From positions 75,011 through 139,010 of the forward strand of contig JAAYVD010000022.1 of the NCBI GenBank assembly GCA_012517355.1: a DNA stretch of 64,000 bases, read 5' to 3'. The stretch is from Candidatus Rifleibacteriota bacterium. Its GTDB lineage: Bacteria > Muiribacteriota > Ozemobacteria > Ozemobacterales > Ozemobacteraceae. A program made the position numbers and the translations under genes. The notes beneath the pieces are model-generated. The model was not told the DNA's origin, searched no databases, and saw nothing but the letters and a program-made list of their open reading frames with translations. How positions within the stretch are numbered: position 1 is the first letter of the stretch; each line of letters begins with the position of its first letter. Positions 1-64,000 of this stretch are shown one piece after another.

Positions 1-395
1 CCGGCATCCTCGCCGTCCATCGGCGGGGCCGCACCTCGCCAGTCACCATCGACGGCCGGCGGGGCCGCCTGTTCTGGGAAATCATCGGACCGCCCTCCCA
101 CCCCGCCGGGGGCTTCTTCCTGCTGCTGCCGGATGTCCCCCACCGGGCGCACCTGTCCCTGGCATGGTGTCTCGAGCGGGTAGCCGCCCAGTCCCGGGAC
201 AGGCTGCTGCCCGTTCTCCTGCCCGCGGCCCGGTTCCGGGAACGCCTTTCCCCCCTCTACCCGCGTCGCCGGGCCGCCCCCCAGGCGGCGGGTGCCGGCA
301 GGGGGGCCCGGGGCCAGACCTGGCTCCTGGCCCGGCTGGATCGGGATCGGCCGGACCTGACGGCCGAAAAGACCTGGGAACTGGCGGGCCGCTGG

Positions 396-2420
396 GTGAT
401 GAAAGGCTTCTTCTCCAACGACCACCCCTACACCGCCTGGGTTTGTACAAGCATTGAAACATTGGTGCCGAGTCCGGTACCCGGGCAAAGGAGGCTGCTC
501 TGGGCTTTCCTGGCAGGGTGGCTTGCCGCCGCCGCGCACCTGCTCACCCGTCCCGCCCGTTTCGTGTCGCTGCGCACCTCGTTCCGGGTCGTCTTTTTCC
601 TGGTCGGGGCCTTCCCCGTGGCCGGCCTCCTGGTCCTGGGCTGGATCCATCTCGATGCCGAGGCGGAACGGGACATCCAGCGCGTCGGTCGGGAAACCCG
701 GGAGTGGATCGGCGACCTCGATTCCAAGTCCGGCCGCGTCATCCCGAACCTGGCGGGGCTGTCCCAGCGGGCGGTCAGCCAGCCGGATTTCCTGCGGCGG
801 ATGGAGGGCTCCGGGCCGGCCAGCCTGCGGGCCGCCGGGGAGTCCCTGCTGGCCTTCTGGGCCCGGCATGGCCTGCCCGCCGTGACCCTGTTCCTGTTCC
901 GCCCGGGGGAGCCAGCGCTCGCCCTGCCGGAACGGGACCCGTTCGGAGAACCGAACCAGTCCCGCCTCGACACCATCGCCCCCCTCGTCCACATGGCCCA
1001 CCATGCCAACCATCCCCCAGGCGGGCCGGTGCCCGCCCCCCTGCTCGAAAAGTCCCAGGAATGGTGGGTGGAGGTCTACACCTCGCTGGGGGCCGACGAT
1101 TCCCGCAACCTCCTGTTCGATTTCGAGGAAACGGGCGATTTTGCCCAGATGGAGGGCGGCACCCGGGCCTTCACCATCTCGCACCAGTTCACCCGCCATG
1201 GCGAGGTGCGAGGCTATCTGATGGTCCAGGCCCTGGTCGACGAGGCCTTCCGGGCCTTCCTCGGCCGCCGGCTGGCCCGCGCCTCCCTCGAGCCTGGCCG
1301 CGCCTGTTTCCTGGGCCGGGTGGAGGCCGGTGGCCAGACCCCCGTCTTCCCGTCCCCCGCGGCGGGGGCCTGGCAGACCCCCACCGGCGCCGCCATGCAG
1401 GGGTTGCTCTCGGCGACCGCCCGGGTCCGGGCCGGACGTTTGGTCCGGACGGCCGATGCCCTGCTGGTGACCGGCCTGTGCGCCCGGTTCGTGCCGTTCG
1501 TGGTCGGGGTGCGGGTCGACCTCGCCCCGATCCTGGCCCGGGCCTGGTGGGGGAAGCTCGGTCTCGCCGCGTTCGGATGCCTGGTGCTGGGCCTGGTCAC
1601 CGCCCTCGGCCACCTCACCGGCCGGTTCCTGATCGATCCGCTGATGCTGGTCGAGCGGGGGTTGCAGCGGGTCGGCGGGGGCGACCTGACGGTGCGGGTC
1701 GGCCTGGACCGGGAGGACGGCCTGGGCGACCTCACCCGGGCGGTCGACCGGATGGTGGTGGGCCTGCAGGAGCGGCGCAACCTGGGCCGGTTCGTCTCGG
1801 GAACCCTGGAAATGGCCCTGCAGGATGGGCAGGCCGGCGTCTTCGATGCGCCGCGCCTGGTCCCCGGCGCGATCCTTGTCTCCGACATCCGTGGCTTCAC
1901 CACCCTGTCCGAGCGGGAACCGCCCCTGGAGGTCGTGGCCATGCTGAACGCCCACCTCGAGGTCATGTCGGACCTCATCGAGGGCCATGGGGGGCGGATC
2001 GACAAGTTCATCGGGGACGCCATCGTGGCCTTCTTCCCGGCCGCCAGCCAGGAAGAGGCCGCCCGCCTGGCCACCCGGGCCGGCCTGGCCATGCGGGCCG
2101 CCCACCGCCGGCTGCAGGATGAACGCCGGCAGGCGGGCCGGTTCCCCTACGAGATCGGCGCGGGCGTCGCCAGCGGGGACTGCCTGGTCGGCATGATGCG
2201 CGGCCAGGACCGGGCCGAATTCACCGTCCTGGGGCCCGAGCGGGCCGAGGCCGAACGCCTGGAAGGCCTTTCCAAGCTGGGCTCCTACACCCGCGTCGTG
2301 GTGTCGCCGGGCGTCTGTCGCGACCTCGGCGGGGAGTTCCGGTGGGCGGCGATCCCCAACCAGCAGGCCTGGGAACTCGTCGGGCCGGCCCTTCCAGGAG
2401 CGGGGGGGGGCGGCGCGTGA
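396..2420 (+). CDS. Membrane-bound HAMP + class III adenylate/guanylate cyclase. The reading frame stays open upstream to position 3 with no in-frame ATG/GTG/TTG, so the gene may begin before the window.
   Basis: Two N-terminal TM helices (LLWAFLAGWLAAAAHLL, VVFFLVGAFPVAGLLVLGWI). HAMP-like segment (LTRAVDRMVVGLQERRNLGRF). Cyclase motifs GFTTLSE and FIGDAIVAFF. No stop codon in this frame between position 3 and 396. Confidence 0.8.
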   Translation: MMKGFFSNDHPYTAWVCTSIETLVPSPVPGQRRLLWAFLAGWLAAAAHLLTRPARFVSLRTSFRVVFFLVGAFPVAGLLVLGWIHLDAEAERDIQRVGRETREWIGDLDSKSGRVIPNLAGLSQRAVSQPDFLRRMEGSGPASLRAAGESLLAFWARHGLPAVTLFLFRPGEPALALPERDPFGEPNQSRLDTIAPLVHMAHHANHPPGGPVPAPLLEKSQEWWVEVYTSLGADDSRNLLFDFEETGDFAQMEGGTRAFTISHQFTRHGEVRGYLMVQALVDEAFRAFLGRRLARASLEPGRACFLGRVEAGGQTPVFPSPAAGAWQTPTGAAMQGLLSATARVRAGRLVRTADALLVTGLCARFVPFVVGVRVDLAPILARAWWGKLGLAAFGCLVLGLVTALGHLTGRFLIDPLMLVERGLQRVGGGDLTVRVGLDREDGLGDLTRAVDRMVVGLQERRNLGRFVSGTLEMALQDGQAGVFDAPRLVPGAILVSDIRGFTTLSEREPPLEVVAMLNAHLEVMSDLIEGHGGRIDKFIGDAIVAFFPAASQEEAARLATRAGLAMRAAHRRLQDERRQAGRFPYEIGAGVASGDCLVGMMRGQDRAEFTVLGPERAEAERLEGLSKLGSYTRVVVSPGVCRDLGGEFRWAAIPNQQAWELVGPALPGAGGGGA

Positions 2421-5350
2421 AGCAGACCCTGCGCCTCGTCCTGTTCCTGGTTTTCGTCCTGGTGCCAGGGGTGACCCTGCTGTGGGGCGACCGGGCGGCC
2501 ACCCTGCGCCAAAGCGCGGACCTCGAGCAGGAAGCCCTCCGCCGGCTGGCCTGGCACCGGGACCGGGTGGAGGCTTCCCTGGATCTCGATGCCCAGGTCA
2601 ACCTCCTGTTCGACCGTTTCGGCGACGAGGCGCTCCGGACCCCGGGCCGCTGGGAGGCATGCCGGGCCTTCTACCGGCGCCACCTGGCCCCCGGATTGCC
2701 CCCCCACGACCTGCAGGTCTTTTCCTGGGCCACCGCTCCCCGACTGTTGTTTCGGGCTGGCCGGCCCCTCGTTCCGCCCGCCCTGTTCGCCGAGCTGGGC
2801 GCGGCCATCCGCCAGGCCAAGGTGACCGACCGGACGGTCGATCCCCCCGGCTTGCGCGACCGGTTGCGAAAGGCCCTCGGCGTGGTCATCCCCGTGTCCG
2901 TCGAGGTCGACCGGGAGGGCAAGCTCCAGGTCTTCCGGAGGCCGGAAGGGCGTCGCGGCCTGGTCTGGCGGGCCTTCGGTGGCACGCTGCTGATCGTCTG
3001 CCTGTTCGACCTGGGCGCCCAGGGGGAGCGAGGGTTCCGCCTCCACCCCACCGCCTGGGTGGAGGCCGGGGTCGGGCTCGTGCTGATGCCCCGCTGGGGG
3101 GGGCGGCCGGTGTTCAGCTCCTTCTTCCGCGACCACCCCGGGGCGGCGGACTTGTTCCGGACCCAGGCGGCCGAACGGGCCTGGGCCAACGCCGCTCCGG
3201 CCAACCCCGCCTCCGACCCCGGGCGGGTGACGGCGGCTCCCTTCCTCTACGGGCCGCGGTTCGCCGGCCGCCGGTGGGGCGACTGGCTGACGGGGCCGCC
3301 GATCCCCCTGCCAGGATCGGCCTGGCGGGCCTTTCTGGTGGTCCCGCTCGGAGGCGCGACGCCTCCCTCCCCCTGGGCCGCCGCCTGGCGGGTGCTGATC
3401 GGCCTGGGCCTGCTGACCGGCAGCTGCCTGGTCGTCGAGCGGACGGTGTTCGGGCGGGGCTTCCCGCTGACCGTGCCGGTGGTCCTGTGGGGCGGGTTCC
3501 TGTTCGTCTCGGTGCTTCCCCTCTCGCTGTTCGATGCCCTCCTGCGGTCGTCCATCGACCGGGAGATCGCCGACCGCCGGCAGGAGGTCGCCCTGTCCCT
3601 TCACGACGACCTGGTCGGCCTCGACGAGGCGGGCCGGCTGAACCTGGCTTCCTACACCCATTTCCTGAAATCCGTGGGCTCGGTCGAAGCCCTGGAACGG
3701 CTGTCCCGCCTGCGTTTCGATCCCGCCTCCGGGCCCAAATTCCTGGAAAAGAGCTTCCAGACCCTCTGGGACAAAGACATCCTGTTCCTGCACAATTTCG
3801 TCGGGGTTGCCACGGGGGGGCAGGCCGTTCATTTCGTCAACTTCTACAGCGACATCCATGCCGCGACGGTCGATGACCCCTTGACCCGGCGCATGGTCCG
3901 GCGGGCCCGGGAGGATCTGCGGCGGCTGGGGTTCGATCCCCGCGACGGCACCCCCGGCGGCGCCGGCGGCGATCTGGTGGCGGGCTACCAGGAGGACCTG
4001 GTGACCGAGGCCCTGCTCACCCTGATGGGTCCCGATGCGTATCTGGCGGTCCTGCAGATGCCCGAGCGGCTGTTCGAACTGCGGTTCCTCTACAGTGCGA
4101 CCTTCCTGGTCCAGATCCCGATCACCTGGCGTGGGCGGCTCTGGATGCTCGCCAGCTGGTTCTGGAACCGGGAAGCCCTCGACCAGAAGTTCCTCAAAAC
4201 CCGCCTCCCGGCCCTGCAGGACCCTTCCGCCGGCCGCTACCTGATGGCCTTCAACGGCTACCGTCACCGGGTCACCCCGGTGATGGGAACCTGGGCCGGC
4301 ATCCACGCCCGGCGGCGGATTCTGGCGGAGATGAGCCGCAATGCGCATTTTACGGGGGTCAATGCCCGTCTCGTCGACGGGGGGGATCCGGACCGGCCGG
4401 TGGTGGAGGCCATGCCCGGCCGGTACACCAACGGTGTCCTGGCGGGTTCCCGCGGCACCTCGTTCCTGGAGGAGGATCGACGGCGCCTGAACAGGCGGGC
4501 CGCGGCGTGGCTGGTGGCGTCTCTCGTCTTCGCCCTCGTCCTGGCCACGATCGCCGGATGGTCTTTCCAGAAACCTCTCGGGGAGCTGTTCGCCGCGGTG
4601 CAACGGGTGGGGGAGGGCCGGTTCGACACCCGCCTCGAAATCGATCGCGAAGACGAGTTTGGCTCCCTCGCCCGGGTGTTCAACCAGATGGTGCGGGGGC
4701 TGCAGGAAGGATCGATCCTGCGGCGGTTCGTCTCGCGTTCCGTCCGGGAGACGGTCCTGGAGACCGGTGGTGACATCCGCGCGGGCGAGGGGCGCACCAC
4801 CGACGTCACCATCGTGTTCTCCAGTCTCGCCGGATTCGACGAGTATCAGAGGACCCGGGAACCGGGCGAGGTGTTCCTCCTGCTGGAGGCACATCTCGAG
4901 ATCGTCAGCACGGCCGTGGCGGCCGCCGGGGGAGACATCGACAAGGTCATCGGCGACAAGATCATGCTTGTCTTTCCCCACGACCCCGCCGACGGAGGAA
5001 GGTCCGCGGTGGTCCGGGCCCTCACGGCGATCGGCCGGACCCGCCGGGAATGGGCCGGGCGCGGGTTCGACCTGTCGATCGCCGCGGGAGTCAATTCCGG
5101 CACGGTGGTGGCCGGGATCATCGGGGCCAGCCGGGTCAGGCTCGACCACACGGTGGTCGGCGATCCCGTCAACCTTGCTTCCCGCCTCGCCTGTCTCGCC
5201 CAGGTGACCGGAGGATCCCAGGTGGTGATCGCCGCCGGCAGCCTGGCCCTGGCGGGGCCTCCCTGGGCCGGGGAGCGGCTTCCCTTCCGGACGGTGCGGG
5301 GAAAGAACCAGCAGATCGAGGCGTTCCTGGTGCGGGAATTCCCGTCCTGA
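2417..5350 (+). CDS. Second membrane-bound HAMP + class III nucleotidyl cyclase. The likely GTG start at 2417 overlaps the upstream gene's TGA stop as GTGA.
   Basis: TM helix right after the GTG (LRLVLFLVFVLVPGVTLL). Large periplasmic region and a second TM cluster. HAMP (FNQMVRGLQEGSILRRFVSRSV). Cyclase core (IGDKIMLVFP, VVGDPVNLASRLA). Confidence 0.8.
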   Translation: MKQTLRLVLFLVFVLVPGVTLLWGDRAATLRQSADLEQEALRRLAWHRDRVEASLDLDAQVNLLFDRFGDEALRTPGRWEACRAFYRRHLAPGLPPHDLQVFSWATAPRLLFRAGRPLVPPALFAELGAAIRQAKVTDRTVDPPGLRDRLRKALGVVIPVSVEVDREGKLQVFRRPEGRRGLVWRAFGGTLLIVCLFDLGAQGERGFRLHPTAWVEAGVGLVLMPRWGGRPVFSSFFRDHPGAADLFRTQAAERAWANAAPANPASDPGRVTAAPFLYGPRFAGRRWGDWLTGPPIPLPGSAWRAFLVVPLGGATPPSPWAAAWRVLIGLGLLTGSCLVVERTVFGRGFPLTVPVVLWGGFLFVSVLPLSLFDALLRSSIDREIADRRQEVALSLHDDLVGLDEAGRLNLASYTHFLKSVGSVEALERLSRLRFDPASGPKFLEKSFQTLWDKDILFLHNFVGVATGGQAVHFVNFYSDIHAATVDDPLTRRMVRRAREDLRRLGFDPRDGTPGGAGGDLVAGYQEDLVTEALLTLMGPDAYLAVLQMPERLFELRFLYSATFLVQIPITWRGRLWMLASWFWNREALDQKFLKTRLPALQDPSAGRYLMAFNGYRHRVTPVMGTWAGIHARRRILAEMSRNAHFTGVNARLVDGGDPDRPVVEAMPGRYTNGVLAGSRGTSFLEEDRRRLNRRAAAWLVASLVFALVLATIAGWSFQKPLGELFAAVQRVGEGRFDTRLEIDREDEFGSLARVFNQMVRGLQEGSILRRFVSRSVRETVLETGGDIRAGEGRTTDVTIVFSSLAGFDEYQRTREPGEVFLLLEAHLEIVSTAVAAAGGDIDKVIGDKIMLVFPHDPADGGRSAVVRALTAIGRTRREWAGRGFDLSIAAGVNSGTVVAGIIGASRVRLDHTVVGDPVNLASRLACLAQVTGGSQVVIAAGSLALAGPPWAGERLPFRTVRGKNQQIEAFLVREFPS

Positions 5351-5644
5351 AGGACCCTCCCGACTCCCGGCAGGGGGCCCCTGGGCGGTTTCTCCCTCCT
5401 CCCTGGCAGACCTCGAATGTCCGGTTCCCCGGTGTCTCTTCCCGGCCGCCCCGCGTTGGTCCCCCCATGACGCGCGGCTCCTTTTTCCTCGTCCTCCGGT
5501 GCCTGCCCTGTCCGCATCGACAAAGGCTGGCCATGCCAGGGGGCCCCGACACCCTTCGCCCGGCCCGCTTTCCCTGCTTCCCTGCTTCCCCTGCACTCCT
5601 GGGGGGGGCTTGCCCCATGCCAGGTCCTGCCTGGAGAGTGGCGT

Positions 5645-7723
5645 TCAGCCTTCTGGGGGAGCCTTCTCCTCCGGGGCGTCGGCGACGTCTTCCCCGCCTT
5701 CCGACTCTTCTGAGCCCTCTTCGCCGGCGGCCTCGCCTTCCACCTCTTCGGAGCGCCCCTCATCGGCGGCCCCGCCTTCCGCATCGTTGGAGCCCTCTTC
5801 GCCGGCGGCCCCGCCTTCCCCCTCTTCGGAGCCTTCCTCAACGGCGGTTCCGCCTTCCCCTCCTTCGGCGGACTCCTCGGCCGCGGACTCTTCGGAAGCG
5901 TCCTCGTCTTCCCCTGCCTCGGCCCCTTCCACCGGGATTTCCTCGCCCGCTTCCCCCGTTTCCCCTGCCTCTCCCGGCGCGGAGGTATCCCCCCCCTCAC
6001 CCCCGGCGGCGGCCGCGGCAGACCCCGCCTCCCCCTCTGGGCTGCCTTCTGTGGCGGCAGTCCCGGCGTCCGGCACGGGGGCGTCCGGCTGCCGCCGGAT
6101 CTTGGCCAGGATGCCGGTGATGAGCGGCAACAGCTTGCCCTTCAGCGTCTGCAGGGCCGAGGGCTTGGCGGCGGGACCCCCGGCGTCGGCGTCCCCGGCC
6201 GGCGCAGCCGCGGCGGCGGCGGCCAGGCCTTCGCCGCCCGCCACGGGGGCTGCGCCGCCGGCGTTTCCGGCATCTCCGGCGTCTCCGGCCGGCGCCTTCT
6301 TTTTGAGTTTCTTGCGGGCGGCATCCGCACCGGCCGCCAGTCCGCCGAGTCCGAGGAGCAGGAACAGCCAGTTCTTCTTCGCCCACAGGGTGTAATACCG
6401 CATGGCCAGTCCCGGAGGGCCGTTCTTGGCCGTGCGGGCCTTGGCGAGGTGCTGCAGGGCCATGGCCAGATCGGGTTTCTTCGCGTTGGCCAGCGCTTCC
6501 GCCATTCCCCAGTTGCCCCAGGGGTCGTCGGGGGCTTTCTCCAGGAGCTGGCCGGCCTTGTTCTTCACGTCCTGGTAGTTGACCTTCTTGCCGTTCAACT
6601 GGCATTGGATCAACATTCCCAACCCCTCGGGAGTGGCCCCCGCCTCGGGGTTTTCCTGCAGCAGGCTCTGCAGATCGCTCCACTTGTCGTTCTGACGGAG
6701 TTTGCGCGCCTCGACCAGAGCGGCCTGCGCCCCGACCGAAGGCTCGGCCGGGCCGGCCGCCTCCCCCTCCCCGGCCGCCTCCCCATCGCCGGGTGGTGGC
6801 CCGCCTTCGCCTTCACCCGTGGCGGCTTCCCCGGCCGCGGCGGTGGGTGTCGCTGCAGGCACGGTTCCTGGGCCGGCTGCCTCCCCTTCGCCGGCCGGCC
6901 CTCCGGGAGCGGCTTCACCACTGCCTGTGGAGACTGTCCCGGCGGTCTGGGACGCCCCCCCGGGGCCGCTGGTGGCGGCCGGGTCGACGGCCGTCGCACC
7001 GCCGGCGGCATGGTCGGGAGTTCCCGCGACCTTGGTGGCGCTGGCCGCGTCGGTGCGGGTGGTCGCCACCTGCGTGTCGCGGGCGGTCGATGCCGGCCCG
7101 CTGGCGGGCGGGGTGCCGGCCGCGGGCGGCCTGTTACCGGGCGGCCCGGCCACCGCCGTTCCTGAACCCGTCGCTCCGGCCTGCGCCGTGGCCGATGCGG
7201 GGGCCTTGCCGGCGGTTCCCTGGGCTTGTGCCGGGGCCGGGGGTTTGCTCCCGGCCCCGGCCGTCATCGGGGGCGAGGCGGTGCCGGCCGGCCCCGTGGC
7301 CACCCCGGGAAATGGCAAGCGGGCCGGGGCGGATCCGGCCGGCCGGCTCCTGGAAGCGATGGAGCCCGGTTCCAGAGCCTCGGCGGTGGCAGACCCCGGC
7401 CGCGTGAGGCGGAGCCCATTGGTGGCCTCGCCGTGGGCCGCGGCCTGTTTGAGGGAGCCGGTCCCGGTGGGGGCTCTGGCGGGGGTTCTGGTGGGGTGCC
7501 GGCCGGCCGCGGGCGGCGGTTCGACCGGCAGGGGAAGCGGAACGGGATCCTTGGACCGGAGGTCGATGGAGCGGGAGGCGGTTCCCGGGTAGACCACGGT
7601 GGGCGGGGGCAGGTCGCGCAACAGCCGGCGGGGGTCATCCCTTCCCGGAAATCCCCCTTCGGCCGCCGACCAGCCGAGGACCACGATCAGCAGCAGGGCC
7701 GCGACCGTCCGGACTTCCCTCAT
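5645..7723 (-). CDS. Secreted/membrane-anchored hypothetical protein. It has a signal peptide, a Pro/Ala/Thr/Gly-rich region, a TPR-like segment, one TM helix and a poly-acidic C-terminal tail. I placed the start at the ATG whose ATGA overlaps the rnhA stop.
   Basis: [23 protein letters not shown] signal peptide begins exactly at the rnhA stop (ATGA overlap). TM helix [17 protein letters not shown]-terminal E/G/S-rich tail. The listed 986-aa ORF extension over rnhA is in another frame and is spurious. Confidence 0.55.
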
Positions 7724-8208
7724 CGGCCCCCCGGTCGCCGCCCCGCCGCCGCGCGGTCCCGCGCCGCCACGGCCAGCCGGTCGCAGCGCTCGTTCTCGGC
7801 GTGGCCGGCGTGTCCCTTGATCCACCGCCAGGTCACGGTGTGTCGGGCCGTCAGCTGCAGCAGTTCCTCCCACAGGTCGCGGTTCTTCACCGGGCTCCGG
7901 CCCGACGTCCGCCACCCGTTCCGCTGCCAGTTCTCCAGCCAGCCGTCGTTGAAGGCCTTGGCCAGATACTGGCTGTCGGTCTGGATCACCACCCGGCAGG
8001 GTTCCTTCAGGCAGCGCAGGGCTTCGAGACAGGCGGTCAGTTCCATCCGGTTGTTGGTGGAATCGGGCTCGCCGCCGGAAATCTCCCGTTCCTTGTCCTG
8101 GTAGCGGAGGATGGCCCCCCAGCCGCCCGGCCCGGGGTTGCCCAGGCAGGCGCCGTCGCAGAAGATCTCGACGGTCTTGCGGTGGTCGGTGGCGGTCGGC
8201 CGGTTCAT
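7720..8208 (-). CDS. rnhA: Ribonuclease HI
   Basis: [23 protein letters not shown]...[21 protein letters not shown]...IQTDSQYL...[15 protein letters not shown] are the canonical RNase H catalytic motifs (DEDD). GGAG Shine-Dalgarno 7 nt upstream, inside the end of the giant gene. Confidence 0.9.
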
Positions 8209-8211
8209 GGT

Positions 8212-11200
8212 CTACTCCGAGGACCAGACATCGTTGAGAGGCCCCAGGTTGGTCTCGCCCCCGGTGACGACCATCCGGCCGTCGTGGACGGCAGCCCCGG
8301 CCCTGGCACGGCCTTCGAAGCGGGCCGGGCCGGCGGGGGCGTTGTCGAGGACCCGCGTCCAGGTCGTGCCGTCCGGGGTCGACCAGACGTCGTTCAGGTA
8401 GGTCTCCCAGCCGTCGGTGTCCCTGCCGATGCCCCCGATCAGCCAGGCGTTGTTCTTGTGGAACAGGAGGGCCGCCCCATACCGGGCGGAATACCCGGCC
8501 TGTTCGGCGACCCGGTTCCAGACCGCGCCGGTGGTGGTCACCCAGGCGTCGCCCAGGGGACCGGTGACCCCCGCCGCGTTGGTTCCGTAGCCGCCGAAGA
8601 CCCACAGTCGCCCGCCGAGCACGGCAGCCGTGGGGTACATCCGGGGGAAATAGCTGACCGAACTGGGAACCTCGGTCCAGCGCACCCCGTCGGTCGAGGT
8701 CCAGGCGTCGCCGAGCAGCACCACGTTGCCGTCAGGATCATAAGCCCGGCCGCCCAGCAGCCACATCTTCCCGTCGTAGGCGACGGCGGTGGCATACCCC
8801 CTGGCCCAGAAATCGGCCGAGGTCGTGGCCACCGTCCAGGACACGCCGTCGGTGGTATACCAGGCGTCGTCCATCACGTCGATGCCCGTGGCCGTCTCGA
8901 CCTCTCCGCCGATCACCCAGAGCCGATTGTCATAGACCAGGCAGGCATGCCCGGCCCGCGGCGAGAACCGACCGGGGGCCGTGGGGGCGTCGGCGGCGAC
9001 CTCGGTCCAGGTCTTGCCGTCGTCCGACCGCCAGACATCGTTGCGGAACGCCCCGTCGTTGCCCCCGATGAGCCACAGGGAACCCCCGAAGGAAACGACG
9101 GCGTGGTCCTGGCGTTCGGAAAAATGGCTGCCGAGCGGATCGTCGGGCAGGTCACAGCGCCAGGCCGCCCCTTCCAGGCCGCGGGTGGTGAACGTCCAGG
9201 AATAGGGGGAGGCCAGGGAGTTGCCGCGCTCGTCGGTGGCGGCGGTGGTGATGGTCACGGTGCAGGCGGTGGAGATGGGCAATGGCCCGGCCGGAGTGAA
9301 CTCCAGGGTGCGGTCCTGCCAGGCGAACGAGCCCGGAACGGCCGTTCCCCCCGCCGTCAGCCGGAAGGCCGCTTCGGTGGTGGCCCGGTTCATGGTCTTG
9401 GAGAAGGTCACCGCGACCCTGGTGTTGGTGGCGATCCCTTCCGCGCCGGGGGTCGGGAATTCGCTCCCCGCGACCACCCGGGGACGGGCTTCGGTGGTGA
9501 ATGCCGTGGAAACGGCTGTCACCAGCGCGGTTCCGGTGGCGTCACGAGCCGTGACCCCGACGGTCGCCTCGTAGGCCGTGGCATACGACAGCGAGGCGGG
9601 GAAGGTGACGCTCAGGGTGGTGTCGCCGGCCGACCACGCGAAGGCGGGCGCGTCGACCACCGGTTGGATGGTGAACGCCCCCGCCGTGGAGGCCCGGTCC
9701 ATGGCCCGGTCGAAGATGAAGACGATCGGGGCCTGCCGGGCCACCTCGACGGCCCCTGGCGCCGGCGACAGGCTCACGACCTGGGGGGCGGTCACCGCGA
9801 CGGTCCGGAAGGAGAACCCGGTGACCCCGGTCAGGGGGCCGCCATAGACGTCGCGTGCCCCGGCGGCCACGGTCACCTGGTAGGTCTGGTTCGCGGCGAA
9901 CGCCGATCCAAACGCGATCGACAACCTGGTGCCGCTGGCATTCCAGGTCTGGGTGAGGGTTCCGGCCGGCGCTGGGCTGAAGCCGACCGTCACGGTATCG
10001 ACCACCATCGGGTTGGAAAACTCGAGGACCACGGGAGAAAGCAGCGGCACCGCGGTCTGCCCGTCGACGGGGCTGGTCGAGGCCAGGCGGAGGGCCGGGG
10101 CGGGAACCGTCTGGAACGTCGAGGAGAAGCGCGTGGCGAGGGCATTGTCGCGGGTGTCGCGGGCGGTGGTGTCCACGGTCACGCCCAGCGTGGCGGAGGC
10201 CGGCAGGGGCGATCCCGGGCGGAACACCTGGGTCAGGCCCTCCCACGAGAAGGTTCCGGTGATGGGGCCCGTCCCGGCCACCAGGCTGAAGGCCTGCTCG
10301 GCGGCGAGGTGGTTCATCTCTTTGTTGAACTGCACGCGGATCGTCGCGTCGGTGGCGATGCCGGTCGCCCCCGCCGCCGGCGTGACGGCCGCCACGGCCG
10401 GCGCCGCCTCGGTGGTGAAGGTGGCGAGGAAGGGTACGGCCAGGCGGCTTCCGGTCATTGACGTGGCCGCGGTGGTCACGGTGACTCCGTGGGCCTGGCC
10501 GAAGGGCAGGGGCGCGGGCCACTGCAGGGTGAGCCGGGTCCAGTCGGCAGACCACGTGCGGACCGGGGTTCCCGCCGGGGGCGGGGCGACGGTCACGGCG
10601 CTCTCCACGGAGGCCGTCGCCATGGGGGCGTCGAACCGCAGGGTGATCGCGGTGGCGACGGGCACGTCGGCGGCGTCGGGGAGCGGTGTCATGGCGATCA
10701 CCCGGGGCCCGGCGATGGCCTGGGTGGTGAAGGAGAGGGAAAACGCGCTTCCCAGGAGGTTCCCGGCGGTGTCCGCCGCGGTGGCGGGGACGGTGACGGT
10801 GAGAAGGGTGCCGCCCGGCCAGCCGCCTGGCTGGCTGAGGGTGAGGACGGTGCCGTCCGCCGACCAGCTCCGGACCGGGGTCGGACCGGCGGGGCTGACG
10901 GCGACGGCCACGGTGGGCGACGCCATGGGCTTGGAAAACGTGACGGTCACCGCGCTGTCCACGGCGACCCCGGTTGCCCCGGCCGCGGGGGAACCACCCG
11001 TCACCGTCGGCGGGGCCGACCGAACCGTGGCGAATCCCGTGGTGAAGACGGTCCCGAGGGTGAGGCCGAGGCGGTCGGGGGCGGCGGCCCCGACGGTCAC
11101 GGCGATCGTGCCGTCCACCGGCAGGGGGCCGGTGGGCCGGAAGGTCATGGTGGAGCCACTCCAGGAGAAGCTGCCGCCCACCGCCGCGCTGTTGGCGGTC

Positions 11201-14200
11201 ATCGTGAAAGCCGCCTGCACGGCGGCCTCGTCCATGAGTCGCGAGAAGGGCAGCACCAGTTCCGCGTTGGTGGCGACCCCGGTGGCGCCGTCGGCGGGCC
11301 GCACTCCGGCGGTAAGCACCACCGGCCGACCCAGGGTGCTGAAGCCGATGGTCACCGCCTCGGAGAGGGCGACCCCCCCCTGGTTGCGGGCCCCGGTGCC
11401 GACCGTGATGGTGGCGGGGGTGCCGAACAGCAGCGGCTGGGCGAAGGAGGCGGTCATGGTCTGGCTGTCTGGCCAGGCGAATTGCACCGGGCCGCCGGGC
11501 GCGGGCACCAGGCTGAACGCTGCCTGGACCGAGGCCTGGTCCATCGGCTGGTCGAAGGTCAGGCGGATCGGTAGCAGGGGGTTGGCGGCTGCAGCCCCGG
11601 GCGCCGGCACCGCGGCGATCAGGCGGGGACCGGCCGGGGAAACGGTCTGCAGGGTGAACGATCCCGGAGGGGTCAAAGCCAGGCCGTCCTGGTCACGGGC
11701 CCCCGGCCCTACCGTCCATTCCAGGGTGGTGGCGGGTTCCAGGCCGAGGGGAAAACGCAGGGTCAGGAGGCGGTTCCCGTCCGACCAGGCCAGGGTGGGC
11801 GCCTGCTGCGGCACCGGCCGGAAAAGGGGGATGACGGTGGCCGGCTCCATGGGGGCGGAAAAGGCGATCTCCAGCGGCGTATCGAGGGGAACCCCGGTGG
11901 CACCGGATTCGGGACGCACGGCCGTCACGGTGGGGGCGACCCCGGCGGCGGTGGTGAATCCGGCGGAAAACGCGGCGGCGAGGGCGATACCCTGGGCGTC
12001 CCGGGCTCCGGCTCCGACAAAGACCGAGTAGGCCTGGCCCGGTCGCAGGGGGGAGGCCGGGGCGAAGGACAGGGTGGAACCGCTCCAGGAGACGGTGCCC
12101 GCTTCCGCCAGCCCGCCGCGGAGCAGGGCGAAGGCCTTGGCCGTCGCCGTCTGGTCCATCGTCTTGCTGAAGGGAACGCGGATCACCACCCCGCTGGCCA
12201 CGCCCGTGGCCCCGTCTGGCGGAAACAGGCCCCCCGCCACCACGACCGGGGCCGCCTCGGTCTGGAAGGTGGTGGCGAAATCGCGGCCCAGGGCCACGTT
12301 GCTGGCGTCGGTCACGGTGCTGGCGATGGTGCAGGTGAACGTCGTCCCGGCGGGCAGGAGCGCCCCCGAGGTCACGGTCAGGGTGCTGCCCGCTCCGTCC
12401 CAGGCCAGGAGGGTGCCGCCCGGGGGAGCGGGGGACAGCCGGAGGCCAGCGGTCACCGCGGCCTGGTCCATTGCCCGGTCGAAGACCACCTGCAGGCGCA
12501 GGACGGTGGTGGCGATCACCGTTCCATCGGTAGGCGAGACACGCACGATGCGTGGGTTCAGGACCGCCCCGGTGGTGAACGTGATGGCCCGCGTTCCCGT
12601 CAGAGTCTGCCCCAGCAGGTCGGCGGCGGAGGCCGCCACCGTGGCCTGGTAGGCGGTGGAGGGGGCCAGGGCCACGTTCCAGGCGAGGGTGAGGGTCCGG
12701 CCGTCCGCGCTCCAGGACCGGGTGGGGGTGCCGCCGATCTCGGGAAGGAAGCCCACCTGGACCGTGTTAGTGGCCATGGTCTTGGAAAACCCGAACTGGA
12801 GGGTGGGGAACAGGGGCACGCCGGTGGCCCCGTTGGCGGGGGTGGTCTGCACCAGAGTGGGCGGGGTGGGGTCGGCCGTGGTGAACGTGAATTCCCACGG
12901 GGCGGCGGGATGGTTCCCCAACAGGTCGGCCGTGGCGGTGCCCAGCCGTCCGGTCATCCGGGTGTTGCCCGGCAACGGCTTGGACCAGGAGATCCGGACC
13001 GTACGGTCGTCAGGCCAGGTGAAGGACGCCGTGCCGGCCGGGGGCGGAGAAAGGCTCCAGGCGGCCGGTACCGAGGTTCGCGACACCGGCTCGTCGAAGG
13101 CCAGTTCCACCGTCGTGGCCGGGTCCACGTTGGCCTGGCCGTCGGCCGGCGCCACCCGCACCAGGTTCGGAGGTTCGGTGTCGGCCGTGGTGAACGTGAT
13201 CCGGATCGGCTGGGACAGGGGAATACCCCCGGCGCTTTTCGCGGTCTGGCCCACCGCCAGTTCATAGGTCGCGAAGTTGGCGAGCGGCATGGGCGGGGCG
13301 ACTTCCAGGGTCTGGTTGCCGTCCTTCCAGGTCAGGACGGGCGGGACCGCGCCGGCCGGGGCCAGGCTCAGGGCGCCCTTGACCGAGACCGGATCCATCG
13401 CCTGGGAAAAACGCAGGGTGGGAATGGTGGTGCGGAAGACCCCGGTCTGCCCGTTGGCGGGAACCGCCCCGGTCAGGGTGGGGGCCACCTGCGAGGAGGT
13501 GGTGAAGGCCACCGACCAGGCCGCGCTCAGCCCGTTCCCGTGCAGGTCGGCTGCCGCCGTGGCGAGGAACCACCGGACGGTGGCCAGGGCGGGCCAGGGC
13601 AGGCCCGGGTTGACCCAGGTTTCCGTCCCGCTCGCGTTCCATTGGAAGGTCAAGCTGGTGGCGGGCGGCGAGAAGGCGAGGGACTGCTCGACCGAGGTCC
13701 GGTTCATCGGCTCGCTGAACTGCAGGAACAGGGCGGCGTTGGTCGGCACCCCAAGGCTTCCGGAGGCGGGCAGGAAGGCGGTGATCGTGGGGGCGGTGAG
13801 GTCGGGCAGGGGGAACTGGAACCGTGTTTCCCCCGCCAACGCGATGCCTTCCTTGTCGCGGGCGAAGCCCGAGAAGCTGGCGACCAGGTCGGACGTGGGC
13901 ATCCAGGGCGGATCCCAGGTGATGAGGACCTCGGTGTCCTCGGGGTTCCAGGTGAAGGTGGCCGTCACCGGGGCGACCGGCCAGGTCGAGAAGCCGGCGG
14001 CCACGCTGGCCTTGTCCATCGGCCGGTCGAACTGGAACTTCAGGCTGGCCAGGGGCCCGGTGAGCGGGCTGCCATTGGCCGGCACCGTCCCGATGACCGT
14101 GGGACCGCTCTTGGCGCCGGTGGTGAAGGAGATCTGCCGCGCGGCGACGAGGGCATTCCCCTCGAGATCCCGGCAACCGGTTCCGATCAGGATCTCGTGC

Positions 14201-15810
14201 AGGTCAGATGCCTTCCAGAGGGCGTTCGGGACGACCGCGACCGTGGTCCGGTCGGCGGTCCAGAACCACGACAGGGTTCCGACATCCGGCCGGAGCACCC
14301 GGACCGATTTCTCCACCGAGTCCACCTCCATGGTCTCGGAAAAGCGCATGGCGAGCCGCGCATTGCACGGAACATTCTGGGCGCCGTTGGGCGGGGAGAC
14401 CTGCACCAGGCTCGGGAGATAGGTGTCGGCCGCCGCCGCCGTGGTGAACGACCAGCGGAAGGGTCGGGCCAGCGCGCCGCCCTCGAGGTCGCGGGCCTCC
14501 GTTCCCAGCGTGGCATGGTAGGTGGTCTGCACGGCCAGAGGCAGATCGAACCGGACCAGGGCCGACCGGCCGTCCAGCCAGGTCCAGGAGGCTGCCCCCG
14601 GGTCCGGGGTCAGGCTCAGGGCCCGCGCGACCGACAATGGTTCCATCGCCCGGTCGAACGCGATCTCCAGGAAACTCTGGCGGGGAACCCCGACCGCGAG
14701 GTCGGCCGGGACCGTCTCCAGGACGCGGGGCAGGGATACCGCGGCCGCCGCGGACTGGGGTTGCACGATCAACCGCCCTTCCCGCAGGAACCGCGGTCCC
14801 GTCCCGTTCCACGCCGTCAGCCCCCAGTCGATGATCTGGGGGACCTGCGAGGGGGTCTTCCCGGACAGGGCCAGGGCGAACGAGAAGGTGGCTCCGCCCG
14901 TCCCGGTCGTCCGTTCGACGAACGCGGCGGTCTCGAGGGGGATCCGGATGCCCTGAATGGGGTCGGGGGAGAGGGATTGGCCGTTCCCCGCCGCGGCCGG
15001 GGGCCGCACTTCCAGCGCCAGGGCGGGGTCGGGGAACAACTGCATGGTCACCCGCCAGGAAGACAGATCGAACGCTCCGGCCACGGGGGCGGGTAGGAGA
15101 GAGTCCAGCCGCAGGTCCTGGGCGAACCATCCGTTCCGGTCGAGGAGGGCGACCGCCGGGGTGGCGGTCAACCCTGGGGCCGCCAGCGGATACCCGTGCT
15201 CGAACCCGGTGCACCGGACGGCCATCCATTCCGACAGCCGCCAGGTCATGACGGCCGCGGTGCGACTCAGGGGATCTATGGTGGGAGAGATGAGCTCCCA
15301 TGGGCTGCTGGCCTGTCGGCGGGCCAGGAAGATGCCGGTGTCGTTGCCGGCGGCAACCTGCAGGTCGGGAAACAGGGGAATGTCGAGCCGCACTGGTTGC
15401 AGGAGGCGGTCGAGCCTCAGGCGGAGGTTGATCCGGTACAGGTCGGAGACCGGGCTGAACCCGCGGGGAAGGGTTCGTGCTTCCGAACCGGGAAAGGTGG
15501 AGGAAACCGTCAGCATGCAATCCTGGGGGGTGGCATTGAGGGGAACCTGCAGGCGGAACCGGTCGAACCGGTAGTCCAGGGTTTCCGCCGTCCTGACCAT
15601 GAGGGCCGCGTTGAGAGTGGTCGCCCCCCCGTCGGGATGGTCACGCATGACCCGGAACGGACTGACGATGGCGCAACCGAACCCAAGGAGCGGGAGGAGG
15701 AAAAGGAGGAACACTTCCGGTCTGAATCGGGGGAACCTCGTCTCCCTCACGGGCTTACCTCCAGATTGCCATGTCGTTGGCATCGTGAAGTTGGGATTGT
15801 CCGGGGACAC
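8212..15810 (-). CDS. Giant (2,532 aa) cell-surface protein. It has an N-terminal signal/anchor, about 20 tandem bacterial Ig-like (SbsA/Big_5-type) domains and a C-terminal Kelch-type beta-propeller.
   Basis: Repeated ~90-aa units with the pattern V(S/T)P..GA.GV......L.F(S/D).PM....V. C-terminal Kelch-like blades (DVWRSDDGKTWTEV, RLWVIGGE, KMWLLGG, RLWVFGG). N-terminal hydrophobic anchor FLLFLLPLLGFGCAIV. Confidence 0.85.
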   Translation of the reverse strand: MSPDNPNFTMPTTWQSGGKPVRETRFPRFRPEVFLLFLLPLLGFGCAIVSPFRVMRDHPDGGATTLNAALMVRTAETLDYRFDRFRLQVPLNATPQDCMLTVSSTFPGSEARTLPRGFSPVSDLYRINLRLRLDRLLQPVRLDIPLFPDLQVAAGNDTGIFLARRQASSPWELISPTIDPLSRTAAVMTWRLSEWMAVRCTGFEHGYPLAAPGLTATPAVALLDRNGWFAQDLRLDSLLPAPVAGAFDLSSWRVTMQLFPDPALALEVRPPAAAGNGQSLSPDPIQGIRIPLETAAFVERTTGTGGATFSFALALSGKTPSQVPQIIDWGLTAWNGTGPRFLREGRLIVQPQSAAAAVSLPRVLETVPADLAVGVPRQSFLEIAFDRAMEPLSVARALSLTPDPGAASWTWLDGRSALVRFDLPLAVQTTYHATLGTEARDLEGGALARPFRWSFTTAAAADTYLPSLVQVSPPNGAQNVPCNARLAMRFSETMEVDSVEKSVRVLRPDVGTLSWFWTADRTTVAVVPNALWKASDLHEILIGTGCRDLEGNALVAARQISFTTGAKSGPTVIGTVPANGSPLTGPLASLKFQFDRPMDKASVAAGFSTWPVAPVTATFTWNPEDTEVLITWDPPWMPTSDLVASFSGFARDKEGIALAGETRFQFPLPDLTAPTITAFLPASGSLGVPTNAALFLQFSEPMNRTSVEQSLAFSPPATSLTFQWNASGTETWVNPGLPWPALATVRWFLATAAADLHGNGLSAAWSVAFTTSSQVAPTLTGAVPANGQTGVFRTTIPTLRFSQAMDPVSVKGALSLAPAGAVPPVLTWKDGNQTLEVAPPMPLANFATYELAVGQTAKSAGGIPLSQPIRITFTTADTEPPNLVRVAPADGQANVDPATTVELAFDEPVSRTSVPAAWSLSPPPAGTASFTWPDDRTVRISWSKPLPGNTRMTGRLGTATADLLGNHPAAPWEFTFTTADPTPPTLVQTTPANGATGVPLFPTLQFGFSKTMATNTVQVGFLPEIGGTPTRSWSADGRTLTLAWNVALAPSTAYQATVAASAADLLGQTLTGTRAITFTTGAVLNPRIVRVSPTDGTVIATTVLRLQVVFDRAMDQAAVTAGLRLSPAPPGGTLLAWDGAGSTLTVTSGALLPAGTTFTCTIASTVTDASNVALGRDFATTFQTEAAPVVVAGGLFPPDGATGVASGVVIRVPFSKTMDQTATAKAFALLRGGLAEAGTVSWSGSTLSFAPASPLRPGQAYSVFVGAGARDAQGIALAAAFSAGFTTAAGVAPTVTAVRPESGATGVPLDTPLEIAFSAPMEPATVIPLFRPVPQQAPTLAWSDGNRLLTLRFPLGLEPATTLEWTVGPGARDQDGLALTPPGSFTLQTVSPAGPRLIAAVPAPGAAAANPLLPIRLTFDQPMDQASVQAAFSLVPAPGGPVQFAWPDSQTMTASFAQPLLFGTPATITVGTGARNQGGVALSEAVTIGFSTLGRPVVLTAGVRPADGATGVATNAELVLPFSRLMDEAAVQAAFTMTANSAAVGGSFSWSGSTMTFRPTGPLPVDGTIAVTVGAAAPDRLGLTLGTVFTTGFATVRSAPPTVTGGSPAAGATGVAVDSAVTVTFSKPMASPTVAVAVSPAGPTPVRSWSADGTVLTLSQPGGWPGGTLLTVTVPATAADTAGNLLGSAFSLSFTTQAIAGPRVIAMTPLPDAADVPVATAITLRFDAPMATASVESAVTVAPPPAGTPVRTWSADWTRLTLQWPAPLPFGQAHGVTVTTAATSMTGSRLAVPFLATFTTEAAPAVAAVTPAAGATGIATDATIRVQFNKEMNHLAAEQAFSLVAGTGPITGTFSWEGLTQVFRPGSPLPASATLGVTVDTTARDTRDNALATRFSSTFQTVPAPALRLASTSPVDGQTAVPLLSPVVLEFSNPMVVDTVTVGFSPAPAGTLTQTWNASGTRLSIAFGSAFAANQTYQVTVAAGARDVYGGPLTGVTGFSFRTVAVTAPQVVSLSPAPGAVEVARQAPIVFIFDRAMDRASTAGAFTIQPVVDAPAFAWSAGDTTLSVTFPASLSYATAYEATVGVTARDATGTALVTAVSTAFTTEARPRVVAGSEFPTPGAEGIATNTRVAVTFSKTMNRATTEAAFRLTAGGTAVPGSFAWQDRTLEFTPAGPLPISTACTVTITTAATDERGNSLASPYSWTFTTRGLEGAAWRCDLPDDPLGSHFSERQDHAVVSFGGSLWLIGGNDGAFRNDVWRSDDGKTWTEVAADAPTAPGRFSPRAGHACLVYDNRLWVIGGEVETATGIDVMDDAWYTTDGVSWTVATTSADFWARGYATAVAYDGKMWLLGGRAYDPDGNVVLLGDAWTSTDGVRWTEVPSSVSYFPRMYPTAAVLGGRLWVFGGYGTNAAGVTGPLGDAWVTTTGAVWNRVAEQAGYSARYGAALLFHKNNAWLIGGIGRDTDGWETYLNDVWSTPDGTTWTRVLDNAPAGPARFEGRARAGAAVHDGRMVVTGGETNLGPLNDVWSSE

Positions 15811-16000
15811 TCCACTATATCCCTCGTGGCATGAGGTGTAAAGGGATCGATAAGGCTTCCGGCAGATGTGGCCGGTGCCCCGATTGGGTTTCTTGCCGCG
15901 TCAGGCGGCCTTCATTTCCCCGGCGATATGAGGTCATCCCTACCCCAGGCCCTGCGACAGGCGGCGCGAAATATCCGTGTCCCCAACGGACACAGGCTCG

Positions 16001-16837
16001 TCAGGGGCGTGCCGGCTCCCGGGGGCCCGCCATGGGCCCGGGTACCGCTTTGTGCCGCACGAGGTCTGGCAGGCAGAATGCCTTCCCATCCGGCCCACAG
16101 TCCGGACACGTGCAATATCGGAATTCCAGGTCGGGATCGGTGCGCTCGGTCCGACCGCACGTGGTGCACCGGTGGCGGGCTTCGGCGGGCTCTGCGGACA
16201 GCGCCGCGGCCTGCCTGGCACGTGCGGCCTGCCCCAACCGCTGGCGCATTCCCCCGAAGAACATCGGCGCGAAAAACAACAGGTAGTTCCCGATGGCCAC
16301 AAGGGCGGCGAACTTCAGGGCCCAGGGCAGCACTACCACCGCCCACACGATGCCCGCGCCGCTCAACAGGCCCAGATACTTCGCCTTCACCGGGAGCACG
16401 AAGAACACCAGGAACTCGTAGTCCGGGAACAGCGTGGCGAAAGCCAGGAACAAGGTCAGGTTGAGAAAATAGCTGCCGACCGGAAAGAAGGGCACGGCAA
16501 AGGCAACCACCAGGGTGAAAACCACCCCCAACAGGTAGAAGACGTTGAACCGGAAGGTTCCCCATTCCTCCTCCAGGGCGTCGCCGGCCAGCACCAGCAT
16601 CATCGTCTCGAACAGGAAAAAGATGGGATTGCCGCTGGCGGGCACGAACAGGAAGCTCCCCAGCCGCCAGACCTGGCCGGCCAGCACCGCATCCGCCTGC
16701 AGCAGAAAGGCTTCCCGGCCAATGATCCCCAGATACTCCGCGCCGAAGACGAGCAGCATGCCCCCGGCCACCACCCGCGTCAGACCCGGCAGGGCCCATC
16801 CCCCCCAGGTCCGCTCCAGGCGGTCGATCAGCGACAT
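16001..16837 (-). CDS. Polytopic membrane protein with a C-terminal zinc ribbon
   Basis: At least six predicted TM helices. C-terminal CTTCG...CTCPDCG (CxxC...CxCxxC). Confidence 0.6.
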   Translation of the reverse strand: MSLIDRLERTWGGWALPGLTRVVAGGMLLVFGAEYLGIIGREAFLLQADAVLAGQVWRLGSFLFVPASGNPIFFLFETMMLVLAGDALEEEWGTFRFNVFYLLGVVFTLVVAFAVPFFPVGSYFLNLTLFLAFATLFPDYEFLVFFVLPVKAKYLGLLSGAGIVWAVVVLPWALKFAALVAIGNYLLFFAPMFFGGMRQRLGQAARARQAAALSAEPAEARHRCTTCGRTERTDPDLEFRYCTCPDCGPDGKAFCLPDLVRHKAVPGPMAGPREPARP

Positions 16838-16853
16838 GGTCGGGAAACCGCGC

Positions 16854-19322
16854 TCAGGACCGGGGCTTGAAGGAATGGCACTCGGCCATGATGCTGCCGT
16901 CCTTCAGGGTCTGGTAGGGCAACATTTCCACCTCGATCTCCTCGTTTCCGACGAGGTAGGGAAGCGAAGCCACCCCCTGCAGCCGGAACGTCTTGCCCTG
17001 GAAATCGACCAGGACCCCCCCGTCGGGCCGCACTTCCTTCAACTTCGCGGTGACCCGGCTCATCCGGTTCATGCGCAGCCCCTCGGGAACCTCCGAATGG
17101 TGGATCAGGTTCGCGTCACCTTTGCGCGGATCCCAGGTCTCGACCTTCGGGCCGGGGTCACCCGTCTCGCCGGGCCCCAGCATCCGCAGAAACAGCGACG
17201 GGAGGAAGGCCAGAAAGGCGATCACCCCGAGCATCACCGCATAGGTCTTCCATTCCCCGCCCCCCGGCTTCCCCTGCCCGGCGGCCTTGGCCTCGCGGCT
17301 GGCCGACTCCCGGCTGCGGATCGCCGCTCGCACCTGGGAGACGGCGTACGGCTTGGCCGCCCCGGGCTCCCCGCCAGCCGGCGTTCCGCCAGGGGTGGCC
17401 GGGGCCGTTCCCGTCCCCGAAGCCTCTTTCCCTGCCGCGCCGGGGGCCACCGGGCCGGGGGAGGCCGTCGGCGCCGGCGTGACGGGAACCCTTGGCGCGC
17501 CGCGCTTGCCCCGCACCGCCCCCCGCGCCTGGTCGTCCAGACCCAGTTGCAGGATCAGGTCGAACAGGTCCATCCGGGCCTGGGCGATGGTCAACGAGAC
17601 CGACGGATTCGACCGGGCATGCACCCGGTCGAGCTGGTCGAGCAGCTCCACCGACGGGTTCGACAACAGGACCACCAGGATCTGGCGCGCGATCGCCGAA
17701 TGGTCCTCCTTCTCGAGGGTTTTCAGCAGCAGCTTGGTGACCTTCTCTACCGGGAACAGGAACAGGCAGCTCACGGCATTGGCCCGCGCGGCCGGTTCCG
17801 GCGCGGCCAGCATCACGCCCAGGGCGTTCAGGGCGGCCTCCTCGTCGTGCGTCCGGGCGATCCGGATGCCCCGCGCCCGCAACCGCGCGTCTGAACTGGC
17901 CAGCAGCGCGGGCAGCAGCGGGATCAACCGCTTGGGATCGTGCTTCTCGATGATCCGGGCCGCCGCCGCCTGCACCCCCGGGTCGCCGTCGCGCATGGCC
18001 GCTTCCGCGACCGGCAGGCTGTCGGCCGCGGTGTCGAGCCGGTGCAGCGTGGCCAGGGCGGCCGCCCGCAGTGCCGGGGAACCGGCCCCCGCCTCCTGCC
18101 GCACCCAGTCCGCCCAGACCTTGAACGACTCGGCGTCCAGGGTGCGCAGAAACTGCCGCTTGTCCTCGTCGGAGTACTGCCCGGGACCGCCGGCCAGCGA
18201 AGCCAGCTGTTTCTCCTTCGCGTAGCCGGCCTGCACCCGTCGGGCCAGCTCCTCGGTGGCGGGGTTCGCCGACAACCGGTCCACCGTGGCCCGCACCTCG
18301 GCGGTCTCCATGTTCTTGGCCAGCCAGGCCTCCATCGCGTCGCGCCGCGGGCCGGCCGTGACCGCGATCTGCACCTCCAGGTCGGCCAGGAACTTCTTCA
18401 GCCGCTCCTGCCGCCACCGCCGGATCATCGCTTCGGCGGTGGCCTCTCCTTCCGGCACCACTCCGGCCACTCCCAGCGTCTGGCACAGCACCTTGAACAC
18501 CGCAGTCAGGCCGGGAGCGCGCTTCTTGTCGGCCGTGTCGATCAGGTCGAGCAGCCGCAGCGCCCCGTCAACCTCGGGATTCATGGCCAGCAGCGTGCCG
18601 CACCCCTTCACCACCTCGGGGTCCAACTCCTCCTGCAGGATGGCGAAGATGAACTCGCGCACCTTGGCGAAGGGGAACAAGAACGCGATCGACAGGCCGG
18701 CCAGCCGGTCCTCGGGCTTGCGCGAGGCCAGCAGTTCCGACAGGTGGGCCTCCGCCTCCTCGGGGTCGATCCGCCGCAACGCGGTGATGGCCCGCCCCCG
18801 CACCAGGGGGTGCGGGGAGGCCAGCAGGTCGGGCAGCAGGGGCAGCAGGGCCTGCGGGGCCAGCGTCTCCAGCGCTTCGATGAAGGGCAGGGCGAGGTTG
18901 GAATCGGTCTTCGGCAGCTGTGCCGCCAGCCAGGCCACGTCGGGTTCCCCCCCGTGGCGGCTCAAAAACACCGCGATCGCTGGCTTCAGCTCCTCACCGC
19001 ACTGGTCTCGCTTCGCCCGCACCAGTTCAAGGACCCTGGGAATCTCGTCCTTCAGCGGAGCCAGCAAGCAATTGCGGTCCAGTTCTCCCGTCGCTGCCGC
19101 CCCCTCCGGCTTCTGGCCCAGCCGGGCCTGGATCTTCGAAATGGCCTGCGCGGCGAAGAAGGTCAATTCCCGGTCGCCGCTCTCGGCCAGCTTGCGCAGC
19201 CGGAAGACCGCCTCGGGGTCGGCCGAGGTCTTGGCCAGCTGCACGATCGCCGCGATGACGACCGACCGCTTCTCCGAGGCGAGCTGGGCGAGCGTCGATT
19301 GGTCCTGGGTGGGTGCGGTCAC
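16854..19322 (-). CDS. HEAT-repeat (PBS-lyase-like) protein with a C-terminal TM helix and a small beta domain
   Basis: Repeating ~30-aa helical units (VRxxAAxALxxIGDP-like). TM helix VMLGVIAFLAFLPSLFL near the C-terminus. Confidence 0.7.
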   Translation of the reverse strand: MTAPTQDQSTLAQLASEKRSVVIAAIVQLAKTSADPEAVFRLRKLAESGDRELTFFAAQAISKIQARLGQKPEGAAATGELDRNCLLAPLKDEIPRVLELVRAKRDQCGEELKPAIAVFLSRHGGEPDVAWLAAQLPKTDSNLALPFIEALETLAPQALLPLLPDLLASPHPLVRGRAITALRRIDPEEAEAHLSELLASRKPEDRLAGLSIAFLFPFAKVREFIFAILQEELDPEVVKGCGTLLAMNPEVDGALRLLDLIDTADKKRAPGLTAVFKVLCQTLGVAGVVPEGEATAEAMIRRWRQERLKKFLADLEVQIAVTAGPRRDAMEAWLAKNMETAEVRATVDRLSANPATEELARRVQAGYAKEKQLASLAGGPGQYSDEDKRQFLRTLDAESFKVWADWVRQEAGAGSPALRAAALATLHRLDTAADSLPVAEAAMRDGDPGVQAAAARIIEKHDPKRLIPLLPALLASSDARLRARGIRIARTHDEEAALNALGVMLAAPEPAARANAVSCLFLFPVEKVTKLLLKTLEKEDHSAIARQILVVLLSNPSVELLDQLDRVHARSNPSVSLTIAQARMDLFDLILQLGLDDQARGAVRGKRGAPRVPVTPAPTASPGPVAPGAAGKEASGTGTAPATPGGTPAGGEPGAAKPYAVSQVRAAIRSRESASREAKAAGQGKPGGGEWKTYAVMLGVIAFLAFLPSLFLRMLGPGETGDPGPKVETWDPRKGDANLIHHSEVPEGLRMNRMSRVTAKLKEVRPDGGVLVDFQGKTFRLQGVASLPYLVGNEEIEVEMLPYQTLKDGSIMAECHSFKPRS

Positions 19323-19589
19323 GATCCCCTTCCTCGTCTCAATTCCCGGCGGATGGCCCTCGGGCGATGCGCGAAACGGAGGTTTCGCACGGCCACCCGT
19401 GGCGGCAAGGGGATCCTTCTGACGTCGTGTCGATCGCCTTCGCGCCCGGTGCGGCCCGATCGCTCAACACCGCCAGTGGTGGCGATACCGAGGCCACTTC
19501 GCATTTCGGAGGGAACGTTTTCCCGGTCCAGGGGGTGGGGGGTGGCGGCCGGTAACGGGCCGTCGGCGGCGGGCGGCGGGCCGCGCCGG

Positions 19590-19943
19590 TCACGACCCGA
19601 AGTAGGCTTTGGCCTCTTCCACCGTCGCGAAGAAGGTGCCGACCTGGTTCATGCCCGAGATCTGGAACGCCTCCAGGACCAGGTTCGACATCTTGCAGAA
19701 CCCGATCTCCAGCTGGTGCGCCTCCTGGAGGTTCTCGCAGACGTCGATCATGGCGGCCAGCCCGGTGCTGTTCACCACCGGGGAATCGGCGAAGTCGAAA
19801 ATGACGAACTTCACCCCGGCCAGCGGGGCCTGACGGATGCCCTCGGTCAGCTTCTGTCCGAGGATTTCGCTGAAATACCCGGACGGCGTGATCATCAACC
19901 ACGGCGGATCGGCCTTGATGGTGCATTCTGGGGTTTTGTTCAC
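19590..19943 (-). CDS. STAS-domain anti-sigma-factor antagonist (SpoIIAA/RsbV-like)
   Basis: 117 aa. The VIFDFADSPVVNSTGLAAMIDVCENL...GFCKMSNLVLEAFQISGMNQVGTFFATVEEA region shows the STAS fold pattern. Confidence 0.8.
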   Translation of the reverse strand: MNKTPECTIKADPPWLMITPSGYFSEILGQKLTEGIRQAPLAGVKFVIFDFADSPVVNSTGLAAMIDVCENLQEAHQLEIGFCKMSNLVLEAFQISGMNQVGTFFATVEEAKAYFGS

Positions 19944-20460
19944 GGTTCGTTATTCCCTCTCCGGGCCATTCTACCCTCCCCGCCCCCGCGTCGCAAGTGC
20001 GACCCGGAAAACCCTCTGGCACCTGGACGCTTCCGGGTTTCGGCTTGTGGACGAAGCTTCGGGCCGGCATCAGATCAGGATCGCGCCGACACGGTCGGAA
20101 CAGGGCCCTGCTGAAGGGGGTGGACCACGTCTGTTCCCCCACGTTCATCGGCGGAATCATGAGACGCTCAGCTGACCCATAAGAAAACCTGCAACCCCGG
20201 TCGACAGGGAAAGGGGAAATCCCGCCATGTTGAATTTGCTTTGCACAGGCCTCCGGTGGTGGCAGGCGGTTCCGCGACGGCTGGAAAACGGCGCCCCTGA
20301 GACGGCCGTCGGGTGGACCACTGGCGGCCGCTCCAGCGTGGCTGCCTACCGGTTTCACGGCCTGGACTGTCCCCCGCCCGACGATCCAGCCTCCCGGACC
20401 ACCGGTCCGAACAAGATCCGGTCGGAAGCCCGGACGCGGTTCCTGGAAAGGAATCCCTGA

Positions 20461-22344
20461 GTGATGCGCAAGAACCTGCTGGTCGCCCTCCCCATCTTCC
20501 TGGCTGCCGTCCTGATCGGCTTTCTCGGGGAACGGCGGTCTCTCCAGTCCTCGAGCGTGGGAACCCGGCAGGAAATGGCCGCCGAGGCCGCCCGCGTCCT
20601 GCGGACCCTGCGGCCCCTGCTGCGCGCCGATCCCCTCCCGGGGCCAGCCCTTCCCGCCTTCCCGGATTTCACCGCCTCCGATCCCGCCGTCGGCCTCCTC
20701 TTCGAATTGGGCATCATGAAAGGGTTCCCAGACGGAACCTTCCGGCCCCAGGCCCGGATCACCCGGGGTGAGGGCCTGGCGCTCTGGGCGGCTCTGCAGA
20801 AGACCCTGTCCCAACGCATGTTCCGCCCGCCCTTCGTTCTGGCGCGGACCCCCGTGTTCACCGACGTCGGCCCCGACCACTGGCTGGCCGGTTCCCTGGC
20901 CGGCCTGGCGGGGATCGGGGCGCTTGCCTGCTTCCCCCAGCAGCGGTTGGCGCCCGACCTTCCCCTGACCAGCAAGGAGATCACCTCCATCGGGCGGGCC
21001 TTCATCGAGTATTTCGGCGGCAATCTCTTCGTCATGGAAGTCCGTGGGGACGGGGTGAAACTGCACCCCAAAGGCGCCCTCGACGCCCTTTCCCTCGAGG
21101 GATGGACCTGCTCCTGGAACGACAGCGATTGGATGCCGGTGCCCGAGGACGGCTTCCTGGCCTACCCCGGCCGGTATTTCCGGGGGTTGCAGCTGTCCCT
21201 CCGCCATCCGGAGTTCGACAGCCTCGGGCCGGTCGAGATCGTCATGGACCCTTCCGTGCTCTGGTTCCTCCAGGTCCGCAAGGATATGGCCCGCTTTCGG
21301 GAACGGATGCGCCGCGGCCTGACCCGGGCTCCCGACGGGGCCGAACGGTTCCGCCTGGAATCCCATCTTGCCGCGCTCCGTTCCCGCCTGCGCAAGCGTG
21401 ACGGGGACCGGGGGGTCGTCTTGGGGGAAATGCCAGTCGCCGGGCGGAATTCTCGCCCTTCTCAACCGCCGGAGGAACTGGCCGGCAAGATGTCGGAACT
21501 GCCCCCTGGCCGCGATGGATGGCCAGGCGAAACGCCCGTTTCGAGCACCGCCAGGGGGTCAGTTGCCGGGCCCGACCCTGAACCGGCCGTGACACCCGAC
21601 GATCAGCGGCCGGGCTTCATGCCCCCCGCCGGCGATCCAGATCCCGATGCCGATGCCGATGCCGATTCCGAATCCGATGTCGACCCCGATCTTTCCGAGC
21701 TGGCCCAGGCCCCTGCCATGGAAGACGAGGCTCCGGCTCCCACCACCGTTCTGGCCAGACGCTCCGGCCGTCTTCCCCCGTCCCGGAATGCCCCCGCCGT
21801 CTCCCGCGCCGGCCAGGTGCAGGTGACGGGGCGGGTGCTGGACGCCCGAACCCGGCTCGGGGTGGGCGGGGCCACCATCCTGATGGGAGACCGTGATTTC
21901 ACCACCGGCCCCGACGGCCGCTTCTCGGTCGCCCTCGCCGCCGGCCAACCCGCCGTCCTGACCGTTTACGGGGAAGGATACGAGCCCCTCTTCTGGCGGG
22001 GCCGGCCCCCTTCCGCTGAAGGGGAACTGCGGCTGGCGCTGTCCCCTCTTCATTCCACCATGGAAGGCCGGATCGTCGATTTCGAGACCGGCGACCCCGT
22101 TCCCCAGGCAGTGGTCCAGGTTTCCAACCGCCAGGTGCGCACCGGCCCGGACGGCCGGTTCGCCGTCCCCCGCCTGCTGCCCACCTACCACCAGGTGACC
22201 TGCCGGGCCCCGGGTTACATGGACGCCGTCGAGGTCATCTACGTGTCGGGCCGCCAGGACCGCAAGGAGATCCGCCTGCGTTCCCTCGCCCCCGCCCAGG
22301 TGTCAGCCAACCACCGTCCCAAGGGCCTCGATTTCGGCAACTGA
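20461..22344 (+). CDS. SLH-domain (S-layer homology) secreted protein with C-terminal carboxypeptidase-regulatory-like beta domains
   Basis: Signal peptide. Two SLH-like motifs (FPDFTASDPAVGLLFELGIMKGFPDGTFRP and FTDVGPDHWLAGSLAGLAG). An acidic DPDADADADSESD linker. Two C-terminal copies of ...GRVLDARTRLGVGGATI... / GRIVDFETGDPVPQAVV.... Confidence 0.75.
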   Translation: MMRKNLLVALPIFLAAVLIGFLGERRSLQSSSVGTRQEMAAEAARVLRTLRPLLRADPLPGPALPAFPDFTASDPAVGLLFELGIMKGFPDGTFRPQARITRGEGLALWAALQKTLSQRMFRPPFVLARTPVFTDVGPDHWLAGSLAGLAGIGALACFPQQRLAPDLPLTSKEITSIGRAFIEYFGGNLFVMEVRGDGVKLHPKGALDALSLEGWTCSWNDSDWMPVPEDGFLAYPGRYFRGLQLSLRHPEFDSLGPVEIVMDPSVLWFLQVRKDMARFRERMRRGLTRAPDGAERFRLESHLAALRSRLRKRDGDRGVVLGEMPVAGRNSRPSQPPEELAGKMSELPPGRDGWPGETPVSSTARGSVAGPDPEPAVTPDDQRPGFMPPAGDPDPDADADADSESDVDPDLSELAQAPAMEDEAPAPTTVLARRSGRLPPSRNAPAVSRAGQVQVTGRVLDARTRLGVGGATILMGDRDFTTGPDGRFSVALAAGQPAVLTVYGEGYEPLFWRGRPPSAEGELRLALSPLHSTMEGRIVDFETGDPVPQAVVQVSNRQVRTGPDGRFAVPRLLPTYHQVTCRAPGYMDAVEVIYVSGRQDRKEIRLRSLAPAQVSANHRPKGLDFGN

Positions 22345-22492
22345 CCCCGTCGGGTCCGGTTCAAGAGGGCCTTCAGGACACCCATCCCGGAGGGGCCGCC
22401 CCATCAGCCGACCCAACTTGGATCTCCGAATGAACTCCCCGGCCAACCCGCTCAGCGCTTGAATGCAGGGATGGCTGACCCGGCGGTGGCGA

Positions 22493-24640
22493 TCAGGGCT
22501 GGAGGCTGAGGCGCGGCGTCGCTTCCCCGCCCCGGGTGGCCTGGGTGGCGGCGGAACCGTGCTGCCGGACGATGTGCGGCGTGATGAAGATGATCAGCTC
22601 GGTGCGTGATTCCTTGGAGGTCTTTTTGCGGAAGAGCTGGCCGATCCCGGGCAGATCGCCAAGGAACGGCACCTTGGAAATGGTGTCGTTCTTGTCGGTC
22701 TTGATCATGCCGCCGATCACGATGGTGTGGTTGTTCTTGATGATGACCTGGGTCTGGGCGCTGCGGTTGCTGAGGTTGGGGGTGGAGTTGCCACCCAGCG
22801 TGGTGAAGCCGAGCACGCTGCTGATGGTCGGGCTGATGTCCAGGAACACCTCGTCGTTGCCGGTCACCGACGGGGTCACCAGCAGGGTGATGTTGGCGTT
22901 GGCCTGGGCCACCGTCGTGGTGACGTTGCCCGTCTGGGCATTGGTCTGCGAGGACGAGACGTAGGGAATGGCCTGCCCGACCGTGATGTTGGCCTGCCGG
23001 TTGTTCAGGGTGGTGATGACCGGGTTGCTGAGCACCTTGGCGAAGGAATGGGTCTTGAGCATGGCCAGCAGGGCCCGGAACTGGTTGACGTTGAGACTGC
23101 CCCACCGGAAGACCCCCGTGCCGCCGGCATCGGCGGTTTCCGGGGCGATCGACATGTCGAAACTCTGCTCGTTGGTGCCGGGAATGGGGATCTGCTTCTG
23201 CCAGTTGATGCCCAGCCGCTCTTCCTCGTTCAGGTCGATCTCGTAGATGTGGGCGTCGATGGTCACCTGGATGGGCGCCACGTCGAGCTTGGCCACCAGT
23301 TCCCGGATCCGGTCGAGGTTGGACTGGTAGTCGGTGATGATCATCATGTCCGATCGCCCGGACCCCCCGCCGCCCGCCGCTGCCATGGAAGCCTGGCTCG
23401 ACGAATAGGCCTGGATCTGCGCCGCCGGGGCGATCATCTGGATGGCTTGCAGCAGGTTCGCGGCATCGACGTAGTCGAGGTAGAACACCTCGGTCACCTG
23501 CCGCACCGCCACCTCCACGGACTGTTCCTTGACATCGATCTGGGGCAGCAGTTTGGCGATACGGTCCAGCACCTGCTGGGTGTCGGTCACGAGCAGCGAG
23601 TTGGTGCGATCGTCCACCGACGAGGTGCCGCGATTGGGGGTGAGCAGGCGGTCGACGGTCGCCTTGATCGTGGCCGCCTTGGTGTTCTGGATGTTGAACA
23701 TGTGGGGGATCGTTGGGGCATTGGCCACCGGGAAGATGCTCAGGATGGAGCCCGACCAGGAGAATGCCAGGTCGTAGCTTCGCAGCAGGGTGTTGAACGC
23801 CTCCTCGACGGTGACGTCGCTGAACAGGATGGTCACCGTCCCACCGATCTGGGCATTGAGCATGAGATTGATGTTGACCAGGGTGGCCAGCGAGCGCAAG
23901 GCATCCTTCAGATCGGTGTCCCGGAAGTCCAGCTGCCGGATCTGGATGTTCGCTCCTGCGGGCAATCTGAGCGTGGTCCCCTGGCCGTCCGGTTCGCCCG
24001 TGCCGATGGTGGGACCTGACGGGGGGGTGAGCGGTTGCGGCTGGGCCCCGGTGATGGGGGAGGGAGCCGTGGCCGGGGCCAGCTGGTAGAGAGCATTCCG
24101 GTTCGCCCTTTCCCCGGCGGGGAAGGGGAGGCCAAGGGGAACGATGCCTTCCCGCGATCCGGGTGCTGATTCCCCCTGCCAGTCGGGTTGTGGGCACAGC
24201 CGGGCCGAGTCAGGCATCCCGGGGATGGGGAGCCCCTCCCCGACTTGAACGGGGAGGGCGGCTGCCCGAACTTCGGCGAGGGGATCGTGGGCCGGCGCGC
24301 GTGAAGGAAGAGTTCCCGGGGCGACCATGCGGATGCGGGTGCCGTTGCCCAGGTCGACCCAGTCCAGTCCCCGCGAAAAGCTGTGGCCGGTTCTGGCGCC
24401 AACCCCGCTGGTCGTCGACATGGAAGGTCCCACCTGGCTGGACGTGGAGGGAACCTTGAGAGAACCGTTCGGGGCCCGGGGAAGGGGCTGCCAGGGGGAG
24501 GCCGACCCGCGTGGCGACCGCGCCTGCACGACCGGGACGGGGGCTGTTCCGAGCAACAGCCCCACCAGGATCGCGCAGAACAGGGCTTTCCGGTCTTTCA
24601 GGATGGCCACGGCCTTCTCCGATGATGAGTCCCTCTTCAC
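22493..24640 (-). CDS. pilQ: Type IV pilus / T2SS secretin
   Basis: Signal peptide. N0/N1-like domains. Secretin C-domain with VPFLGDLPGIGQLFRKKTSKESRTELIIFITPHIV. Confidence 0.9.
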   Translation of the reverse strand: MKRDSSSEKAVAILKDRKALFCAILVGLLLGTAPVPVVQARSPRGSASPWQPLPRAPNGSLKVPSTSSQVGPSMSTTSGVGARTGHSFSRGLDWVDLGNGTRIRMVAPGTLPSRAPAHDPLAEVRAAALPVQVGEGLPIPGMPDSARLCPQPDWQGESAPGSREGIVPLGLPFPAGERANRNALYQLAPATAPSPITGAQPQPLTPPSGPTIGTGEPDGQGTTLRLPAGANIQIRQLDFRDTDLKDALRSLATLVNINLMLNAQIGGTVTILFSDVTVEEAFNTLLRSYDLAFSWSGSILSIFPVANAPTIPHMFNIQNTKAATIKATVDRLLTPNRGTSSVDDRTNSLLVTDTQQVLDRIAKLLPQIDVKEQSVEVAVRQVTEVFYLDYVDAANLLQAIQMIAPAAQIQAYSSSQASMAAAGGGGSGRSDMMIITDYQSNLDRIRELVAKLDVAPIQVTIDAHIYEIDLNEEERLGINWQKQIPIPGTNEQSFDMSIAPETADAGGTGVFRWGSLNVNQFRALLAMLKTHSFAKVLSNPVITTLNNRQANITVGQAIPYVSSSQTNAQTGNVTTTVAQANANITLLVTPSVTGNDEVFLDISPTISSVLGFTTLGGNSTPNLSNRSAQTQVIIKNNHTIVIGGMIKTDKNDTISKVPFLGDLPGIGQLFRKKTSKESRTELIIFITPHIVRQHGSAATQATRGGEATPRLSLQP

Positions 24641-24689
24641 ATCGGCATTTCGGGGAGAAAGGATGAGGTGGGGGCCTCTCCAGGGGCTG

Positions 24690-25163
24690 TCAGGGTTTGA
24701 ACAGCCGGCAGGTGGCGTCCCGGGTCAGGGTGTTGCCATTGACGTCCTGAAACGTCAACCGAATGGTGGCGATGATCGGTGACAGATCGGACGGAGACAG
24801 ATCATACAAGTCGACCACCCGGCGGGTGTAGGGGCTGATGGTGATGGTTTGGCCGGCCGCGGGGGTGAACTTGAATTCATACGGGGTGGGAGGAACGGCC
24901 AATTCCGGGAGGGCCTGCCCGACTTTGCTTTGGTAGGCGATCGAAAAGGAAACCAGGTTGGTTGGGACCGGGGTCTCGAAATCCAGGGTGATCTGCACGG
25001 CCGGCAGGTCGGCCGTTGCCGTCGAGGTGGGGACCAGATCGTAGGGATCGACCTTCGCCACTGTGATCATCACGGTGGGCAGGATGGTTTTTTCGATGCA
25101 TCCCGTTCCTGTCATGGACAGGACACCCAGGATGAGAAGCCCCAACACCACCCGACGCAACAT
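24690..25163 (-). CDS. Small all-beta lipoprotein-like protein between pilP and pilQ. It could be a pilotin or accessory protein.
   Basis: Signal peptide with Cys (LGVLSMTGTGC). 157 aa. Position immediately upstream of the secretin. Confidence 0.5.
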   Translation of the reverse strand: MLRRVVLGLLILGVLSMTGTGCIEKTILPTVMITVAKVDPYDLVPTSTATADLPAVQITLDFETPVPTNLVSFSIAYQSKVGQALPELAVPPTPYEFKFTPAAGQTITISPYTRRVVDLYDLSPSDLSPIIATIRLTFQDVNGNTLTRDATCRLFKP

Positions 25164-25223
25164 ATCCTCCCCATCGGCCGTTTGCGGGCCAGAATTGAGA
25201 GATGGGTGACCGTCAGGGGAAAG

Positions 25224-25925
25224 TCAGGGACCCTTGCCGAAGGTGTCGTCGTAGGTATACGTGCCGTCCGAGGCCACGTTGACCACGACCCCCCTCTTGG
25301 GGATCAACACCGTTCCCGAGGCGTCCTCCATGATGATCAGGTGGCGCTCGATCTTTTTGATCTCGAGGTCCTGGAAGGTATCGCCGGCCTTGTACAGGCG
25401 GCTGTCGAGAATGGCCATCAGATTGGTGGGGGTCTCGATGGTTCCCATGAAGGGGGCTTGGATGATCCGGGTGGTCTTGACGACCTTTTTCTCCTCCTCG
25501 GTTCCACTCTGCTGAACGGTTCCTGCCACCCTCTGCATTTCGAGGAACGGAGACGGTTCGAAGGGCATCCGCGGAAGGTCGGTGAAGGCCTGGATGACGG
25601 GATCGACGTCCGAAGCAACGTGGGACGGTGCGCTGGTCACGGCTTCGGCGTGGTCTTCCGGGTGGGCGGACTGCGAGGCCGCCGCATCGATCGGTTGTTC
25701 TTCCCCCGGTCCAGCGCCGGGGGCATCCTCCGAGCCCTCGGCCGTTGCCGCTCCCGGTGCCGAGGCGACGGGCGTGGTCTGGCTGGCGATCTCCAGGTCA
25801 TCCAGGCTCACCGCCACCGCCGCCTTTTTGGGTTTCGGCTTGATTTTCGGGCGGTTCTTGAACCAGTTGACCCCCATCGCCACCGACAGGACGATCAGGC
25901 TGAGGAAGAACAAGCGCTTCCCCAT
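25224..25925 (-). CDS. pilP: PilP-like inner-membrane pilus alignment protein
   Basis: N-terminal signal anchor, an acidic disordered linker and a C-terminal beta domain (AILDSRLYKAGDTFQDLEIKKIERHLIIME). It sits between pilO and the secretin. Confidence 0.55.
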   Translation of the reverse strand: MGKRLFFLSLIVLSVAMGVNWFKNRPKIKPKPKKAAVAVSLDDLEIASQTTPVASAPGAATAEGSEDAPGAGPGEEQPIDAAASQSAHPEDHAEAVTSAPSHVASDVDPVIQAFTDLPRMPFEPSPFLEMQRVAGTVQQSGTEEEKKVVKTTRIIQAPFMGTIETPTNLMAILDSRLYKAGDTFQDLEIKKIERHLIIMEDASGTVLIPKRGVVVNVASDGTYTYDDTFGKGP

Positions 25926-25927
25926 TT

Positions 25928-26557
25928 TTACCCCCCCTCTTCTGGTGGAGGCGGTGGCGCTACTGGACCGTTCAGGAACTCTTCAGGAAGGACGTAGACC
26001 GTGGGCAGCAGGTCGAACTTGAAGGTTCCGCTCGCATCCGCCGAAAGGGGGGGAAGATCGAGGAAGATCAGTTTCTCTTGTTTTTCCAAAAGGCGTAGAA
26101 AAATCCCGAGTTGGCTGAACGTTCCCTGGAAACTGATCTTGACCGGGTATTCCTCATACCGGACGGTTTCGAAGGTCCGCTCCTGCTTGGGTTGTGGGCT
26201 GATGCTCTTGATCTCCATCTTGGCAAGTTTGCCGACCTGCCGGAGGTTTTGGAGAAACTGGGAGGCCTCGGACTGCTTGTAACAGATCTTGACCGCGTTC
26301 TCGCGGGCCTTCCTGAACTCGTTGACCTCGAGCTGGATCTGCTCCTTGTTGGCCACCGCCTCCTCGAGTACCTGGATCTGGCTCTCGATACCCTTGTTCT
26401 TTTTCAGTTCCTTGGTCAGGAGCACGACCTGGGGGGAATACATGAACTTCCACCCAATGAACAGGATGGCTCCCAGAACCAGAAATGGCTGGGCCGCCAC
26501 CTTAGGGTCGGCCTTGGCTTTCTGCAGCCACTCGGTAAGGGAAAAACCCTCTGCCAT
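25928..26557 (-). CDS. pilO: PilO-like pilus assembly protein
   Basis: One N-terminal TM helix (FLVLGAILFIGWKF), a coiled coil and a C-terminal alpha/beta domain. Operon position after pilM/N. Confidence 0.7.
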   Translation of the reverse strand: MAEGFSLTEWLQKAKADPKVAAQPFLVLGAILFIGWKFMYSPQVVLLTKELKKNKGIESQIQVLEEAVANKEQIQLEVNEFRKARENAVKICYKQSEASQFLQNLRQVGKLAKMEIKSISPQPKQERTFETVRYEEYPVKISFQGTFSQLGIFLRLLEKQEKLIFLDLPPLSADASGTFKFDLLPTVYVLPEEFLNGPVAPPPPPEEGG

Positions 26558-26567
26558 GGTGGTTCTC

Positions 26568-28445
26568 CTAGCCCTCTGGAGGAGGCTCGCCGGCTGGGGG
26601 TTCCCCGCCCCCGCCTTCCCCTTCGGCCGGAGGAGGGGGAGGCTCGGGAATCACGATCTTGCCGGCCAGGGAGAACTTGATGAAAAAACGCTCTTCATCG
26701 ATGGGAACCTCTTCCGTCGATTCGAGGGCGGATCCCTTGAAAAAGGTCGAGTTGTTCAAGGCCTTGAGATACTCGAAAACCCGGTCGGAGGTGTCGGTAT
26801 GGCCCGCCAGCCTGAACACCCGCGGATCGGACCGTACCTGCAAATGGGCGTTGGTGAGAAAGATCTGGCGGGGGGTCGAACTGGCGAGATCGAGCAGGAT
26901 CTCTGACAGCGGCACCTTGCTTGCCATCAGGGCTTCAGTCAGGCCAGCCTCTCTCCCCAAGAGGTCTTTTTCCGCGAGCAGCTGGGTAACCTCGGCCTGG
27001 GATTCCGTAAGGTCATTGAGGCGGGCTTCCAGTTTCTTGGTGTCGTTCTTGGCCTTGGTGACATCCTGGCGGATCTTCACCAAGGGGAAAGACCCCACGA
27101 GCAGGACGAAGACGACGAGCAGGCCGGCCAGGATCCGGAGCTTGCCCTCGTCGAGCTGCAGGCTGATGCCCAGCTTCTGGGCGAACCCTGCCCCGAATTT
27201 CGAACTCACGCCCGAGAAATCGATCGCCTGCGCTCTCCGGTTGGGATACATGATGTCGATGAAGTTGATCACCTTGGCGTCCCGCAGCCCGTCGTAGAGG
27301 GCAACTCCCACGGCCGGAGCCAGGGCGGGGGTTTCCATCGGCAGCCGGTCGGGGGGAAAATTGGTGCTTGTCGGCGACAACGTCTTGAACGGGTCGGCCA
27401 GCTCGGCCGGCACCTCGAGGCTTTCCTGGATGAACTCCTTGAAATTCTTCATGGCCGCCGTCCCGCCCGACAGGATGATGCGGTCGATGGCGGTCTCTCC
27501 GAATTGGGAGATGTAGAAACTGACCGACAACTGGATGTGCTGGAAGATCTTTTCAACGGTGGCGAAGATCTGCTGCCCGGCCCACTTCTCGGCCCCCTTC
27601 ATCGCCTGTACTTCGTCGGGAGGAAGGACGCCGATCTTGTGCTTCAGTTCGACCACCTCGTCGACCGTCTTGAACTCGATCTTTTGCCCGTCCACTTCCC
27701 CCCCCGCGAAGATGGCCTCGGTGATGGTCTCACCCCCCATGTTGATATCGCGGTAGAAGTTCAGAACCCCGCCCTTGTAGATCATGATCGAGGTGGTCTT
27801 GTGGCCACAATGGATCAGGGCCACCTTGCCCTTTTCCCCGGCCGACTTGATCCCGGCGGGGAGGGCCAATTCGAGGGCCTGGGGGAGGGTCAGGACCCCC
27901 TCGTTCGACAAACCCCCGCCCTTCAGGTTGTCGGTCATGATTTTGACGATGTCCTGCTGGAGGGCGGCCACCATGACCTGTTTGAGGGCCTTTTCCTCCT
28001 TGACGATTTCCCCGATTTCCTGCCAGCCGAAGACGGCTTTCTCCATCGAGAAGGGCATCTGCTTGGCGGCCTCGGCATTCACGCTGGCGGCGAAGGCCTC
28101 TTTCTCGGGGGTGGGGGGAAGCTCGAAATAGCGAATGGTCACCGGCCGCCCGCTGGCCAGGGTGATTCCCCGTTTCGTCTGGATCTGGTTGTCATACAAA
28201 AGCTCGGTCAGGTGCTTGGTCAGGAACTTGATGAGTTTCTGGATGGCGTCATTTTCGACGTCTTCGCGGCTCATCTTCTCACGCTCTTCCGCGGTCAGCT
28301 GATGGACGAACGGCGGTATGCGCAGGTGGGCAAGGGCTTTCAAGACGGGTTTCCCGTCGTCACCGGCGATGACGTGGACAAACTTCAGGGAAAAACTCCC
28401 TATGTCCACCGCCACGAAAGGTTCGAATTTCGCTGGATCAGCCAT
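26568..28445 (-). CDS. pilMN: PilM-PilN fusion: an actin-like ATPase-fold PilM domain fused to TM + PilN-like coiled-coil/periplasmic domains
   Basis: N-terminus VAVDIGSFSLKFVHV is the PilM/FtsA-like motif. An internal TM helix (LAGLLVVFVLLVGSFPLV) is followed by a coiled coil. The C-terminal tail is Pro/Glu/Gly-rich. Confidence 0.8.
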   Translation of the reverse strand: MADPAKFEPFVAVDIGSFSLKFVHVIAGDDGKPVLKALAHLRIPPFVHQLTAEEREKMSREDVENDAIQKLIKFLTKHLTELLYDNQIQTKRGITLASGRPVTIRYFELPPTPEKEAFAASVNAEAAKQMPFSMEKAVFGWQEIGEIVKEEKALKQVMVAALQQDIVKIMTDNLKGGGLSNEGVLTLPQALELALPAGIKSAGEKGKVALIHCGHKTTSIMIYKGGVLNFYRDINMGGETITEAIFAGGEVDGQKIEFKTVDEVVELKHKIGVLPPDEVQAMKGAEKWAGQQIFATVEKIFQHIQLSVSFYISQFGETAIDRIILSGGTAAMKNFKEFIQESLEVPAELADPFKTLSPTSTNFPPDRLPMETPALAPAVGVALYDGLRDAKVINFIDIMYPNRRAQAIDFSGVSSKFGAGFAQKLGISLQLDEGKLRILAGLLVVFVLLVGSFPLVKIRQDVTKAKNDTKKLEARLNDLTESQAEVTQLLAEKDLLGREAGLTEALMASKVPLSEILLDLASSTPRQIFLTNAHLQVRSDPRVFRLAGHTDTSDRVFEYLKALNNSTFFKGSALESTEEVPIDEERFFIKFSLAGKIVIPEPPPPPAEGEGGGGEPPAGEPPPEG

Positions 28446-28608
28446 CTTCTACCTGGTTTGCCCCTCGGTCGGGATGGGGAAGAAAATCCCTGGTCGCTTC
28501 CCCTGTCGGTGAAACGGTCTTCCCATGTATCGGATTCCAGAGGAGAACCCTCTATCTCTAGATTAACAAATCCCCGAAGGCTTGCACTCGGTCGGGTACC
28601 CTCGAACT

Positions 28609-28647
28609 CCAAAGAAAAACCGGCGCCCCTGGGAGCAGGGACGCCGG
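28609..28647 (-). terminator. Rho-independent terminator downstream of the pilin gene
   Basis: On the minus strand the GC-rich hairpin CCGGCGUCCCUG-CUCC-CAGGGGCGCCGG is followed by UUUUUCUUU. Confidence 0.65.
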
Positions 28648-28662
28648 TATCGAGGCTCGCAG

Positions 28663-29211
28663 TTAGAATTTGACCCGGCTGACGGACACCAGGATGTCGT
28701 CGCCATCATAATTAGGGCCAGCGACGGTGGTAACCGCATCCATCGCGCCATCGGGGCCGGCAGAATGGAGGTAGATGCCTTTGTTCCAGTGATAGTACTT
28801 GATCTTGGCGTCCCAGGCATCCATCATGAATTCTTCGGGGTTGCTGTCCATGTAGGGGCCCTTCCACCGCTTGGAATAGGCGTTGATCCCCATGTTGGTG
28901 AATGTTCCGGTAACCGTATTGTTGACCAGGACATTTTTGTCGTAGGTGGCATCGAGAGCAACGGTATCCGCCGCGTTGATGGTGTTGGCCGATGAGGTGC
29001 TAGTGGTGTGGGGGAAGCGGCCGAGGTCGTTGTTGTAGTTCACCAGGGCGGTCTTCAGGTTGGTCATCGCTGCCTTGGTGGCGGCCGATTTGCCCTGGTC
29101 GGTGATGCTGCCGATCATCGGGCCGGCGACCGAGGCCAGAACCGCGATGACGATGATGACGACCATGATCTCCATCAGGGTGAAGCCTGCCCGCCTCGAA
29201 AGCCTGTTCAT
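28663..29211 (-). CDS. Type IV pilin / GspG-like major pseudopilin (prepilin with class III signal)
   Basis: RRAGFTLMEIMVVIIVIAVLA is the prepilin cleavage/methylation motif. Downstream KAAMTNLKTALVNYNNDLGRFP resembles GspG/PilA. It has its own promoter and terminator. Confidence 0.85.
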   Translation of the reverse strand: MNRLSRRAGFTLMEIMVVIIVIAVLASVAGPMIGSITDQGKSAATKAAMTNLKTALVNYNNDLGRFPHTTSTSSANTINAADTVALDATYDKNVLVNNTVTGTFTNMGINAYSKRWKGPYMDSNPEEFMMDAWDAKIKYYHWNKGIYLHSAGPDGAMDAVTTVAGPNYDGDDILVSVSRVKF

Positions 29212-29250
29212 CGGAATCCTCCTGCTGATTGCATTTCCCGGTTCGAAGGC

Positions 29251-29279
29251 AATATAGGAAATTCCATCGGCATCGTCAA
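29251..29279 (-). promoter_or_regulatory. Near-consensus sigma70 promoter for the pilin gene
   Basis: On the minus strand TTGACG - 17 nt - TATATT, about 35 nt upstream of the ATG. A GGAGG SD follows. Confidence 0.5.
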
Positions 29280-29332
29280 CCTCCCGATCAAGGGGAAAAT
29301 TCCCCTCGACCTTCTTGGGCCTTTGGGGTACG

Positions 29333-31507
29333 TCATTGCGGCAAGAAAACGCATTTTCCCATTTCCACTTCCTCGGGGGTGACCTTGAAGGTCACGGCAG
29401 CCGATGCTGCCTGCTCCAGGAATCTGAACTCGTAGTGGTCTTCCGTATGGACCCTTCCCCCGTGGTCGCCGGTCGGGTAGGCCACCCGGAAGCGGATTTC
29501 GCCAGCGGGGCCGGTTTTCCCCGTCACCTGATACGGCAGGTGCATGGCACCGAAAGTGATCCAGAGCCTGGCCGTGTAGGCGACCTCCGGGGGGCCCTGG
29601 CCGAGGATTTCCGCTCCCTCCACCACTTCGAAGATCTTGGTGAGCGCTCTGGATTTTTTATTGGAGGTGAGGAACCGGCATCGGAACCTGGACACCCCTT
29701 CCCAGGCGATGTTCTCCCTCCCCTGGAGGCCGAAGGAATCGAACAATTGGGCGATGGGAAGGGTTGGGGATGCGTTCTCCACCGGTCGTGGGGCCCTTCC
29801 CTCTTCCCGCGCCAGGACCGCCTCCATGACTTTCAGACTTTCCAAGACATCGGGAGTCAGAAAAAGAAACCGGATGTTGGCCTTCCGGCATTGGGTGTAG
29901 AGGTCATCTGGCTTCAGGGAAAGGAAGAGACGGGACATGGTGGCCACGCCTCTTTGGGTGTTTGCGGCAACGGTAGGACGCTGTCCGTAATAGGCAATGA
30001 AATTTCCCTCGTCCCAGAAATTCAGAACCCCATAGGCAGGCATTGAACCGTCAGCATAGCCGCCAGGGTCCGGCGTATGTTCCCGGAGCCATTGGATCCC
30101 CTCGAAAACATAGGGTACAAGAGGGTTTGGCTGGAGGAGGGTGCTGAAATTCAGGTGGAGCGAAAGAAGCACCGGGATGGCCAACAAAGCTGCCGTCCTT
30201 CCCGCCTTCCAGCCACTTGTCGGGGAACCCCCGATTGGCTTCAACACGTGGAATAGGTGAAATAGGACCAGCCCCAGGAGCAGGCCATTCGCCGGGCCCA
30301 TCCAGCGGAAAAACCTCGTCTGGACCAGCCCCAATCCCATGGTGATGAAAGCCCAATGGACGAGGATCCATATGTTCGGAAGCTTGGGGGACCGGTCGTT
30401 GGGAAAAACGGCCAAGAGGAGAAAGAAAGGATACAGGCCAAACCGCTCGAAAATTCTGAGAAGGTGGGAATCGATCATTCCCCACCCGGAAACATTGAGA
30501 ATGGAGCCCATTTCCTGAACCGTGGCGAGAATGGGATCCGTCCTGGCAAGGAACATCCCGCCTTCCTGGAGGGTCTTTGGGAAAACCAGGGCGATCAGGA
30601 CGCTTCCCGCCCCCAGCATGGCGAATCGGAGCGAGGTGGGGATCTTTTCCCCCAACCTGCTCTCCATCTGGAACATCAGGAAGAAAAATGCCCCACCCAG
30701 GATAACCAACGAGGCGTGGATCCATCCAAAGCCATCGAAGATCGATCCCGAAACCATGGGCGGGTACCGGAGGAAATACAAGGCGATCACCCCTCCGCCA
30801 ACCAGCATGCCGGAACCGGAAAACTCGAAAATCGCCTCACACTCGGGTTTTTTTGCCAACCACAGGACCAGCATCCAGGCTCCGAACAGGCCGAAGAAAA
30901 ACGGCGCTCCCTGCCAGGTTGCCAGGAAAGCCGCGCAGACCGCCCCTCCTAGAATCTTGAGTTCCGGGGCTCGGGACTGCACGTATCGGGTGCACAGGAA
31001 AATCCAACTCCAGAGCCACAAGTTCTCCAGCCAATGGTGATCGACCCCGAGGAAAGAATTGGTCAGGGCCTGGGGAAACCCGGGGAGACTACCGAGGGCA
31101 ACCAGGCAGCAGAAAGGAAAATTCCTGGTCAGTTTCCAAAGGGTGAGAACCATGAACAGGCTCAGGATTACACCGCCCAGTGGAGGGAAAATCCCGATGA
31201 TCAGTTCTGGCTGGGAAGTCAGAGAGGGCATGATGGCAAATGCCAGCTGGGTGAATTTGACGAGAAACCAGAGGTAAAGGGGGGGGAAATTGACGGTAAA
31301 TGTATCCGGGAAGGTCATGTACCGGTCGGTTTCGAGAGGGCGGCCTTGAAGAAGGGATTGCTCGAACCACCGGAGATACAGAACCGAATCCGGGTCACCC
31401 ATGGGGAACTTGCCTTCCCAGGGATGACACAATTCCACTTTATTGAAGGCCCAAACGAGTTGGACCAAGAAGAGAGCAGCCAGGATCCAGACTTGGCGGC
31501 GGGTCAT
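29333..31507 (-). CDS. Polytopic GT-C-fold membrane glycosyltransferase with features like the STT3/AglB/PglB (GT66) oligosaccharyltransferase family
   Basis: About 13 TM helices followed by a ~230-aa C-terminal soluble domain. Loop-1 acidic motif GDPDSVLYLRWFE. A TVQE motif (compare TIxE/SVSE of EL5). FWDEGNFIAYY just after the last TM, at the position of WWDYG. It sits immediately upstream of the pilin gene. Confidence 0.5.
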   Translation of the reverse strand: MTRRQVWILAALFLVQLVWAFNKVELCHPWEGKFPMGDPDSVLYLRWFEQSLLQGRPLETDRYMTFPDTFTVNFPPLYLWFLVKFTQLAFAIMPSLTSQPELIIGIFPPLGGVILSLFMVLTLWKLTRNFPFCCLVALGSLPGFPQALTNSFLGVDHHWLENLWLWSWIFLCTRYVQSRAPELKILGGAVCAAFLATWQGAPFFFGLFGAWMLVLWLAKKPECEAIFEFSGSGMLVGGGVIALYFLRYPPMVSGSIFDGFGWIHASLVILGGAFFFLMFQMESRLGEKIPTSLRFAMLGAGSVLIALVFPKTLQEGGMFLARTDPILATVQEMGSILNVSGWGMIDSHLLRIFERFGLYPFFLLLAVFPNDRSPKLPNIWILVHWAFITMGLGLVQTRFFRWMGPANGLLLGLVLFHLFHVLKPIGGSPTSGWKAGRTAALLAIPVLLSLHLNFSTLLQPNPLVPYVFEGIQWLREHTPDPGGYADGSMPAYGVLNFWDEGNFIAYYGQRPTVAANTQRGVATMSRLFLSLKPDDLYTQCRKANIRFLFLTPDVLESLKVMEAVLAREEGRAPRPVENASPTLPIAQLFDSFGLQGRENIAWEGVSRFRCRFLTSNKKSRALTKIFEVVEGAEILGQGPPEVAYTARLWITFGAMHLPYQVTGKTGPAGEIRFRVAYPTGDHGGRVHTEDHYEFRFLEQAASAAVTFKVTPEEVEMGKCVFLPQ

Positions 31508-31721
31508 TTCACGGGTGCCTCATCAACCAAGGGGAAATGCCAAGGGATGCATGTTGCAAACCGTTTGCCTTCCTACTACTGTGGAATGTGTGATAAATTC
31601 GCGATCCGCTCAGGTGGGTGAATCTTCAGGGTAACCGGATCTGCCGGGTTTGTCCAGATTTCTATGAGGCCCCCAGCCCGCCGTCCGGATCGATCCGCGA
31701 CCGAAGACAGGTGATGCCGGG

Positions 31722-34100
31722 ATGGCGGAGGGACGGCAGAATCCCCCGTTTGTCCGAGACCCGGGGATGGCTGCTCATCGAGTGGGATTCGGCAGGAGAA
31801 GAATGTCGGCGTTGATGGATGGACAACGGTCAGGGCAGGACGGGGGGGCAAGCCCGACGGTGGAGCAGGGTTCGGGGCCCGCCCTGGTTGGTTCACCGTT
31901 TCCAATAAAAGCGGAGGCTTCCCAGTCAGAAGCGGAATCTGGAAAGCCGTCGCCTTCAGCCGTCTGGTGGGTCCTTCCCTGGTGGCTGGCCGGCATTCTT
32001 GGAATCATCGGCTATCCGCTCCTTTCGGGAGCGGTCCAGCCGAAATGGGATTCCCTGCATCTCGGGTATCCCTCCATTGTCTTCATGACCGATGCCTATG
32101 CCGAAGGACGGTTCCCCCTCTGGGACCCGTACACATCTTGCGGTTATCCCTTCCATGCGGCTTTGGGTGGGATTCTCAGCCCGCTCTACATCCTCGCCGG
32201 AAAACTCTTCGCCAACGGCGGGACCGGGTATGCCATGATCTGGTTGTTCATCTGGTGGTGGGCGGGGGTGGGAATCTTGGTCTGGTGCCGTTCACGGGGG
32301 TATTCCCCCTGGGGCGGCCTCTTGGCGGCGATGACCTTCATGTTCTCGGGGATTTTTGTGGGGACTGCCCCGCAAATCTCCATCCTTTCCGTCGGCGCCT
32401 GGACTCCCTGGCTCATCTGGTGCATCGAGCAGGGAACCCTTCGCCATCACCTCGGATTCGGGCTCCTGGCTGGCCTTTGCGGAGGCCTCGGAGCTCATGG
32501 GGGGTATCCAACCCTCCATGCATTCTCCTTTCTCGTCGCCGCGGGGTGGGTCCTACTCGATAGCTGGTTCCGGCTCCGTTCCGAGGGCCTTCAGGGGCAG
32601 TTCCCCGCCTGGTTGAAGGGGGTCCTGACCAACTGCCTCCTTGCCGGCGTCATCACCCTCCTCGTGTGGGCCCCCGCCGTGACTGCGTTTCTGCAGGAAG
32701 GGGCGGGGTTCACCGACCGGGTCGATCCCCTGCCGGCGGAGGTGGCCAACCATTATGGCATTTTCCCTCCCTCGGCCATGCCTTCGGTCTTCTTCCCGTA
32801 TCTTTCCATCGCAGGTCTGAACGTCCTCCCCTGGGATGTCGCCCTGACCAACGGGTTCTGTGGAATTTTCACCCCCTTTCTCCTCCTGTTTTTCTTCCTG
32901 GAACGCCGAAAGCAGGGAAAGACCCCTTGGCCATGGATCCTGTTCGTGGGGTTCATGATCCTCATGTCCTTCGGCGGGAAAGGGGTCGTCCGGTTGTTCG
33001 TGAACGTCCTTTTCCCGCCCCTGAAATACATGCGACACAGCTCCTTTTTCCGGGTTTTCTGGATGCTCGGCCTTTCCCTCTGGCTCGGCGAGGCGGTCAC
33101 CACCCTCCTCGACTCCCGGTCGGCCACCAGGGAGGCCTCGCTCCGCCAGGCATGGTGCTGGTTCGCCGCCCTGGTCGGCCTGGCCGCTCTCGGCGTGACC
33201 TGGCTCCTGCCCCTGGAAACCGCATCCTTCCGGGTGTTGATCCGGATCTTCTGCCCCGGGGTATTGGGCTTGGTGGGTGCGGCACTGTTGGTGCGGTTCT
33301 TCTCCCAGCCGACAACGGGGAACGCCCGCTGGGGGTGGCTGGCCCTTCTGCTCCTCGTCCACCTCGACCTGGGTTTCCATTTCTGGAACAACCAGTTCAC
33401 CGTCTGGGAACCCGCCAACGACATCCCATGGGCCGAGAGCCGTCGCGTGCGGCAGACGACCATCCTTGGGGAGCCGGGGGGCCGGGGCCCTCCCTTCGCC
33501 TTCGGGTTCTTCAACGCCCAGCAGGTGCTCAAGGTTTTCGTGGCGCAAGGGTACATCACCATGAAGGACCAAGGGTTCGACGAGATCCTTTGCCGGAGCC
33601 CGTTTCTTTCGGTCCTGCGGTCGCCGGTCCGCTTCTGGCTTACCCCCGCCTGGCAGATCGGGGTTCCCCGCGAGGAGATTCTGCAACGGTTGAAGGACGT
33701 TTCCGCCTCGCATCCCGTCCCCGTGCTCCTCGAAGCATCGGAATCCCTGGCCCCCGGGTCGGGGGTGCCGGTGGTACCAGGAACCCTCGGCCAGGTGGCT
33801 TGCCGGAAGTTCTCTCCTGAGGAGATTGAACTTTCTGTGAACAACCCTGGTTCCGCCCCCCTCATGCTCGCCACCACCGAACGGTTCGCCGCGGGGTGGA
33901 AAGGATGGGTGGACGAGGTGCCGACCCAGGTTCTCAAGGTGAATGGGTGTTTCCGGGGAATGCTGGTGCCCCCGGGGAAGCACGAGGTGGTTTTCCGGTA
34001 TCTCCCGGCGGGGTGGCATGCCCTGGTGGCTCTCTCGCTTGCCACCTTCCTGCTCACGATCCTGTTGACGGTGTGGGCTTTCCGTTTCCGGAAGGCATGA
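31722..34100 (+). CDS. YfhO-like large membrane protein (GT-C-type periplasmic glycosyltransferase candidate). The true start is probably downstream of 31722.
   Basis: About 14 N-terminal TM helices, a ~190-aa extracytoplasmic domain and a final C-terminal TM helix (LATFLLTILLTVWAF), which is the YfhO topology. The N-terminal 60 aa of the ORF look like non-coding extension. Confidence 0.5.
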   Translation: MAEGRQNPPFVRDPGMAAHRVGFGRRRMSALMDGQRSGQDGGASPTVEQGSGPALVGSPFPIKAEASQSEAESGKPSPSAVWWVLPWWLAGILGIIGYPLLSGAVQPKWDSLHLGYPSIVFMTDAYAEGRFPLWDPYTSCGYPFHAALGGILSPLYILAGKLFANGGTGYAMIWLFIWWWAGVGILVWCRSRGYSPWGGLLAAMTFMFSGIFVGTAPQISILSVGAWTPWLIWCIEQGTLRHHLGFGLLAGLCGGLGAHGGYPTLHAFSFLVAAGWVLLDSWFRLRSEGLQGQFPAWLKGVLTNCLLAGVITLLVWAPAVTAFLQEGAGFTDRVDPLPAEVANHYGIFPPSAMPSVFFPYLSIAGLNVLPWDVALTNGFCGIFTPFLLLFFFLERRKQGKTPWPWILFVGFMILMSFGGKGVVRLFVNVLFPPLKYMRHSSFFRVFWMLGLSLWLGEAVTTLLDSRSATREASLRQAWCWFAALVGLAALGVTWLLPLETASFRVLIRIFCPGVLGLVGAALLVRFFSQPTTGNARWGWLALLLLVHLDLGFHFWNNQFTVWEPANDIPWAESRRVRQTTILGEPGGRGPPFAFGFFNAQQVLKVFVAQGYITMKDQGFDEILCRSPFLSVLRSPVRFWLTPAWQIGVPREEILQRLKDVSASHPVPVLLEASESLAPGSGVPVVPGTLGQVACRKFSPEEIELSVNNPGSAPLMLATTERFAAGWKGWVDEVPTQVLKVNGCFRGMLVPPGKHEVVFRYLPAGWHALVALSLATFLLTILLTVWAFRFRKA

Positions 34101-34142
34101 TTCCCGGGGGGCGGGAAGCCCTTCCCGGCCGAGGGTCTGCGG

Positions 34143-35597
34143 TCAGCCCGACCGCTTCCAGGCGAGGAGGGTGAGGGCGATGCGGGCCTTCTGCAGGAAG
34201 TCCCGCCAGCTCGAGAGGCGGCGGAAGCGCTTCCACAGGTAGGAGGGGCGGAAGTAGAAGCGCCAGTTCAGACCGCGGAGGATCCGGTCGAGGCGCGGTT
34301 TCTTCAAATGGGGGTAGGAAATGAAGGACTCCCGCATCGGGTCGATCGGCTCATACTCGGGCCTGATCATCCATCCCTTCGCCCGGGCGATCGCGTTGAA
34401 TTCCGTGAAGGGGAAGGGCGTGCAGATCGAGAACAACACGTAGTCCACGTCCAGTTTCAGGAGCTCCCGGAAGGTGTGATCGATCGTGGCCTCCGTCTCG
34501 AGGGGAGAGGAGGCCAGCAGGATGTTCAGTTCCGGTTCGATCCCGGCCGCCTTGACGTTGGCCACGGCGGGCCCGATCTGCTCGACGCGGTAGCCCTTGC
34601 CGATGTCGTCGATGATCGCCTGGGAAAAGGATTCCACGCCGATGTCGATGTAGCGGCAGCCCGCCCTGCCCATGGCGTGAAGGATTTCCGGGTCCTGCAG
34701 GCGGTCCACGCGGGCCAGACAGGACCATTCCAACCCGAGCGGTTGCATGCCCTCGGCGATGGCCAGAGCCCGCTCCTTTCCCCAGATGAACTGGTCGTCG
34801 AGGAACGAGATGGCCCGGAACCCTTCCCGGGCGAGGCTGGCGCACTCCGCCACGACATTGGCCGCGCTCCGCAGGCGGACGGGAGGCTTGCCGTGGGGCT
34901 CCGCCCAGCGCTTGAACTCGATTTCCCGGGCGAAACTCTGGGAATTGGGCACGCAGAACCGGCAGGCATACCCGCATCCGCGGGAGGCGACCATCGTGGT
35001 GCAGGGAGACCGGGACAACTTGGGGTTGCCGAAATCCAGGCCCCGAAGGAAAGACCGGTCGGGGAAGGGGAGGCTGTCGAGGTCCTCCAGCAGTGGTGGG
35101 GCGGCGGTGCCCACGGGACTCCCCCCGTCGAGGAAGGAGATGCCGGGAACGGAGGCGAGCGGGCGTTTCCCGAGAAAGGCTTCGAGCAGGGCGAGAACGC
35201 GGGTTTCGGGTTCCCCGCGGATGACGACCGAGGTGGAATCGAGGAACCGCTCGGGGGTGGCGGTGGGTTGGGTGGAGAAGAAGACGAACCGGGTGTGGGG
35301 ATGCCTTGCCTTCAGGGCATCGCGGGCCAGCAGGTCGGTGGCCGCCGAGAGAAAGACGGTGGAGAGGAACACGACGTCGTGGTCGAGAGAGTCGGCATCC
35401 CGCAGGAACTCGTTCTTCCCCTTGCCGGCGGCGGGGTAATCCCGATACTCGGTGGGGTATCCGGCCTGCCGGAGCATGGTGGCCGGGTACAGCAGGAAGA
35501 TGTTGGCCTGGGAATACAGCCCGTAGTTGCAGCCGAAGATCCGTTCGGCGGCGGGCTTGCCATCGAGGGCGGGGGGCACCAGGAACAGGCATCTCAT
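34143..35597 (-). CDS. B12-binding-domain radical SAM enzyme. The start ATG overlaps the upstream GT2 stop as ATGA.
   Basis: N-terminal B12-binding-like domain (MRCLFLVPP...). CxxxCxxC radical SAM cluster motif RGCGYACRFC. The 626-aa ORF extension upstream is in the GT2 gene's region and is spurious. Confidence 0.8.
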   Translation of the reverse strand: MRCLFLVPPALDGKPAAERIFGCNYGLYSQANIFLLYPATMLRQAGYPTEYRDYPAAGKGKNEFLRDADSLDHDVVFLSTVFLSAATDLLARDALKARHPHTRFVFFSTQPTATPERFLDSTSVVIRGEPETRVLALLEAFLGKRPLASVPGISFLDGGSPVGTAAPPLLEDLDSLPFPDRSFLRGLDFGNPKLSRSPCTTMVASRGCGYACRFCVPNSQSFAREIEFKRWAEPHGKPPVRLRSAANVVAECASLAREGFRAISFLDDQFIWGKERALAIAEGMQPLGLEWSCLARVDRLQDPEILHAMGRAGCRYIDIGVESFSQAIIDDIGKGYRVEQIGPAVANVKAAGIEPELNILLASSPLETEATIDHTFRELLKLDVDYVLFSICTPFPFTEFNAIARAKGWMIRPEYEPIDPMRESFISYPHLKKPRLDRILRGLNWRFYFRPSYLWKRFRRLSSWRDFLQKARIALTLLAWKRSG

Positions 35598-36421
35598 GCG
35601 GCGGTCCTTCCTTGCCAGCCGAATTCCGAGAGCAGATAGGCCCATCGGATGGCAGCGGCGGGCAGCGCTTGCAGGGCCATTTCCAGCCCGAACCGCAGGA
35701 GGTCGGCGGTCTCCCAACGGTATCCCAGGCGTCGGACCGCCTCGCGCTTGACCTTGAGGGTGGCCCCCAGCACCTCTTTCACCCTGGCCATGCGGGTGGC
35801 CTGGGGCGACAGGCGGTAGTCCAGGAGAACCTCGTCCAACGCGGCCAGGCGGCCCCAGCGGGCGATCTCCAGCCACAGGAAGTAGTCCTCGGCGTACCGG
35901 AACGCTTCCCGGTAGCGAAGCCGGTGACCGGGAACCAATGAGCGGCGGATCATGACCGTGGGATGGAGGAGCGGATTGGCCCACAGCGGGGATCCAGCCA
36001 CGCGGCAGGACCGGATCCTGCACAGGCTCCGGCCGTCGCGGTCGATGTAGCGGAGGGCGGTTCCGACCACCGCCACGTCGGGGTTGGCCTCGAGGAAATC
36101 CACCTGCCGGCGGAACCGCTGCGGGTGGGCGAGGTCGTCGGCGTCCATGCGGGCGAGAAAGCGCCCCTGGCAGGCGGCGAGGCCCCGATTGAGGGCCCGG
36201 ACGATACCCGTGTTCACCGTCAGGGAGATGACCCGCAGGCGGTCGTCACGGGCGGCGGCTTCCCGGAGGAGGGAGGCCGTGTCGTCCGTGGATCCGTCAT
36301 CGACCGCCACCAGTTCGAAGTCGCCGAAGCTCTGGGCGAAGACGCTGTCCAGGGCCGGCCGGAGGTGTTCCCCTCCGTTGTAAACCGGCATCAGGACGGA
36401 AATAATGGGCGGGATCGTCGT
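35594..36421 (-). CDS. Family 2 glycosyltransferase (GT-A fold). I assume a GTG start at 36421.
   Basis: ISVLMPVYNGGEHLRPALDSVFAQSF...ELVAVDDGSTDDT...RMDADD shows the DxD/GT2 signature. The Pro/Arg-rich N-terminal 37 aa of the longest ORF look spurious. Confidence 0.75.
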   Translation of the reverse strand, partial: TTIPPIISVLMPVYNGGEHLRPALDSVFAQSFGDFELVAVDDGSTDDTASLLREAAARDDRLRVISLTVNTGIVRALNRGLAACQGRFLARMDADDLAHPQRFRRQVDFLEANPDVAVVGTALRYIDRDGRSLCRIRSCRVAGSPLWANPLLHPTVMIRRSLVPGHRLRYREAFRYAEDYFLWLEIARWGRLAALDEVLLDYRLSPQATRMARVKEVLGATLKVKREAVRRLGYRWETADLLRFGLEMALQALPAAAIRWAYLLSEFGWQGRTAA

Positions 36422-36449
36422 CACCCTGGCCTTCCCTGGACGATTCCTC

Positions 36450-36842
36450 TCACCTGGATCGTCCCACGCCCTGGGTCTGGGCTTTGAGGATGGCCAGCTC
36501 CTGGACGAGGTTCTTGATCTGGGTGGTGACCGTGGCATCCCGCATCGAGGCTTGGAGGGCCAGCACCATCAGGAACAGTTGTCCGAAAAAGAAGATGGCC
36601 GAGGCCGGGGCGGCGATTCCCAGGAAATGGGTGAGCCGCCGCAGGATCGGGTAATTGGTTCCCAGCAGGAAGGTGAGCGACCCGACGCCCAGCCAGAGCC
36701 ACGAGTCGTCTTCCTTGACCTTCCGACGTCGGACGAGTTCCAGGGTGAGGAAGAACACGGCGGCGCTCAGGCTGACGATCAGGGTGCGCTGCCGCGGGGG
36801 CAGGTCGCTGGCTTCGGGGTCGTTGGTCATGGGCGTCTCCAA
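36450..36842 (-). CDS. Small 3-TM membrane protein of the kind found next to GtrB-like GT2 genes (DUF2304/GtrA-like candidate)
   Basis: 130 aa, three TM helices, a C-terminal amphipathic/coiled segment. Located between two GT2 genes. Confidence 0.5.
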   Translation of the reverse strand: METPMTNDPEASDLPPRQRTLIVSLSAAVFFLTLELVRRRKVKEDDSWLWLGVGSLTFLLGTNYPILRRLTHFLGIAAPASAIFFFGQLFLMVLALQASMRDATVTTQIKNLVQELAILKAQTQGVGRSR

Positions 36843-36894
36843 TCGGCGAAAGATGGTCAGGAGCGGGAAGTGAGTCGGGAAGCGAGTGCGGGCG

Positions 36895-37635
36895 TCAGTC
36901 GGCCTTCCAGAAACTCAACCCTCCCATGTGGCGCAGGAAGATCATGAAGGAAGCCATCAGCATTTTGGCGCAGTAGCGGACGGGGTGGAAGAACCCCGAG
37001 TGCATGCTCTTGGTCCCCGGCGGGGGATGCATGATCACATCGACCTCCCGCATGCGGACTCCGGCATACCGCATCATGATGTAGACGTCGGCGTCGGGGA
37101 AGTCCAGGGGGAAGTGGTCCCGGGTCAGGAGGGCGAGGGCTTTGCGGTTGTAGGCCCGGAAGCCGGAAGTGGGGTCCTGGGGCGGAATACCGGAAAACCA
37201 GCCGATCATCCAGGAGAAGAACCGGCGACCGATCCGGCGGAGCAGGGGAGACTGGTAATCCGATCCGGGATGGTAGCGGTTGCCGATGACGCAATCGGCC
37301 TCTCCGGCCAGCAGCGGGTCGAGGATCCGGGGAATCATGGTGGGGTCGTGCTGTCCGTCGGCATCCATCTGGACGAGGAAGGAAAACCCTGCCTGGAGGG
37401 CATACTTGTACCCGGTCTGCAGCGCCCCGCCGTAGCCGAGGTGGATGGGGAGCTTGAGGCACAGGACTCCCAGGTCGCGGGCCACCCGGGCGGTATCGTC
37501 GGCCGACCCGTCATCGACCACCATGGGGAGCGTGTGGGGGGGAAGGTTCGCCAACAGGGTGCGGAGGGTGCGGGGCAGATTTCCGGCCTCGTTGAAGGCG
37601 GGGATGATGACCAGGATGTGGGCCGGCGCTGTCAT
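36895..37635 (-). CDS. GtrB/DPM1-like family 2 glycosyltransferase (polyprenyl-phosphate sugar synthase type)
   Basis: ILVIIPAFNEAGNL...VVDDGSADDT...VQMDADGQHDP...C-terminal TM helix. The start ATG at 37635 was verified. The N-terminal part of the 647-aa ORF is the antisense shadow of pilC. Confidence 0.8.
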   Translation of the reverse strand: MTAPAHILVIIPAFNEAGNLPRTLRTLLANLPPHTLPMVVDDGSADDTARVARDLGVLCLKLPIHLGYGGALQTGYKYALQAGFSFLVQMDADGQHDPTMIPRILDPLLAGEADCVIGNRYHPGSDYQSPLLRRIGRRFFSWMIGWFSGIPPQDPTSGFRAYNRKALALLTRDHFPLDFPDADVYIMMRYAGVRMREVDVIMHPPPGTKSMHSGFFHPVRYCAKMLMASFMIFLRHMGGLSFWKAD

Positions 37636-37646
37636 CCGTGGCAGGT

Positions 37647-38852
37647 CTACTTCATCTGCTGGACGATCGAGAAGAGCGGCATGAAGACCGACAGGGCGAT
37701 GCCGCCGATCATGACGCCCATGACGACGGTCAGGATGGGAGTCAGGGCGGCGGTCAGGCCGTCGAGGGCTTCGGCCACCTCCTGGTCGAAGAAGTCGGCC
37801 GCCTTTTCCAGCATCTTGTCGAGGTTGCCGGAGTTCTCGCCGACCTCGATCATCTTCTGGACCATGGTGGGGAAGAGGTAGCTGCCCTTGATGGTGGCGG
37901 CGAGGCGTTTGCCACCCTGGACCCCGACGGCCATATCTGCGATCAGGTTTTCGAACAGCTTGTTGCCCATGACCGAACCCGTGATCTTGAGAGCGTTGAG
38001 AATGGGCACGCCGGCGGCCAGCAGGGAGCAGAAGGTGCGGCAGAAGCGGCTGACGGCGACCTTCTTGGTCAGGTTCCCAACGATGGGGGCGCGGACGGCG
38101 AACTGGTTCATCAGGGATTCGCCGATCTCGGTCTGGAGGAACACGTAGATCCCGACCACGGTGGCCGCCGTTCCTCCCAGCCACATGACATAGTTGTCCA
38201 GGAGGCTGTCCGACAAGAAGATCAGGAGCTTGGTGATGGCCGGGAGTTCGGCCTTCATCTTCTTGAACATCTTGGTGAAGTTCGGGAAGATCTTGACCAG
38301 CAGGAACACCACGCAACCTACGGCCAGCACCAGCTGCACGACCGGCATGGTCAGGGCGCCCTTGACCTTGCCGCGCATCTTCGAGTCGGCTTCGGCGAAG
38401 GCGGCCAGCCGGGCCAGGACCTTGTCGAGCATGCCGCCCGCCTCGCCGGCCTCGACCATGTTGCAGAAGATGTTGTTGAAGACCTTGGGATACTTGCGCA
38501 ACCCGGCGGAGAACGGCTGGCCGCTCTGCAGGTCCTTGCCGATCTTTTCCAGGACGCTCTTGAAGAAGGGGTTTTCCGTCTGGTCGCACATGATGCCGAC
38601 CGCCTCGACCAGGGGGATGGCGGAGCCCACCAGGGTCGACAGCTGGACGGTGAAGACCATCAGCTCCTTCGAGGAGACGCTTCCCCCGAACATGCCGCCG
38701 AACCCGCCCGCTTCCTTGGCGGCGGTGGCCTTGACGAGATAATACCCCTTGTCGGACAGGATGGAGGCGAGCTTCTGGATGCTCTCGGCCTCGATCGAAG
38801 TCTTGAGGATCTCGCCTTTGGAGTTCTTGACTTCGCAATCGTATTTCGGCAT
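37647..38852 (-). CDS. pilC: Type IV pilus / T2SS inner-membrane platform protein (GspF/PilC family)
   Basis: 401 aa. Two repeated cytoplasmic domains with three TM helices. The ...GNLDKMLEKAADFFDQEV... pattern is typical of the family. Confidence 0.9.
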   Translation of the reverse strand: MPKYDCEVKNSKGEILKTSIEAESIQKLASILSDKGYYLVKATAAKEAGGFGGMFGGSVSSKELMVFTVQLSTLVGSAIPLVEAVGIMCDQTENPFFKSVLEKIGKDLQSGQPFSAGLRKYPKVFNNIFCNMVEAGEAGGMLDKVLARLAAFAEADSKMRGKVKGALTMPVVQLVLAVGCVVFLLVKIFPNFTKMFKKMKAELPAITKLLIFLSDSLLDNYVMWLGGTAATVVGIYVFLQTEIGESLMNQFAVRAPIVGNLTKKVAVSRFCRTFCSLLAAGVPILNALKITGSVMGNKLFENLIADMAVGVQGGKRLAATIKGSYLFPTMVQKMIEVGENSGNLDKMLEKAADFFDQEVAEALDGLTAALTPILTVVMGVMIGGIALSVFMPLFSIVQQMK

Positions 38853-38884
38853 GGAACCTCCTCAGATCGATTCGCGGACAGGGC

Positions 38885-40561
38885 TCAATCGGCGCGGCAC
38901 AGGGCGAACACTTCGTCGGGGGTGGTCAACCCCTGGGTGAACTTCAGGATGATGTCGTCTTTCAGGGTTTTCATCCCGGATTGGATGGCGACCTTCATCA
39001 GGTCGTCGCCGGGGGCCTTCTGGATGATCAGGCGCCGGATGCTCTCGTTGGTATACATCACCTCGTGCACGCCGACGCGGCCCTTGTACCCGGTGGTGGC
39101 GCATTTTTCACAGCCCTTTCCCCGGTAATACGTGCCGTTGATGGCCTCGGGAGGCAGCCCGAGGGTCTGCAGGACCTCGGGGGTGATGTTCCCATCGACG
39201 TCCTTGCAGAACTTGCAGACGCGGCGGGCCAGGCGCTGGGAGACGATGCACAGGAGGGCCGCCGAGACCAGGAAGGGCTCGACGCCCATGTCGATCAGGC
39301 GGGAGGCGGTGCTGGGGGCATCGTTGGTGTGCAGGGTGGCGAACACCAGGTGGCCGGTCAAGGCCGCCTCGACCGCGATGGTGGCCGTCTCCTCGTCGCG
39401 GATCTCGCCGAGCATGATGACGTCGGGGTCTTGTCGGAGGAAGGCGCGCAGCACCTTCGAAAAGTCGAGGTCGATCTCGGGGCGCACCTGCACCTGGTTG
39501 ATCAGCTTGAGCTTGTACTCGACGGGGTTTTCGACGGTACAGATGTTCATGTCGACGCCCTTGATGGCGTTGAGGCAGGCATACAGGGTGGTCGTCTTTC
39601 CTGAGCCCGTCGGGCCGGTGACCAGGACCATGCCGTTGGGCGCGGCGATGGCTTTCTGCACCAGTCCGAAGTTGTATGGGGTGAAGCCCATTTGCTCGAG
39701 ATTGACCTGGACGTTTGATTTGTCGAGGATCCGGAGGCAGACCTTTTCTCCGTAGGCCACGGGAATGGTGTTGACGCGGAAATCGATCGGCTTGTCCATG
39801 ATCGTCATCTGGATGCGGCCGTCCTGGGGGATGCGGCGCTCGGAGATGTCCATGGATGAAAGGATCTTGAGGCGCGAGACCAGCGAGGCCTGCGCCTCGG
39901 GCTGCAGGGTCATCGAAACCATCAGGCTGCCGTCGATGCGCAGCCGCACCCGCAGTTCGCCTTCGTCGGGCTCGATATGGATGTCGCTGGCCCCTTTCTG
40001 CACCGCCTGCGTCAGGATCAGGTTGCACAGCTTGATGATCGGGGTGTCGTCGCTGGCCTTCTTCAGGGCGTCGAGTTCGCCGGCCGAGGCCTGCCCGTCC
40101 CCCATCGTGGCGAGGGCGTCGGCCATGGCGCCGGCCACGTACAGCTTGTCGAGGTTGTCGTTGATCTGGTTTTCCGAGCAGATGGCGCGCACGACCTCGC
40201 AGTTGTTCTGGAACTGGATCTCGTCGATGATGAACACGTCGAGCGGGTCGGCCATGCCGATCATCAGGCTCTTGCCGTCGAAACTGATGGGGATCAGCAG
40301 GTGCTTGCGGGCGATCTTCTCGGGCACCATCTTCAGGACCTCGGGCTTGACCTCGACCTTCGACAGGTCGACGAACGGCACCTTGAGCTGCTTTCCCAGG
40401 ATCGGCAGCAGTTTGTCCTCGGACAGGTAGCCGAGCTCGATGAGGACCTGGCCAATGCGCTTGCCGCGCTTCTTCTGCTCGGCGAGCCCGATGTTGAGCT
40501 CCTTCTCGCCGATGTGGCCGGCCTCAATGAGCATCTCGCCGATCTTCTTCCGTTTGAACAT
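38885..40561 (-). CDS. pilB: Type IV pilus assembly ATPase (GspE/PilB family)
   Basis: N-terminal GSPII_E_N-like domain. Walker A GPTGSGKTT. Asp box and His box. Tetracysteine motif CKFC...CEKC. Confidence 0.9.
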   Translation of the reverse strand: MFKRKKIGEMLIEAGHIGEKELNIGLAEQKKRGKRIGQVLIELGYLSEDKLLPILGKQLKVPFVDLSKVEVKPEVLKMVPEKIARKHLLIPISFDGKSLMIGMADPLDVFIIDEIQFQNNCEVVRAICSENQINDNLDKLYVAGAMADALATMGDGQASAGELDALKKASDDTPIIKLCNLILTQAVQKGASDIHIEPDEGELRVRLRIDGSLMVSMTLQPEAQASLVSRLKILSSMDISERRIPQDGRIQMTIMDKPIDFRVNTIPVAYGEKVCLRILDKSNVQVNLEQMGFTPYNFGLVQKAIAAPNGMVLVTGPTGSGKTTTLYACLNAIKGVDMNICTVENPVEYKLKLINQVQVRPEIDLDFSKVLRAFLRQDPDVIMLGEIRDEETATIAVEAALTGHLVFATLHTNDAPSTASRLIDMGVEPFLVSAALLCIVSQRLARRVCKFCKDVDGNITPEVLQTLGLPPEAINGTYYRGKGCEKCATTGYKGRVGVHEVMYTNESIRRLIIQKAPGDDLMKVAIQSGMKTLKDDIILKFTQGLTTPDEVFALCRAD

Positions 40562-40590
40562 GGGTCGTTCCCTTGTCGATCAGCCGCGGC

Positions 40591-41340
40591 CTAGCCGGCG
40601 GACTCCCAGTATTTGCGCCGGGCTTCCATGTAGTGCGGGTTGAGCTTGATGGCCAGCCGGAATTCGTCCATCGCCTCGTCGGGTTTGCCCCTCTTCTTCA
40701 GGATCATGCCCAGATGATAGTGCAGGTCGGCATACTCCGGATGCTCGCGCAACAGCCGGCGGTACTCCCGCTCGGCCAGGTCGAGCAGCCCCAGGTCGGT
40801 GAAGATGAGACCGAAATCGACCGTCACGCTTCCGGGGCCGAGCAGTCGGCCCATGTGGTCCTCGACCACCTGGCGGTATTCCTGCATGGCCCGGTTGAAG
40901 GCGCCCTGGTCCTGGTAGATGCGCCCGATGTAATACCGGGCGGCGGCATAGCGGGGGTTGATGGCCAGGGCGTTGGAAAAGCTGGCCAGGGCCTTCTCGA
41001 GCGCCCGGCTCTCGTAGAAGATCAGGCCCACGTTGAAATGGGCGTCGGCGAACCGGGGATTCAGGGTCAGCACCGATTCGTAGGCGGCGATGGCCTGGTC
41101 GCGATCGCCGAGCTGGCGGTAGGCGTGGCCCAGGTGGTTGAAATACACGGGGTTTTTCGGGTTCAGGTTCACCGCTTTGACGAAGCAGAACGAGGCCTTG
41201 TCGAGCTGTCCCTTGAGGAAAAACGCGTTTCCCAGGTGGAACAGGCCTTCCGGGTCCTTGGGGTGGTCCCGGAGGTGTTTGATACAGGCATCGACCACCT
41301 CGTCGAGAAGACCGGGGTCGTAGAGGGTTTCGGGCGGCAT
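40591..41340 (-). CDS. Cytoplasmic TPR-repeat protein
   Basis: About six TPR units (GNAFFLKGQLDKA, LGHAYRQLGDRDQA, ...). No signal peptide. Confidence 0.75.
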   Translation of the reverse strand: MPPETLYDPGLLDEVVDACIKHLRDHPKDPEGLFHLGNAFFLKGQLDKASFCFVKAVNLNPKNPVYFNHLGHAYRQLGDRDQAIAAYESVLTLNPRFADAHFNVGLIFYESRALEKALASFSNALAINPRYAAARYYIGRIYQDQGAFNRAMQEYRQVVEDHMGRLLGPGSVTVDFGLIFTDLGLLDLAEREYRRLLREHPEYADLHYHLGMILKKRGKPDEAMDEFRLAIKLNPHYMEARRKYWESAG

Positions 41341-41386
41341 GAACCTTCTTCCGTTCGTCCGCGAGGGACCCGTTCAGGATACCGCT

Positions 41387-42127
41387 TCAGCGGTGATCCG
41401 ACAAGATGGATTTCACATCCCGGCCGATCTTGGTGCGGGGTTCGAGACGGCGGAAGGACGCCTTCTCGGTGCAGTAGGTGTGCAATACCTCGAGCCCCTC
41501 GTACATCCTCTTGCGAAGCGCTTGTCCGAGGTCCATGAAGAAGGGGGCCAGGTGCCTGATGCCTTCATCGACCGACAGTTCCTCCCGGGGGTGGAACCGA
41601 AATTTGTAGATGATGCCGTCATCCCGTCGGAAGATGTCGATCTCGGGTTCCTCGAGGTGCGGATTGCGGGCGATGAAGGCCCGGGTCTCGAAAAACAGCT
41701 CCCGGGTGTAGCCCTCGTAGAGGTCGACCCCCCAGATGTAGGGGTTCTGGAAGACGCACACCGGAAAGACCGGGGAGAGGAACCGCTTCATGCTGTCGAC
41801 CAGGTCGAAATTGTACTGGTCGGAGGACACGGAGATGGTCAGGGTGCCGCCGCGCAGCTCGAACGAGCCGCCGTCGGCGAAGGTTCCCACGATGGTGTCG
41901 ATCTTGTCGGAGTCGGGATGGTTGACCAGGATCTTGCGGGTGCGGTCGTTGATGTGGCGGAACGATTCGTCGGGCCGGTCGGAATAGGTGATCGTGACCT
42001 CGTCCACGGACAGGGGGAGCAGGGTTTCCAGCACGTGGGAAAAGATCTCCCGGCCCTTGCGGGAACTGAAAAAGCCGTACTTCTCGAATACCTGGTCGGG
42101 TTCGGTCATGTCGTCACCGGTTCCCAT
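41387..42127 (-). CDS. Hypothetical protein (246 aa). No family was recognised.
   Basis: Long ORF with non-repetitive, balanced amino-acid composition. Its 3' end overlaps the upstream phosphatase gene by 22 nt. Confidence 0.5.
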   Translation of the reverse strand: MGTGDDMTEPDQVFEKYGFFSSRKGREIFSHVLETLLPLSVDEVTITYSDRPDESFRHINDRTRKILVNHPDSDKIDTIVGTFADGGSFELRGGTLTISVSSDQYNFDLVDSMKRFLSPVFPVCVFQNPYIWGVDLYEGYTRELFFETRAFIARNPHLEEPEIDIFRRDDGIIYKFRFHPREELSVDEGIRHLAPFFMDLGQALRKRMYEGLEVLHTYCTEKASFRRLEPRTKIGRDVKSILSDHR

Positions 42128-43734
42128 TTGACATACACGATCGTGGTGTCATCTTCAAGAGGGGCGGTTCCTTTGAAGCGGTTCAGGCCGGCCATCAGGT
42201 GGACGACGACCTCCGATGCCTTTCCCGCGGGCGCGTTTTCCAGGCTCAATCGCAGTTTCTCCATCCCGTACCGTTCCCGTTGCCGGTTCGTGGCATCTGT
42301 CAGCCCGTCGGTATACAACAGGAACCCGTCGGCGGGCAGCAATTCGACCTCCATGTCGGTATACTCCCCCTCGTCTGTATCGAAAAGGCCGAGGGGAATC
42401 CCCACCTCGAACGGGATGTCCTCGACGTATTCATTCCGGGTGCGGACCACCAGGGGCCGGCAGTGTCCCGCGCTGGCGAAGGCCACCCGTGGGGAGCCGG
42501 GGGTCAGGAAGGCCACCAACATCGTGGCGAACAGCGTGCCGAGGTTCTCCCGGGAGATCTGCCGGGAAAGGGTGGTCAGCAGGGCGGCCGGCGTGGGGGC
42601 CGGGTCGACGGCCGACCGGACGAGGGTCTGGATCTTCGACAGGAAGAGGGCGGCGGGCAGGCCCTTTCCCGAGACGTCGGCGATGACCACCGCCAGGCGG
42701 CCGTCGCCGCGGGGAATGAGGTCGTAGTAGTCTCCCGAGATTTCGCGGCTCGGGTTGCAGACCCCGTGGATGTCGAAACCCGGGAAGGCCAGGACATTCC
42801 GGGGCAGGGCGGACGTCTGCACCGAGCGGGCGATCTCCACCTCCTGATGCAGCCGTTGCTGGTCGAGATGTTCCTGATACAAGACGTGGTTGTCCAGGAA
42901 AATGGCGATCTGGCGGGCGATGAGATTGGCGATGACCAGCTCGTCTCCGGTAAGGCCGCGGGTCCGGCGGGGGTGGAACAGGAGAAGCCCTCGGATCCGG
43001 TTCCAGAGACTCAGCGGCAGGATGGCCTGGGCGGCCTGCTCACGGCCGGCCCGCCGGGGCAGCGCGAACGACTGCCAGCCCATGTCGTTGAGGCGCGGCA
43101 GATCGATCTGGTCTCGCAGGATCTCCGTGGCGTCCTGTACCAGATGGTCCTCCGGGGCCAGGAACTGGACTCCGCCGGTGGGGTGGGGGCTGCTGCCGAT
43201 CTCGAAATGCAGGCGGGGTCCATCAGGCAGGAAGATGAGGAGACAGGCATCGGGAAAAAGTTCCTGGGTGAACTGCAGGGCCACCCGCAACTGCCGGTGC
43301 AGTTCCTGCGAGTAATCCATGAACCCGAGAAGTTGCGAGATGCGCTCGAGGCTGGTGCAGCGGTCGCGCAGGCGGGAAATGCTGGACTCGAACCATCCCA
43401 CCACGAGTTGGGGCTGCAGGACGGTGTCGGAAAAATCGGGGATGCCCACGGGGGGAGGGGCCTCTCCGGGGGGGGGCGTGGCGGGCCGGCCTGGGAAAAG
43501 CCGCGAGTAGGTCCAGTAGGAGATGATGCCGGTCACCAGGGCGCCGAACACGACGAAGAACAGGGCCAGCACCCGGCCAGGCGCATACCTGGTCGCGGCG
43601 GGTTCCTGCAGGAACAACATCCCGATGGCGGTGGCCAGGGTGAACACCCCCGCCCCGAGATATTTGAGGGGAACCAGGCGAGATCCGTTTTCCATCGTCT
43701 TCGGGCCCGGGGCGGAGCAGAAAGGGCCGTCCAC
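42106..43734 (-). CDS. Membrane-anchored GAF + PP2C-type (SpoIIE/RsbU-like) serine phosphatase
   Basis: Two N-terminal TM helices, a GAF-like region, and PP2C motifs (ISGDYYDL, VVIADVSGKGLPAALF, LLYTDGLTDA). Confidence 0.8.
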   Translation of the reverse strand: MDGPFCSAPGPKTMENGSRLVPLKYLGAGVFTLATAIGMLFLQEPAATRYAPGRVLALFFVVFGALVTGIISYWTYSRLFPGRPATPPPGEAPPPVGIPDFSDTVLQPQLVVGWFESSISRLRDRCTSLERISQLLGFMDYSQELHRQLRVALQFTQELFPDACLLIFLPDGPRLHFEIGSSPHPTGGVQFLAPEDHLVQDATEILRDQIDLPRLNDMGWQSFALPRRAGREQAAQAILPLSLWNRIRGLLLFHPRRTRGLTGDELVIANLIARQIAIFLDNHVLYQEHLDQQRLHQEVEIARSVQTSALPRNVLAFPGFDIHGVCNPSREISGDYYDLIPRGDGRLAVVIADVSGKGLPAALFLSKIQTLVRSAVDPAPTPAALLTTLSRQISRENLGTLFATMLVAFLTPGSPRVAFASAGHCRPLVVRTRNEYVEDIPFEVGIPLGLFDTDEGEYTDMEVELLPADGFLLYTDGLTDATNRQRERYGMEKLRLSLENAPAGKASEVVVHLMAGLNRFKGTAPLEDDTTIVYVKWEPVTT

Positions 43735-44002
43735 TGGCGCCGACCTCCCGCTTCCGGGTGTCCCAGTGTAATCGGAACCCCCCTCGGCGTCAATGTTTCC
43801 GTCCCTCCCGGGGTTACCCGTCAGGGCCAGAATGAAGGCCTCTCTTCAGGTGTCGCCAACCAACCGATGGTATTTGGTCGGGTGGGAACTGGCCCCTGCA
43901 CCTGGCGGAAGAGGTTCCCTGGGGCCTGGCGGACGTTCCCTTTCATGCCCGTTCTTCACCAGTCAGGGAATGAGCGGTTGGCCGGCCCCGGAATTTCTGT
44001 CA

Positions 44003-44035
44003 GAATAAGAAAAACCCCGCGCCTTGGGCGCGGGG
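44003..44035 (-). terminator. Rho-independent terminator
   Basis: On the minus strand the hairpin CCCCGCGCCCAAGGCGCGGGG is followed by UUUUUCUUAUUCU, just downstream of the 44069 gene. Confidence 0.65.
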
Positions 44036-44068
44036 TCGGAGTCGGGGACGGGGGTAGGGGAAAAGGTC

Positions 44069-44509
44069 TCAGGCGGCCCGGTAACGCTCGTAGGAGTGCT
44101 CGACCCGTTGGTCCAGGGTCTTGAGGTGGTCAGAGAGGGCGTTGATGGCCTGGGGGTCGCCGATCTTGGCCAGGGCTTCCCCGGCGGCGATGCTCACTTC
44201 CTCCTTCGGGTCGGCCAGGGCTTCGATGAGCGCCTGGACGACGGCGGTGCCCCGCTTTTCTCCCAGTTGAATGCACGAGATACGGCGGATGCGCCAGTCA
44301 GGGCTCTTCAGGCCACGGATGTAGCGCCAGGTCTGGTCGAGGGGAGTGACCGAAGCCAGGGCGGGAACACGGGGACGGGGGGTAGGGCTGGTGCCGGCCG
44401 GGGCGGGGACGAACCGCTCCCAGGCGGCCGAGAAGACCTTTTCGAAAAGGAACCACCCCGTGAAGTAGACGAGGGTGAGCAACAGGATTTTCAGTTCGAG
44501 TTCGAGCAT
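44069..44509 (-). CDS. Small membrane-anchored HEAT-repeat (PBS-lyase-like) protein
   Basis: The start MLELELKILLLTLVYF... is preceded by AGGAGG 8 nt upstream. One TM helix. HEAT-like repeats (RRISCIQLGEKRGTAVVQALIEALADPKEEVSIAAGEALAKIGDPQAINAL). Confidence 0.65.
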   Translation of the reverse strand: MLELELKILLLTLVYFTGWFLFEKVFSAAWERFVPAPAGTSPTPRPRVPALASVTPLDQTWRYIRGLKSPDWRIRRISCIQLGEKRGTAVVQALIEALADPKEEVSIAAGEALAKIGDPQAINALSDHLKTLDQRVEHSYERYRAA

Positions 44510-44835
44510 CGGATAAGTGCCTCCTTCGGGTATCTGGGATATACATCGGCACGGTGCCCCGGAAGGTTGACCCAGGGTTGGGAAATCAGGCGTGCACGAA
44601 GGAAAGGAGACTCCAGCAAGCTGGTGGATGGGAAACAGGTTGCACCATCGCTGAACCCAGATCATCCTTGATGGATCGGTAACCGCTGAATCGGTCGTTC
44701 CCGGGCCTTTAAATTCCCGAGATGTTGGAGTGACAACATGAATGTCGGATTCCTGCGACGGGTGCGCAGGAATTCCGATCGATCAGGCGCACCTCGGCAG
44801 CCGGATTGGTGCTCCGGTGGGTGGCCGAAATGGGA

Positions 44836-46419
44836 TCAGACCGAAGGTTGTTGCCCGTGCCCGGCAAACTCGAGAGAAACTGGCCAGGGACCGTTGGACG
44901 GAACGGCCTTTCCTTCGAGGGCGTCGAGGGCTGCGCCGATGGCCGGGCTCCGGAACCCGAAGGTGGCCAGGGTGCCCTTTGCCTCTGGGAACAAGCCCAG
45001 GTCGTAGGGGTTCCGAACGGCCACGACGATGGAGTTCCGCCTCCGGGCAAGGAGGCGGCGCACCCCGTCCACCTGGCCGGGGAACAGGTGCGCATTGTAG
45101 GTGAAGATGACCATCGGGGCATCCGCCGGCAGAGACGCGGCGAGGCGGTCATACTCGGCGGCCAGGGCGTCTCCCGTTCCCTTCGGATCGAACAGGGCGC
45201 CCCGTGCCTGGGGGAACCGTTCCTGCACTGTGGCCAGGAAGCCGTCGCCCTGGTGGGTTTCCTCGACCTGCACAAGGGAGGCGATCCGGGGGCAGAAAGC
45301 CAGCAGGGGTGCGTTGCGTGGAATGGGAAGAACCCCGGGCGGCATCCGGCCGGCGAGGATGGCCTTGGCGCTGGCTTCGGCGATCAGGGACCGGTGGGAT
45401 CGTTCCAGGTCGGGCAGGGTGGCCCGGGAACCCGTCGTCGCGAGGGTCGCCCGTGCCCGGGCGATGCGTTCGAGACTCTCCGACAGGCGGCGCCGGGCTT
45501 CCGGGTTGGCGGTCACCTCCGCCAGGATGGTCTCGGCAGCCTGCCGCTCCCGGGCAAGGTCGTGGCAGATCAGCAGGAGGTCGGCCCCGGCCAGGAAGGA
45601 CCGGCGGGCGGCGTCGGGCACCCCGTAGGCTTCGGTGATGGCGCCCATCTCCAGGTCATCGGTGATCAGCAGTCCCTTGAATCCGAGTTCCTGGCGCAGC
45701 AGGTCGGTCAGGACGCGCCGGGACAGGGTCGCGGGCAGGTTGGGTGTTTCCTCGAACGCGGGGAAGAAGACGTGGGCGGTCATGATCGCTCCTACCCCCG
45801 CTTCGATCGCGGCCCGGAAGGGGGCCAGTTCGAACCGGCGGAGGCGGTCGCGGTCGAAGGGGATGGTCGGGAGGCTCAGGTGCGAGTCGACCTGGGCGTG
45901 CCCCTTCCCCGGGAAATGCTTGGCGCAGGCCAGGACCCCGCCCGCCTGCAGGCCCCGCAGATACGGGATGCCGAATCGGGTCACCTGGTCCGGGGTCTCT
46001 CCGAATGACCGGGCGCCGATGCCCGGGTTGTGGGCGTGGTTGATGTCGAGGACCGGGGCGAGGTTCCAGTTGAGGTCCAGGGCCCGCATTTCGCGGCCGA
46101 TGGCGGTGGCCACCTTCTCCACGAGTTCGGGCTGGTTGGTCGCGGCCAGGCCCATGGCACTGGGGAACAGGCTGCCACCGCGCAGGATGCGCAGGACGAG
46201 GCCCCCCTCCTGGTCGATCGAGGTGAACAGGGTCTGCCCGGAGGCTTCGCTGATGCGCCTGATCACCCCTGGCAGGTTCGCCGGGTCATCGATGTTGCGG
46301 ACGAAGACGATGATGCCGCCGATGCCCCATTCGTGGACGAAATCGAGGAACTCCCTGGTGGGTTCCGTTCCCTGGTAGCCGACGACGAAGAGTTGCCCGA
46401 TCTGTTTCTTGAGGTCCAT
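44836..46419 (-). CDS. nagZ: Glycoside hydrolase family 3 beta-N-acetylhexosaminidase (NagZ-like) with an extra C-terminal domain
   Basis: GQLFVVGYQG, SIDQEGGLVLRI, GH3 catalytic region KHFPGKGHAQVDSHL...ITDDLEMGAI. The start at MDLKKQIG was verified (ATG at 46419). Confidence 0.85.
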   Translation of the reverse strand: MDLKKQIGQLFVVGYQGTEPTREFLDFVHEWGIGGIIVFVRNIDDPANLPGVIRRISEASGQTLFTSIDQEGGLVLRILRGGSLFPSAMGLAATNQPELVEKVATAIGREMRALDLNWNLAPVLDINHAHNPGIGARSFGETPDQVTRFGIPYLRGLQAGGVLACAKHFPGKGHAQVDSHLSLPTIPFDRDRLRRFELAPFRAAIEAGVGAIMTAHVFFPAFEETPNLPATLSRRVLTDLLRQELGFKGLLITDDLEMGAITEAYGVPDAARRSFLAGADLLLICHDLARERQAAETILAEVTANPEARRRLSESLERIARARATLATTGSRATLPDLERSHRSLIAEASAKAILAGRMPPGVLPIPRNAPLLAFCPRIASLVQVEETHQGDGFLATVQERFPQARGALFDPKGTGDALAAEYDRLAASLPADAPMVIFTYNAHLFPGQVDGVRRLLARRRNSIVVAVRNPYDLGLFPEAKGTLATFGFRSPAIGAALDALEGKAVPSNGPWPVSLEFAGHGQQPSV

Positions 46420-46682
46420 GCCCGCCTCCGGTTCACGCTCGATGCCTCGCCGTTCCGGCGAGGTCCCCATGATAATCCGGTTCTCCCTTCCATTGGAAGC
46501 CCCGACCGAAACGGGGTCGGAAACCGGGGTTGGGATGCCTCTGCCGCCCTCGAAGGAGCGGTCTCCAGGCCGCGACTCCAGACCGTGACCTGACCGCCAC
46601 GATGACACCGGGCGGGCCGGGCAGGGTATTCCCCTGGCCCGCTGATTCCGGTATAATCCGACCGTCCTCGGAAGGAGAGCCT

Positions 46683-48089
46683 ATGTTTTGCTTTCGATGT
46701 GGGTACCAGCTGCCGCCAAAAGTGGTGGCCTGTCCGGTCTGCGATACCCCGCAAAAGCGGCGGCAGAGGTATCGCCAGCGCCTTTTCTTGGGGTTGTTCA
46801 TCTTCCTCGCCGGGGCCCTGGTCGGCAGTCTCGTCGACAGTTTCCTGTTCAAGGGCCGGGCCTGGGAGCACACCATGCTTGGCGGCCTGACCCACCGGGA
46901 CCCGTCGGCACCGGGGGCGGCCTCGACGCCGGAATCCCTGTCCGGGCCTGTTCCTTCCCTGCCCCCCACCCCCACCGCCCTGGCATCCGCCACCGAAGCC
47001 CCCCCTTCCCTTGGTTCCAAACCTTCGCCGGCCCCGGCCAGCCAGCCTTCCCCCTTGGCCGTAGCAAGCCCTGGATCCGTGCCTGCTACCCTGGCTGAAC
47101 CATTGCCGCTCGTTGCCAGCGGACTTCCGGCCCCGACCCCGCCTCCTCCCGCCCCGGCCGCTGGCGCCCTTCCCGCCACCGACTCCGCGGCCGCTTCCGA
47201 ACCGCTTCCTGGGGGGGCTCGCCTGCCTGACGTGAAACTCGCCTTCGCTGGGGCTTCCCCCCTCGAGGTCACTTCCGAGGTCGACTACCACGGGAGCCTG
47301 TCCCACGACGGCAAGGTCCTGGTCTTCTCCTCCAACCGCCCCGTCTCCGGGAAGGCAGGCCCCTTCCAATGCTACGTCAAAGACCCCGTGGCGACCGCCG
47401 CCGCCGTGCGCGCCTTCCCCTGGGAGGGCAACATCTGGACCCCTGAATTCACCCCGGACGGCCGCGCCCTGGTGTTCTCCAGCGACAGCCAGAAGCCTGA
47501 GCATATCTTCCTCTACGACCGGGTAACCCAGCAACCCCGGGCCCTCACCACGGGCTCCTCGAAGAACATGATGCCCGCCCTCTCGCCCGACGGGAAGTTC
47601 GTTGCCTTCGTCTCCGACCGGCGTGGTTCCAACGACATCTGGATCATCGGCCTCGACGGCAAAAACCTCATCCAGATCACCACCGGCAAGGAGGACGATC
47701 GCGAGCCCCGCTGGTGGCCGGACGGGCGGTCGCTGGTCTTCACGCGGATCTTGGAGAAGTATCGGAATTCCGTCATCATGCGGGTTCCTCTCGACCCCCA
47801 GGGTCCCCCCCAGCCGCTCGTCGAGGGCGGCCGCAATTGGCTGGCCGACCCCTCCCCCGACGGCCGCTACCTTGCCTATGTCCGGTCGAAAGATGCCGAC
47901 GGCAGCGGGAATGTCATCCTCGTCCGCCGCCTGGATTCCGGGGCGGAATTCGCCGTCTCTCCCACAGGGGCGGGCGAATGCTATCGACCGATCTGGACCC
48001 GCGACCTGGCCGGGTTGATCTTCCATGGCGAACGGAACGGGAAGAAGAACCTCTACCAGGCCCGCTTTTCCAAGGCACCCATTGATTGA
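46683..48089 (+). CDS. Single-pass membrane protein: an N-terminal cytoplasmic zinc ribbon, a TM helix, a Pro-rich linker and a periplasmic TolB-like (PD40) beta-propeller
   Basis: MFCFRCGYQLPPKVVACPVCDTP (CxxC..CxxC). TM helix LFLGLFIFLAGALVGSLV. Repeated PD40-like units (SPDGKFVAFVSDRRGSNDIWII, WPDGRSLVFTR, SPDGRYLAYVRS). Confidence 0.75.
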   Translation: MFCFRCGYQLPPKVVACPVCDTPQKRRQRYRQRLFLGLFIFLAGALVGSLVDSFLFKGRAWEHTMLGGLTHRDPSAPGAASTPESLSGPVPSLPPTPTALASATEAPPSLGSKPSPAPASQPSPLAVASPGSVPATLAEPLPLVASGLPAPTPPPPAPAAGALPATDSAAASEPLPGGARLPDVKLAFAGASPLEVTSEVDYHGSLSHDGKVLVFSSNRPVSGKAGPFQCYVKDPVATAAAVRAFPWEGNIWTPEFTPDGRALVFSSDSQKPEHIFLYDRVTQQPRALTTGSSKNMMPALSPDGKFVAFVSDRRGSNDIWIIGLDGKNLIQITTGKEDDREPRWWPDGRSLVFTRILEKYRNSVIMRVPLDPQGPPQPLVEGGRNWLADPSPDGRYLAYVRSKDADGSGNVILVRRLDSGAEFAVSPTGAGECYRPIWTRDLAGLIFHGERNGKKNLYQARFSKAPID

Positions 48090-48895
48090 GCGCTGACTGG
48101 CCGGTCGTCCTTCTCCTGTCGGTCCTGCCTGCCGTGGTCCTGGTGGCGGCCTTTCGCCGGACCTGGGCCGATGGGCAGCTGACCCAGGCCGCGGCCGGGG
48201 GCGGGGTGGCCGGGGCCGTCGCCGCGGTAGGGCTGAAATACGCCCTCTATCCAGGTCTGCAGAGCCTGCTGGGCATCGACCTGCGGACCGCCCTGGCCGA
48301 CTCTTCCTCCTTGGTGGTGCAGGCTGCCATCAGCATCTTCCTGGTGGGAGCCATCGAGGAAGGGGCCAAACTGGGAGGAACTCTGGGCCTCCTGACCTGG
48401 ATTGGCGGACTGCACCGGCCCCCCGCCGCCTATCTCGGATGCCTTGGCGCCGGCCTGGGGTTTTCCATCCTGGAAAATCTCGACTACTACGCCCAGTTCG
48501 GCCAGGCGACCCTGGTGATCCGGTCTCTGGTCAGCACCACGGGCCACCTGGTCTTTTCCGGCCTGATCGGTGTGACCCTGGGCGGAGCCCTGTATTGGAG
48601 CCAGCGGCGGCCTTTGGCTGGTTACCTGCTGCTCCTCGGGGGATACGGCGTGGGCATGACCTGCCACGGGGTCTTCAACCTGGTGGCCATGACGGCCGAA
48701 CCCGGCGTTTCCCTGCCCGTTCTTGCCGGGGTGCTGGTGGTCGGCCTGGTGATCATGTACGAGGGCTGGCACGCCCTGCTCCGCCTCGACCGGACGGACG
48801 GAACGGCCACCTGGACCTGTGTCCGCTGCGGGGAACCCGACGAGGGGCCCGGCCGGTTCTGCCGGAAATGCGGAGAACGCCAGCCGCGGGGCTGA
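48086..48895 (+). CDS. PrsW-family intramembrane protease with a C-terminal zinc ribbon
   Basis: Multiple TM helices. AIEEGAKLGG (the EExxK motif of PrsW). C-terminal CVRCG...CRKCG. TTG start overlapping the upstream stop (TTGA). Confidence 0.65.
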   Translation: MSADWPVVLLLSVLPAVVLVAAFRRTWADGQLTQAAAGGGVAGAVAAVGLKYALYPGLQSLLGIDLRTALADSSSLVVQAAISIFLVGAIEEGAKLGGTLGLLTWIGGLHRPPAAYLGCLGAGLGFSILENLDYYAQFGQATLVIRSLVSTTGHLVFSGLIGVTLGGALYWSQRRPLAGYLLLLGGYGVGMTCHGVFNLVAMTAEPGVSLPVLAGVLVVGLVIMYEGWHALLRLDRTDGTATWTCVRCGEPDEGPGRFCRKCGERQPRG

Positions 48896-48912
48896 AAGCG
48901 AGGATTCACGGC

Positions 48913-50208
48913 ATGGATAAAGCATTCACCGGGAAGAAGGGCATGACCCAATGGACCGGCCTCGAGCCTCCGAAACTCCTGGCCGTCGCCGTCCAACTGC
49001 CCGACCAGACCGACGAGCAGGTGACCGCCTCCCTCGACGAACTGGCCGAGCTGGTTCGCACCGCGGGAGGGCGGCTCGTCGGCCGGGTCGTCCAGAAGCG
49101 GGAACGGCAAGACCGGAACTCCTATCTCGGGTCGGGGAAGATGCGCGAGGTCGGCGAGGCCGCCAAGGCGGCCGGAGCCGTCCAGGTGATCACCGACGAC
49201 GAACTGACCGGGCTCCAGATCCGCCGGATGGAGGAAGGAACGGGGTTTCCCGTCATCGATCGCACCCGGGTCATTCTCGAGATCTTCGCCATGCACTCCA
49301 CGACCCGCGAAGGGAACCTGCAGGTCGAACTGGCCCAGGTCCAGTATGTTCTCCTCCGTCTGGCCGGCGGCTACGAGGGTTTTTCCCGCCAGCGCGGCGG
49401 CATCGGGACCAAGGGACCCGGGGAAACCCAGATCGAGACCGACCGCCGCGTTCTCAAGGTCAAGGTCAAACGCCTGCACGACGAACTGGCCCAGGTGGTC
49501 CGCACCCGTGACCTGCAGCGCCGGAAGCGGGCGGAGCGTTTTTCGCCGCTCTTCTCCCTGGTCGGGTACACCAACGCCGGCAAGTCCACCCTCCTCAACG
49601 CCTTGAGCGGCAGCCGGGTCGCCACTTGCGATGGCCTGTTCACCACCCTCGACCCCACCGCCCGGCTCGTCCAGATGCCCAGCGGCCGCTCGGGCATCCT
49701 GTCCGATACGGTCGGGTTCATCCGCAAGCTTCCCCATGGCCTGGTCAAGGCCTTCCGCGCCACTCTGGAAAGCGTCCTTCAGTCGCAGGTGATCGTGCTG
49801 GTCGCCGACGTTTCCCACCCGGGGGTGCGCGACCACATCGCCGCGGTGGAGGAGGTCCTGCGCGAGATCGGGGCCCTCGAGATCGAGCGGCTGATGGTGT
49901 TCAACAAGATCGACCTGGTCCCCGCCGGGTCCTACGAGGGCCTGGCCGGCGCGTTCCCGGAGGCCCTTTTCGTCTCGGCCCGAACTGGCGCGGGGCTCGA
50001 TCTTCTGCGCTCCCGCATGGACGAGATCCTCGGGCGGCAGTTCGCGGAGGTCGTGCTCGAGCTTCCTGCGAAAGACCCCATCCTGCGCGACATCCTGGCC
50101 ATGGGCCCCCCCCTTGAACAGCATTGGGAGGAGGGACGGGTGCGGGTACGGGTGGCCCTGCCGCGGCTCTTTCTGCCCCGGGTCAAACGGTTCCTGGCGC
50201 GATCCTGA
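48913..50208 (+). CDS. hflX: GTPase HflX
   Basis: HflX N-domain. G1 GYTNAGKSTLLN, G3 DTVGF, G4 NKID. Confidence 0.9.
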   Translation: MDKAFTGKKGMTQWTGLEPPKLLAVAVQLPDQTDEQVTASLDELAELVRTAGGRLVGRVVQKRERQDRNSYLGSGKMREVGEAAKAAGAVQVITDDELTGLQIRRMEEGTGFPVIDRTRVILEIFAMHSTTREGNLQVELAQVQYVLLRLAGGYEGFSRQRGGIGTKGPGETQIETDRRVLKVKVKRLHDELAQVVRTRDLQRRKRAERFSPLFSLVGYTNAGKSTLLNALSGSRVATCDGLFTTLDPTARLVQMPSGRSGILSDTVGFIRKLPHGLVKAFRATLESVLQSQVIVLVADVSHPGVRDHIAAVEEVLREIGALEIERLMVFNKIDLVPAGSYEGLAGAFPEALFVSARTGAGLDLLRSRMDEILGRQFAEVVLELPAKDPILRDILAMGPPLEQHWEEGRVRVRVALPRLFLPRVKRFLARS

Positions 50209-50239
50209 CTACCGGGACCCGTTTGGAAACTACCGTCCG

Positions 50240-50386
50240 GTCAAGGGCTAACGGACCGCGGTGCGGAGCTTCCGCGAGGGGAACGCGTTAGCGTTCCCCT
50301 CGCCACCAGAAAGGGTCCAGGGCCATCGGCCCTGGTGGGGTGAAGGGGCAAAGCCCCTTCGGCAAGCCTTTATGCGGACCATTGTT
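50240..50386 (+). repeat. Copy 1 of a conserved ~150-nt hairpin/palindrome-rich intergenic element (family R1)
   Basis: About 93% identical to the reverse complement of 56370-56526. It contains four perfect palindromes/hairpins: GCGGA-GCU-UCCGC, GAGGGGAACGC-GUUA-GCGUUCCCCUC, CCAGGGCC-AUC-GGCCCUGG and GAAGGGG-CAAAG-CCCCUUC. Confidence 0.8.
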
Positions 50387-50590
50387 GGGAAAAGGGCCAC
50401 CGGCGGTCAAGCTGAGGGTGGGGGGGGAATGGCCGGCACGGTTGGAAGGCGCCTCGGGTGAGGGTGAGAGGATGTGGTGCAAGTCCATCACACTTGCGAT
50501 ACAATGGCGCGGGCGGTTCATCGCCCTCCGGGACCGAAGATGGTCGACCGGGGTACCCCGGGAAAATCGAGGCAGGAAAAGGCAGACGAC

Positions 50591-51281
50591 GATGAAAAGG
50601 AACGTGTGGCTGGGGTTTTTGGTGATGTTGGTTCTGGTGGCCGGGCCGGTATCCGAGGCATGGGCCCAGGCCGAGACCTGGGAGGCCTACGAGATCAATG
50701 CCCAGTACCGCGGCGGGGTCAAGAAAGGGTTCGATGAATTGGGGTGCGGCGTCGGTGGGTACATTTCCCTGCCCGACGGCAACCGCGAGATCGTCTTCCA
50801 TGCCTGCGTCAAGGACCCTGAGAAACGGCAGAAGTTTTACGGCATGCGTCTCCGGATGGTCTACTCCTTCGACGGGAAGGGCCAGGTCAAAACCGTCACC
50901 GAGAAATACGCCTGGTTCGACAATTTCGAAAAGCAGCACCAGGACCAGATCCGCGACATGATCCTGCTGTTGGGCACCATCAAGGACGGGTCTCTTATCC
51001 AGGCGGCTCTCAAGCAGGTGATGATCAATGCCACCACCATCGTGCTCGACGGCAAGACGGGCTCCGGTGGCAAGTCGATGGAGCTCGGCATCCAGCGGCC
51101 AGGGAAGCCGATCCTGGAAGGGAAGTTCTTCCTCAAGAACGCCAGCTCCGCCTGGAACCTGACCAAGTTTCGCATGAAGCGCGGCAAGGTTTCCGTGTCC
51201 TTCGTGACGAATCCGCTGGCCCAGGTCCAGGCCGAATACCAGGCCAAGGAGCCGTTCTCCCGCGTGGTCTTCGGTCGGTGA
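50591..51281 (+). CDS. Secreted hypothetical protein (230 aa)
   Basis: Signal peptide MKRNVWLGFLVMLVLVAGPVSEAWA. Balanced composition. I chose the ATG at 50591; the longer ORF from 50340 runs through the R1 element. Confidence 0.6.
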
Positions 51282-51302
51282 CGGCGGTCCCCCGCGGCAG
51301 GG

Positions 51303-51412
51303 GCCGACCGACCGGATGTCGGAAGGGCTTTCCCCCTGCCGCTGCGGAGGGGGGCGCAAAACGGCAGCTCCGCGCATCGCAAGGGGGCCGACCGCTATGC
51401 TGTCGGCCGTTC
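51303..51412 (+). repeat. Copy A of a second intergenic repeat family (R2)
   Basis: It shares two conserved boxes with 53996-54108: CCGATGTC(G/C)GAAGGGCTT(T)CCCCCT and GCGCATCGCA(A/G)GGGGGCCGACCG. Confidence 0.6.
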
Positions 51413-51509
51413 CCCCCCTGTGACAAGGGGGGAGGCGTGAAACACCCGTTTTGCCCCTCGCCAGGGGGTTCTCCCCTCCCCCCATCCCTTCCTCACGGAT
51501 GACACCCCT

Positions 51510-53837
51510 GTGACCCCGACCCCTGCTCCCCGGCCGGGAGGGGGGGGGGGCGGCGCCCGTCGGGCACTTTTCTCTGGAACCCTGTTCTGGAGTGCTTTTC
51601 TGCTGTTCTCCATCCAGCCGTTGGCTGCCAAAAGGCTGTTGCCGGTGCTCGGCGGCGCGGTCGGCGTGTGGACGGGATGCCAGTTGTTCTTCCAATTGGT
51701 CCTCCTGGCAGGGTACGCGCTCGCCCACCTGGGACTGCGCGGGCTGGGGGCGGCCCGCCACCCCCCCACCCACGCTTTGTTGCTGGCCTTCGGTCTGCTG
51801 TCCGGGCCGTCCCGGCTGGGTCGGCTGGCCGGGCTGGATGCCCACTCCGCCCCGGTCTGGTTCCTCTTCCGCGAGTTGGGCGGGGCGGTGGGGTTCCCGC
51901 TGCTGGTCATGGCCGCCCTGGCTCCCGCCCTGCAGGCCTGGTTCGCCGTCGGAACCAGGCCCGGGGACGGCGATGATCCCTATCCCTTGTACGCCGCCAG
52001 CAATCTTGGCAGTCTGTCGGCGTTGCTGGCCTATCCCCTGCTCATCGAACCGTTCATTCCTCTGACCGCACAAGCCGGTTGGTGGGAAGATGGGTATTTC
52101 CTTCTGGTTCTGCTGGTCGTAGGATGCGCCGTTTCGACGGTCGCCGTGCCTGGGACCGGAGGGGCCGCGACTTCCGGTCAGGTTGCTGCCAGCGAAGGGC
52201 CGGCGAAGCCATTTTCCTCTGTCGGGCGGCCTGCCGGTCCATCCGGCTCCCCAACCATCGCTTCACCCGTCTCCTGGAGCCGCCGGTGCTCCTGGCTCGG
52301 CTGGGCGTTCCTGCCCACCAGCCTGATGCTGGGCATCACCTCCCAGACCACGATGGACATGGCCCCATTCCCTCTCCTGTGGACCCTTCCACTGGCCGTC
52401 TACCTGCTGACCTGGATGATGGCCTTCGCCCGGTCCCCGCGCTGGCGGGCGGGAGCCTGGCTGGACTGGGCCGTTCCCGGCCTCCTGGCCTGGGCGGCGG
52501 TCATCCATGTGTTGTTCGTGGTCTCCCCCGCCTGGCTGGTGGCGGGGTTCTACCTGGCCGTCCTGTTCGTGGCCGGGCTCGAATGTCACGGCCGGCTGTT
52601 CCTCGACCGCCCCGAAACTCAGGAACTGACCGGGTTCTACTTGGTGACCGCGATGGGAGGGGCCTTGGGAGGGATGTTCAACGGGTGGGTGGCGCCCCAG
52701 GTCTTCCGGCGGTTGCACGAGTTGCCGCTGGTGCTCGTGGCGATCGCCCTCGCTTTTTCCGCGGTGCGAACCCGGTCTTCGGGGTCTCTGACCCGGTTCT
52801 GGAAAGCCGCCGCCTTGCCCCTGGCCGTCGGAGGCTGCTTCCTGTGGTTTGGCGGGCTGGAAATGAATGACCAGTTCTGGTTCAAAGCGGCCTGTCTGGC
52901 GTCCGCCGTCGCCCTGGCGGCCCTGGGCGGTCTCCACGGCGTCCTGTTCGGGCCCCTCTTCGCCCTGGCCCTGGCCGGGGGAAGCCTGATCTGTTTCTCC
53001 CGTCCGGGTGTCCTCGCCGAGGCGCGGAGCTTCTTCGGGACCTATCGCATCCAGGCGAGCGCCACCGGCGCCCACCGGTATCTCATGCACGGCAACATCC
53101 ACCACGGCGGCCAGAAGTGGCTGCCTCCCGGGGAGCGAAACCGGCCTTTCTATTACTACATCCGCGAAGGGCCGGTGGGCGAGGTGTTCCGGGAACTGCG
53201 TCGGCGGCGGGGTCGCCGGATCTGCGTGGTGGGGCTCGGGGCGGGAACCCTGGCCTGCTACCTTCGCCCTTGGCAGGAGATGGTCTTTTTGGAGATCGAT
53301 CCCGTCATGGCTCGGCTGGCGGCGGATCCGTCGTTGTTTTCCTTCCTGGCCGATGCCGCGGGGCCCTGCCGCGTGGTCGAGGGGGATGCCCGCGTTTCGC
53401 TTGCCTCACGCGTTCAGGGGCCCTTCGATCTCATCGTCCTGGACGCCTATTCCTCGGACGCCATCCCCCTGCATCTGCTGACCCGGGAAGCCCTGGACGT
53501 CTATCTCTCCCGGCTCGCCCCCGACGGGTGGCTGATGTTCCACGTGTCCCACCGCACCCTCGACCTGGAGCCGGTCGTGGGCAACCTGGCTTTGGCCGCA
53601 GGACTGTCCGGACTCTCGGCCGGTTTCCGACCGGACCAGGCCTCCCAGCGGCTGAAATACGACGATGAGGACACGCCTTTCGTCTTCAGTTCCCATTGGC
53701 TCATCCTTGCCCGCTCTCCCGACCTTCTCGCCCCGTTTCGGGGCAGCCGGCTTTGGAAGTCGATCCGCGTGGCCCCGGGGTCCCCCGTATGGACGGATGA
53801 GATGTCCAGCGTCCTGTCCGCCTACACCTGGGAATGA
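51510..53837 (+). CDS. Fusion protein: N-terminal polytopic (MFS-like) membrane domain plus C-terminal spermidine-synthase-like (class I MTase fold) domain
   Basis: About 12 TM helices. The C-terminal CVVGLGAGTLACYL...FDLIVLDAYSSDAIPLHLLTREAL is a polyamine aminopropyltransferase-like motif. GTG start, with a G11 homopolymer in codons 10-15. Confidence 0.8.
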   Translation: MTPTPAPRPGGGGGGARRALFSGTLFWSAFLLFSIQPLAAKRLLPVLGGAVGVWTGCQLFFQLVLLAGYALAHLGLRGLGAARHPPTHALLLAFGLLSGPSRLGRLAGLDAHSAPVWFLFRELGGAVGFPLLVMAALAPALQAWFAVGTRPGDGDDPYPLYAASNLGSLSALLAYPLLIEPFIPLTAQAGWWEDGYFLLVLLVVGCAVSTVAVPGTGGAATSGQVAASEGPAKPFSSVGRPAGPSGSPTIASPVSWSRRCSWLGWAFLPTSLMLGITSQTTMDMAPFPLLWTLPLAVYLLTWMMAFARSPRWRAGAWLDWAVPGLLAWAAVIHVLFVVSPAWLVAGFYLAVLFVAGLECHGRLFLDRPETQELTGFYLVTAMGGALGGMFNGWVAPQVFRRLHELPLVLVAIALAFSAVRTRSSGSLTRFWKAAALPLAVGGCFLWFGGLEMNDQFWFKAACLASAVALAALGGLHGVLFGPLFALALAGGSLICFSRPGVLAEARSFFGTYRIQASATGAHRYLMHGNIHHGGQKWLPPGERNRPFYYYIREGPVGEVFRELRRRRGRRICVVGLGAGTLACYLRPWQEMVFLEIDPVMARLAADPSLFSFLADAAGPCRVVEGDARVSLASRVQGPFDLIVLDAYSSDAIPLHLLTREALDVYLSRLAPDGWLMFHVSHRTLDLEPVVGNLALAAGLSGLSAGFRPDQASQRLKYDDEDTPFVFSSHWLILARSPDLLAPFRGSRLWKSIRVAPGSPVWTDEMSSVLSAYTWE

Positions 53838-53995
53838 TCCCTGGAATCCGGACGGGGTCAGGGGGAACGGCCCGATCCACACCAGGTGGGAAGTGGGCCG
53901 CAGGCGCCACGGATGGCGCTCCTCCGCAGACCCGACCGGCACGAGGCCGGATGAGCCTGCGGCCATGAATGGGGGCCCACAACGCGAGTTGCCAG

Positions 53996-54108
53996 CCTCG
54001 CCAGGGGGCAGACCGGACCCGATGTCCGAAGGGCTTCCCCCTCGCCGCCAAGGATGACGGGGGGAGACCGTCGCTTCGCGCATCGCAGAGGGGCCGACCG
54101 ACAGTCTG
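53996..54108 (+). repeat. Copy B of intergenic repeat family R2
   Basis: See 51303-51412. It ends about 27 nt before a near-consensus sigma70 -35 box. Confidence 0.6.
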
Positions 54109-54134
54109 GCTGGTCTTCCGGGAAAACCGGTGCT

Positions 54135-54163
54135 TTGACTTGTAGGGGGGTTCCCGGTATCAT
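54135..54163 (+). promoter_or_regulatory. Near-consensus sigma70 promoter for the 54208 gene
   Basis: TTGACT - 17 nt - TATCAT. A GGGGGAG SD lies 7 nt before the GTG start. Confidence 0.5.
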
Positions 54164-54207
54164 TCCCGAGGATTTCTGGGGATCGCTAGAGTTGGGGGAG
54201 CGTTGGC

Positions 54208-55008
54208 GTGCTGAGATTTCTGGTGTTCCTCGGGCCGGTTCTCATGGTGTGCGTGTGTGTGGGAGGCGCTGGGCTTCCCGCGTTCGGGCAGGAGGAGGAA
54301 CCTGCCGTCTCCGACCCTCTCGGAGATCTTGAAAACCGGTTCTTCGAGGCTTTGGCCGGAGGGCAGGCGGGACAGGCGGAAGAGCTTTTGCGGGCCGCGC
54401 TGGCCGATGGCCGGTTGACCGGCAAGGACCCCCTCGAAGCCAACCTCCTGGTGGCCCTGGGCAACCATTTCTGTGAAGCGGGGAGCGTGGGCTCGGCCTG
54501 TTTCTGGCTGGAAGGGGCGGTGACGAGGTATGGCTCCCTCCCGATGGATGATGCCGGTGAGCAGACCTATGCCAGCGCCCTCGGGGCCAAGATCGCCTGG
54601 CTGAAAAGCGGTGGGGTCAGATCCTGGGTCGAGAAGGAGCCCGCCGTTCTGGCCCGAAAACTCTTCCAGGCCCTTTCCCGTGCCGACCGTGCGACCCTCG
54701 AAGGCTCCCTGGCCCTGTTCGACATCTACCTGGGGTGGTGGCAGAGCGAGCTTGAACCTGTCACCCGGGAGGAACTCCTCGCCTTCCTCGAATCCCACCG
54801 GGGAGGCACCCTCACGTGGGCCAACGAGCCCGAGGTCATCGCGCAAAGCCCCAAGGGCGACACTGTCATTTACATGAACATTCGTGGGTGGAAGGACATT
54901 GAGGGGTATTCGAACATCCAGTTTGCCATCCACCCCGTCGCCGCGGGAGGTTGGGAGTGGCGTGGCATCGTTCTTGGCGAAGACCAGACCGCTTCATCCA
55001 CTCCCTGA
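54208..55008 (+). CDS. Secreted hypothetical protein (266 aa)
   Basis: Signal peptide MLRFLVFLGPVLMVCVCVGGAGLPAFG. Helical, balanced composition. Confidence 0.6.
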   Translation: MLRFLVFLGPVLMVCVCVGGAGLPAFGQEEEPAVSDPLGDLENRFFEALAGGQAGQAEELLRAALADGRLTGKDPLEANLLVALGNHFCEAGSVGSACFWLEGAVTRYGSLPMDDAGEQTYASALGAKIAWLKSGGVRSWVEKEPAVLARKLFQALSRADRATLEGSLALFDIYLGWWQSELEPVTREELLAFLESHRGGTLTWANEPEVIAQSPKGDTVIYMNIRGWKDIEGYSNIQFAIHPVAAGGWEWRGIVLGEDQTASSTP

Positions 55009-55261
55009 AACTGGTCTCACGAGTGGCAACCCACCATAGATCCGTCCCGCCAGGTGGGTTTGTCCATTGGAGGGGATGATTTGAGCCAAGCCCAAAGAAC
55101 TGCCCGCCTCTTCCAACTCACGAACACCGATCCGATGACGAGTCCCTTCGATCGGGATCGGGATGTCCCCCATCCGGGGCCCCTCCGCCCCTCCCCGGCC
55201 ATGGTCTGACGAAGCTTTCTTCGGGTTCACAAGCCAGATGTTCACAAGCCAGAGAAACTGA

Positions 55262-55292
55262 ACCCCGCCCGTGATCGCACGGGCGGGGTTCT
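55262..55292. terminator. GC-rich hairpin, a likely bidirectional terminator between two convergent genes
   Basis: CCCCGCCCGUGAUCGCACGGGCGGGG, with UUCUG on the + side and UUCAGUUUCUCU on the minus side. Confidence 0.5.
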
Positions 55293-55317
55293 GCGGAATC
55301 CGGGTCCTGATTCCCGG

Positions 55318-56271
55318 TCAGAACTGCAGGTTGTCCTCCCTGGTCCAGCCTTCTTTGCGGCCCTGATGGTAGGTGATTTCGAACCATTGGTATTTGCCGA
55401 TGCGCTTGCAGCTTTTGATCTTCACCACCACACCTTTGGGGACCTTGCCCAGGAGAGCGGCCTTGGTGCTGGGGGCATTTCTGACCTTGGCGCCTGAATC
55501 GGCGACGACGGTGCCCTCTGCGGGCAGTTTGTCGGCGGAGGCGAATCCCTTCACGGTTTCGGCCGGAGGAGCGGGTTTCGCGACGGCCACGCTGACCGTC
55601 TGCGCCAGGGCCATGGCCTTCAGAGCGGCGGGATCGACGGGAACGGGCTTGCGGGTCGTGGGGTCGATGATCACCCGTGTCGTACCGCTCCCACTCTCAG
55701 GCGGAATGCCGGTAAGGGTGTCCTTCGGTCCGACGATCAGCAGGTCGTCCCTGGTCCAACCTACCTTCTTGTTGAAATCCCATTTTACCTGGGTCCAGCC
55801 GTTCTTACGGTCGATGACGTGACCCCGTGTGCCGTTGCCAATCTTCATGACCATCTTGCCTGAGACGTCCGGGATCTCACGGACGTTGATCCCGTTCCCA
55901 TTGGCGAAGGCGACCAGCTTGACATGCGGGTCGGGGGAGGGGGAACCGGCCTTGGCGGGCGGGGGGGCCGGTGGGACTGGTGTGGCGGCTGCAGAGGGAC
56001 CCGGTGATGACTCCGGGGTGGACGGAGCAGGCGAAGGGACGGGATTCGGTGCCCCGGACGGGGTGGCTGTGTAGAGGACCTGCGTCGCACCCTGGGAAGG
56101 GGCTGCCTCGGCGGTGGCAAGAACCCCTCCAGAAGGGGCGATGGCACCTGCTGGCGCGGGAAGACCACTGCGCGACTCGAGGTAGGTGAACATCTGTTTT
56201 CCCATGAAGATCCCTACGGCGACGACCGAAACCACGATCACCAATACGGAGAACACTTTGATCTTCTTCAA
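55318..56271 (-). CDS. Signal-anchored protein with two bacterial SH3 (SH3b) domains and Pro/Ala/Ser-rich linkers
   Basis: TTG start with AGGAG SD. TM anchor VFSVLVIVVSVVAVGIF. Two SH3b-like modules (NVREIPDVSGKMVMKIGNGTRGHVIDRKNGWTQVKW and KVRNAPSTKAALLGKVPKGVVVKIKSCKRIGKYQWFEITY). Confidence 0.7.
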   Translation of the reverse strand: MKKIKVFSVLVIVVSVVAVGIFMGKQMFTYLESRSGLPAPAGAIAPSGGVLATAEAAPSQGATQVLYTATPSGAPNPVPSPAPSTPESSPGPSAAATPVPPAPPPAKAGSPSPDPHVKLVAFANGNGINVREIPDVSGKMVMKIGNGTRGHVIDRKNGWTQVKWDFNKKVGWTRDDLLIVGPKDTLTGIPPESGSGTTRVIIDPTTRKPVPVDPAALKAMALAQTVSVAVAKPAPPAETVKGFASADKLPAEGTVVADSGAKVRNAPSTKAALLGKVPKGVVVKIKSCKRIGKYQWFEITYHQGRKEGWTREDNLQF

Positions 56272-56300
56272 CTCGGTGCTCCTATGAAAAGCTCCCGATC

Positions 56301-56329
56301 ATCATAGTACCGCCGGGAACCAGTGTCAA
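56301..56329 (-). promoter_or_regulatory. Near-consensus sigma70 promoter for the SH3b gene
   Basis: On the minus strand TTGACA - 17 nt - TATGAT, about 30 nt upstream of the TTG start. A T8 tract lies just upstream (UP-element-like). Confidence 0.55.
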
Positions 56330-56369
56330 TACCTTGGCTTTCGGCAGGGCACCGAATACTGGAAAAAAA

Positions 56370-56526
56370 ACAATGATTCGCAAAAAGGCTTGCCGAAGGG
56401 GGCTTTGCCCCTTCACCCCACCAGGGCCGATGGCCCTGGACCCTTTCTGCTGGCGAGGTGAACGCTGACGCGTTCCCCTCGCGGAAGCTCCGCTTCGCGG
56501 TCCGTTAACCCTGGACCGGATGGTAG
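56370..56526 (-). repeat. Copy 2 of the conserved hairpin/palindrome-rich element R1, on the minus strand
   Basis: Its reverse complement aligns to 50240-50386 with about 11 mismatches in 147 nt. It lies between the Flp-pilin terminator and the SH3b gene promoter. Confidence 0.8.
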
Positions 56527-56553
56527 AAAAAAACAACCCCGGAAGGGGTTGTT
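56526..56553 (-). terminator. Rho-independent terminator after the Flp pilin gene. It is symmetric with A/T tracts on both sides, so it is probably bidirectional.
   Basis: AAAAAAA-CAACCCCGGAAGGGGUUG-UUUUU. Confidence 0.65.
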
Positions 56554-56581
56554 TTTGGGGGGCAGACGGAACCGTCCAGCT

Positions 56582-56818
56582 TCATGGACTCGTGCTGTCC
56601 CCGGTCGACCCACCGGTCGAACCACCCGTGGACCCACCGGAATCTCCTCCACCCAGAACCGTTTTCAGGGTTTCGGAAATGGGGCCCCAGAACATTCCGG
56701 AGATGACGTCACCCATGGCCATCATGGCCACCAAAGCGACCATGGCAACCAGTCCAATCAATAGAGCGTATTCTACCAAACCTTGTCCTCTCCTTGACCT
56801 ACACCGCCGCATGCTCAT
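56582..56818 (-). CDS. flp: Flp/Fap-family type IVb pilin
   Basis: RGQGLVEYALLIGLVAMVALVAMMAMG is the Flp motif (G/xxxxEY, hydrophobic stretch). 78 aa. GGAGG SD. A C-terminal GGSTGGSTGGSTG repeat. Confidence 0.85.
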   Translation of the reverse strand: MSMRRCRSRRGQGLVEYALLIGLVAMVALVAMMAMGDVISGMFWGPISETLKTVLGGGDSGGSTGGSTGGSTGDSTSP

Positions 56819-56897
56819 GGTCGACCTCCAAAGGGATTTTCCTGATTACTAGCAAGAAGAATACCATGGCCGCCCGGGGTGGCGCATTTTCGGGAAA

Positions 56898-57788
56898 ATG
56901 GTAAAATGGCCCATGCCCGATTCCGAAAGCCCTTTGGGGCGCGACGTGATGGCTATCCTGGATGCCCTTCCCCTCGGAGAGGACGGCGGAATCGCCTATC
57001 ATCCGGGAGGGCCTTCCTCGGTCGAGGCGACTGCCCTGGCTTGGCTGGCGGCTTTCTCGCATGGGTGTCCAGAGCGTCTCGCCCGTGGACTCGCCTGGGT
57101 AGCCGCCTGTCAGAAGGCGGATGGCGGAACCCCTCTATACAGCGATTTTCCCGAGGAAGGCGGATGGGCCACGGCGCAGGCCACCGTCCTTTTTGCCAAG
57201 GCCGGGTGGCAAGGCCATGTGGCGCGGGGCTTGGCGTTCCTGGCGGACCGACGGTCCCTGACCTTTCCCGTGTCAGACAACGGAGAGGTGCCCATCGACA
57301 CCACCATTCCCGGATGGCCATGGCGGCAAGGTTCCTTCGGGTGGGTGGAGCCGACCGCCTGGGCGATCCTGGCTTTCGAGGCGGGCGGGCGGGGAGATCA
57401 TCCCCGTGCGGAGGAAGGGCGCCGTCTTCTCCTGGATCGGAGCATCGACACGGGGGGATGGAACTACGGCAACCGGGAGGCATTCGACCAGGAGCTCGTC
57501 CCCTTCTGGGACACGACCGCCCTGGCCATTCTCGCTCTCGGCAAATCCTTTCGTGATGACAAGATCGCCAAGGGTTTGGATTTCCTCGAACGGAACCTCG
57601 GTGATATCGCCTCTCCATACAGTCTGGCTCTGAGCCTGTTGGCCCTCGAGGCAGGAAACCGGTCCGTTCCCGGGGCGAAGGAGCGTCTCCGGGGGCTCCT
57701 CATGGACGGCCACCAGGTCCCGGGGAATTCGGTGGCGGTTTCCTGGGCGCTGCTCGCCCTGGGACCCCGAAAGGTCTTCCCGCCATGA
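56898..57788 (+). CDS. Prenyltransferase / squalene-oxidase-repeat (terpenoid cyclase-like alpha/alpha toroid) protein
   Basis: Repeated motifs of the DGGW..Y / GGWNYG type (DGGTPLYSDFPEEGGW, DTGGWNYGNRE). The start may be the second ATG at 56913. Confidence 0.55.
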   Translation: MVKWPMPDSESPLGRDVMAILDALPLGEDGGIAYHPGGPSSVEATALAWLAAFSHGCPERLARGLAWVAACQKADGGTPLYSDFPEEGGWATAQATVLFAKAGWQGHVARGLAFLADRRSLTFPVSDNGEVPIDTTIPGWPWRQGSFGWVEPTAWAILAFEAGGRGDHPRAEEGRRLLLDRSIDTGGWNYGNREAFDQELVPFWDTTALAILALGKSFRDDKIAKGLDFLERNLGDIASPYSLALSLLALEAGNRSVPGAKERLRGLLMDGHQVPGNSVAVSWALLALGPRKVFPP

Positions 57789-58753
57789 ACCGGAGAACAT
57801 TTCTCCAGTGGTTGATGGCTTCGATCGGTGGACTCTGCATTGGTCATGGGCTGGGGCAGACCCGGTTGCCTCTGAGCAGGGTCACCCTCCTGGAGGCTTC
57901 TTCCTATGATGTTGACTTGGTCAGCGGCCTCATGGCCGCCATGGGTGAGGACGGGCTGGCCCTGTCCGGCAAGCGGGTTCTTCTGAAGCCCAACTTCGTC
58001 GAGGTTCATCCGGGCCGGCCGATCAATACTCATCCATCGTTGATCCGACAGGTGGCCGAAGCCTGCCTGCGGCTTGGGGCGCGGGAGGTTCTGGTGGGGG
58101 AGGCGGCCGGGCATCGCCGTGACCCGTGGTTTTCGGTCATGAACCCGGACTTCATAAAAAGTCTTCCGGCGGGTGTCCGGTGCGTGGATCTCAATTATTC
58201 CAGGGTCGTCCGGGTCAGGAACACCAGTGCATATGGTGCCCTCGCTGAATTCCTGCTCCCGCTCCCTCTGCTTTCCTCTGATGTGGTCATCGGACTTCCG
58301 AAAATGAAGACCCATCATTGGATGGGAGTCACCCTCGCCATGAAGAATCTTTTTGGGGTGATGCCCGGGGTCATTTACGGATGGCCGAAAAACACCCTTC
58401 ACGTCAGTGGCCTGGGGCAGACGATCGTCGATCTGGCGCGTTGCGTTCCAACCCATTACCACATCGTTGACGGGATCACCGGCATGGAAGGTGACGGACC
58501 CATCCTCGGCACCCCGCTGCAGGTGGGTGTCGTGGTGGCTGGACGGGATATCCTGGCGGTCGATACCACCGCCGCACGCATCATGGGTTTCGATCCGATG
58601 CAGGTGCCCTACATGCGGGTGGCGGCCTGGCACCTGCCGGGGTTTGGCGAACATCGGAAGACCTATGCGGGGAAGCCGATGACGGCCTTTGCCCGGGATT
58701 TCCAGTGTCTGGAGAAATACCAGGAGTGGAAACTCAACCGGCTAAAAAAATAA
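57785..58753 (+). CDS. TAT-signal DUF362-family protein
   Basis: The N-terminus RRTFLQWLMASIGGLCIG is a twin-arginine signal. The conserved core resembles DUF362 (LLKPNFVEVHPGRPINTHPSLIRQVAE...GLPKMKTHHWMGVTLAMKN). Confidence 0.6.
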   Translation: MNRRTFLQWLMASIGGLCIGHGLGQTRLPLSRVTLLEASSYDVDLVSGLMAAMGEDGLALSGKRVLLKPNFVEVHPGRPINTHPSLIRQVAEACLRLGAREVLVGEAAGHRRDPWFSVMNPDFIKSLPAGVRCVDLNYSRVVRVRNTSAYGALAEFLLPLPLLSSDVVIGLPKMKTHHWMGVTLAMKNLFGVMPGVIYGWPKNTLHVSGLGQTIVDLARCVPTHYHIVDGITGMEGDGPILGTPLQVGVVVAGRDILAVDTTAARIMGFDPMQVPYMRVAAWHLPGFGEHRKTYAGKPMTAFARDFQCLEKYQEWKLNRLKK

Positions 58754-58792
58754 TGGGGCCTGGCGGCCCCAGAAATTGTTCTGAAAAACGCT

Positions 58793-58966
58793 TTAGGACG
58801 CGGCGCTGCTGAGGGTGGTGCCGATGCTGTTGAACATCTTGCTGACGCTGCCGCCGGAGAGGGTCAGGGCGACGATGGCGACGATGGCGATGAGGCCGAT
58901 GATCAGCGCGTACTCAACGAGGCCTTGTCCTTCTTCTTCGCGCACAAACCGACTGATCAGTTCCAT
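58793..58966 (-). CDS. flp: Second Flp/Fap-family pilin (57 aa), absent from the supplied ORF track
   Basis: The minus-strand translation is MELISRFVREEEGQGLVEYALIIGLIAIVAIVALTLSGGSVSKMFNSIGTTLSSAAS. It has a GGAGG-like SD. Confidence 0.8.
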   Translation of the reverse strand: MELISRFVREEEGQGLVEYALIIGLIAIVAIVALTLSGGSVSKMFNSIGTTLSSAAS

Positions 58967-59150
58967 GGTATTCCTCCTTCTGATGTTTGGCCACTGGCCA
59001 CCCTAGCCTACGCAAAGAGCGTGCCAAGGTCTTGCGCGGGATTCGACGCTTTGTTGATGCGGGTTCCCACCGCCAATCCCGCCTTCGCGGAGAATCCCGG
59101 GGAAAAGGTTGAGGTAAGGGTACTCTTCCTGAGGCAAAGAAACCACATTC

Positions 59151-61100
59151 CTACCGTGGGGGGGCCGCCCTCGTGATCCCCCACGGGTCAACACCATCGG
59201 GGAAGCCCGTTTTCAGGCGGTAATCATAGGTTCCCCCGTCCACATCCTTGACGAAGACTGGGCGGGTGGACAGATTCCCGGTTGTCGAGGCGCATCCGAC
59301 ATGGTCCTGCCCGGTGGGGAACCCGGAAATCGCGTTGGGGCCGAAAACCGGGGCCGGAGAATCCCCAGCGAGGTGCTCGATGCCCTTCACGCCTTGGCCG
59401 CCCGGACTACGGTCAGCCACGAGGATGTTCTTCTGGACGAGCATGACCCCTTCGTCGATCCTGATCCCGTAAGGGGAATCAAACGTGTTATAGGTGACGT
59501 CCGGGAGGAGGGCGGCGATATGCAGGCCAACGCCCGTCGCCGAGACGAAAAGGTTGTTGCTGACCAGGAGCGTGCCCCCGGACTCCTCTGTAAACAAGCC
59601 GAATTCGACGAATTCCAGGATGTTGTTTCCGATGAAGGAGATTTCGGAATTCTGGGAGGAACTGATTCCCCGGAGGCAATGGAAGAGGGTGCACCCACTG
59701 ATCTTGGTTCCAATGTTCTCCCTGAGATCCATTCCCGTGGCGGAAAACTCGATCGTCCAGCTGGCCAGGGACAAACCCTGGGTCTGGCTGGCGACCACCC
59801 CCGTCTGGCAGTGATGCAGGCGGGAATCGGCAAAGGTGCCCGTGGCGTTGGTCAGCAGGAGTCCCGTCGCGGCATATCCCAACGTGACGTTGACGAGGGC
59901 TGACTTTTGGGGGGTGTTGGACGTGAACGTGATCCCTCCCCAATCCCCGGCAGCGGGCAGGGCTTTCCCGGAGGACAGGACGATGGGGAAATCGTTGCCG
60001 GCGCTGGCGATCAAGGCTCCCTTGACGGTGATCTCCACCAGATTGGGGTTCCCCCACTTCATGGCATCGTAGTCGGCCATGACCACCTCGACCCCCGGAT
60101 CGATGTGCAGGATGCCGGTCGATTCGATCTTCAGGTCCCCCGCGAGATGGTAGGGGCTGTTGCCACGGGTCCAGGTGACTTCCTGGGTGAGGTTCCCGGG
60201 AATGAGCATGGAAACAGGCTCGGAAGGGCCGCTTTCGTTGCCTGCCAGATCGACGGCGGTGACCCGGTAGAAATATTTCTTCCCGGTGATGACGCCGGCA
60301 TCGACAAACCGCTCCTGGCCACGGGAAATCAGGACCCCCTCGATGGCCGAGAAGGTTCCCGCCAGGCTTTCGCCGCGATAGATGCGGTAACCCTTGAGGT
60401 CCCTTTCCGAATTGGCCGACCAGAAGATCGTGACCGAGTTCGGCAGTTCGGTGAGCGCCGCGGCGACCCCTTTCGGGGGCTCGGGAAGCTTCTCGTCGTC
60501 AAACGTCGCCTGGGTCACGAACGAATGTCCGGAGGAGGTCTCGGACGGCCGATTCTGCCGTGAGGCCACGATCCGGAAGAAATACTTGGTGTTGGGTTTC
60601 AGGTCGGTGATTTCCAGGGAATGCAGGGTGGCATACTGTCCGCCCGGTTCGCGGACGGTCCTGCCCAGCGAAGAGGTCTCCCCGTATTCGACGATCCCGT
60701 TGGTGTAATCGGTGGTCTTCCAGGAGATCAGGGCGGTGGTGGCCGAGACCTCCTTCACCTCCACGTCGCGGAAATCGAAGCTGGCGGTTTCCATGACGAC
60801 TTTCTGCAGGACCGAGGTCGCGCCCGAATAGATGGCCGCCCGGAAGGAGGTGTCGCGGTACCCGGCGAGCTGGGCGACGAATTCCTGTTCCCCGAAACCG
60901 ATCCCCTCAACGTGGAACTTCCCATCGGTGCCAGTCCTTCCCCAGCGGGTCCGGTCGACGGTCCAGCTGACCAGCACGGACGGAAGGACCACCCCGGCGG
61001 TGTCGTAGACGGTTCCTTCGAGGGCCCCTTCGCGCGGGGTGACATTGTTGCCCGTGTCGCAGCCGATGAGCAGGAATCCGGTCATGACGGCCAGGATCAT
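59151..61100 (-). CDS. Lipoprotein with a carboxypeptidase-regulatory-like domain, two fibronectin type III domains and a right-handed parallel beta-helix (pectate-lyase fold) domain
   Basis: Lipobox MILAVMTGFLLIGC. FN3 signatures PNTKYFFRIVA and KKYFYRVTAVDLAGNES. The beta-helix region has repetitive N/G/S-rich strands. The longer ORF start at 61289 is an alternative. Confidence 0.7.
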   Translation of the reverse strand: MILAVMTGFLLIGCDTGNNVTPREGALEGTVYDTAGVVLPSVLVSWTVDRTRWGRTGTDGKFHVEGIGFGEQEFVAQLAGYRDTSFRAAIYSGATSVLQKVVMETASFDFRDVEVKEVSATTALISWKTTDYTNGIVEYGETSSLGRTVREPGGQYATLHSLEITDLKPNTKYFFRIVASRQNRPSETSSGHSFVTQATFDDEKLPEPPKGVAAALTELPNSVTIFWSANSERDLKGYRIYRGESLAGTFSAIEGVLISRGQERFVDAGVITGKKYFYRVTAVDLAGNESGPSEPVSMLIPGNLTQEVTWTRGNSPYHLAGDLKIESTGILHIDPGVEVVMADYDAMKWGNPNLVEITVKGALIASAGNDFPIVLSSGKALPAAGDWGGITFTSNTPQKSALVNVTLGYAATGLLLTNATGTFADSRLHHCQTGVVASQTQGLSLASWTIEFSATGMDLRENIGTKISGCTLFHCLRGISSSQNSEISFIGNNILEFVEFGLFTEESGGTLLVSNNLFVSATGVGLHIAALLPDVTYNTFDSPYGIRIDEGVMLVQKNILVADRSPGGQGVKGIEHLAGDSPAPVFGPNAISGFPTGQDHVGCASTTGNLSTRPVFVKDVDGGTYDYRLKTGFPDGVDPWGITRAAPPR

Positions 61101-61285
61101 GGGCACCAAGGCGGTCGGGGAGGGAAGCCAACGGCCGCCCGTGGCTGGTCGTGACGGGGTGGGCCGGCGCTCGGTGAGGGGGGAGGGCCCCATGGCCATG
61201 CGCGAAGATGGCGTTTCGCGCTGCCATCCGCGGCGGCCAATGGGCGCTTCCGACATCCTGTCGGTCGGACCCTTCCCGTCACTCC

Positions 61286-63859
61286 TCATTTGACGCGCCC
61301 CAGGGCTTCGTGCACGAAGCGTTCGATCTGGGAATGCCGGGGGGCGTGTTTCTGGGCCTTGACGAAGCAGGCCTTGGCCTCGGGCATGAGGCGCTTCTCC
61401 TCGTAGGCGAGCCCCAGGTTGAAGCAGGCGTAGGGATCCTGGGGGGTCAGGTTGACCACCCGCACCAGGGTTTCGATGGCCGAGTCGGGGTCATGGTGGT
61501 CCATGTAGGCCATGCCGAGGTTGTAGAGGGCATAGGTGTCCTCGGGGTTGATCTCGATGGCATGGGTGAAAGCCATGATCGCCTCGTCGAGCTGCCCTTG
61601 TTCGTAGAAGGACATGCCGAGGTGGGAATACGAGTAGGCGTCGTCGGAATCGAGTTCGATGGCCTTGGAGAAGGCCTTGATGGCCATCTGGAGGCGTCCG
61701 GAGTTCTTGTAGATGACTCCCAGGCTGTATTGGGAAAAGGCGTCGTCGGGGTTGAGTTCGATGGCCTTCTTGAAGGACTCCTCGGACCGGGGAAGGTCGC
61801 CCAGGGACCGATAGATGGTGCCGAGGAGATAGTGGGCGAAGAACTGCTTGCCGTCGAGCCGGATGGCCATCATGACGCAGTTGAGGGCGTTCTCGATCTG
61901 GTTGAGGTTCTTGTAGACCGCGCCGAGACTGACCAGGGCGGGTACGTGATCCTCCTTGATGCGCAGGAGTTCTTCCAGGACGTCCCGGGACTCCTCGATC
62001 AGGCCGTTGTTCTTGTAGATGAGTCCGAGGACGAACCGGCTCTCGATATCGCCGGGGTTGAGACGGATCGTCTTCTTGATGGCCTGGACCGCTTCCTCGA
62101 GCATGCCCTGGTTGAAGTAGGCCTTGCCGAGGTGGAAGAAGGCTTCGCGGAACTCGGGGTCGAGTTCGATGGTCCGTTGCCAGGCGCGGATGGCATCGGT
62201 GGAATGGCCGATGCTCTTGTAGGCGATGCCCAACTGCAGGTGGGCATGGGAGAACTCCGGGTCGATGGCGATGGCCTTCTCCCACTCCCGGATGGCTTCG
62301 TCGAGCATGCCCTTTTCCTTGTAGGCGAGGCCGAGCCGGTAATGGGCCCCGGCGTTTTCGGGGTTGATCGCCACCGAGCGCTTCCAGCGCACCAGGTTCT
62401 GGTCGTCGATGCCCTTGAGGCGGTAGATCACCTCGAGGTTGTAGTGGGCGAAGGAGTCGTAGGGGTTGATGGCCAGCACCTTCCGGTATTCGAGAATGGC
62501 CTCGTCGTACATCTCCTTGTTCTTATAGGCGGAAGCCAGCTTGTAGTGAGCCTCGGCGTTGTTGGGATTGTTGACGATCTCGGTCTTGTACCGCTCGATC
62601 ATCATGTCGAGTTCACTCTTGGCCCGCACCGGGGGTTGCGGGGGTTTCTCGGGGGTGTCCTGGCTCTCGTTCTTCTTGCGCTGGTCGGCGGCCTTGCGCC
62701 AGTGGCTGACAGCCAGTTCGCACTGCCCCTTGACGTCGTAGATCTCTCCCAGCAGGTCGTTGGCCCGATGCAGGCCCTGGTCGAGGTAGAGCGCCCGCTT
62801 CAACTCACCCACCGCCTCGTCGAGCATGCCGCGGTCCTTGTAGGCCTGGCCGAGGCTGAAGTGCAGTTCGGCGTCGTTCGGGTTGAGGCCATTCTCGAGC
62901 TTGAATTCGTCGATGGCCTTCTGGGTGTCCCCCTTCTTGCGCAGGACGGTGCCGATGAAGAAATGCAGCCGGGGGAACTTCGGATCGAGCTTGAGGGCGC
63001 GGCGGAACTCGGCCAGGGCAGCGTCGTCCATGGACTTGCGCAGCAGGGCCTGGCCCAGAAAGACCCGGGCCTCGACCAGGTCGGGGCTGATGTCCAGGAC
63101 GCGCTTGAGCGCCTCGATGGTCTCGTCGAACCGGTTGGCGTAGAAGTGGGCGAGGCCGAGGTTGAGGAAGGTAAAGGCGTTTTCCGGGTTGAGGTCGATC
63201 GACTGTTTCAGCACGGCGACCGCCTCGTCATACTGCCGCGCGGCGATGAAAGCCCGGCCCAGTTGGCACAGGGCGTAGGAATCCTGCGGGTTGAGCAGGA
63301 CGGCCTTCTTGAACTCGACCACCGCTTTCTTGCTGCGTCCCACCTCCAGGTAGGTGGAGCCCAGCGCGAAATGGGCGTAGGCGTAGTCGTGATTCAGGTC
63401 GATGGCGTTGCGGAACCGGACGATGGCCTCGTCGTAGAGTTTCTTCAATTTGAAGATCAAGCCGAGCTGCAGGTGCGCGAAGGCGAAATCGGGTTTCAGG
63501 GAGATGGCCTTCTTGAACCGGATGATGGCCTCGTCGAACATGCCCTTGTGCTTGTAGATCACCCCGAGGTTGGCATACGGGAAGGCGTAGTTGTTGTTGA
63601 ACATGATCGCCTTCTTGAACTCCGTGATCGCCTCGTTGATCAGGCCCTTGTTCCGGTACGACAGGCCCAGGAAATTGTGGGCGTAGGCGTCCTTCTGGTT
63701 GATCGAAATGGCTTCCTTGAAGACGTTGATCGCCTCGTCGTTCTCCCCGGTCATCTCGAGGGCCCGGGCCAACTGGTAGTAGGCGAAAAAGTCGCGGGGA
63801 TTGGCGCTGATGCGCTTCTTGCAATCCTTGATGATCTGTTCGAACTTCTGTTCTCTCAT
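61286..63859 (-). CDS. Large TPR-repeat protein (about 24 TPR units)
   Basis: An uninterrupted series of 34-aa units of the form AxAxxxLGxxYxxxGxxxEAIxxFxKAIxLxP. Confidence 0.85.
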   Translation of the reverse strand: MREQKFEQIIKDCKKRISANPRDFFAYYQLARALEMTGENDEAINVFKEAISINQKDAYAHNFLGLSYRNKGLINEAITEFKKAIMFNNNYAFPYANLGVIYKHKGMFDEAIIRFKKAISLKPDFAFAHLQLGLIFKLKKLYDEAIVRFRNAIDLNHDYAYAHFALGSTYLEVGRSKKAVVEFKKAVLLNPQDSYALCQLGRAFIAARQYDEAVAVLKQSIDLNPENAFTFLNLGLAHFYANRFDETIEALKRVLDISPDLVEARVFLGQALLRKSMDDAALAEFRRALKLDPKFPRLHFFIGTVLRKKGDTQKAIDEFKLENGLNPNDAELHFSLGQAYKDRGMLDEAVGELKRALYLDQGLHRANDLLGEIYDVKGQCELAVSHWRKAADQRKKNESQDTPEKPPQPPVRAKSELDMMIERYKTEIVNNPNNAEAHYKLASAYKNKEMYDEAILEYRKVLAINPYDSFAHYNLEVIYRLKGIDDQNLVRWKRSVAINPENAGAHYRLGLAYKEKGMLDEAIREWEKAIAIDPEFSHAHLQLGIAYKSIGHSTDAIRAWQRTIELDPEFREAFFHLGKAYFNQGMLEEAVQAIKKTIRLNPGDIESRFVLGLIYKNNGLIEESRDVLEELLRIKEDHVPALVSLGAVYKNLNQIENALNCVMMAIRLDGKQFFAHYLLGTIYRSLGDLPRSEESFKKAIELNPDDAFSQYSLGVIYKNSGRLQMAIKAFSKAIELDSDDAYSYSHLGMSFYEQGQLDEAIMAFTHAIEINPEDTYALYNLGMAYMDHHDPDSAIETLVRVVNLTPQDPYACFNLGLAYEEKRLMPEAKACFVKAQKHAPRHSQIERFVHEALGRVK

Positions 63860-64000
63860 ACCTACCTCCAGCTCATGGGACCCAGGGCAGTGTTTGGAAC
63901 GGGGCGACGGGCTCGTTGCGGGCCAGCCGGCCGAGATCCTCCGGGAAATGGGGGAAGACCGGGCGGTCGGCCAGTTCCTCAGGGGTGAAGAGGTCGATGC

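Follow-up and report, generated by a model that had tools for sequence, protein, structure and literature searches.

A putative archaeal-style protein-glycosylation island beside the major pilin gene in a type IV pilus cluster of Candidatus Riflebacteria

In a Candidatus Riflebacteria MAG, six glycosylation genes (29333–37635) separate the pilin gene of a type IV pilus cluster from pilC. With a probability of roughly 0.55, this region is a pilin-linked, archaeal-style protein-glycosylation island, the constant core of which is an AglB-like STT3 oligosaccharyltransferase (OST) gene located beside the major pilin gene. The adjacency of these two genes in every evaluable relative suggests an undescribed bacterial route of pilus glycosylation; the genomes compared were MAGs of uncultured bacteria, and the glycosylation is predicted from their genes. 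All of the genes named in the first-pass annotation of the window (the entire 64,000-nucleotide stretch of DNA that was analysed) were recovered where it had placed them, and the HMM checks were passed. Its description of the glycosylation module as complete was not borne out, as no flippase, initiating phosphoglycosyltransferase or nucleotide-sugar gene was recognised in the island.

Enzyme class and linkage of the AglB-like gene

The 724-aa product of the gene at 29333..31507 (minus strand) is an AglB/STT3-family homologue with an AglB_core-like domain, and its NCBIfam archaeo_STT3 match (E-value = 2.6e-33) spans residues 58–531, with scores below the respective cutoffs of Pfam STT3 and NCBIfam. 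A profile built from 33 members of the family reached AfAglB (3WAJ, E-value = 4.2e-27) over its full length, including the C-terminal peripheral domain; PglB was not reached in this PDB sequence search. When the AF2 model (pLDDT 87.3, pTM 0.87) was compared using Foldseek, AfAglB ranked first (7E9S, TM 0.78, E-value = 4e-24), followed by eukaryotic STT3, DPY19 (TM 0.60) and PglB (TM about 0.48). The catalytic motifs comprise DPD, DHH, TIxE, R398 and [FY]WDxGN; D40, D156, E332 and R398 were invariant and [FY]WDxGN was conserved in 15 of 15 pilus-linked copies, the AfAglB counterparts of the motif residues being D47, D161/H163, E360 and WWDYG (PMC8342417). Judged by profile and predicted structure, the protein is a genuine member of the STT3 family and belongs to its archaeal AglB type, not to the PglB type; of the earlier label "STT3/PglB-like" for the protein upstream of the pilin, the first half is thus retained and the second replaced. 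The family as a whole appears to be a bacterial lineage apart from PglB and nearer to archaeal AglB.

Related loci were fetched by a context-blind sequence pattern. Of these, 13 genome loci and 8 metagenome loci could be evaluated, and in all 21 the AglB-like gene adjoined a gene for a GspG-like pilin; this adjacency held while the remaining island genes differed from genome to genome and while identity between loci was only 26–35% for the AglB-like protein, as against 80–87% for PilB. In the closest relative, L011, the AglB-like gene was the sole gene between pilC and the pilin gene, whereas in L009 the order was pilin–GT2–DUF2304–AglB on one strand. A more distant STT3 homologue (L017) adjoined two prepilin genes and a YfhO gene. 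The family member in L038 lay after pilC, without a nearby pilin gene, and those in L018 and L037 were found in non-pilus contexts, the former adjoining a gene for a 1849-aa Big_5 surface protein. The synteny comparison proposed in the first-pass annotation gave different outcomes for its two large membrane proteins: the linkage held for the AglB-like gene, and the YfhO-like gene had no counterpart in any of 14 related genome loci. Together with the L011 arrangement, this means that the constant pilin partner is the AglB-like gene alone and that the remaining five make up variable cargo. By analogy, the divergence of the AglB-like protein and the changing cargo resemble the strain-specific glycan variation of other pilin and O-antigen loci. 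In agreement with the earlier remark that the arrangement was not a described one, the literature searched yielded no description of two GT-C enzymes and a B12 radical SAM enzyme beside a pilin gene.

An alternative is that the AglB-like gene persists as a relic without activity, or that its product serves pilus biogenesis in a structural, non-catalytic way. This would fit the very low identity among relatives, the GC3 of 0.71 compared with 0.81–0.92 for neighbouring genes and the scores under curated family cutoffs; nevertheless, it is highly improbable, since the ORFs were full length (L011, with an apparent frame break, is the exception), the catalytic residues were invariant in copies only 26–35% identical and the structure prediction was confident.

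The adjacent pilin as candidate acceptor

The candidate acceptor is a GspG-like type IV prepilin of 182 aa (28663..29211, minus strand; Pfam N_methyl and T2SSG) with the leader ...RRAG/FTLMEIMVV. Within the 121-bp gap between the AglB-like and pilin genes lies the top promoter-like site of the region, a predicted sigma-70-like pilin promoter (29251..29279, minus strand; TTGACG-17-TATATT, 10/12 positions matched), and directly 3' of the pilin stop codon there is an intrinsic-terminator-like hairpin (28619..28648, minus strand) with a 13-bp stem containing 10 G-C pairs, followed by TTTTTCTTT. The prepilin contains a single N-x-S/T sequon, N97-N-T, fewer than the 2.3 expected from composition; of the two sites listed previously, VNNTV corresponds to this real sequon, while NTVTG is not a sequon. 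The use of sequons as an argument for the pilin as substrate had to be abandoned: over 13 pilins, 21 N-x-S/T sites were observed versus 24.6 expected, i.e., the chance level, none was positionally conserved, and the L001 and L014 pilins had none at all beside AglB-like genes retaining all catalytic motifs. The remaining exported proteins encoded in the window likewise showed no sequon enrichment, and therefore sequon counts cannot separate a pilin-dedicated enzyme from a general one. The pilin is inferred to be the acceptor from the conserved adjacency, the enzyme class being established by the comparisons above.

It is possible, although unlikely, that the AglB-like protein serves N-glycosylation in general and acts on a broad range of periplasmic and surface substrates, similar to Campylobacter PglB and archaeal AglB, and that its position marks the site of a variable glycan island and not a dedicated pair. 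The two sequon-free pilins beside intact-looking enzymes are in line with this, as are the paralogues in L018 and L037 outside pilus clusters and the 2562-aa Big_5/Kelch surface protein and SLH protein encoded in the window. However, although its sequence has turned over to an extreme degree, the gene kept its place beside the pilin gene in all 21 loci that could be evaluated, and the lack of sequon enrichment extends to the remaining exported proteins in the window. Moreover, transferases dedicated to the pilin and encoded beside pilA are common in bacteria, e.g., TfpO, TfpW and PglS.

Considerably less probable is modification of the pilin at a non-canonical site (not N-x-S/T) or by different chemistry. 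It would agree with the Phe or Tyr found in place of the first WWDYG Trp, the variant DK/MI region (M-x-x-L/I/F), the partner pilins without a sequon and the presence among the structural matches of DPY19, a related GT-C C-mannosyltransferase. On the other hand, the W-D of WWDYG, TIxE and the MI-like motif, which form the Ser/Thr pocket and sequon-binding frame of solved OSTs (PMC8342417), were all kept, the structural similarity was much higher to AglB than to DPY19 (TM 0.78 versus 0.60), and no invariant Asn-containing alternative acceptor motif was found in the pilins compared.

Variable genes of the island and a possible route

The GT2 of 246 aa encoded at 36895..37635 (minus strand; Pfam Glycos_transf_2, E-value = 1.3e-23) is similar to polyprenyl-phosphate-sugar synthases of the PpgS/GacI/AglJ type, with PpgS (2.6e-24) and AglJ (3.6e-17) as top NCBIfam matches, each under its cutoff. 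The adjoining gene (36450..36842, minus strand) encodes a small DUF2304 membrane protein (Pfam DUF2304, E-value = 6.8e-21, 75 bits) of the GacJ/Rv3632 family, and GacJ and Rv3632 are activator subunits stimulating GT2 Und-P-HexNAc synthases (bioRxiv 10.1101/180810). Because the pair resembles the GacI/GacJ synthase pair, the DUF2304 protein is, on homology, probably the activator of the adjacent GT2; the role of flippase partner, for which this three-TM protein had been put forward, was rejected. Of the 11 islands covered in full, at least 9 contained the pair. The islands of L011 and L012 lacked it, which means that donor synthesis can take place elsewhere.

The second GT2 gene (35594..36538, minus strand; Pfam Glycos_transf_2, E-value = 1e-33; NCBIfam EpsE and TuaG) probably starts at GTG 36424, which removes an overlap with the DUF2304 gene, and its stop overlaps the start of the gene for a B12-binding (class B) radical SAM enzyme (34143..35597, minus strand; Pfam Radical_SAM 1.4e-13 and B12-binding 6.8e-07). 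The latter carries CX3CX2C at residues 208–215, and its L005 orthologue, 57% identical, lies in the same block. The gene at 31722..34100 encodes a YfhO-like GT-C membrane protein (Pfam YfhO, 29.5 bits versus a cutoff of 28.5); the match is limited to the C-terminal 78 residues, the NCBI-annotated start at about 31803 gives 765 aa, and homologues 37–41% identical do have Pfam YfhO. HMM searches confirmed the identities of the two GT-C membrane transferases and the radical SAM enzyme. The YfhO-like gene lies on the plus strand, opposite to the other genes of the island. Other second GT-C genes were found in L005 (PMT_2-like), L004 (PTPS_related) and L017 (YfhO and a TPR-bearing membrane protein with no Pfam match on record, TMTC-like from reading of its sequence).

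These five genes might instead serve to decorate an envelope polymer other than protein, following a GacI/GacJ/GacL- or CsbB/GtcA/YfhO-type route, and would then have entered the pilus cluster at a gap prone to recombination, with no relation to the pilin. The characterised GT2 + DUF2304 and YfhO systems all act on polysaccharides or teichoic acids and are not known to act on proteins (bioRxiv 10.1101/180810; PMC5836110). The YfhO-like gene was unmatched in the related genome loci, the two homologues examined (37% and 39% identical) adjoin GT2-methyltransferase fusions outside pilus clusters, and the whole block is missing from L011. Even so, this explanation seems doubtful: the GT2 + DUF2304 pair occurs in most pilus-linked islands, in L009 even between the pilin and AglB-like genes, and the other second GT-C genes suggest a recurrent functional association with the locus.

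Under the favoured reading, namely, a pilin-linked protein-glycosylation island, the 246-aa GT2 and the DUF2304 protein would synthesise, on the cytoplasmic side of the membrane, a polyprenyl-monophosphate sugar (probably a HexNAc) in a GacI/GacJ- or PpgS/Rv3632-like manner, as inferred from homology and the recurrence of the pair across islands. The second GT2 and the translationally coupled radical SAM enzyme may, speculatively, extend or modify the lipid-linked sugar, and a flippase, for which no gene was recognised in the island, would bring the donor to the periplasmic face. The AglB-like enzyme would then place the glycan on Asn of an exported protein, the favoured acceptor being the pilin, here at N97-N-T. 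Also speculatively, the YfhO-like protein could use a polyprenyl-phosphate sugar at the outer face and target the protein-bound glycan, pilin Ser/Thr or another envelope polymer. The donor of A. fulgidus AglB consists of dolichol-monophosphate-linked glycans. Dolichol-phosphate was co-crystallised with AfAglB, the nearest relative of known structure (PMC8342417), and pilins and archaellins are glycosylated by archaeal AglB (PMC5131992).

Known systems and the flanking pilus genes

As in P. aeruginosa TfpO/PilO and TfpW and in Acinetobacter PglS, the transferase gene directly adjoins the major pilin gene, and pilin and transferase co-vary between strains as a cassette. TfpW draws on a polyprenyl-phosphate sugar. 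It is a GT-C enzyme (bioRxiv 10.1101/2020.04.19.049825). Those enzymes are, however, O-linking, and none is an STT3 homologue (TfpO, PglL and PglS are Wzy_C-family proteins, and TfpW represents another GT-C family). The three-component systems GacI/GacJ/GacL, PpgS/Rv3632/Rv3779 and CsbB/GtcA/YfhO share the GT2 polyprenyl-phosphate-sugar synthase with a DUF2304 activator as well as GT-C transferases (here YfhO-like and AglB-like), but decorate rhamnan, arabinogalactan or teichoic acids and lack a B12 radical SAM enzyme; in the present island, none of the genes was recognised as encoding a GtcA-, GtrA- or Wzx-like flippase. The radical SAM gene coupled to a GT2 gene recalls HpnI/HpnJ, in which hopanoid glycosylation is followed by a radical SAM step, and HpnJ was the top NCBIfam match (E-value = 1e-50); yet the score was 170 bits against a cutoff of 578, hopanoid genes are missing from the neighbourhood and the GT2 has no match to HpnI.

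The pgl locus of Campylobacter and Desulfovibrio likewise combines a bacterial single-subunit STT3-family OST, with TIXE and an MI-type motif, and glycan-assembly genes. It differs in the much weaker structural match and the missing profile match of PglB noted above, in its PglC-type initiating enzyme and PglK flippase and in the extended D/E-x-N-x-S/T sequon, which is absent from the pilins studied here. Closest is archaeal AglB (Methanococcus, Haloferax, Archaeoglobus), with which the protein shares its family, the nearest solved structure, the catalytic motifs, the DHH form of the second DXD motif, the AglB_L1 peripheral domain and a type IV pilin-like candidate acceptor; as in Euryarchaeota, the AglJ-like GT2 suggests a monophosphate-lipid donor. 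In contrast to its archaeal relatives, the protein lacks about 150 residues relative to AfAglB-L, has [FY]WDxGN in place of WWDYG, would use a bacterial polyprenol as lipid carrier, is encoded in physical linkage with a pilin gene whose product has few or sometimes zero sequons, and comes from a diderm bacterium whose pilus machine includes a secretin.

The genes of this machine flank the island on the minus strand. Beyond the pilin gene are those for a PilM-PilN fusion (26568..28445; Pfam PilM_2 at residues 56–383 and PilN at 516–592), PilO (25928..26557; Pfam PilO, 3e-11) and a PilQ-type secretin syntenic across related loci (22493..24640; Pfam Secretin, 3e-49, and Secretin_N). Two conserved ORFs of 157 and 233 aa (24690–25163 and 25224–25925) between PilO and the secretin had no match in Pfam or NCBIfam and kept their position in 11–12 related loci; they are candidates for PilP-like or accessory proteins. 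On the other side lie the genes for the PilC platform protein (37647..38852; Pfam T2SSF, 9e-58), the PilB assembly ATPase (38885..40561; Pfam T2SSE, 6e-131, and MshEN) and an adjoining TPR protein (40591..41340; Pfam TPR families), possibly PilF/PilW-like, which was syntenic in related loci with an identity of 67–79%.

Pilus cluster and its glycosylation genes

The source of the window is a metagenome-assembled genome with the label Candidatus Riflebacteria, and HMM scans confirmed a type IV pilus cluster on its minus strand. The cluster contained ORFs encoding the secretin (22493–24640), two conserved proteins without a family match (24690–25163 and 25224–25925), PilO (25928–26557), a PilM–PilN fusion (26568–28445), a GspG-like prepilin (28663–29211, N_methyl and T2SSG domains), PilC (37647–38852), PilB (38885–40561), and a TPR protein (40591–41340). 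PilM and PilN form a single protein of 625 aa, and the fusion was retained in all related loci. The prepilin leader (RRAG/FTLMEIMVV, the slash marking the cleavage site) is a class III signal peptide of the G/F-x-x-x-E type followed by a hydrophobic alpha-1 helix, with scores of 27.7 bits for N_methyl (cutoff 21.2) and 27 bits for T2SSG (cutoff 21), whereas the score for the GspG equivalog TIGR01710 was below its cutoff (56 vs 88.85 bits). The region's best sigma-70-like site (TTGACG-17-TATATT, 29279–29251) was found just 5' of the pilin gene, and a 13-bp G+C-rich terminator hairpin directly 3' of its stop codon; as read from the sequence, both would suit a major pilin that is expressed separately and strongly.

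The six glycosylation genes that the first-pass annotation had placed between the pilin gene and pilC are present and have HMM support. They encode the AglB/STT3-like protein (29333–31507, minus strand, NCBI GX442_02510, 724 aa, AglB core and peripheral domains in Pfam), a YfhO-like protein (31722–34100, 765 aa from the NCBI start), a B12-binding radical SAM enzyme (34143–35597, minus strand, CX3CX2C at residues 208–215), a GT2 (35594–36538, minus strand, start probably GTG 36424), a DUF2304 protein (36450–36842, minus strand, PF10066), and a 246-aa GT2 (36895–37635, minus strand, with PpgS and AglJ as best NCBIfam matches). The strand of the YfhO-like gene has to be corrected to plus. GC3 was lower in the AglB-like (0.71) and YfhO-like (0.77) genes than in their neighbors (0.81–0.92).

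Assignment of the AglB-like protein

In the AglB-like protein, Pfam recognized nothing beyond the AglB core and peripheral domains, and no match to the STT3 family PF02516 was found at E ≤ 0.01. AglB_core-like was the sole Pfam domain above its own cutoff (31.4 vs 27 bits), and the NCBIfam archaeal STT3 model TIGR04154 spanned residues 58–531 (E = 2.6 × 10−33) with a score of 115 bits, which does not pass the curated family threshold of 450. The C-terminal domain matched the solved globular domains of the short AglBs of Archaeoglobus fulgidus. A word-indexed protein search with this protein returned the query itself and nothing else, and one with the family alignment returned six proteins, mostly archaeal-type, whereas 331 proteins at E ≤ 0.001 emerged when 1.8 billion cluster representatives were scanned in full with HMMER. 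Forty of them, mostly full length and 23–35% identical, were found at E ≤ 1 × 10−30, while the matches weaker than about E = 1 × 10−20 were archaeal. The profile of 33 family members matched A. fulgidus AglB-L (3WAJ) from end to end, its C-terminal peripheral domain included (E = 4.2 × 10−27), and STT3A at about 1 × 10−8. The profile did not reach PglB; membership of the PglB lineage was rejected on this basis, so that of the initial designation "STT3/PglB-like" the first half stands and the second does not. Judged by these profiles, the protein is a divergent member of the STT3 family.

The AlphaFold model built from the 33-sequence alignment had a pLDDT of 87.3 and a pTM of 0.87, this confidence being dependent on the alignment (pLDDT 39.5 from the single sequence). 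It shows the STT3 fold, with about 13 long helices before residue 460 and then a mixed alpha/beta domain. In the Foldseek comparison with the PDB, the A. fulgidus AglB structures 7E9S, 3WAK, and 5GMY ranked first (TM 0.72–0.78; for the best, TM = 0.78 and E = 4 × 10−24), followed by STT3A/B and yeast Stt3 (TM about 0.6), DPY19, and then PglB (TM about 0.48).

The motifs that define the STT3 family (PMC8342417) were located by alignment with A. fulgidus AglB (AfAglB). The first DXD motif is D38-P39-D40, the counterpart of AfAglB D47 (external loop 1, G-N-D47), and the spacing from D40 to a conserved Arg six residues downstream is the same as that from AfAglB D47 to R53; D40 is invariant in the 33 family members and in every pilus-linked copy that has an N-terminus. 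The second, D156-H157-H158, aligns with the AfAglB DHH (D161-H-H163, external loop 2), D156 being invariant and some relatives having D-Y-D or D-Y-H at this position. The TIXE motif is represented by T329-V-Q-E332, aligned with T-I-A-E of AfAglB (E360, external loop 5). In all, D40, D156, E332, and R398 do not vary within the family and are retained in all pilus-linked copies. The WWDYG region reads F497-W-D-E-G501 (family consensus [FY]WDxGN), so that the W-D-x-G core is kept, with other residues in place of the first Trp and the Tyr. The DK/MI region reads M524-S-R-L527 and is MI-like in relatives (M-A-E-I/V/L); relative to the DK motif of AfAglB-S, the HMMER alignment is here shifted by one residue. 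The protein is a divergent AglB-type STT3 enzyme, apparently competent for catalysis, and has its nearer kin among the archaeal enzymes, bacterial PglB being more remote.

Linkage to the pilin gene and variable cargo

Related loci were collected by a context-blind search with the pattern [FY]WDxGNx[IL][AT]Y confirmed by tblastn; an alignment of 12 sequences was used for locus finding because the 33-sequence alignment was too diverse. The search yielded 14 loci from species-representative genomes, those with a taxon label all belonging to Riflebacteria, Ozemobacteraceae, or Rifleibacterium, and 15 metagenome loci. The window proteins were mapped onto these loci, and those with enough flanking sequence were counted. 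The AglB-like gene adjoined the GspG-like pilin gene in 13/13 genome loci and in 8/8 metagenome loci, some of the latter being duplicates of genome loci; the synteny proposed earlier therefore held for this gene in all 21 evaluable loci. Its position was also constant, namely, between the block running from the pilin gene through PilMN and PilO to PilQ and the PilC–PilB genes. In most loci, the two genes were divergent and separated by about 100–300 bp; the gap was about 1 kb in locus L006, and in L009 the GT2 and DUF2304 genes separated them, all on one strand. A family member in L038 (436–3888) was an exception: it lies directly after pilC, and next to it come a HEAT-repeat gene and an ATP synthase operon, with no pilin nearby. 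Two AglB-like paralogues were found outside pilus clusters (L018 and L037), and the former (1664–7213, another Riflebacteria genome) adjoins a 1849-aa Big_5 surface protein.

Identity to the window copies was 80–87% for PilB, 63–94% for PilC, 54–90% for PilMN, and 44–73% for the pilin (29% in L004), and just 26–35% for the AglB-like protein, the closest relative L011 included. Consequently, the adjacency of the pilin and AglB-like genes outlasts extreme sequence turnover. Wherever it could be evaluated, in Riflebacteria-labelled genomes and unlabelled MAGs alike, the pair was the constant feature, and the other five genes of the window are one version of a variable cargo; the finding is real and broader than could be seen from the window. 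In L011, the gene order is pilC, AglB-like gene, pilin, and the other five island genes are missing. PilC and PilMN of this locus are 94% and 90% identical to those of the window, but the AglB-like proteins only about 28–35% (29333–31507 vs 1029–3145 in L011), a contrast in the sequences that points to possible whole-allele replacement rather than gradual divergence. The L011 AglB-like gene has an apparent frame break at about 1292–1301. Two tandem AglB-like genes, only about 25–27% identical to the window protein, were present beside the pilin gene in L007 (567–5074), L008 (10001–14589), and L031 (20–3318).

In L017, a more distant homologue that passes Pfam STT3 has two prepilin genes as neighbors, along with genes for a YfhO and for a membrane protein bearing TPRs. 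This locus of another lineage (5021–13498) has three candidate GT-C membrane proteins around its prepilin genes: a 929-aa YfhO, the Pfam-STT3 protein, and a membrane protein of 543 aa ending in a TPR region, which has no Pfam match on record and may be read from its sequence as TMTC/PMT-like. The prepilin genes carry NGT, NST, NTT, and NTA motifs.

From the AglB-like gene to pilC, the cargo varied by genome and included one to four B12 radical SAM paralogues, GT2s, SAM methyltransferases, AsnB-type amidotransferases, UDP-galactopyranose mutase, and other GT-C-like membrane proteins (PMT_2-like in L005 and PTPS_related in L004). The most recurrent element was the GT2 and DUF2304 pair, found in at least 9 of the 11 islands with full coverage, and the radical SAM–GT2–DUF2304–GT2 block of the window had orthologues in the same order in L005 (identity 50–58%). 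L005 also contained, at 18419–22071, a GT2 fragment (residues 204–239), a PilC fragment (residues 1–145), and a second DUF2304 and GT2 copy; from their sequence, these elements look like scars of duplication or insertion inside the island. Four B12 radical SAM paralogues were found in each of L001 (12145–22114) and L006 (12286–21861), together with an AsnB-type glutamine amidotransferase and a GT2; so many class B radical SAM enzymes in one glycan locus are unusual.

The 246-aa GT2 has a DAD motif at residues 91–93 and scored 84 bits for Pfam Glycos_transf_2; the NCBIfam scores for PpgS (86 bits, cutoff 370) and AglJ (63 bits, cutoff 325) indicate similarity at the family level only. The DUF2304 gene lies directly downstream, and its product scored 75 bits for PF10066 (cutoff 25.5), the family of GacJ and Rv3632, small membrane proteins that bind the GT2 enzymes GacI and PpgS and stimulate them, these in turn making undecaprenyl-phosphate-HexNAc for GT-C transferases (bioRxiv 10.1101/180810). 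A flippase role, previously suggested for this small membrane protein, was rejected on account of this family of GT2 activators, and a GacJ-like activator role is preferred. The radical SAM enzyme has the class B motif CGYACRFC at residues 208–215, with Radical_SAM above its cutoff (51.8 bits) and B12-binding just under it (29.6 vs 32.1 bits). HpnJ was its best NCBIfam match, but its identity as HpnJ was rejected by both score (169.8 bits vs a cutoff of 577.6) and context, and no hopanoid genes were found within the 64-kb window.

The YfhO-like protein has at least seven predicted hydrophobic segments, and Pfam YfhO covered only its C-terminal 78 residues (29.5 bits vs a cutoff of 28.5); homologues 37–41% identical carry a precomputed PF09586 match, and a PDB sequence search gave no match. 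The gene had no counterpart among the 14 genome loci, and the two homologues looked up (37% and 39% identical) were located outside pilus clusters, beside GT2–methyltransferase fusions; a conserved association of the gene with the pilus cluster was therefore rejected.

Candidate acceptor and proposed pathway

The adjacent pilin is the favored candidate acceptor, the positive evidence for this being the conserved adjacency alone, which is strong. Instead of the two N-x-T sites noted earlier, the window pilin has a single sequon (N-x-S/T), N97-N-T. Thirteen pilins contained 21 sequons against 24.6 expected from composition, so that sequon enrichment was rejected as support for pilin N-glycosylation. 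No sequon column was conserved across these pilins, and those of L001 and L014 had no sequon, while the neighboring enzymes keep every motif. Most sequons were located in a hypervariable loop around a conserved NVLV motif, in a region whose composition favors N, S, and T in any case. No conserved sequon was found in PilO, PilMN, or the two unnamed ORFs, and the conserved "sequons" of PilQ are uninformative because equally conserved ones occur in the cytoplasmic PilB. Nor was there informative sequon enrichment in other proteins of the cluster or window, large surface proteins included. Sequon statistics are thus uninformative with regard to Asn transfer. Giant Big_5 proteins could be alternative substrates; the 2562-aa surface protein of the window (8212–15900, minus strand), with 17 Big_5 repeats and a Kelch propeller, contained 10 sequons vs 10.5 expected.

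With the enzyme class in hand, we infer the other steps of the mechanism as follows. The GT2 and DUF2304 proteins would produce a polyprenyl-monophosphate sugar, which might be lengthened or altered, while lipid-linked, by the second GT2 together with the radical SAM enzyme that is translationally coupled to it; some flippase would bring the sugar donor to the periplasmic side, and the AglB-like enzyme would move the glycan onto Asn of an exported protein, the pilin being the preferred candidate. The YfhO-like GT-C may then put a further sugar on the glycan, on Ser/Thr residues, or on another polymer. A. fulgidus AglB uses monophosphate-linked donors. A monophosphate-linked lipid donor is plausible here, as the GT2 is AglJ-like, no phosphoglycosyltransferase gene was recognized, and the nearest relative with a solved structure has dolichol-phosphate bound (PMC8342417).

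Among known systems, the closest functional likeness of the locus appears to be AglB-dependent glycosylation of archaeal pilins and archaellins (PMC5131992). Its genomic logic is similar to that of the Pseudomonas TfpO/TfpW pilin-accessory cassettes and its donor supply to GacI/GacJ/GacL or CsbB/GtcA/YfhO (PMC5836110). It is not a pgl locus of the PglB type, and no Wzy_C O-oligosaccharyltransferase of the TfpO/PglL/PglS type was found among the island proteins. To our knowledge, the bacterial cases of (en bloc) N-glycosylation that depends on an oligosaccharyltransferase (OST) are essentially those of PglB, in Campylobacterota and some Desulfobacterota. In bacterial pilins, O-glycosylation by either Wzy_C-type enzymes or TfpW is known. 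Searches of 7.7 million open papers and bioRxiv gave no account that links an AglB-type enzyme to type IV pilins of bacteria and none of glycosylation in Riflebacteria, and the arrangement, presumed undescribed in the first-pass annotation, was not encountered there.

We propose, with a probability of roughly one in three, that Riflebacteria have a third line of Asn-glycosylating enzymes among bacteria, independent of PglB, nearest to euryarchaeal AglB, and possibly derived from Archaea, which would act as a pilin-dedicated OST with polyprenyl-monophosphate donors and radical-SAM-modified sugars. If so, this would be archaeal-style N-glycosylation on a bacterial type IV pilus, with a pilin-plus-transferase cassette diversifying between strains. 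If an AglB-type enzyme is tied to the pilin gene across the candidate phylum, STT3-dependent glycosylation would reach a new bacterial lineage, in parallel to the N-glycosylation of type IV filaments in Archaea, and this would bear on the transfer of OST machinery between domains. Glycoengineering would also gain single-subunit OSTs of a new kind, perhaps less strict in their sequon needs and using lipid-monophosphate donors. The smallest testable unit consists of the four L009 genes, namely, those encoding the pilin, the GT2, the DUF2304 protein, and the AglB-like protein.

Several other genes of the window were recorded. An SLH and CarboxypepD_reg protein (20461–22344, plus strand) adjoins the secretin gene, and was found in the same place in L001, L002, L003, and L005. 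The CarboxypepD_reg, fn3, and beta-helix architecture is shared by a window protein (59151–61490, minus strand) and an L004 protein (13692–15710) located at the edge of the glycosylation island. A STAS protein and a GAF-SpoIIE phosphatase of the partner-switching type (19590–19949 and 42106–43734, minus strand) lie on either side of the pilus cluster, the SpoIIE gene being syntenic with PilB in relatives, and two adjacent HAMP/adenylate-guanylate cyclase proteins are encoded at 3–5350 (plus strand).

Follow-up and report, generated by a model that had tools for sequence, protein, structure and literature searches.

Does the gene that adjoins the pilin gene of a type IV pilus cluster in Candidatus Rifleibacteriota encode an oligosaccharyltransferase (OST), and if so, is the pilin its acceptor? 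To our knowledge, PglB, which occurs in Campylobacterota and some Desulfobacterota, is the one bacterial STT3-family enzyme for which N-glycosylation has been established by experiment, and the glycosylation of bacterial pilins is known only as O-linked, brought about by the unrelated Wzy_C family or by TfpW. The stretch of 64 kb analyzed here (the window) had been examined in an earlier note, which described a 724-amino-acid open reading frame as a divergent STT3/PglB-like OST with about 13 transmembrane (TM) helices and a soluble C-terminal domain. The open reading frame, which starts with ATG on the minus strand, was confirmed; its product is referred to as OST below, and the features of the locus are compiled in Table 1. 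Searching the literature for OSTs, pili or glycosylation in Riflebacteria or Ozemobacter yielded nothing relevant.

Table 1. Features of the pilin-OST locus and its surroundings (positions in the window; aa, residues of the OST protein)
Feature	Position	Strand	Evidence
Secretin (PilQ/GspD)	22493..24640	-	
PilO	25928..26557	-	
PilM-PilN fusion protein	26568..28445	-	
Intrinsic-terminator-like hairpin, strong, 13 bp stem and T run, directly after the pilin gene	28619..28648	-	
GspG-like type IV (pseudo)pilin, 182 aa, prepilin motif G|FTLMEI	28663..29211	-	
Sigma-70-like promoter match TTGACG-17-TATATT, between OST stop and pilin start	29251..29279	-	Consensus match only
AglB-type (STT3/GT66) OST homologue, 724 aa	29333..31507	-	Family profiles, AF2 model, Foldseek
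C-terminal peripheral beta-sandwich domain (AglB_L1/P1-like), aa 631-719	29351..29617	-	PF18079 (E=1.1e-3); family-profile alignment with 3waj 704-866; AF2
Degenerate WWDYG region FWDEGNFIAYY, aa 497-507	29987..30019	-	Aligns with WWDYGH of AfAglB-L
R398-F-F-R401	30305..30316	-	Family conservation, profile alignment
TIXE-type motif T329-V-Q-E332, flexible EL5 loop	30512..30523	-	Aligned to TIAE/E360; lower-pLDDT loop in AF2
Second DXD-type motif D156-H157-H158 (AfAglB D161-H-H163)	31034..31042	-	Profile alignment, family conservation
EL1 motif GDPDSVLYLRWFE, aa 37-49, with D40 and R46	31361..31399	-	Family conservation; AfAglB D-to-R spacing
Second GT-C membrane glycosyltransferase (weak YfhO-family match), divergent from OST	31722..34100	+	
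B12-binding radical SAM enzyme (HpnJ/AprD4-like), true start probably near 35590	34143..36023	-	
GT2 glycosyltransferase GT2b, start probably slightly downstream of the listed one	35594..36538	-	
DUF2304 small membrane protein, partner of polyprenyl-phosphate GT2	36450..36842	-	PF10066 (E=6.8e-21)
GT2a polyprenyl-phosphate sugar synthase (PpgS/AglJ/Dol-P-hexose transferase-like)	36895..37638	-	Matches to PpgS, AglJ and Dol-P-hexose transferase
PilC/GspF platform protein	37647..38852	-	T2SSF (E=9e-58)
PilB/GspE assembly ATPase, MshEN N-domain	38885..40561	-	

The AF2 model of the OST protein (pLDDT 87.7, pTM 0.88) comprises helices up to residue 458, followed by an alpha/beta unit and a beta-sandwich, in agreement with the topology described earlier; overall, the protein consists of about 13 TM helices, an alpha/beta core unit in the periplasm and an AglB_L1-like beta-sandwich at the C terminus. 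Foldseek matched the model to AfAglB-L (7e9s) with a TM score of 0.78 (E=3e-24), to human and yeast STT3 with scores of about 0.6 and to PglB with 0.49, besides weak fold matches to AftA and Emb (about 0.3). Structural comparison with PglB and AglB thus revealed a GT-C fold, and the three motifs of the earlier note fall on catalytic and acceptor positions of known OSTs.

On the sequence level, a profile of 36 family members detected AfAglB-L (3waj) with an E-value of 3.1e-36, the alignment spanning the TM core and the C-terminal domains and its second stretch corresponding to the C-terminal domain of OST; the sequence identity between the two proteins is about 15%. The TIGR04154 model (archaeo_STT3) matched OST with E=2.6e-33 at a score of 115 versus a cut-off of 450, PF22627 (AglB_core-like) covered the FWDEG region with 31.4 bits, which is above its gathering score of 27, and the PF18079 match was below its cut-off. 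In phmmer alignments, FWDEGN paired column for column with WWDYGN of the C-terminal domains of A. fulgidus AglB-S1 and AglB-S2 (3vgp, E=1.8e-7), and the named out-group matches are AglBs of Halobacteriota/Methanomicrobia. OST did not match the Pfam STT3 model (PF02516), no Wzy_C domain was found in it with Pfam or NCBIfam, and PglB (3RCE/5OGL) went undetected in the family-profile search even at E<1. The protein is an STT3-family (GT66) homologue of the AglB type rather than the PglB type. The family assignment made in the earlier note therefore holds, whereas the likeness to PglB does not, given the low structural score and the lack of a sequence match.

The three motifs on which that assignment had been based (GDPDSVLYLRWFE, TVQE and FWDEGNFIAYY) are present, and profile alignment places them at catalytic or acceptor positions of OSTs; they are not chance look-alikes. 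In a family alignment of 36 sequences, no substitutions occur at D156, E332 or R398, and conservation reaches at least 90% at P39, D40, R46, W498 and G501. The catalytic residues of AfAglB are D47, D161, H163 and E360; its first DXD motif reads Gly-Asn-Asp47, the third residue being the catalytic Asp (PMC8342417). EL1 of OST contains D38-P-D40, and D40 is likely the catalytic, metal-binding Asp equivalent to D47 of AfAglB. HMMER, by introducing a gap, paired D38 with D47, but D40 was preferred because it is better conserved, because its ungapped spacing of 6 residues to R46 is the same as that of D47..R53 in AfAglB, and because the third residue of the DXD motif is the catalytic one. The D156-H157-H158 motif had not been mentioned in the earlier note; position 158 is His or Asp in 38 of 40 family members. 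At the TIXE position the family pattern is [TS][IV]xE. R398 aligns with the arginine of the AfAglB QNR motif and is invariant in the family and in distant AglBs, so that it is likely a ligand of the lipid phosphate; R401 is specific to the present family.

The FWDEGNFIAYY region does lie behind the last TM helix, albeit about 40 residues downstream rather than immediately after it. Its second Trp and the Asp are retained in the query protein (W498 and D499, along with G501), as had been pointed out, and the family signature is [FY]WDxGN. The Tyr-to-Glu exchange, to which some weight had been attached, says little when taken alone, since the fourth position of WWDYG is freely variable in the family (E/Q/K/R/L/Y/H and others). 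In known OSTs, the Trp-Trp-Asp of WWDYG shapes the pocket for the Ser/Thr at position +2, and the second signature Lys or Ile of the DK/MI motif, located on a kinked helix, completes this pocket (PMC3703281). As far as can be read from the alignment, the departures that appear meaningful are those seen across the family: no member keeps the first Trp, F or Y taking its place, the Asp is lost in some (FWSHG, FWGEG, YWHIG, YRNES), and the DK/MI residue is unconserved. The query contains E556-x-x-K559 after the strand formed by residues 545-550, in a position compatible with a DK-type motif; across the family, no conserved DK/MI residue follows this strand, the column being K/R in some members and Y/S/W in others. 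A G-x-x-x-M-A-x-[IV]-F element (aa 520-528) was considered as an MI motif and rejected, because the helix that bears the DK/MI motif follows the next beta-strand (PMC3703281); here this helix is aa 552-568, a region which is unconserved in the family.

The gene context is informative with respect to the acceptor. A search for related loci, based on a 10-sequence alignment, led to 15 genome loci of Riflebacteria, and in all of them the OST gene abuts the orthologous gene of a GspG-like pilin of the type IV pilus cluster. The two genes are divergent in most loci and co-directional in the window and in locus L012. Tandem duplications occur in L008 and L009, and L004 and L017 contain separate modules of pilin and OST genes outside any PilMNO cluster. 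An outlying homologue in L019 lies between a YfhO-like gene and two prepilin genes; the L018 paralogue adjoins a gene for a giant Big_5 protein, and no pilin is annotated there. Neighboring pilin genes are missing from the more distant AglB-like genes P0155 and P0153, so that the link is specific to the present family. Conserved adjacency within one phylum is in part a matter of phylogenetic inertia or of a recombination hot spot. The GspG-like pilin is encoded by the sole pilin gene of the window and is the proposed acceptor. Since its gene has a promoter-like site and a terminator of its own, co-transcription with the OST gene is not required. The pilin linkage, which we regard as the most informative fact about the locus, was absent from the earlier note.

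The OST family became visible only by exhaustive HMMER search; a word-indexed homologue search returned the query alone, and six matches when the family profile was used. It comprises about 40 clusters, and all members assigned to an organism are from Riflebacteria. OST alleles share only 28-34% identity between genomes whose PilMN proteins are 90-91% and whose pilins are 71-77% identical, and the GC3 value of the OST gene is 0.71 as compared to 0.81-0.92 for the pilus core genes. The hyper-divergence of the alleles together with the low GC3 suggests that the OST gene behaves as a cassette.

Genes presumably involved in glycan synthesis surround the OST gene, forming an island between pilC and the pilin gene. 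Homologues of GT2a recur beside OST in L004, L008-L010, L012 and L014, and the same pair of GT2a and DUF2304 is present in L004. The second GT-C protein of the window is absent from the other genome loci; a YfhO-like gene is likewise divergent from OST in L019. The B12-binding radical SAM protein is a candidate sugar-tailoring enzyme. A 647-aa open reading frame resembling a "GT2" turned out to be an artefact, in which an alternative frame of pilC is fused to the real GT2 of 247 aa. Neither a flippase nor an initiating phosphoglycosyltransferase was found in the island.

In our view, these data are best explained by a catalytically competent AglB-type OST which glycosylates the adjacent GspG-like pilin with a glycan made by the island (probability about 0.55). 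GT2a and its DUF2304 partner would load a sugar onto polyprenyl phosphate, GT2b and the B12-binding radical SAM enzyme might extend or tailor the glycan, and the second, YfhO-like GT-C protein could attach a further sugar outside the membrane. On the periplasmic face, OST would transfer the polyprenyl-phosphate-linked sugar or short glycan to protein, chiefly to the adjacent pilin. It would rely on a divalent metal bound by D40, D156 and H158, and on E332 in the TIXE loop. In known OSTs, the Glu of TIXE and the Asp of DXD twist the amide of the acceptor Asn and activate it (PMC8342417). Because these amide-activating residues are kept, the linkage would most probably be to an Asn amide, with the recognition of the +2 Ser/Thr weakened or altered, in keeping with the [FY]WDxGN signature and the unconserved DK/MI residue. 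Exchange of OST alleles and glycan genes as cassettes between lineages would diversify the pilus surface. Of the elements of this explanation, membership in the family, the fold, the equivalence of the motifs, the linkage to the pilin gene and the divergence of the alleles are shown by the data, while activity, donor, acceptor and type of linkage are inferred. Points against it are the sequon counts of the adjacent pilins (given below), the missing correlation between loss of the WWD Asp and loss of sequons, the L018 paralogue, the separate promoter-like site and terminator of the pilin gene, the part that phylogenetic inertia or a recombination hot spot plays in the adjacency, and the island's lack of a flippase and an initiating phosphoglycosyltransferase.

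Alternatively, OST might be a general N-glycosylating enzyme that modifies many exported proteins at ordinary N-x-S/T sites, its position beside the pilin gene reflecting a hot spot for surface-glycan genes or co-regulation. We consider this unlikely, even though PglB and AglB are generalists (compare PMC5131992), the full catalytic set and W498-D499 are kept, and the L018 paralogue adjoins the gene of a giant protein instead of a pilin gene. The pilins themselves are in line with a general enzyme in that sequons are not enriched in them: the 16 adjacent pilins contain 21 N-x-S/T sites, compared to 28.3 +/- 4.8 expected from shuffles, sequons are missing from four of the 16, and their positions are not conserved among the pilins. 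The same figures, however, also fit a relaxed or atypical acceptor rule. The adjacency to the pilin gene has survived inversion, duplication, allele replacement and relocation beyond the pilus cluster, a divergence of about 70% at 90% PilMN identity is unexpected for a housekeeping generalist, and the Ser/Thr pocket is degenerate, all of which argues against a general enzyme.

Still less probable is an O-linking or other non-Asn transferase, an alternative raised in the earlier note, in which the AglB scaffold would have been re-purposed for the Ser/Thr-rich hypervariable segment of the pilin, in the manner of TfpO/PilO, PglL and TfpW. We know of no O-linking enzyme of the STT3 family. The changes in the acceptor pocket (first Trp of WWDYG never kept, Asp lost in several members, DK/MI residue unconserved) would be accounted for, as would the pilins that lack a sequon and still adjoin an intact OST gene, and the Ser/Thr-rich stretches, such as HTTSTSSANT and PTQTTTSDL, in the variable pilin region. 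The pilin of the window has such a segment along with a single N-x-S/T site (N97-N-T). Yet the short pilin of L004, which is devoid of the variable Ser/Thr-rich segment, is also encoded next to OST, and the invariant E332 and the at least 90% conserved D40 are the counterparts of the amide-activating residues of known OSTs (PMC8342417), which favors N-linkage. Loss of the WWD Asp in OST and loss of the sequon in the pilin are uncorrelated. A conserved N-[VI]-L-[VT] element of the pilins was considered as a non-canonical site and set aside, since its correspondence to the L-x-A-L-V helix of GspG makes a structural role probable.

That OST is no protein glycosyltransferase at all is highly improbable. 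In that case it might be a GT-C enzyme with a lipid or polysaccharide acceptor, given that the GT-C relatives YfhO, Emb/Aft and ArnT act on non-protein acceptors (compare the weak AftA/Emb fold matches and the members without the WWD Asp), or a membrane part of the pilus machinery that has no catalytic function. In fold and sequence, however, the protein resembles OSTs specifically (TM 0.78 for AglB versus about 0.3 for Aft/Emb), and the strong conservation of the peptide-binding TIXE motif and of the catalytic acidic residues disfavors a non-catalytic role.

Glycosylation of the adjacent pilin by an AglB-type OST would represent a third route besides PglB and the O-linking pilin systems, in which an AglB of archaeal type serves a type IV pilin of a bacterium, just as archaea use theirs on pilins and archaellins. 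This bears on the movement of OSTs between domains and on the drift of the OST acceptor pocket. A bolder proposal, which we put forward tentatively and with some doubt, is that of a dedicated, AglB-derived family of pilin-modifying enzymes that act on Asn without a +2 Ser/Thr, or form O-linkages, and are swapped, together with the glycan-tailoring genes for B12-radical-SAM, GT2 and extra GT-C proteins, as hyper-variable cassettes that vary the pilus surface. If true, this would be the first case of an STT3-family enzyme dedicated to one substrate and independent of a sequon; a bacterial type IV filament modified by an archaeal-type N-glycosylation module would likewise be a first. The allele divergence at a fixed locus amounts to a natural library of OSTs, probably differing in donor and perhaps in acceptor specificity, which is of interest for glyco-engineering. 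With the genes for the transferase, its candidate acceptor and several steps of glycan synthesis all located within about 10 kb, the system is open to direct study by heterologous co-expression.

Among known systems, the archaeal AglBs are closest in protein architecture. AfAglB-L (3WAJ/5GMY/7E9S) and the AglBs of Halobacteriota/Methanomicrobia, which are grouped under TIGR04154 as "archaeosortase A system-associated", have the GT-C core of 13 TM helices in common with the Riflebacteria OST, as well as the CC unit and a P1-like beta-sandwich. The Halobacteriota/Methanomicrobia use monophosphate-linked donors. The equivalents of AfAglB-L residues are D40 for D47, D156/H158 for D161/H163, E332 for E360, R398 for the conserved Arg, and W-D-x-G-[NH] at the WWDYG site. 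According to PMC5131992, type IV pilins and archaellins are among the proteins that archaeal AglB N-glycosylates. In contrast to AglB, the Riflebacteria OST is bacterial, has [FY]WDxGN instead of WWDYG, lacks a conserved DK/MI residue and contains the additional, family-specific R401; moreover, its gene is physically tied to that of a pilin, and its alleles are hyper-divergent even when the genomes are closely related.

PglB of Campylobacter lari (3RCE/5OGL) is likewise a single-subunit bacterial OST acting in the periplasm, with the same superfamily fold and catalytic logic. It differs in possessing the canonical WWDYG and an MI motif and in being a generalist without linkage to pilins; its acceptor site needs D/E at position -2. 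No pgl-type locus is present here. A resemblance of another kind connects OST with Pseudomonas TfpO (PilO), Neisseria PglL and Acinetobacter TfpO/PglS, which are O-OSTs of the Wzy_C family, and with the GT-C arabinosyltransferase TfpW of Pseudomonas: in each case, the gene of a membrane transferase using a lipid-linked donor is located beside that of the major pilin, in a variable, allele-specific accessory region. These enzymes belong to unrelated families and form O-links, whereas the Riflebacteria OST is devoid of Wzy_C and keeps the catalytic residues of N-OSTs, so that pilin adjacency is a functional analogy and no criterion of membership. With regard to the glycan genes, in Haloferax volcanii the GT2 protein AglJ acts on Dol-P, AglB is the OST, and the GT-C protein AglS adds the final sugar from Dol-P-Man; mycobacteria have the trio of PpgS, Rv3632 (DUF2304) and the GT-C protein Rv3779. 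The island resembles both in combining an AglJ/PpgS-like GT2, a DUF2304 protein, an AglB-like OST and a second GT-C protein, and differs from them in its additional B12-radical-SAM enzymes.

The open reading frame of the 724-aa oligosaccharyltransferase (OST) homologue (29333..31507, minus strand, ATG start) was found exactly where the earlier note had placed it. The identical protein in NCBI is titled [quoted passage not shown] and thus carries no functional annotation. Pfam assigns an AglB_core-like domain to aa 489-525 with a score above gathering, and AglB_L1 matches the C-terminus weakly; the NCBIfam model TIGR04154 ("archaeo_STT3") aligns with aa 58-531 at E=2.6e-33, a score far under the family cut-off. 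In a phmmer search against the PDB, aa 469-553 aligned to the C-terminal domains of Archaeoglobus fulgidus AglB-S1 and AglB-S2, FWDEGN lying opposite their WWDYGN. A word-indexed homologue search returned no relatives. An exhaustive HMMER search of 1.84 billion cluster representatives gave 331 matches, 40 of them with E below 1e-30; since these 40 are mostly 720-800 aa long and all 23-35% identical, they form a distinct family, most members of which have no taxonomy label. The named sequences immediately outside it are AglBs of Methanocella, Methanocalculus, Methanomethylovorans and a Halobacteriota archaeon, together with one Verrucomicrobiota MAG.

A profile of 36 full-length family members (alignment A1) matched full-length AglB-L of A. 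fulgidus (AfAglB-L; 3WAJ) with E=3.1e-36 in an alignment that spans the C-terminal peripheral domain as well as the transmembrane core; mammalian STT3A was matched at about 1e-17, and PglB was not found at E<1. AlphaFold2, run on A1, gave a confident model (pLDDT 87.7, pTM 0.88), whose best PDB match is AfAglB-L (7E9S; TM 0.78, E=3e-24), with eukaryotic STT3 (TM about 0.6), DPY19 C-mannosyltransferase (0.60) and PglB (0.49) among the further matches. The GT-C fold proposed earlier is thus borne out, whereas the label "PglB-like" should read "AglB-like", given the TM scores and the profile search. Within the STT3/AglB superfamily the protein is a divergent member, not a PglB: its fold agrees and it has four of the six signature motifs, the WWDYG motif is degenerate and the DK/MI column is variable. 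That it is a true GT66 homologue is hardly in doubt, and judging from sequence, model and synteny, on which all functional statements here draw, it is probably also catalytically active.

The three motifs singled out in the earlier note, GDPDSVLYLRWFE (aa 37-49), TVQE (aa 329-332) and FWDEGNFIAYY (aa 497-507), are real, and the family alignment and the profile-to-3WAJ alignment place them on catalytic and acceptor positions of OSTs; the second metal-binding motif, D156-H-H158 (AfAglB D161-H-H163), with D156 invariant in the family, had been missed. In the stretch D38-P-D40...R46, conservation is at least 90% for both D40 and R46. The better candidate for the catalytic Asp, equivalent to AfAglB D47, is D40, because the Asp-to-Arg spacing of 6 is the same and the Asp stands third in the first DXD motif, which in AfAglB reads Gly-Asn-Asp47 (PMC8342417). 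T329-V-Q-E332 corresponds to AfAglB T-I-A-E360, E332 being invariant within the family pattern [TS][IV]xE. R398 is likewise invariant, and of 98 aligned distant homologues 97 keep it; R401 is confined to the family.

F497-W-D-E-G-N502 aligns with W-W-D-Y-G-H of AfAglB-L. Its first position is always F or Y in the family, never W, and a few members have lost the Asp (FWSHG, FWGEG, YWHIG, YRNES, and FWSNG at locus L006). The exchange of Tyr for Glu, emphasized previously, concerns a neutral column, since the fourth position varies freely (E, Q, K, R, L, Y, H, V, T, C, M). The departures that matter are that the first Trp is systematically lost and that the family conserves no second-signature (DK/MI) residue on the helix following strand 545-550, where the protein itself has E556-x-x-K559 but R, Y, S or W is found in other members. 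The +2 Ser/Thr is accommodated in a pocket made up of the Trp-Trp-Asp part and the second-signature Lys or Ile (PMC3703281). The catalytic centre is hence predicted to be intact and the Ser/Thr pocket to be degenerate.

Features of the pilus and glycan region and of one giant surface-type protein in the window
Feature	Position	Strand	Remark
TPR protein	40591-41340	-	
PilB	38885-40561	-	MshEN domain
PilC	37647-38852	-	
GT2a	36895-37638	-	247 aa
DUF2304 protein	36450-36842	-	
GT2b	35594-36538	-	
B12-radical SAM protein	34143 to about 35590	-	HpnJ/AprD4-like; listed ORF 34143-36023
YfhO-like GT-C	31722-34100	+	strand opposite to neighbours
OST	29333-31507	-	
GspG-like pilin	28663-29211	-	sole prepilin-type gene in window
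PilM-N fusion	26568-28445	-	625 aa
PilO	25928-26557	-	
Conserved gene	25224-25925	-	no family match
Conserved gene	24690-25163	-	no family match
Secretin	22493-24640	-	
Giant surface-type protein	8212-15810	-	2532 aa; 18 Big_5 repeats, Big_10, CopC-like domain, Kelch propeller

The 121-bp gap between the OST and pilin genes contains a promoter-like site, and a strong terminator-like hairpin lies directly behind the pilin gene. GT2a matches polyprenyl-phosphate sugar synthases (PpgS, 2e-23; AglJ, 3.5e-16; Dol-P-hexose transferase, 3.6e-11; ArnC-type), and the neighbouring DUF2304 protein is presumably a small membrane partner of the type found in the mycobacterial PpgS/Rv3632 pair; together they point to a glycan-donor island that separates pilC from the pilin gene and has the OST gene at its pilin-proximal end. 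A 647-aa "GT2" ORF (36895-38838, minus strand) was rejected as an artefact, its first ~400 codons being an alternative pilC frame running into the real GT2; in tblastn it produced misleading "GT2" matches beside PilB at other loci. The PilM-PilN fusion, present in all related loci, has a Pro/Gly/Glu-rich C-terminal tail (PPPPPAEGEGGGGEPPAGEPPPEG). The two family-less genes between pilO and the secretin gene occur at every related locus, where PilP-like components would be expected. The MshEN-type c-di-GMP-binding domain at the N-terminus of PilB/GspE (NF053729, E=1.9e-15) suggests that the filament is under c-di-GMP control.

When relatives were scanned with one genome per GTDB species, the OST homologue adjoined a pilin gene at all 15 loci. 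Nine of these bear a Riflebacteria or Ozemobacteraceae label (Ca. Ozemobacter sibiricus among them), and six, with the same gene order, only that of "uncultured bacterium". At 13 loci the pilin is the orthologue and belongs, as far as the contig extends, to a secretin-x-x-PilO-PilMN-pilin array like that of the window; at L004 the adjoining pilin is short and divergent, and L008 is cut off inside its pilin gene. The two genes are divergent at most loci, co-directional in the window and L012, and separated by a GT2 gene at L010. L008 (363-2753 and 2792-5080) and L009 (7851-10304 and 10343-12631) have two tandem OST paralogues beside the pilin, one with DYH/YWDEGN/RFYR, the other with DYT/FWDRGN/RYYA and lacking the H/D of the second DXD motif as well as R401. 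The OST gene of L012 is frameshifted into two ORFs (822-1346 and 1259-3148) and may be a pseudogene or an assembly error. A single MAG contig carries two pilin-OST modules, L013 in the pilus cluster and L004 elsewhere, the latter with a methyltransferase, two B12-radical SAM genes, GT2 genes, a GT2a-DUF2304 pair and two polytopic membrane proteins.

At L017, which encodes the divergent family member P0031, the OST gene is divergent from the pilin gene, and a TMEM260-like GT-C gene and glycan genes adjoin in a setting without PilMNO. The former (L017:4695-7010, minus strand), coding for a TMEM260_N-like (protein O-mannosyltransferase-type GT-C) and TPR protein, directly borders the pilin gene at its other end, away from the OST, so that two different GT-C enzymes flank a single pilin gene. 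The outlier P0043 (L019) lies between a YfhO-like GT-C gene and two prepilin genes. Exceptions are L020, which is truncated, and P0041, which has lost WWD (DHNWGH) and is encoded just downstream of a giant Big_5 protein similar to the window's (L018:1-5213) in another Riflebacteria MAG; such proteins may represent a second acceptor class. No pilin gene neighbours P0155 or P0153, which are AglB-like genes at a greater distance. The linkage is thus specific to the family and has survived inversion, duplication, relocation and replacement, with synteny within one phylum not being fully independent evidence. At most loci the OST gene is accompanied by between one and three genes for B12-binding radical SAM proteins (HpnJ/AprD4-like), as in the window and in the flanks of L001, L004, L006, L007 and L017, an enrichment unusual for a protein-glycosylation island.

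The OST gene is by far the least conserved of the locus: identities to the window are 54-90% for PilMN and 44-73% for the pilin (29% for the short L004 pilin), but only 25-33% for the OST. Even in the pairs L012/window and L001/L003, all-pairs comparison gave 90-91% for PilMN, 71-77% for the pilins and 28-34% for the OSTs; L012, whose flanking genes make it the nearest relative (its PilMN is 90% identical to the window's), has a split OST homologue about 28-35% identical to that of the window. GC3 is 0.71 for the OST and 0.77 for the YfhO-like gene, versus 0.81-0.92 for the pilus core genes, and total GC falls to about 0.57-0.58 across roughly 28-32 kb, which would fit horizontal exchange of the segment 29333-34100. 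Genes downstream of the OST (radical SAM, GT2, extra GT-C) vary from locus to locus, and with the OST divergence this is the pattern of a cassette exchanged between lineages. Since pilins remain alike where OST alleles differ, it is the donor glycan, rather than the acceptor, that the OST more plausibly follows.

The 16 OST-adjacent pilins compared are nearly identical in their N-terminal helix, have a GspG-like core (W-K-G-P-Y-M-D ... F-M-x-D-x-W ... D-D-I) in common and differ by a hypervariable insert, often rich in Ser/Thr/Asn. They show no N-x-S/T enrichment (21 observed versus 28.3 +/- 4.8 in shuffles) and no shared sequon position, four of the 16 lacking any sequon, and loss of the WWD Asp in the OST does not track with sequon loss. 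These observations do not support canonical sequon glycosylation of the pilin, which would yet be compatible with most loci. In AfAglB, the counterparts of the TIXE Glu and D40 bind the metal and serve to frame or activate the sequon (PMC8342417); the invariance of the former and conservation of the latter argue that the Asn amide is still the nucleophile, and the degenerate pocket argues for a relaxed +2 Ser/Thr rule. O-linkage is possible, but has no precedent in this enzyme family.

In the mechanism considered most likely, GT2a and its DUF2304 partner would load a sugar onto polyprenyl phosphate at the cytoplasmic face, and GT2b and the B12-radical SAM enzyme might then extend or tailor it. 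After flipping (no flippase was identified), the AglB-like OST would transfer the glycan in the periplasm to pilin that is not yet, or is just being, assembled into the filament. A polyprenyl-P-monosaccharide may serve the YfhO-like GT-C as donor of a further sugar. AglBs of Halobacteriota/Methanomicrobia use monophosphate-linked donors, and as these are the nearest relatives of the OST, a polyprenyl-P donor scheme fits. We put the probability of the whole proposal, with the pilin as main acceptor, at about 0.55.

Full-text searches of the literature on Riflebacteria or Ozemobacter found nothing on OSTs, pili or glycosylation. The enzyme class is already known; its occurrence in this bacterial lineage, hard-wired linkage to a pilin, degenerate pocket for the acceptor and cassette-like hyper-divergence are new. 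TfpO/PilO, PglL (both O-oligosaccharyltransferases) and TfpW of proteobacteria are likewise pilin-adjacent, but the OST is unrelated to them. The arrangement is similar to archaeal AglB-dependent glycosylation of pilins and archaellins, and the proposed pathway would mirror the logic of AglJ/AglB/AglS as generally known from Haloferax; the host, however, is a bacterium.

Follow-up and report, generated by a model that had tools for sequence, protein, structure and literature searches.

The 64,000-nt window of Candidatus Rifleibacteriota DNA analyzed here contains two inverted copies of a non-coding element of ~155 nt. We conclude, with a probability of about 75%, that each copy arose by insertion of a non-autonomous mobile repeat, MITE or REP/REPIN-like, that is spreading in Ca. 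Ozemobacteraceae. The element is read as a non-autonomous mobile intergenic repeat because relatives carry empty sites, because 8-bp repeats flank the copies, and because further full-length copies occupy unrelated loci in sister MAGs. Both copies are recent insertions, and they are not a 5′ regulatory RNA, an operator array, or the ends of a 6-kb cassette. The initial annotation had offered a REP-like repeat as one option, which is essentially right; the data largely describe the simple REP or MITE that it had set against its own proposal. The kind of object is an ordinary one, and the variant is possibly undescribed and very widespread.

Copy 1 occupies positions 50230-50384 of the plus strand (155 nt, 5′-CTACC...CATTG-3′), as delimited by an inverted-repeat search, alignments, and the family alignment, and copy 2 occupies 56371-56526 of the minus strand (156 nt). 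A family-profile nhmmer search recovered the two at 50233-50384 (E = 1.5e-40) and 56524-56371 (E = 5.7e-40). The inverted-repeat search returned arms at 50230-50357 and 56399-56526 that are 94% complementary over 128 nt, and the repeat extends further as 50345-50386/56369-56410. When 50230-50382 was aligned globally with the reverse-complemented 56373-56526, 142 of 154 columns were identical (92%), and similarity stops abruptly on both sides, so that the inverted hairpin-rich pair originally described, with complete divergence outside it, is real, its extents being refined to those given here. A central 45-mer has two exact occurrences in the window (zero expected from 100 shuffles), and ~74 kb of the source contig (the window plus 10 kb added) holds these two copies only. 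One Logan contig terminates within copy 2; assembly breaks are explained by the element.

The copies lie just 3′ of hflX and flp. Copy 2 starts immediately past the flp terminator T-tract and ends ~40 nt before a sigma70-like promoter (TTGACA-17-TATGAT, 56301-56329, minus strand) of the SH3_3-domain protein gene that starts at 56271, an arrangement that had been reported correctly. The gene 3′ of copy 1 encodes a signal-peptide protein and starts at 50591. The 5′-end remnant of a pilin-like gene (50388-50440), itself outside the element, adjoins copy 1 and is intact in the related locus L062. No promoter was found inside or ahead of copy 2, which directly abuts the terminator, and this makes the independent sRNA gene once proposed unlikely.

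Relatives L062 (HflX 94% identical), L063, L064-66, and L067/68 share both genes and gene order with the window, and a covariance-model search found the core absent from L062-L068 despite this shared order. The element was duplicated on its own, as had been suspected. At the copy 2 site, L062 reads terminator-TTTTTTTCT/CCCTGGGTCGGTGCCC...TTGACA, where the window has a 156-nt insert at the slash, and the two blastn blocks from L062 share 15 nt at this single target. At the copy 1 site, L063 has one orthologous TTTGAAA and is an empty site. Identity between the copies (92%) exceeds that of the surrounding orthologous DNA when the window is compared with its sister species (77-88%). Such a recent insertion is usable as a strain or species marker.

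Synteny also decides against two explanations that rest on the placement of the copies. In one, they would bound a 6.3-kb composite transposon or invertible cassette as its terminal inverted repeats; they are inverted, they bracket four genes (secreted protein, 775 aa, 266 aa, and SH3), and recombination could occur between 155-bp repeats that are 92% identical. We rejected this very improbable reading, as L062, L064-66, and L067/68, which lack the repeats, have these four genes between hflX and flp with order and orientation unchanged; moreover, each copy has a separate flanking 8-bp repeat, and GC content shows no discontinuity. In the other, which corresponds to the multi-operator enhancer of the initial annotation, a DNA-level array of palindromic operators would act on the downstream secreted-protein genes. 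Several palindromes are perfect, both copies are oriented toward the gene that follows, and a strong promoter lies 40 nt beyond the end of copy 2. Yet L062 keeps the promoters of both downstream genes, and the genes themselves, without the element, the stems covary rather than preserving a fixed half-site sequence, and four of the nine full-length members lie between convergent genes, where no gene lies downstream for them to act on, all of which leaves this reading with hardly any probability. The gene order, promoters, and convergent placement likewise give no support to the proposed link to a downstream secreted-protein gene. The downstream secreted-protein genes are not regulated by the element, and for annotation of the window a false lead is removed: the element does not control the secreted-protein, SH3, or Flp genes.

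Apparent 8-bp target duplications abut the defined termini at three copies, each with a 7/8 match. At copy 1 these are TTTGGAAA (50222-50229) and TTGGGAAA (50385-50392); at copy 2, read on the minus strand, GTTTTTTT (56527-56534, in the flp terminator T-tract) and TTTTTTTT (56363-56370); and at the related copy L031, CTTTTGTG and CTTTTTTG. Three older copies (L022, L033, and L054) have weaker flanking 8-mers with a 5/8 match. The duplicated target DNA is A/T-rich at both copies in the window. Part of the T-run counted as duplication at copy 2 could be the element's own, because L031 likewise ends in CATTGCTTTTTT. The termini, 5′-CWACSRTCCG and CGGAYCATTG-3′, match as inverted repeats at just 7 of 11 positions; they covary between copies and are not fixed, and the interior is more conserved than they are. 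These weak termini and best-conserved interior count against a mobile repeat of this kind, being the reverse of what is expected of a DDE-mobilized MITE. A search of the window for a parent IS carrying the terminal motif gave chance-level counts, and it yielded neither an autonomous partner nor a transposase whose ends match.

The element is rich in hairpins. Copy 1 contains four perfect stems: GCGGA/TCCGC (5 bp), GCGAGGGGAACGC/GCGTTCCCCTCGC (13 bp), CCAGGGCC/GGCCCTGG (8 bp), and GAAGGGGC/GCCCCTTC (8 bp). Of the stem lengths first reported, the 5-bp and the first 8-bp stem stand, whereas the stems given as 11 and 7 bp measure 13 and 8 bp. The short hairpin GCGGA-GCT-TCCGC (50263-50275, plus strand) was defined from the family and copy alignments, and the long hairpin GCGAGGGGAACGC-GTTA-GCGTTCCCCTCGC (50274-50303, plus strand) from the inverted-repeat search and the family alignment. 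The GGGAACGC/GCGTTCCC portion of the long hairpin is kept across the Riflebacteria family and its basal pairs covary; in copy 2 this stem has one mismatch. A further 5-bp stem, GTCCG...CGGAC, lies close to the 5′ end of copy 1. Folding yields -93.8 kcal/mol (z = -5.3 relative to dinucleotide-shuffled sequences), and the reverse strand folds similarly strongly (z = -6.5).

The two 8-bp stems form a 56-nt core, located at 50308-50363 in copy 1 (plus strand; 80.2 bits with covariance model R1) and at 56393-56448 in copy 2 (minus strand; 73 bits). Each module has an 8-bp stem and a 3-nt loop; in copy 1 the first is GGGT followed by CCAGGGCC-ATC-GGCCCTGG (50317-50335) and the second T-GGGGT followed by GAAGGGGC-AAA-GCCCCTTC (50342-50360). 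The copies differ by 11 substitutions, and the core contains none of them (calculated p ~0.007). A single-module search of the window (GGGTNNAGGG...CCCT) found four modules only, all within the two copies. Over 64 distinct sequences, 94% of cells in the core hairpins are paired (slid controls, 34-65%), double changes occur at 11 of 16 pairs, and none of 500 shuffles attains the observed value; the hairpins covary. Conservation of the core among family members is inflated because most were fetched with an exact 20-mer out of it. Inner core pairs include ~8 G.T wobbles against one or two A.C mismatches; these were used in place of an all-pair G.U versus A.C strand test, which is confounded by stem-end alignment artifacts. 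This wobble asymmetry mildly favors the GGGT strand as the folding strand.

The full-length family, whose copies in sister MAGs occupy unrelated intergenic loci, extends to at least four copies in the sister MAG CAZKPI01 (L015, L022, L024, and L026), two in the Ozemobacteraceae MAG CALLCO01 (L031 and L033), and two in metagenome contigs (L054 and L060). The latter were the real matches among 10 loci returned by a metagenome scan for the long-hairpin plus core pattern, the others being chance matches in coding DNA. L060 has a variable-length insertion in the core junction. A scan of viral contigs with a 19-mer returned no match, so we see no sign of a phage link; a plasmid database search with the full element was also negative.

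The core is not confined to the Riflebacteria: intergenic repeats from five or more bacterial phyla carry the 56-nt sequence nearly unchanged, with near-invariant GGGT/GGGGT tags across core relatives. Repeats in Alphaproteobacteria, Clostridia, Polyangium, Streptomyces, and Azospirillum contain the tag-plus-hairpin module, often with identical sequence. In a Rhodovastum MAG (Alphaproteobacteria), at least ~30 module copies are present, the assembly breaks at them, and they fill convergent intergenic regions 3-8 nt from stop codons; its doublet elements show no target duplication, which counts against the mobile-repeat reading. Head-to-head module doublets, 130-300 nt apart, were found in this MAG, in Clostridia, and in L015. 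Three Polyangium species retain the module at orthologous sites, as do several Clostridia MAGs, with oadB-like and oadA-like genes on either side.

This stable orthologous retention, together with strong covariation in both core hairpins and the long hairpin, the near-invariant junction and tags across phyla, the tolerance of the junction for the insertion in L060, and the preference for G.U over A.C, could also be accounted for by a functional structured RNA kept by the host. Such an RNA would be a trans-acting sRNA or a cis-acting 3′-UTR or processing element whose core is a protein- or ligand-binding domain, and its mobility would be incidental. Like the structured RNAs of Rfam, among them the GEMM and cobalamin riboswitches and RNase P-like RNAs, the element has covarying helices, conserved unpaired G-rich junctions, and a broad spread; unlike them, it comes with no conserved gene association, expression platform, promoter, or terminator. 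Against a host-kept RNA, the closest relatives lack the element at the same loci while genes and promoters are unchanged, copy 2 has no promoter, no terminator-like U-tract is conserved in the family, gene association is inconsistent, the reverse strand folds equally well, and the module behaves as a high-copy, assembly-breaking repeat in the Rhodovastum MAG. Neither the window nor the 15 related loci scanned gave an Rfam 15 match at gathering thresholds, and a permissive scan of copy 1 (E<10) gave chance-level matches only (best, RNaseP-T, E = 0.46, and Pab19, E = 5.7), in agreement with the early statement that the element could not be matched to a known riboswitch class. We consider a host-kept RNA improbable.

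Bacterial MITEs, such as Correia/CREE of Neisseria, ERIC/IRU, RUP and BOX of Streptococcus pneumoniae, and Nezha, are ~100-300 nt long, non-coding, and intergenic, with insertion polymorphism between close relatives. They have flanking target duplications and partly inverted-repeat termini and are highly structured when transcribed; typical families are restricted to one genus or species. BOX and BIME elements are modular. The element resembles MITEs in being small, non-coding, and intergenic, in its filled versus empty orthologous sites (L062 and L063 empty), and in its 8-bp flanking duplications and partly inverted-repeat termini. It differs from them in that its terminal inverted repeats are poor (7/11), its best-conserved part is internal, and no parent IS was found in the window. 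In our working model, a trans-acting enzyme encoded elsewhere would move the element, integrating it by a DDE-type, staggered-cut mechanism, as the 8-bp duplications suggest. The requirement in cis probably lies in the internal core with its two modules of tetranucleotide tag, 8-bp hairpin, and 3-nt loop, which stays constant while the remaining element drifts; within it, the G-rich strand would be the one that folds, either as RNA or as single-stranded DNA. Effects on neighboring genes are likely to be secondary: the GC-rich hairpin stack 3′ of hflX and flp may be co-transcribed by read-through, and could then act, REP-like, as a 3′ exonuclease barrier or weak terminator.

In the published definition, a REP combines a stem of 7-20 bp and a loop of 2-5 nt with a tetranucleotide placed 0-2 nt 5′ of the stem (PMC6006769; PMC3733652), and REPs lie between unidirectional or convergent ORFs, near stop codons (PMC3733652). 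The core hairpins, with an unpaired tetranucleotide directly 5′ of an 8-bp GC-rich stem and a 3-nt loop, fall within these stem and loop sizes. As with REP, REPIN, and BIME elements, units are in tandem here and in head-to-head doublets in other genomes; the element is extragenic, closely following the 3′ ends of genes or lying in convergent or unidirectional gaps, it breaks assemblies, and it appears to be multi-copy (two copies in ~74 kb here, at least four in the sister MAG, and at least ~30 in the Rhodovastum MAG). It is unlike REPs and REPINs in being, in Riflebacteria, a 155-nt composite with three extra hairpins and its own termini. A strict REP/REPIN reading would make GGGT and GGGGT guide tags, with the hairpins recognized as ssDNA by a RAYT-like HUH tyrosine transposase and the flanking 8-mers coincidental or the element's own. 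The geometry fits, as do the REPIN-like doublets, the Rhodovastum copies near stops in convergent gaps without target duplication, and a wobble asymmetry that favors a single folding strand. IS200/IS605-type chemistry makes no target-site duplication, and for CGTC-class REPs we know of no mobilizing enzyme. The 7/8 flanking repeats at the termini of copy 1, copy 2, and L031 are not a product of such chemistry, and the tag is neither GT[AG]G nor CGTC. A tblastn search of ~0.5 Mb of genome fragments with an approximate E. coli RAYT query, a weak test, gave no significant match to a RAYT-like ORF. Several phyla share the core, but the sequences of REPs are described as specific to a species (PMC6006769). 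We regard the strict reading as rather unlikely.

Returning to a mobile repeat built around the core, we tentatively raise the possibility, at odds below even, that the 56-nt core represents an undescribed pan-bacterial super-family of GGGT-tagged hairpins, a third class beside GTAG and CGTC REPs. It would be kept as the cis-site of a widespread enzyme or host factor, and the Riflebacteria element would be a composite mobile vehicle around the module. The proposed unit, GGGT-NNAGGGG-loop-CCCCTNN, would, on the same tentative footing, be near-identical in Rifleibacteriota, Alphaproteobacteria, Myxococcota, Clostridia, and Actinomycetota, likely because it is the cis-site of such a widely distributed partner. 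That partner could be a HUH/RAYT-like nuclease, an 8-bp-duplicating integrase, or an RNA-binding or termination factor. The double-hairpin core, present in repeats of five phyla, was absent from Rfam, and full-text literature searches with core sequence strings returned no relevant paper. No GGGT-tagged family appears in PMC3733652, whose one 'gggt' string is an unrelated palindrome, or in PMC6006769, where the tags are GT[AG]G/GTGG plus an atypical CnGA foot only. The clean filled and empty sites with their apparent 8-bp duplications offer a tractable handle on a protein recognizing tagged hairpins, and the family permits DNA-level and RNA-level action of such elements to be tested against each other. 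In the plasmid database, the alphaproteobacterial form returned weak matches only, among which the covariance model confirmed those in Azospirillum and Streptomyces.

An inverted-repeat search recovered the two copies as 128-nt arms at 50230–50357 and 56399–56526, 94% complementary and extended by the pairing of 50345–50386 with 56369–56410. In global alignment, copy 1 (50230–50384, plus strand, 155 nt) and copy 2 (56371–56526, minus strand, 156 nt) are identical at 142 of 154 columns (92%), and their likeness stops abruptly at both ends. The 64 kb contains exactly two occurrences of a 45-mer from the element centre, and 100 shuffles contain none. Together, these results establish the inverted repeated element described in the initial annotation. 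The accompanying claim of four perfect stems per copy holds for copy 1 (5, 13, 8, and 8 bp, with another 5-bp stem near the 5′ end) and fails for copy 2, where a single mismatch interrupts the long stem. Folding energy is −93.8 kcal/mol for the plus strand (z = −5.3), and folding of the opposite strand is comparable (z = −6.5). About 74 kb of the source genome was examined around these copies, and it contains two. The window belongs to a 173-kb ENA metagenome contig (ERZ928041). A separate, independent assembly of that sequencing run (Logan contig ERR1876141_13364) stops 104 nt beyond the flp stop codon, ∼48 nt inside copy 2 (window about 56478), as de Bruijn graph assembly would be expected to do at a repeated sequence.

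The element contains a conserved 56-nt double hairpin, the core, whose unit is "GGGT or GGGGT + NNAGGG(G)-loop-(C)CCCTNN", with the basal two pairs free to vary (CC/GG, GC/GC, CA/TG, GA/TC, AC/GT, and CG/CG). As suggested initially, 19 core sequences were used to build a covariance model, and compensatory changes were sought. Applied to the window, the model hit exactly two sites, with scores of 80 and 73 bits; across the collected loci, it gave 84 hits with E ≤ 1e-5. In an alignment of 64 distinct sequences, pairing holds in 94% of cells, and both sides have changed in 11 of 16 pairs; none of 500 shuffles reached the observed values, and slid controls were 34–65% paired. All 11 substitutions between copies 1 and 2 fall outside the core (p about 0.007, our calculation). 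At the level of sequence comparison, these patterns show that the hairpins are maintained by compensatory change and that the core is more constrained than the rest of the element. Inner-stem wobbles (∼8 G·T versus 1–2 A·C, after discounting indel artefacts) mildly suggest that folding of the GGGT strand is favored.

Comparison with relatives shows recent insertion of the element into A/T-rich intergenic targets 3′ of genes. By its HflX homologs, the organism belongs to Ca. Ozemobacteraceae, Riflebacteria. Relatives (HflX identity 94% in L062, a sister MAG locus, 65% in L064–66, and 63% in L067/68) share the order tricorn, PrsW, hflX, two small pilin-like genes in some, a 229-aa secreted protein, ∼780-aa and ∼263-aa proteins, SH3 and a 78-aa Flp-like pilin (both minus strand), a 296-aa protein, and DUF362. 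The window and L062 are collinear by blastn at 77–88% nucleotide identity. Because gene order and collinearity are kept, the 6-kb stretch separating the copies belongs to the ancestral chromosome, and this synteny rules out a cassette bounded by the repeats. The core model found no copy in L062–L068. At the copy 2 site, L062 reads ...AACCCCTTCGGGGGTTGTTTTTTTCT|CCCTGGGTCGGTGCCC...GGTATTGACA without the element; in the window, the same terminator is followed by the 156-nt element and next by ...AGTATTCGGTGCCC...GGTATTGACA. In L062 the pair of blastn blocks shares 15 nt, so the window carries two copies of the target. The copy 1 site in L063 (HflX 77%) is TGACTACCGTATTTGAAAC, with one TTTGAAA only, and that in the window is TGACTACCGGGACCCGTTTGGAAA, then the element, then TTGGGAAAAGG. 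Relative to L062 (7078–8020), ∼890 nt is replaced in the window (50210–50440) by 178 nt containing copy 1. Window 50388–∼50440 is the leftover 5′ end of a 190-aa gene, which places copy 1 exactly at the deletion junction. Both L062 and L067/68 have two small minus-strand genes between hflX and the 229-aa gene, encoding a 124-aa protein and the 190-aa N_methyl/pilin-like protein.

Full-length relatives, which align along the entire element, were fetched with a 20-mer from the core from the sister MAG CAZKPI01 (at least L015, L022, L024, and L026) and the Ozemobacteraceae MAG CALLCO01 (at least L031 and L033), and with a second pattern from metagenome contigs L054 and L060. Their common layout is a 5′ terminus CWACSRTCCG, followed by ACCGCG, a short hairpin GCGG-loop-CCGC, a long hairpin nnGGGAACGC-loop-GCGTTCCCnn in which four basal pairs covary, GCCAG-AAAAA, the core, and a 3′ tail GGCnnGCCTTnAAGCGGAYCA(TTG). 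The termini form an imperfect inverted repeat (7/11) and change in concert: GTCCG/CGGAC in copy 1, ATCCG/CGAAT in copy 2, and GATCCG/CGGATC in L022. The 8 nt adjoining them, read from the sequences, form direct repeats matching at 7/8 in copy 1 (TTTGGAAA/TTGGGAAA), copy 2 (GTTTTTTT/TTTTTTTT), and L031 (CTTTTGTG/CTTTTTTG), and at 5/8 in L022, L033, and L054.

Several variants were observed. L060 (205–317, activated-sludge contig UOWG01066087) carries ∼60 nt of extra hairpin region in the core junction (GGTGG^GGGTGAA), yet keeps both core hairpins. The sister MAG has a second, diverged subfamily with second hairpin GGGAGGAGC-GGA-GCTCCTCCC (L015 797–852, minus strand, and 1041–1103, plus strand; L022 6268–6330, plus strand); in L015, a member faces a normal copy head-to-head at a distance of ∼190 nt, forming a REPIN-like doublet. 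RNAalifold on the full-length alignment proposed pairing of the ACCGCG segment with UGGGGU of the core junction (columns 36–41 with 118–123; window 50255–50260 with 50336–50341), which would create a multiloop around three hairpins; the two segments are near-invariant, and so give no covariation for or against it.

A multi-operator enhancer region upstream of secreted-protein genes had been suggested as one option, beside an independently acting structured sRNA or REP-like repeat. The nine full-length copies show no association with secreted-protein genes or 5′ regions: four lie between convergent genes, two (the window copies) between tandem genes in sense orientation, one between tandem genes in antisense, and two in divergent or unclassified contexts. 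Copy 2 lies directly 3′ of the flp terminator T-tract, and the promoter TTGACA-17-TATGAT is at 56329–56301 (minus strand), both as initially annotated. The promoters of both downstream genes are outside the element and are kept in L062, which lacks it. Control of the downstream genes by the element is thus not supported. The element is no known RNA: in agreement with the initial failure to assign a riboswitch class, neither the window nor 15 related loci contain a match to Rfam 15 that reaches a gathering threshold, and the best permissive matches to copy 1 were only RNaseP-T (E = 0.46) and Pab19 (E = 5.7). Literature searches with core sequence strings found nothing relevant.

The GGGT-hairpin module, often as an identical 50-nt sequence, occurs in several other bacterial groups. 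Most of these copies were found with an exact 20-mer, so only the tag, hairpin partners, and context are independent evidence; diverged partner copies found with the core model show the true range of variation. The Rhodovastum atsumiense MAG JBBCJT01 has at least ∼29 loci, many <100 nt from contig ends. Its modules form palindromic doublets of ∼290 nt in convergent intergenic regions (L005, L006, L007, L014, L023, L034, L035, L039, and L051), with core-type modules and a central 85-nt palindrome. A stop codon (TAG/TGA/TAA) flanks each end of almost every copy at a distance of 3–8 nt, so the element occupies convergent intergenic regions in full; there is no target duplication, and the short flanks look inverted, not direct. 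Clostridia MAGs hold several copies each, with one orthologous site between oadB-like and oadA-like genes, and three cultured Polyangium species share one orthologous convergent site. Copies on Azospirillum megaplasmids (a single core in A. brasilense, L069 2000–2063) and a Streptomyces plasmid extend the module to Actinomycetota and cultured strains. The latter (Streptomyces sp. NBC_01298, NZ_CP108415; L070 1914–2055) carries four tandem modules in an unannotated intergenic region, upstream of genes for a hypothetical protein and a UvrD-helicase-domain protein.

REPs have a tetranucleotide 5′ of a short stem-loop, form head-to-head dimers, are located near stop codons between ORFs that are convergent or unidirectional, and occur in eight phyla (PMC3733652; PMC6006769). 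The element fits this description well except in four respects: its tag is GGGT, not GT[AG]G or CGTC; it has apparent 8-bp duplications; its sequence is conserved across phyla; and a weak tblastn search of about 0.5 Mb with an approximate E. coli RAYT probe found no RAYT. Its size, insertion polymorphism, and duplications resemble those of a MITE, whereas its weak termini and strongly conserved interior do not. Since each fit has misfits, we class the element as a REP/MITE-type variant that belongs to neither defined family. An enzyme using the tagged hairpins as a cis-site would mobilize it in trans, with integration probably via a staggered 8-bp cut. Like REPs, it may also have secondary effects at the 3′ ends of transcripts from hflX and flp.

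The 78-aa Flp-like pilin (window 56582–56818 and L062 13679–13915, minus strand in both) has an unusual Gly/Ser/Thr-rich C-terminal tail (GGGDSGGSTGGSTGGSTGDSTSP), and a tail of the same kind is conserved in sister MAG L062. About 2 kb away is a second gene of this type, an ordinary 57-aa Flp_Fap. The 6-kb segment also contains a 104-nt direct repeat of 71% identity (51310–51413 and 54016–54119; repeat family D1), which could reflect chance or a shared protein motif.
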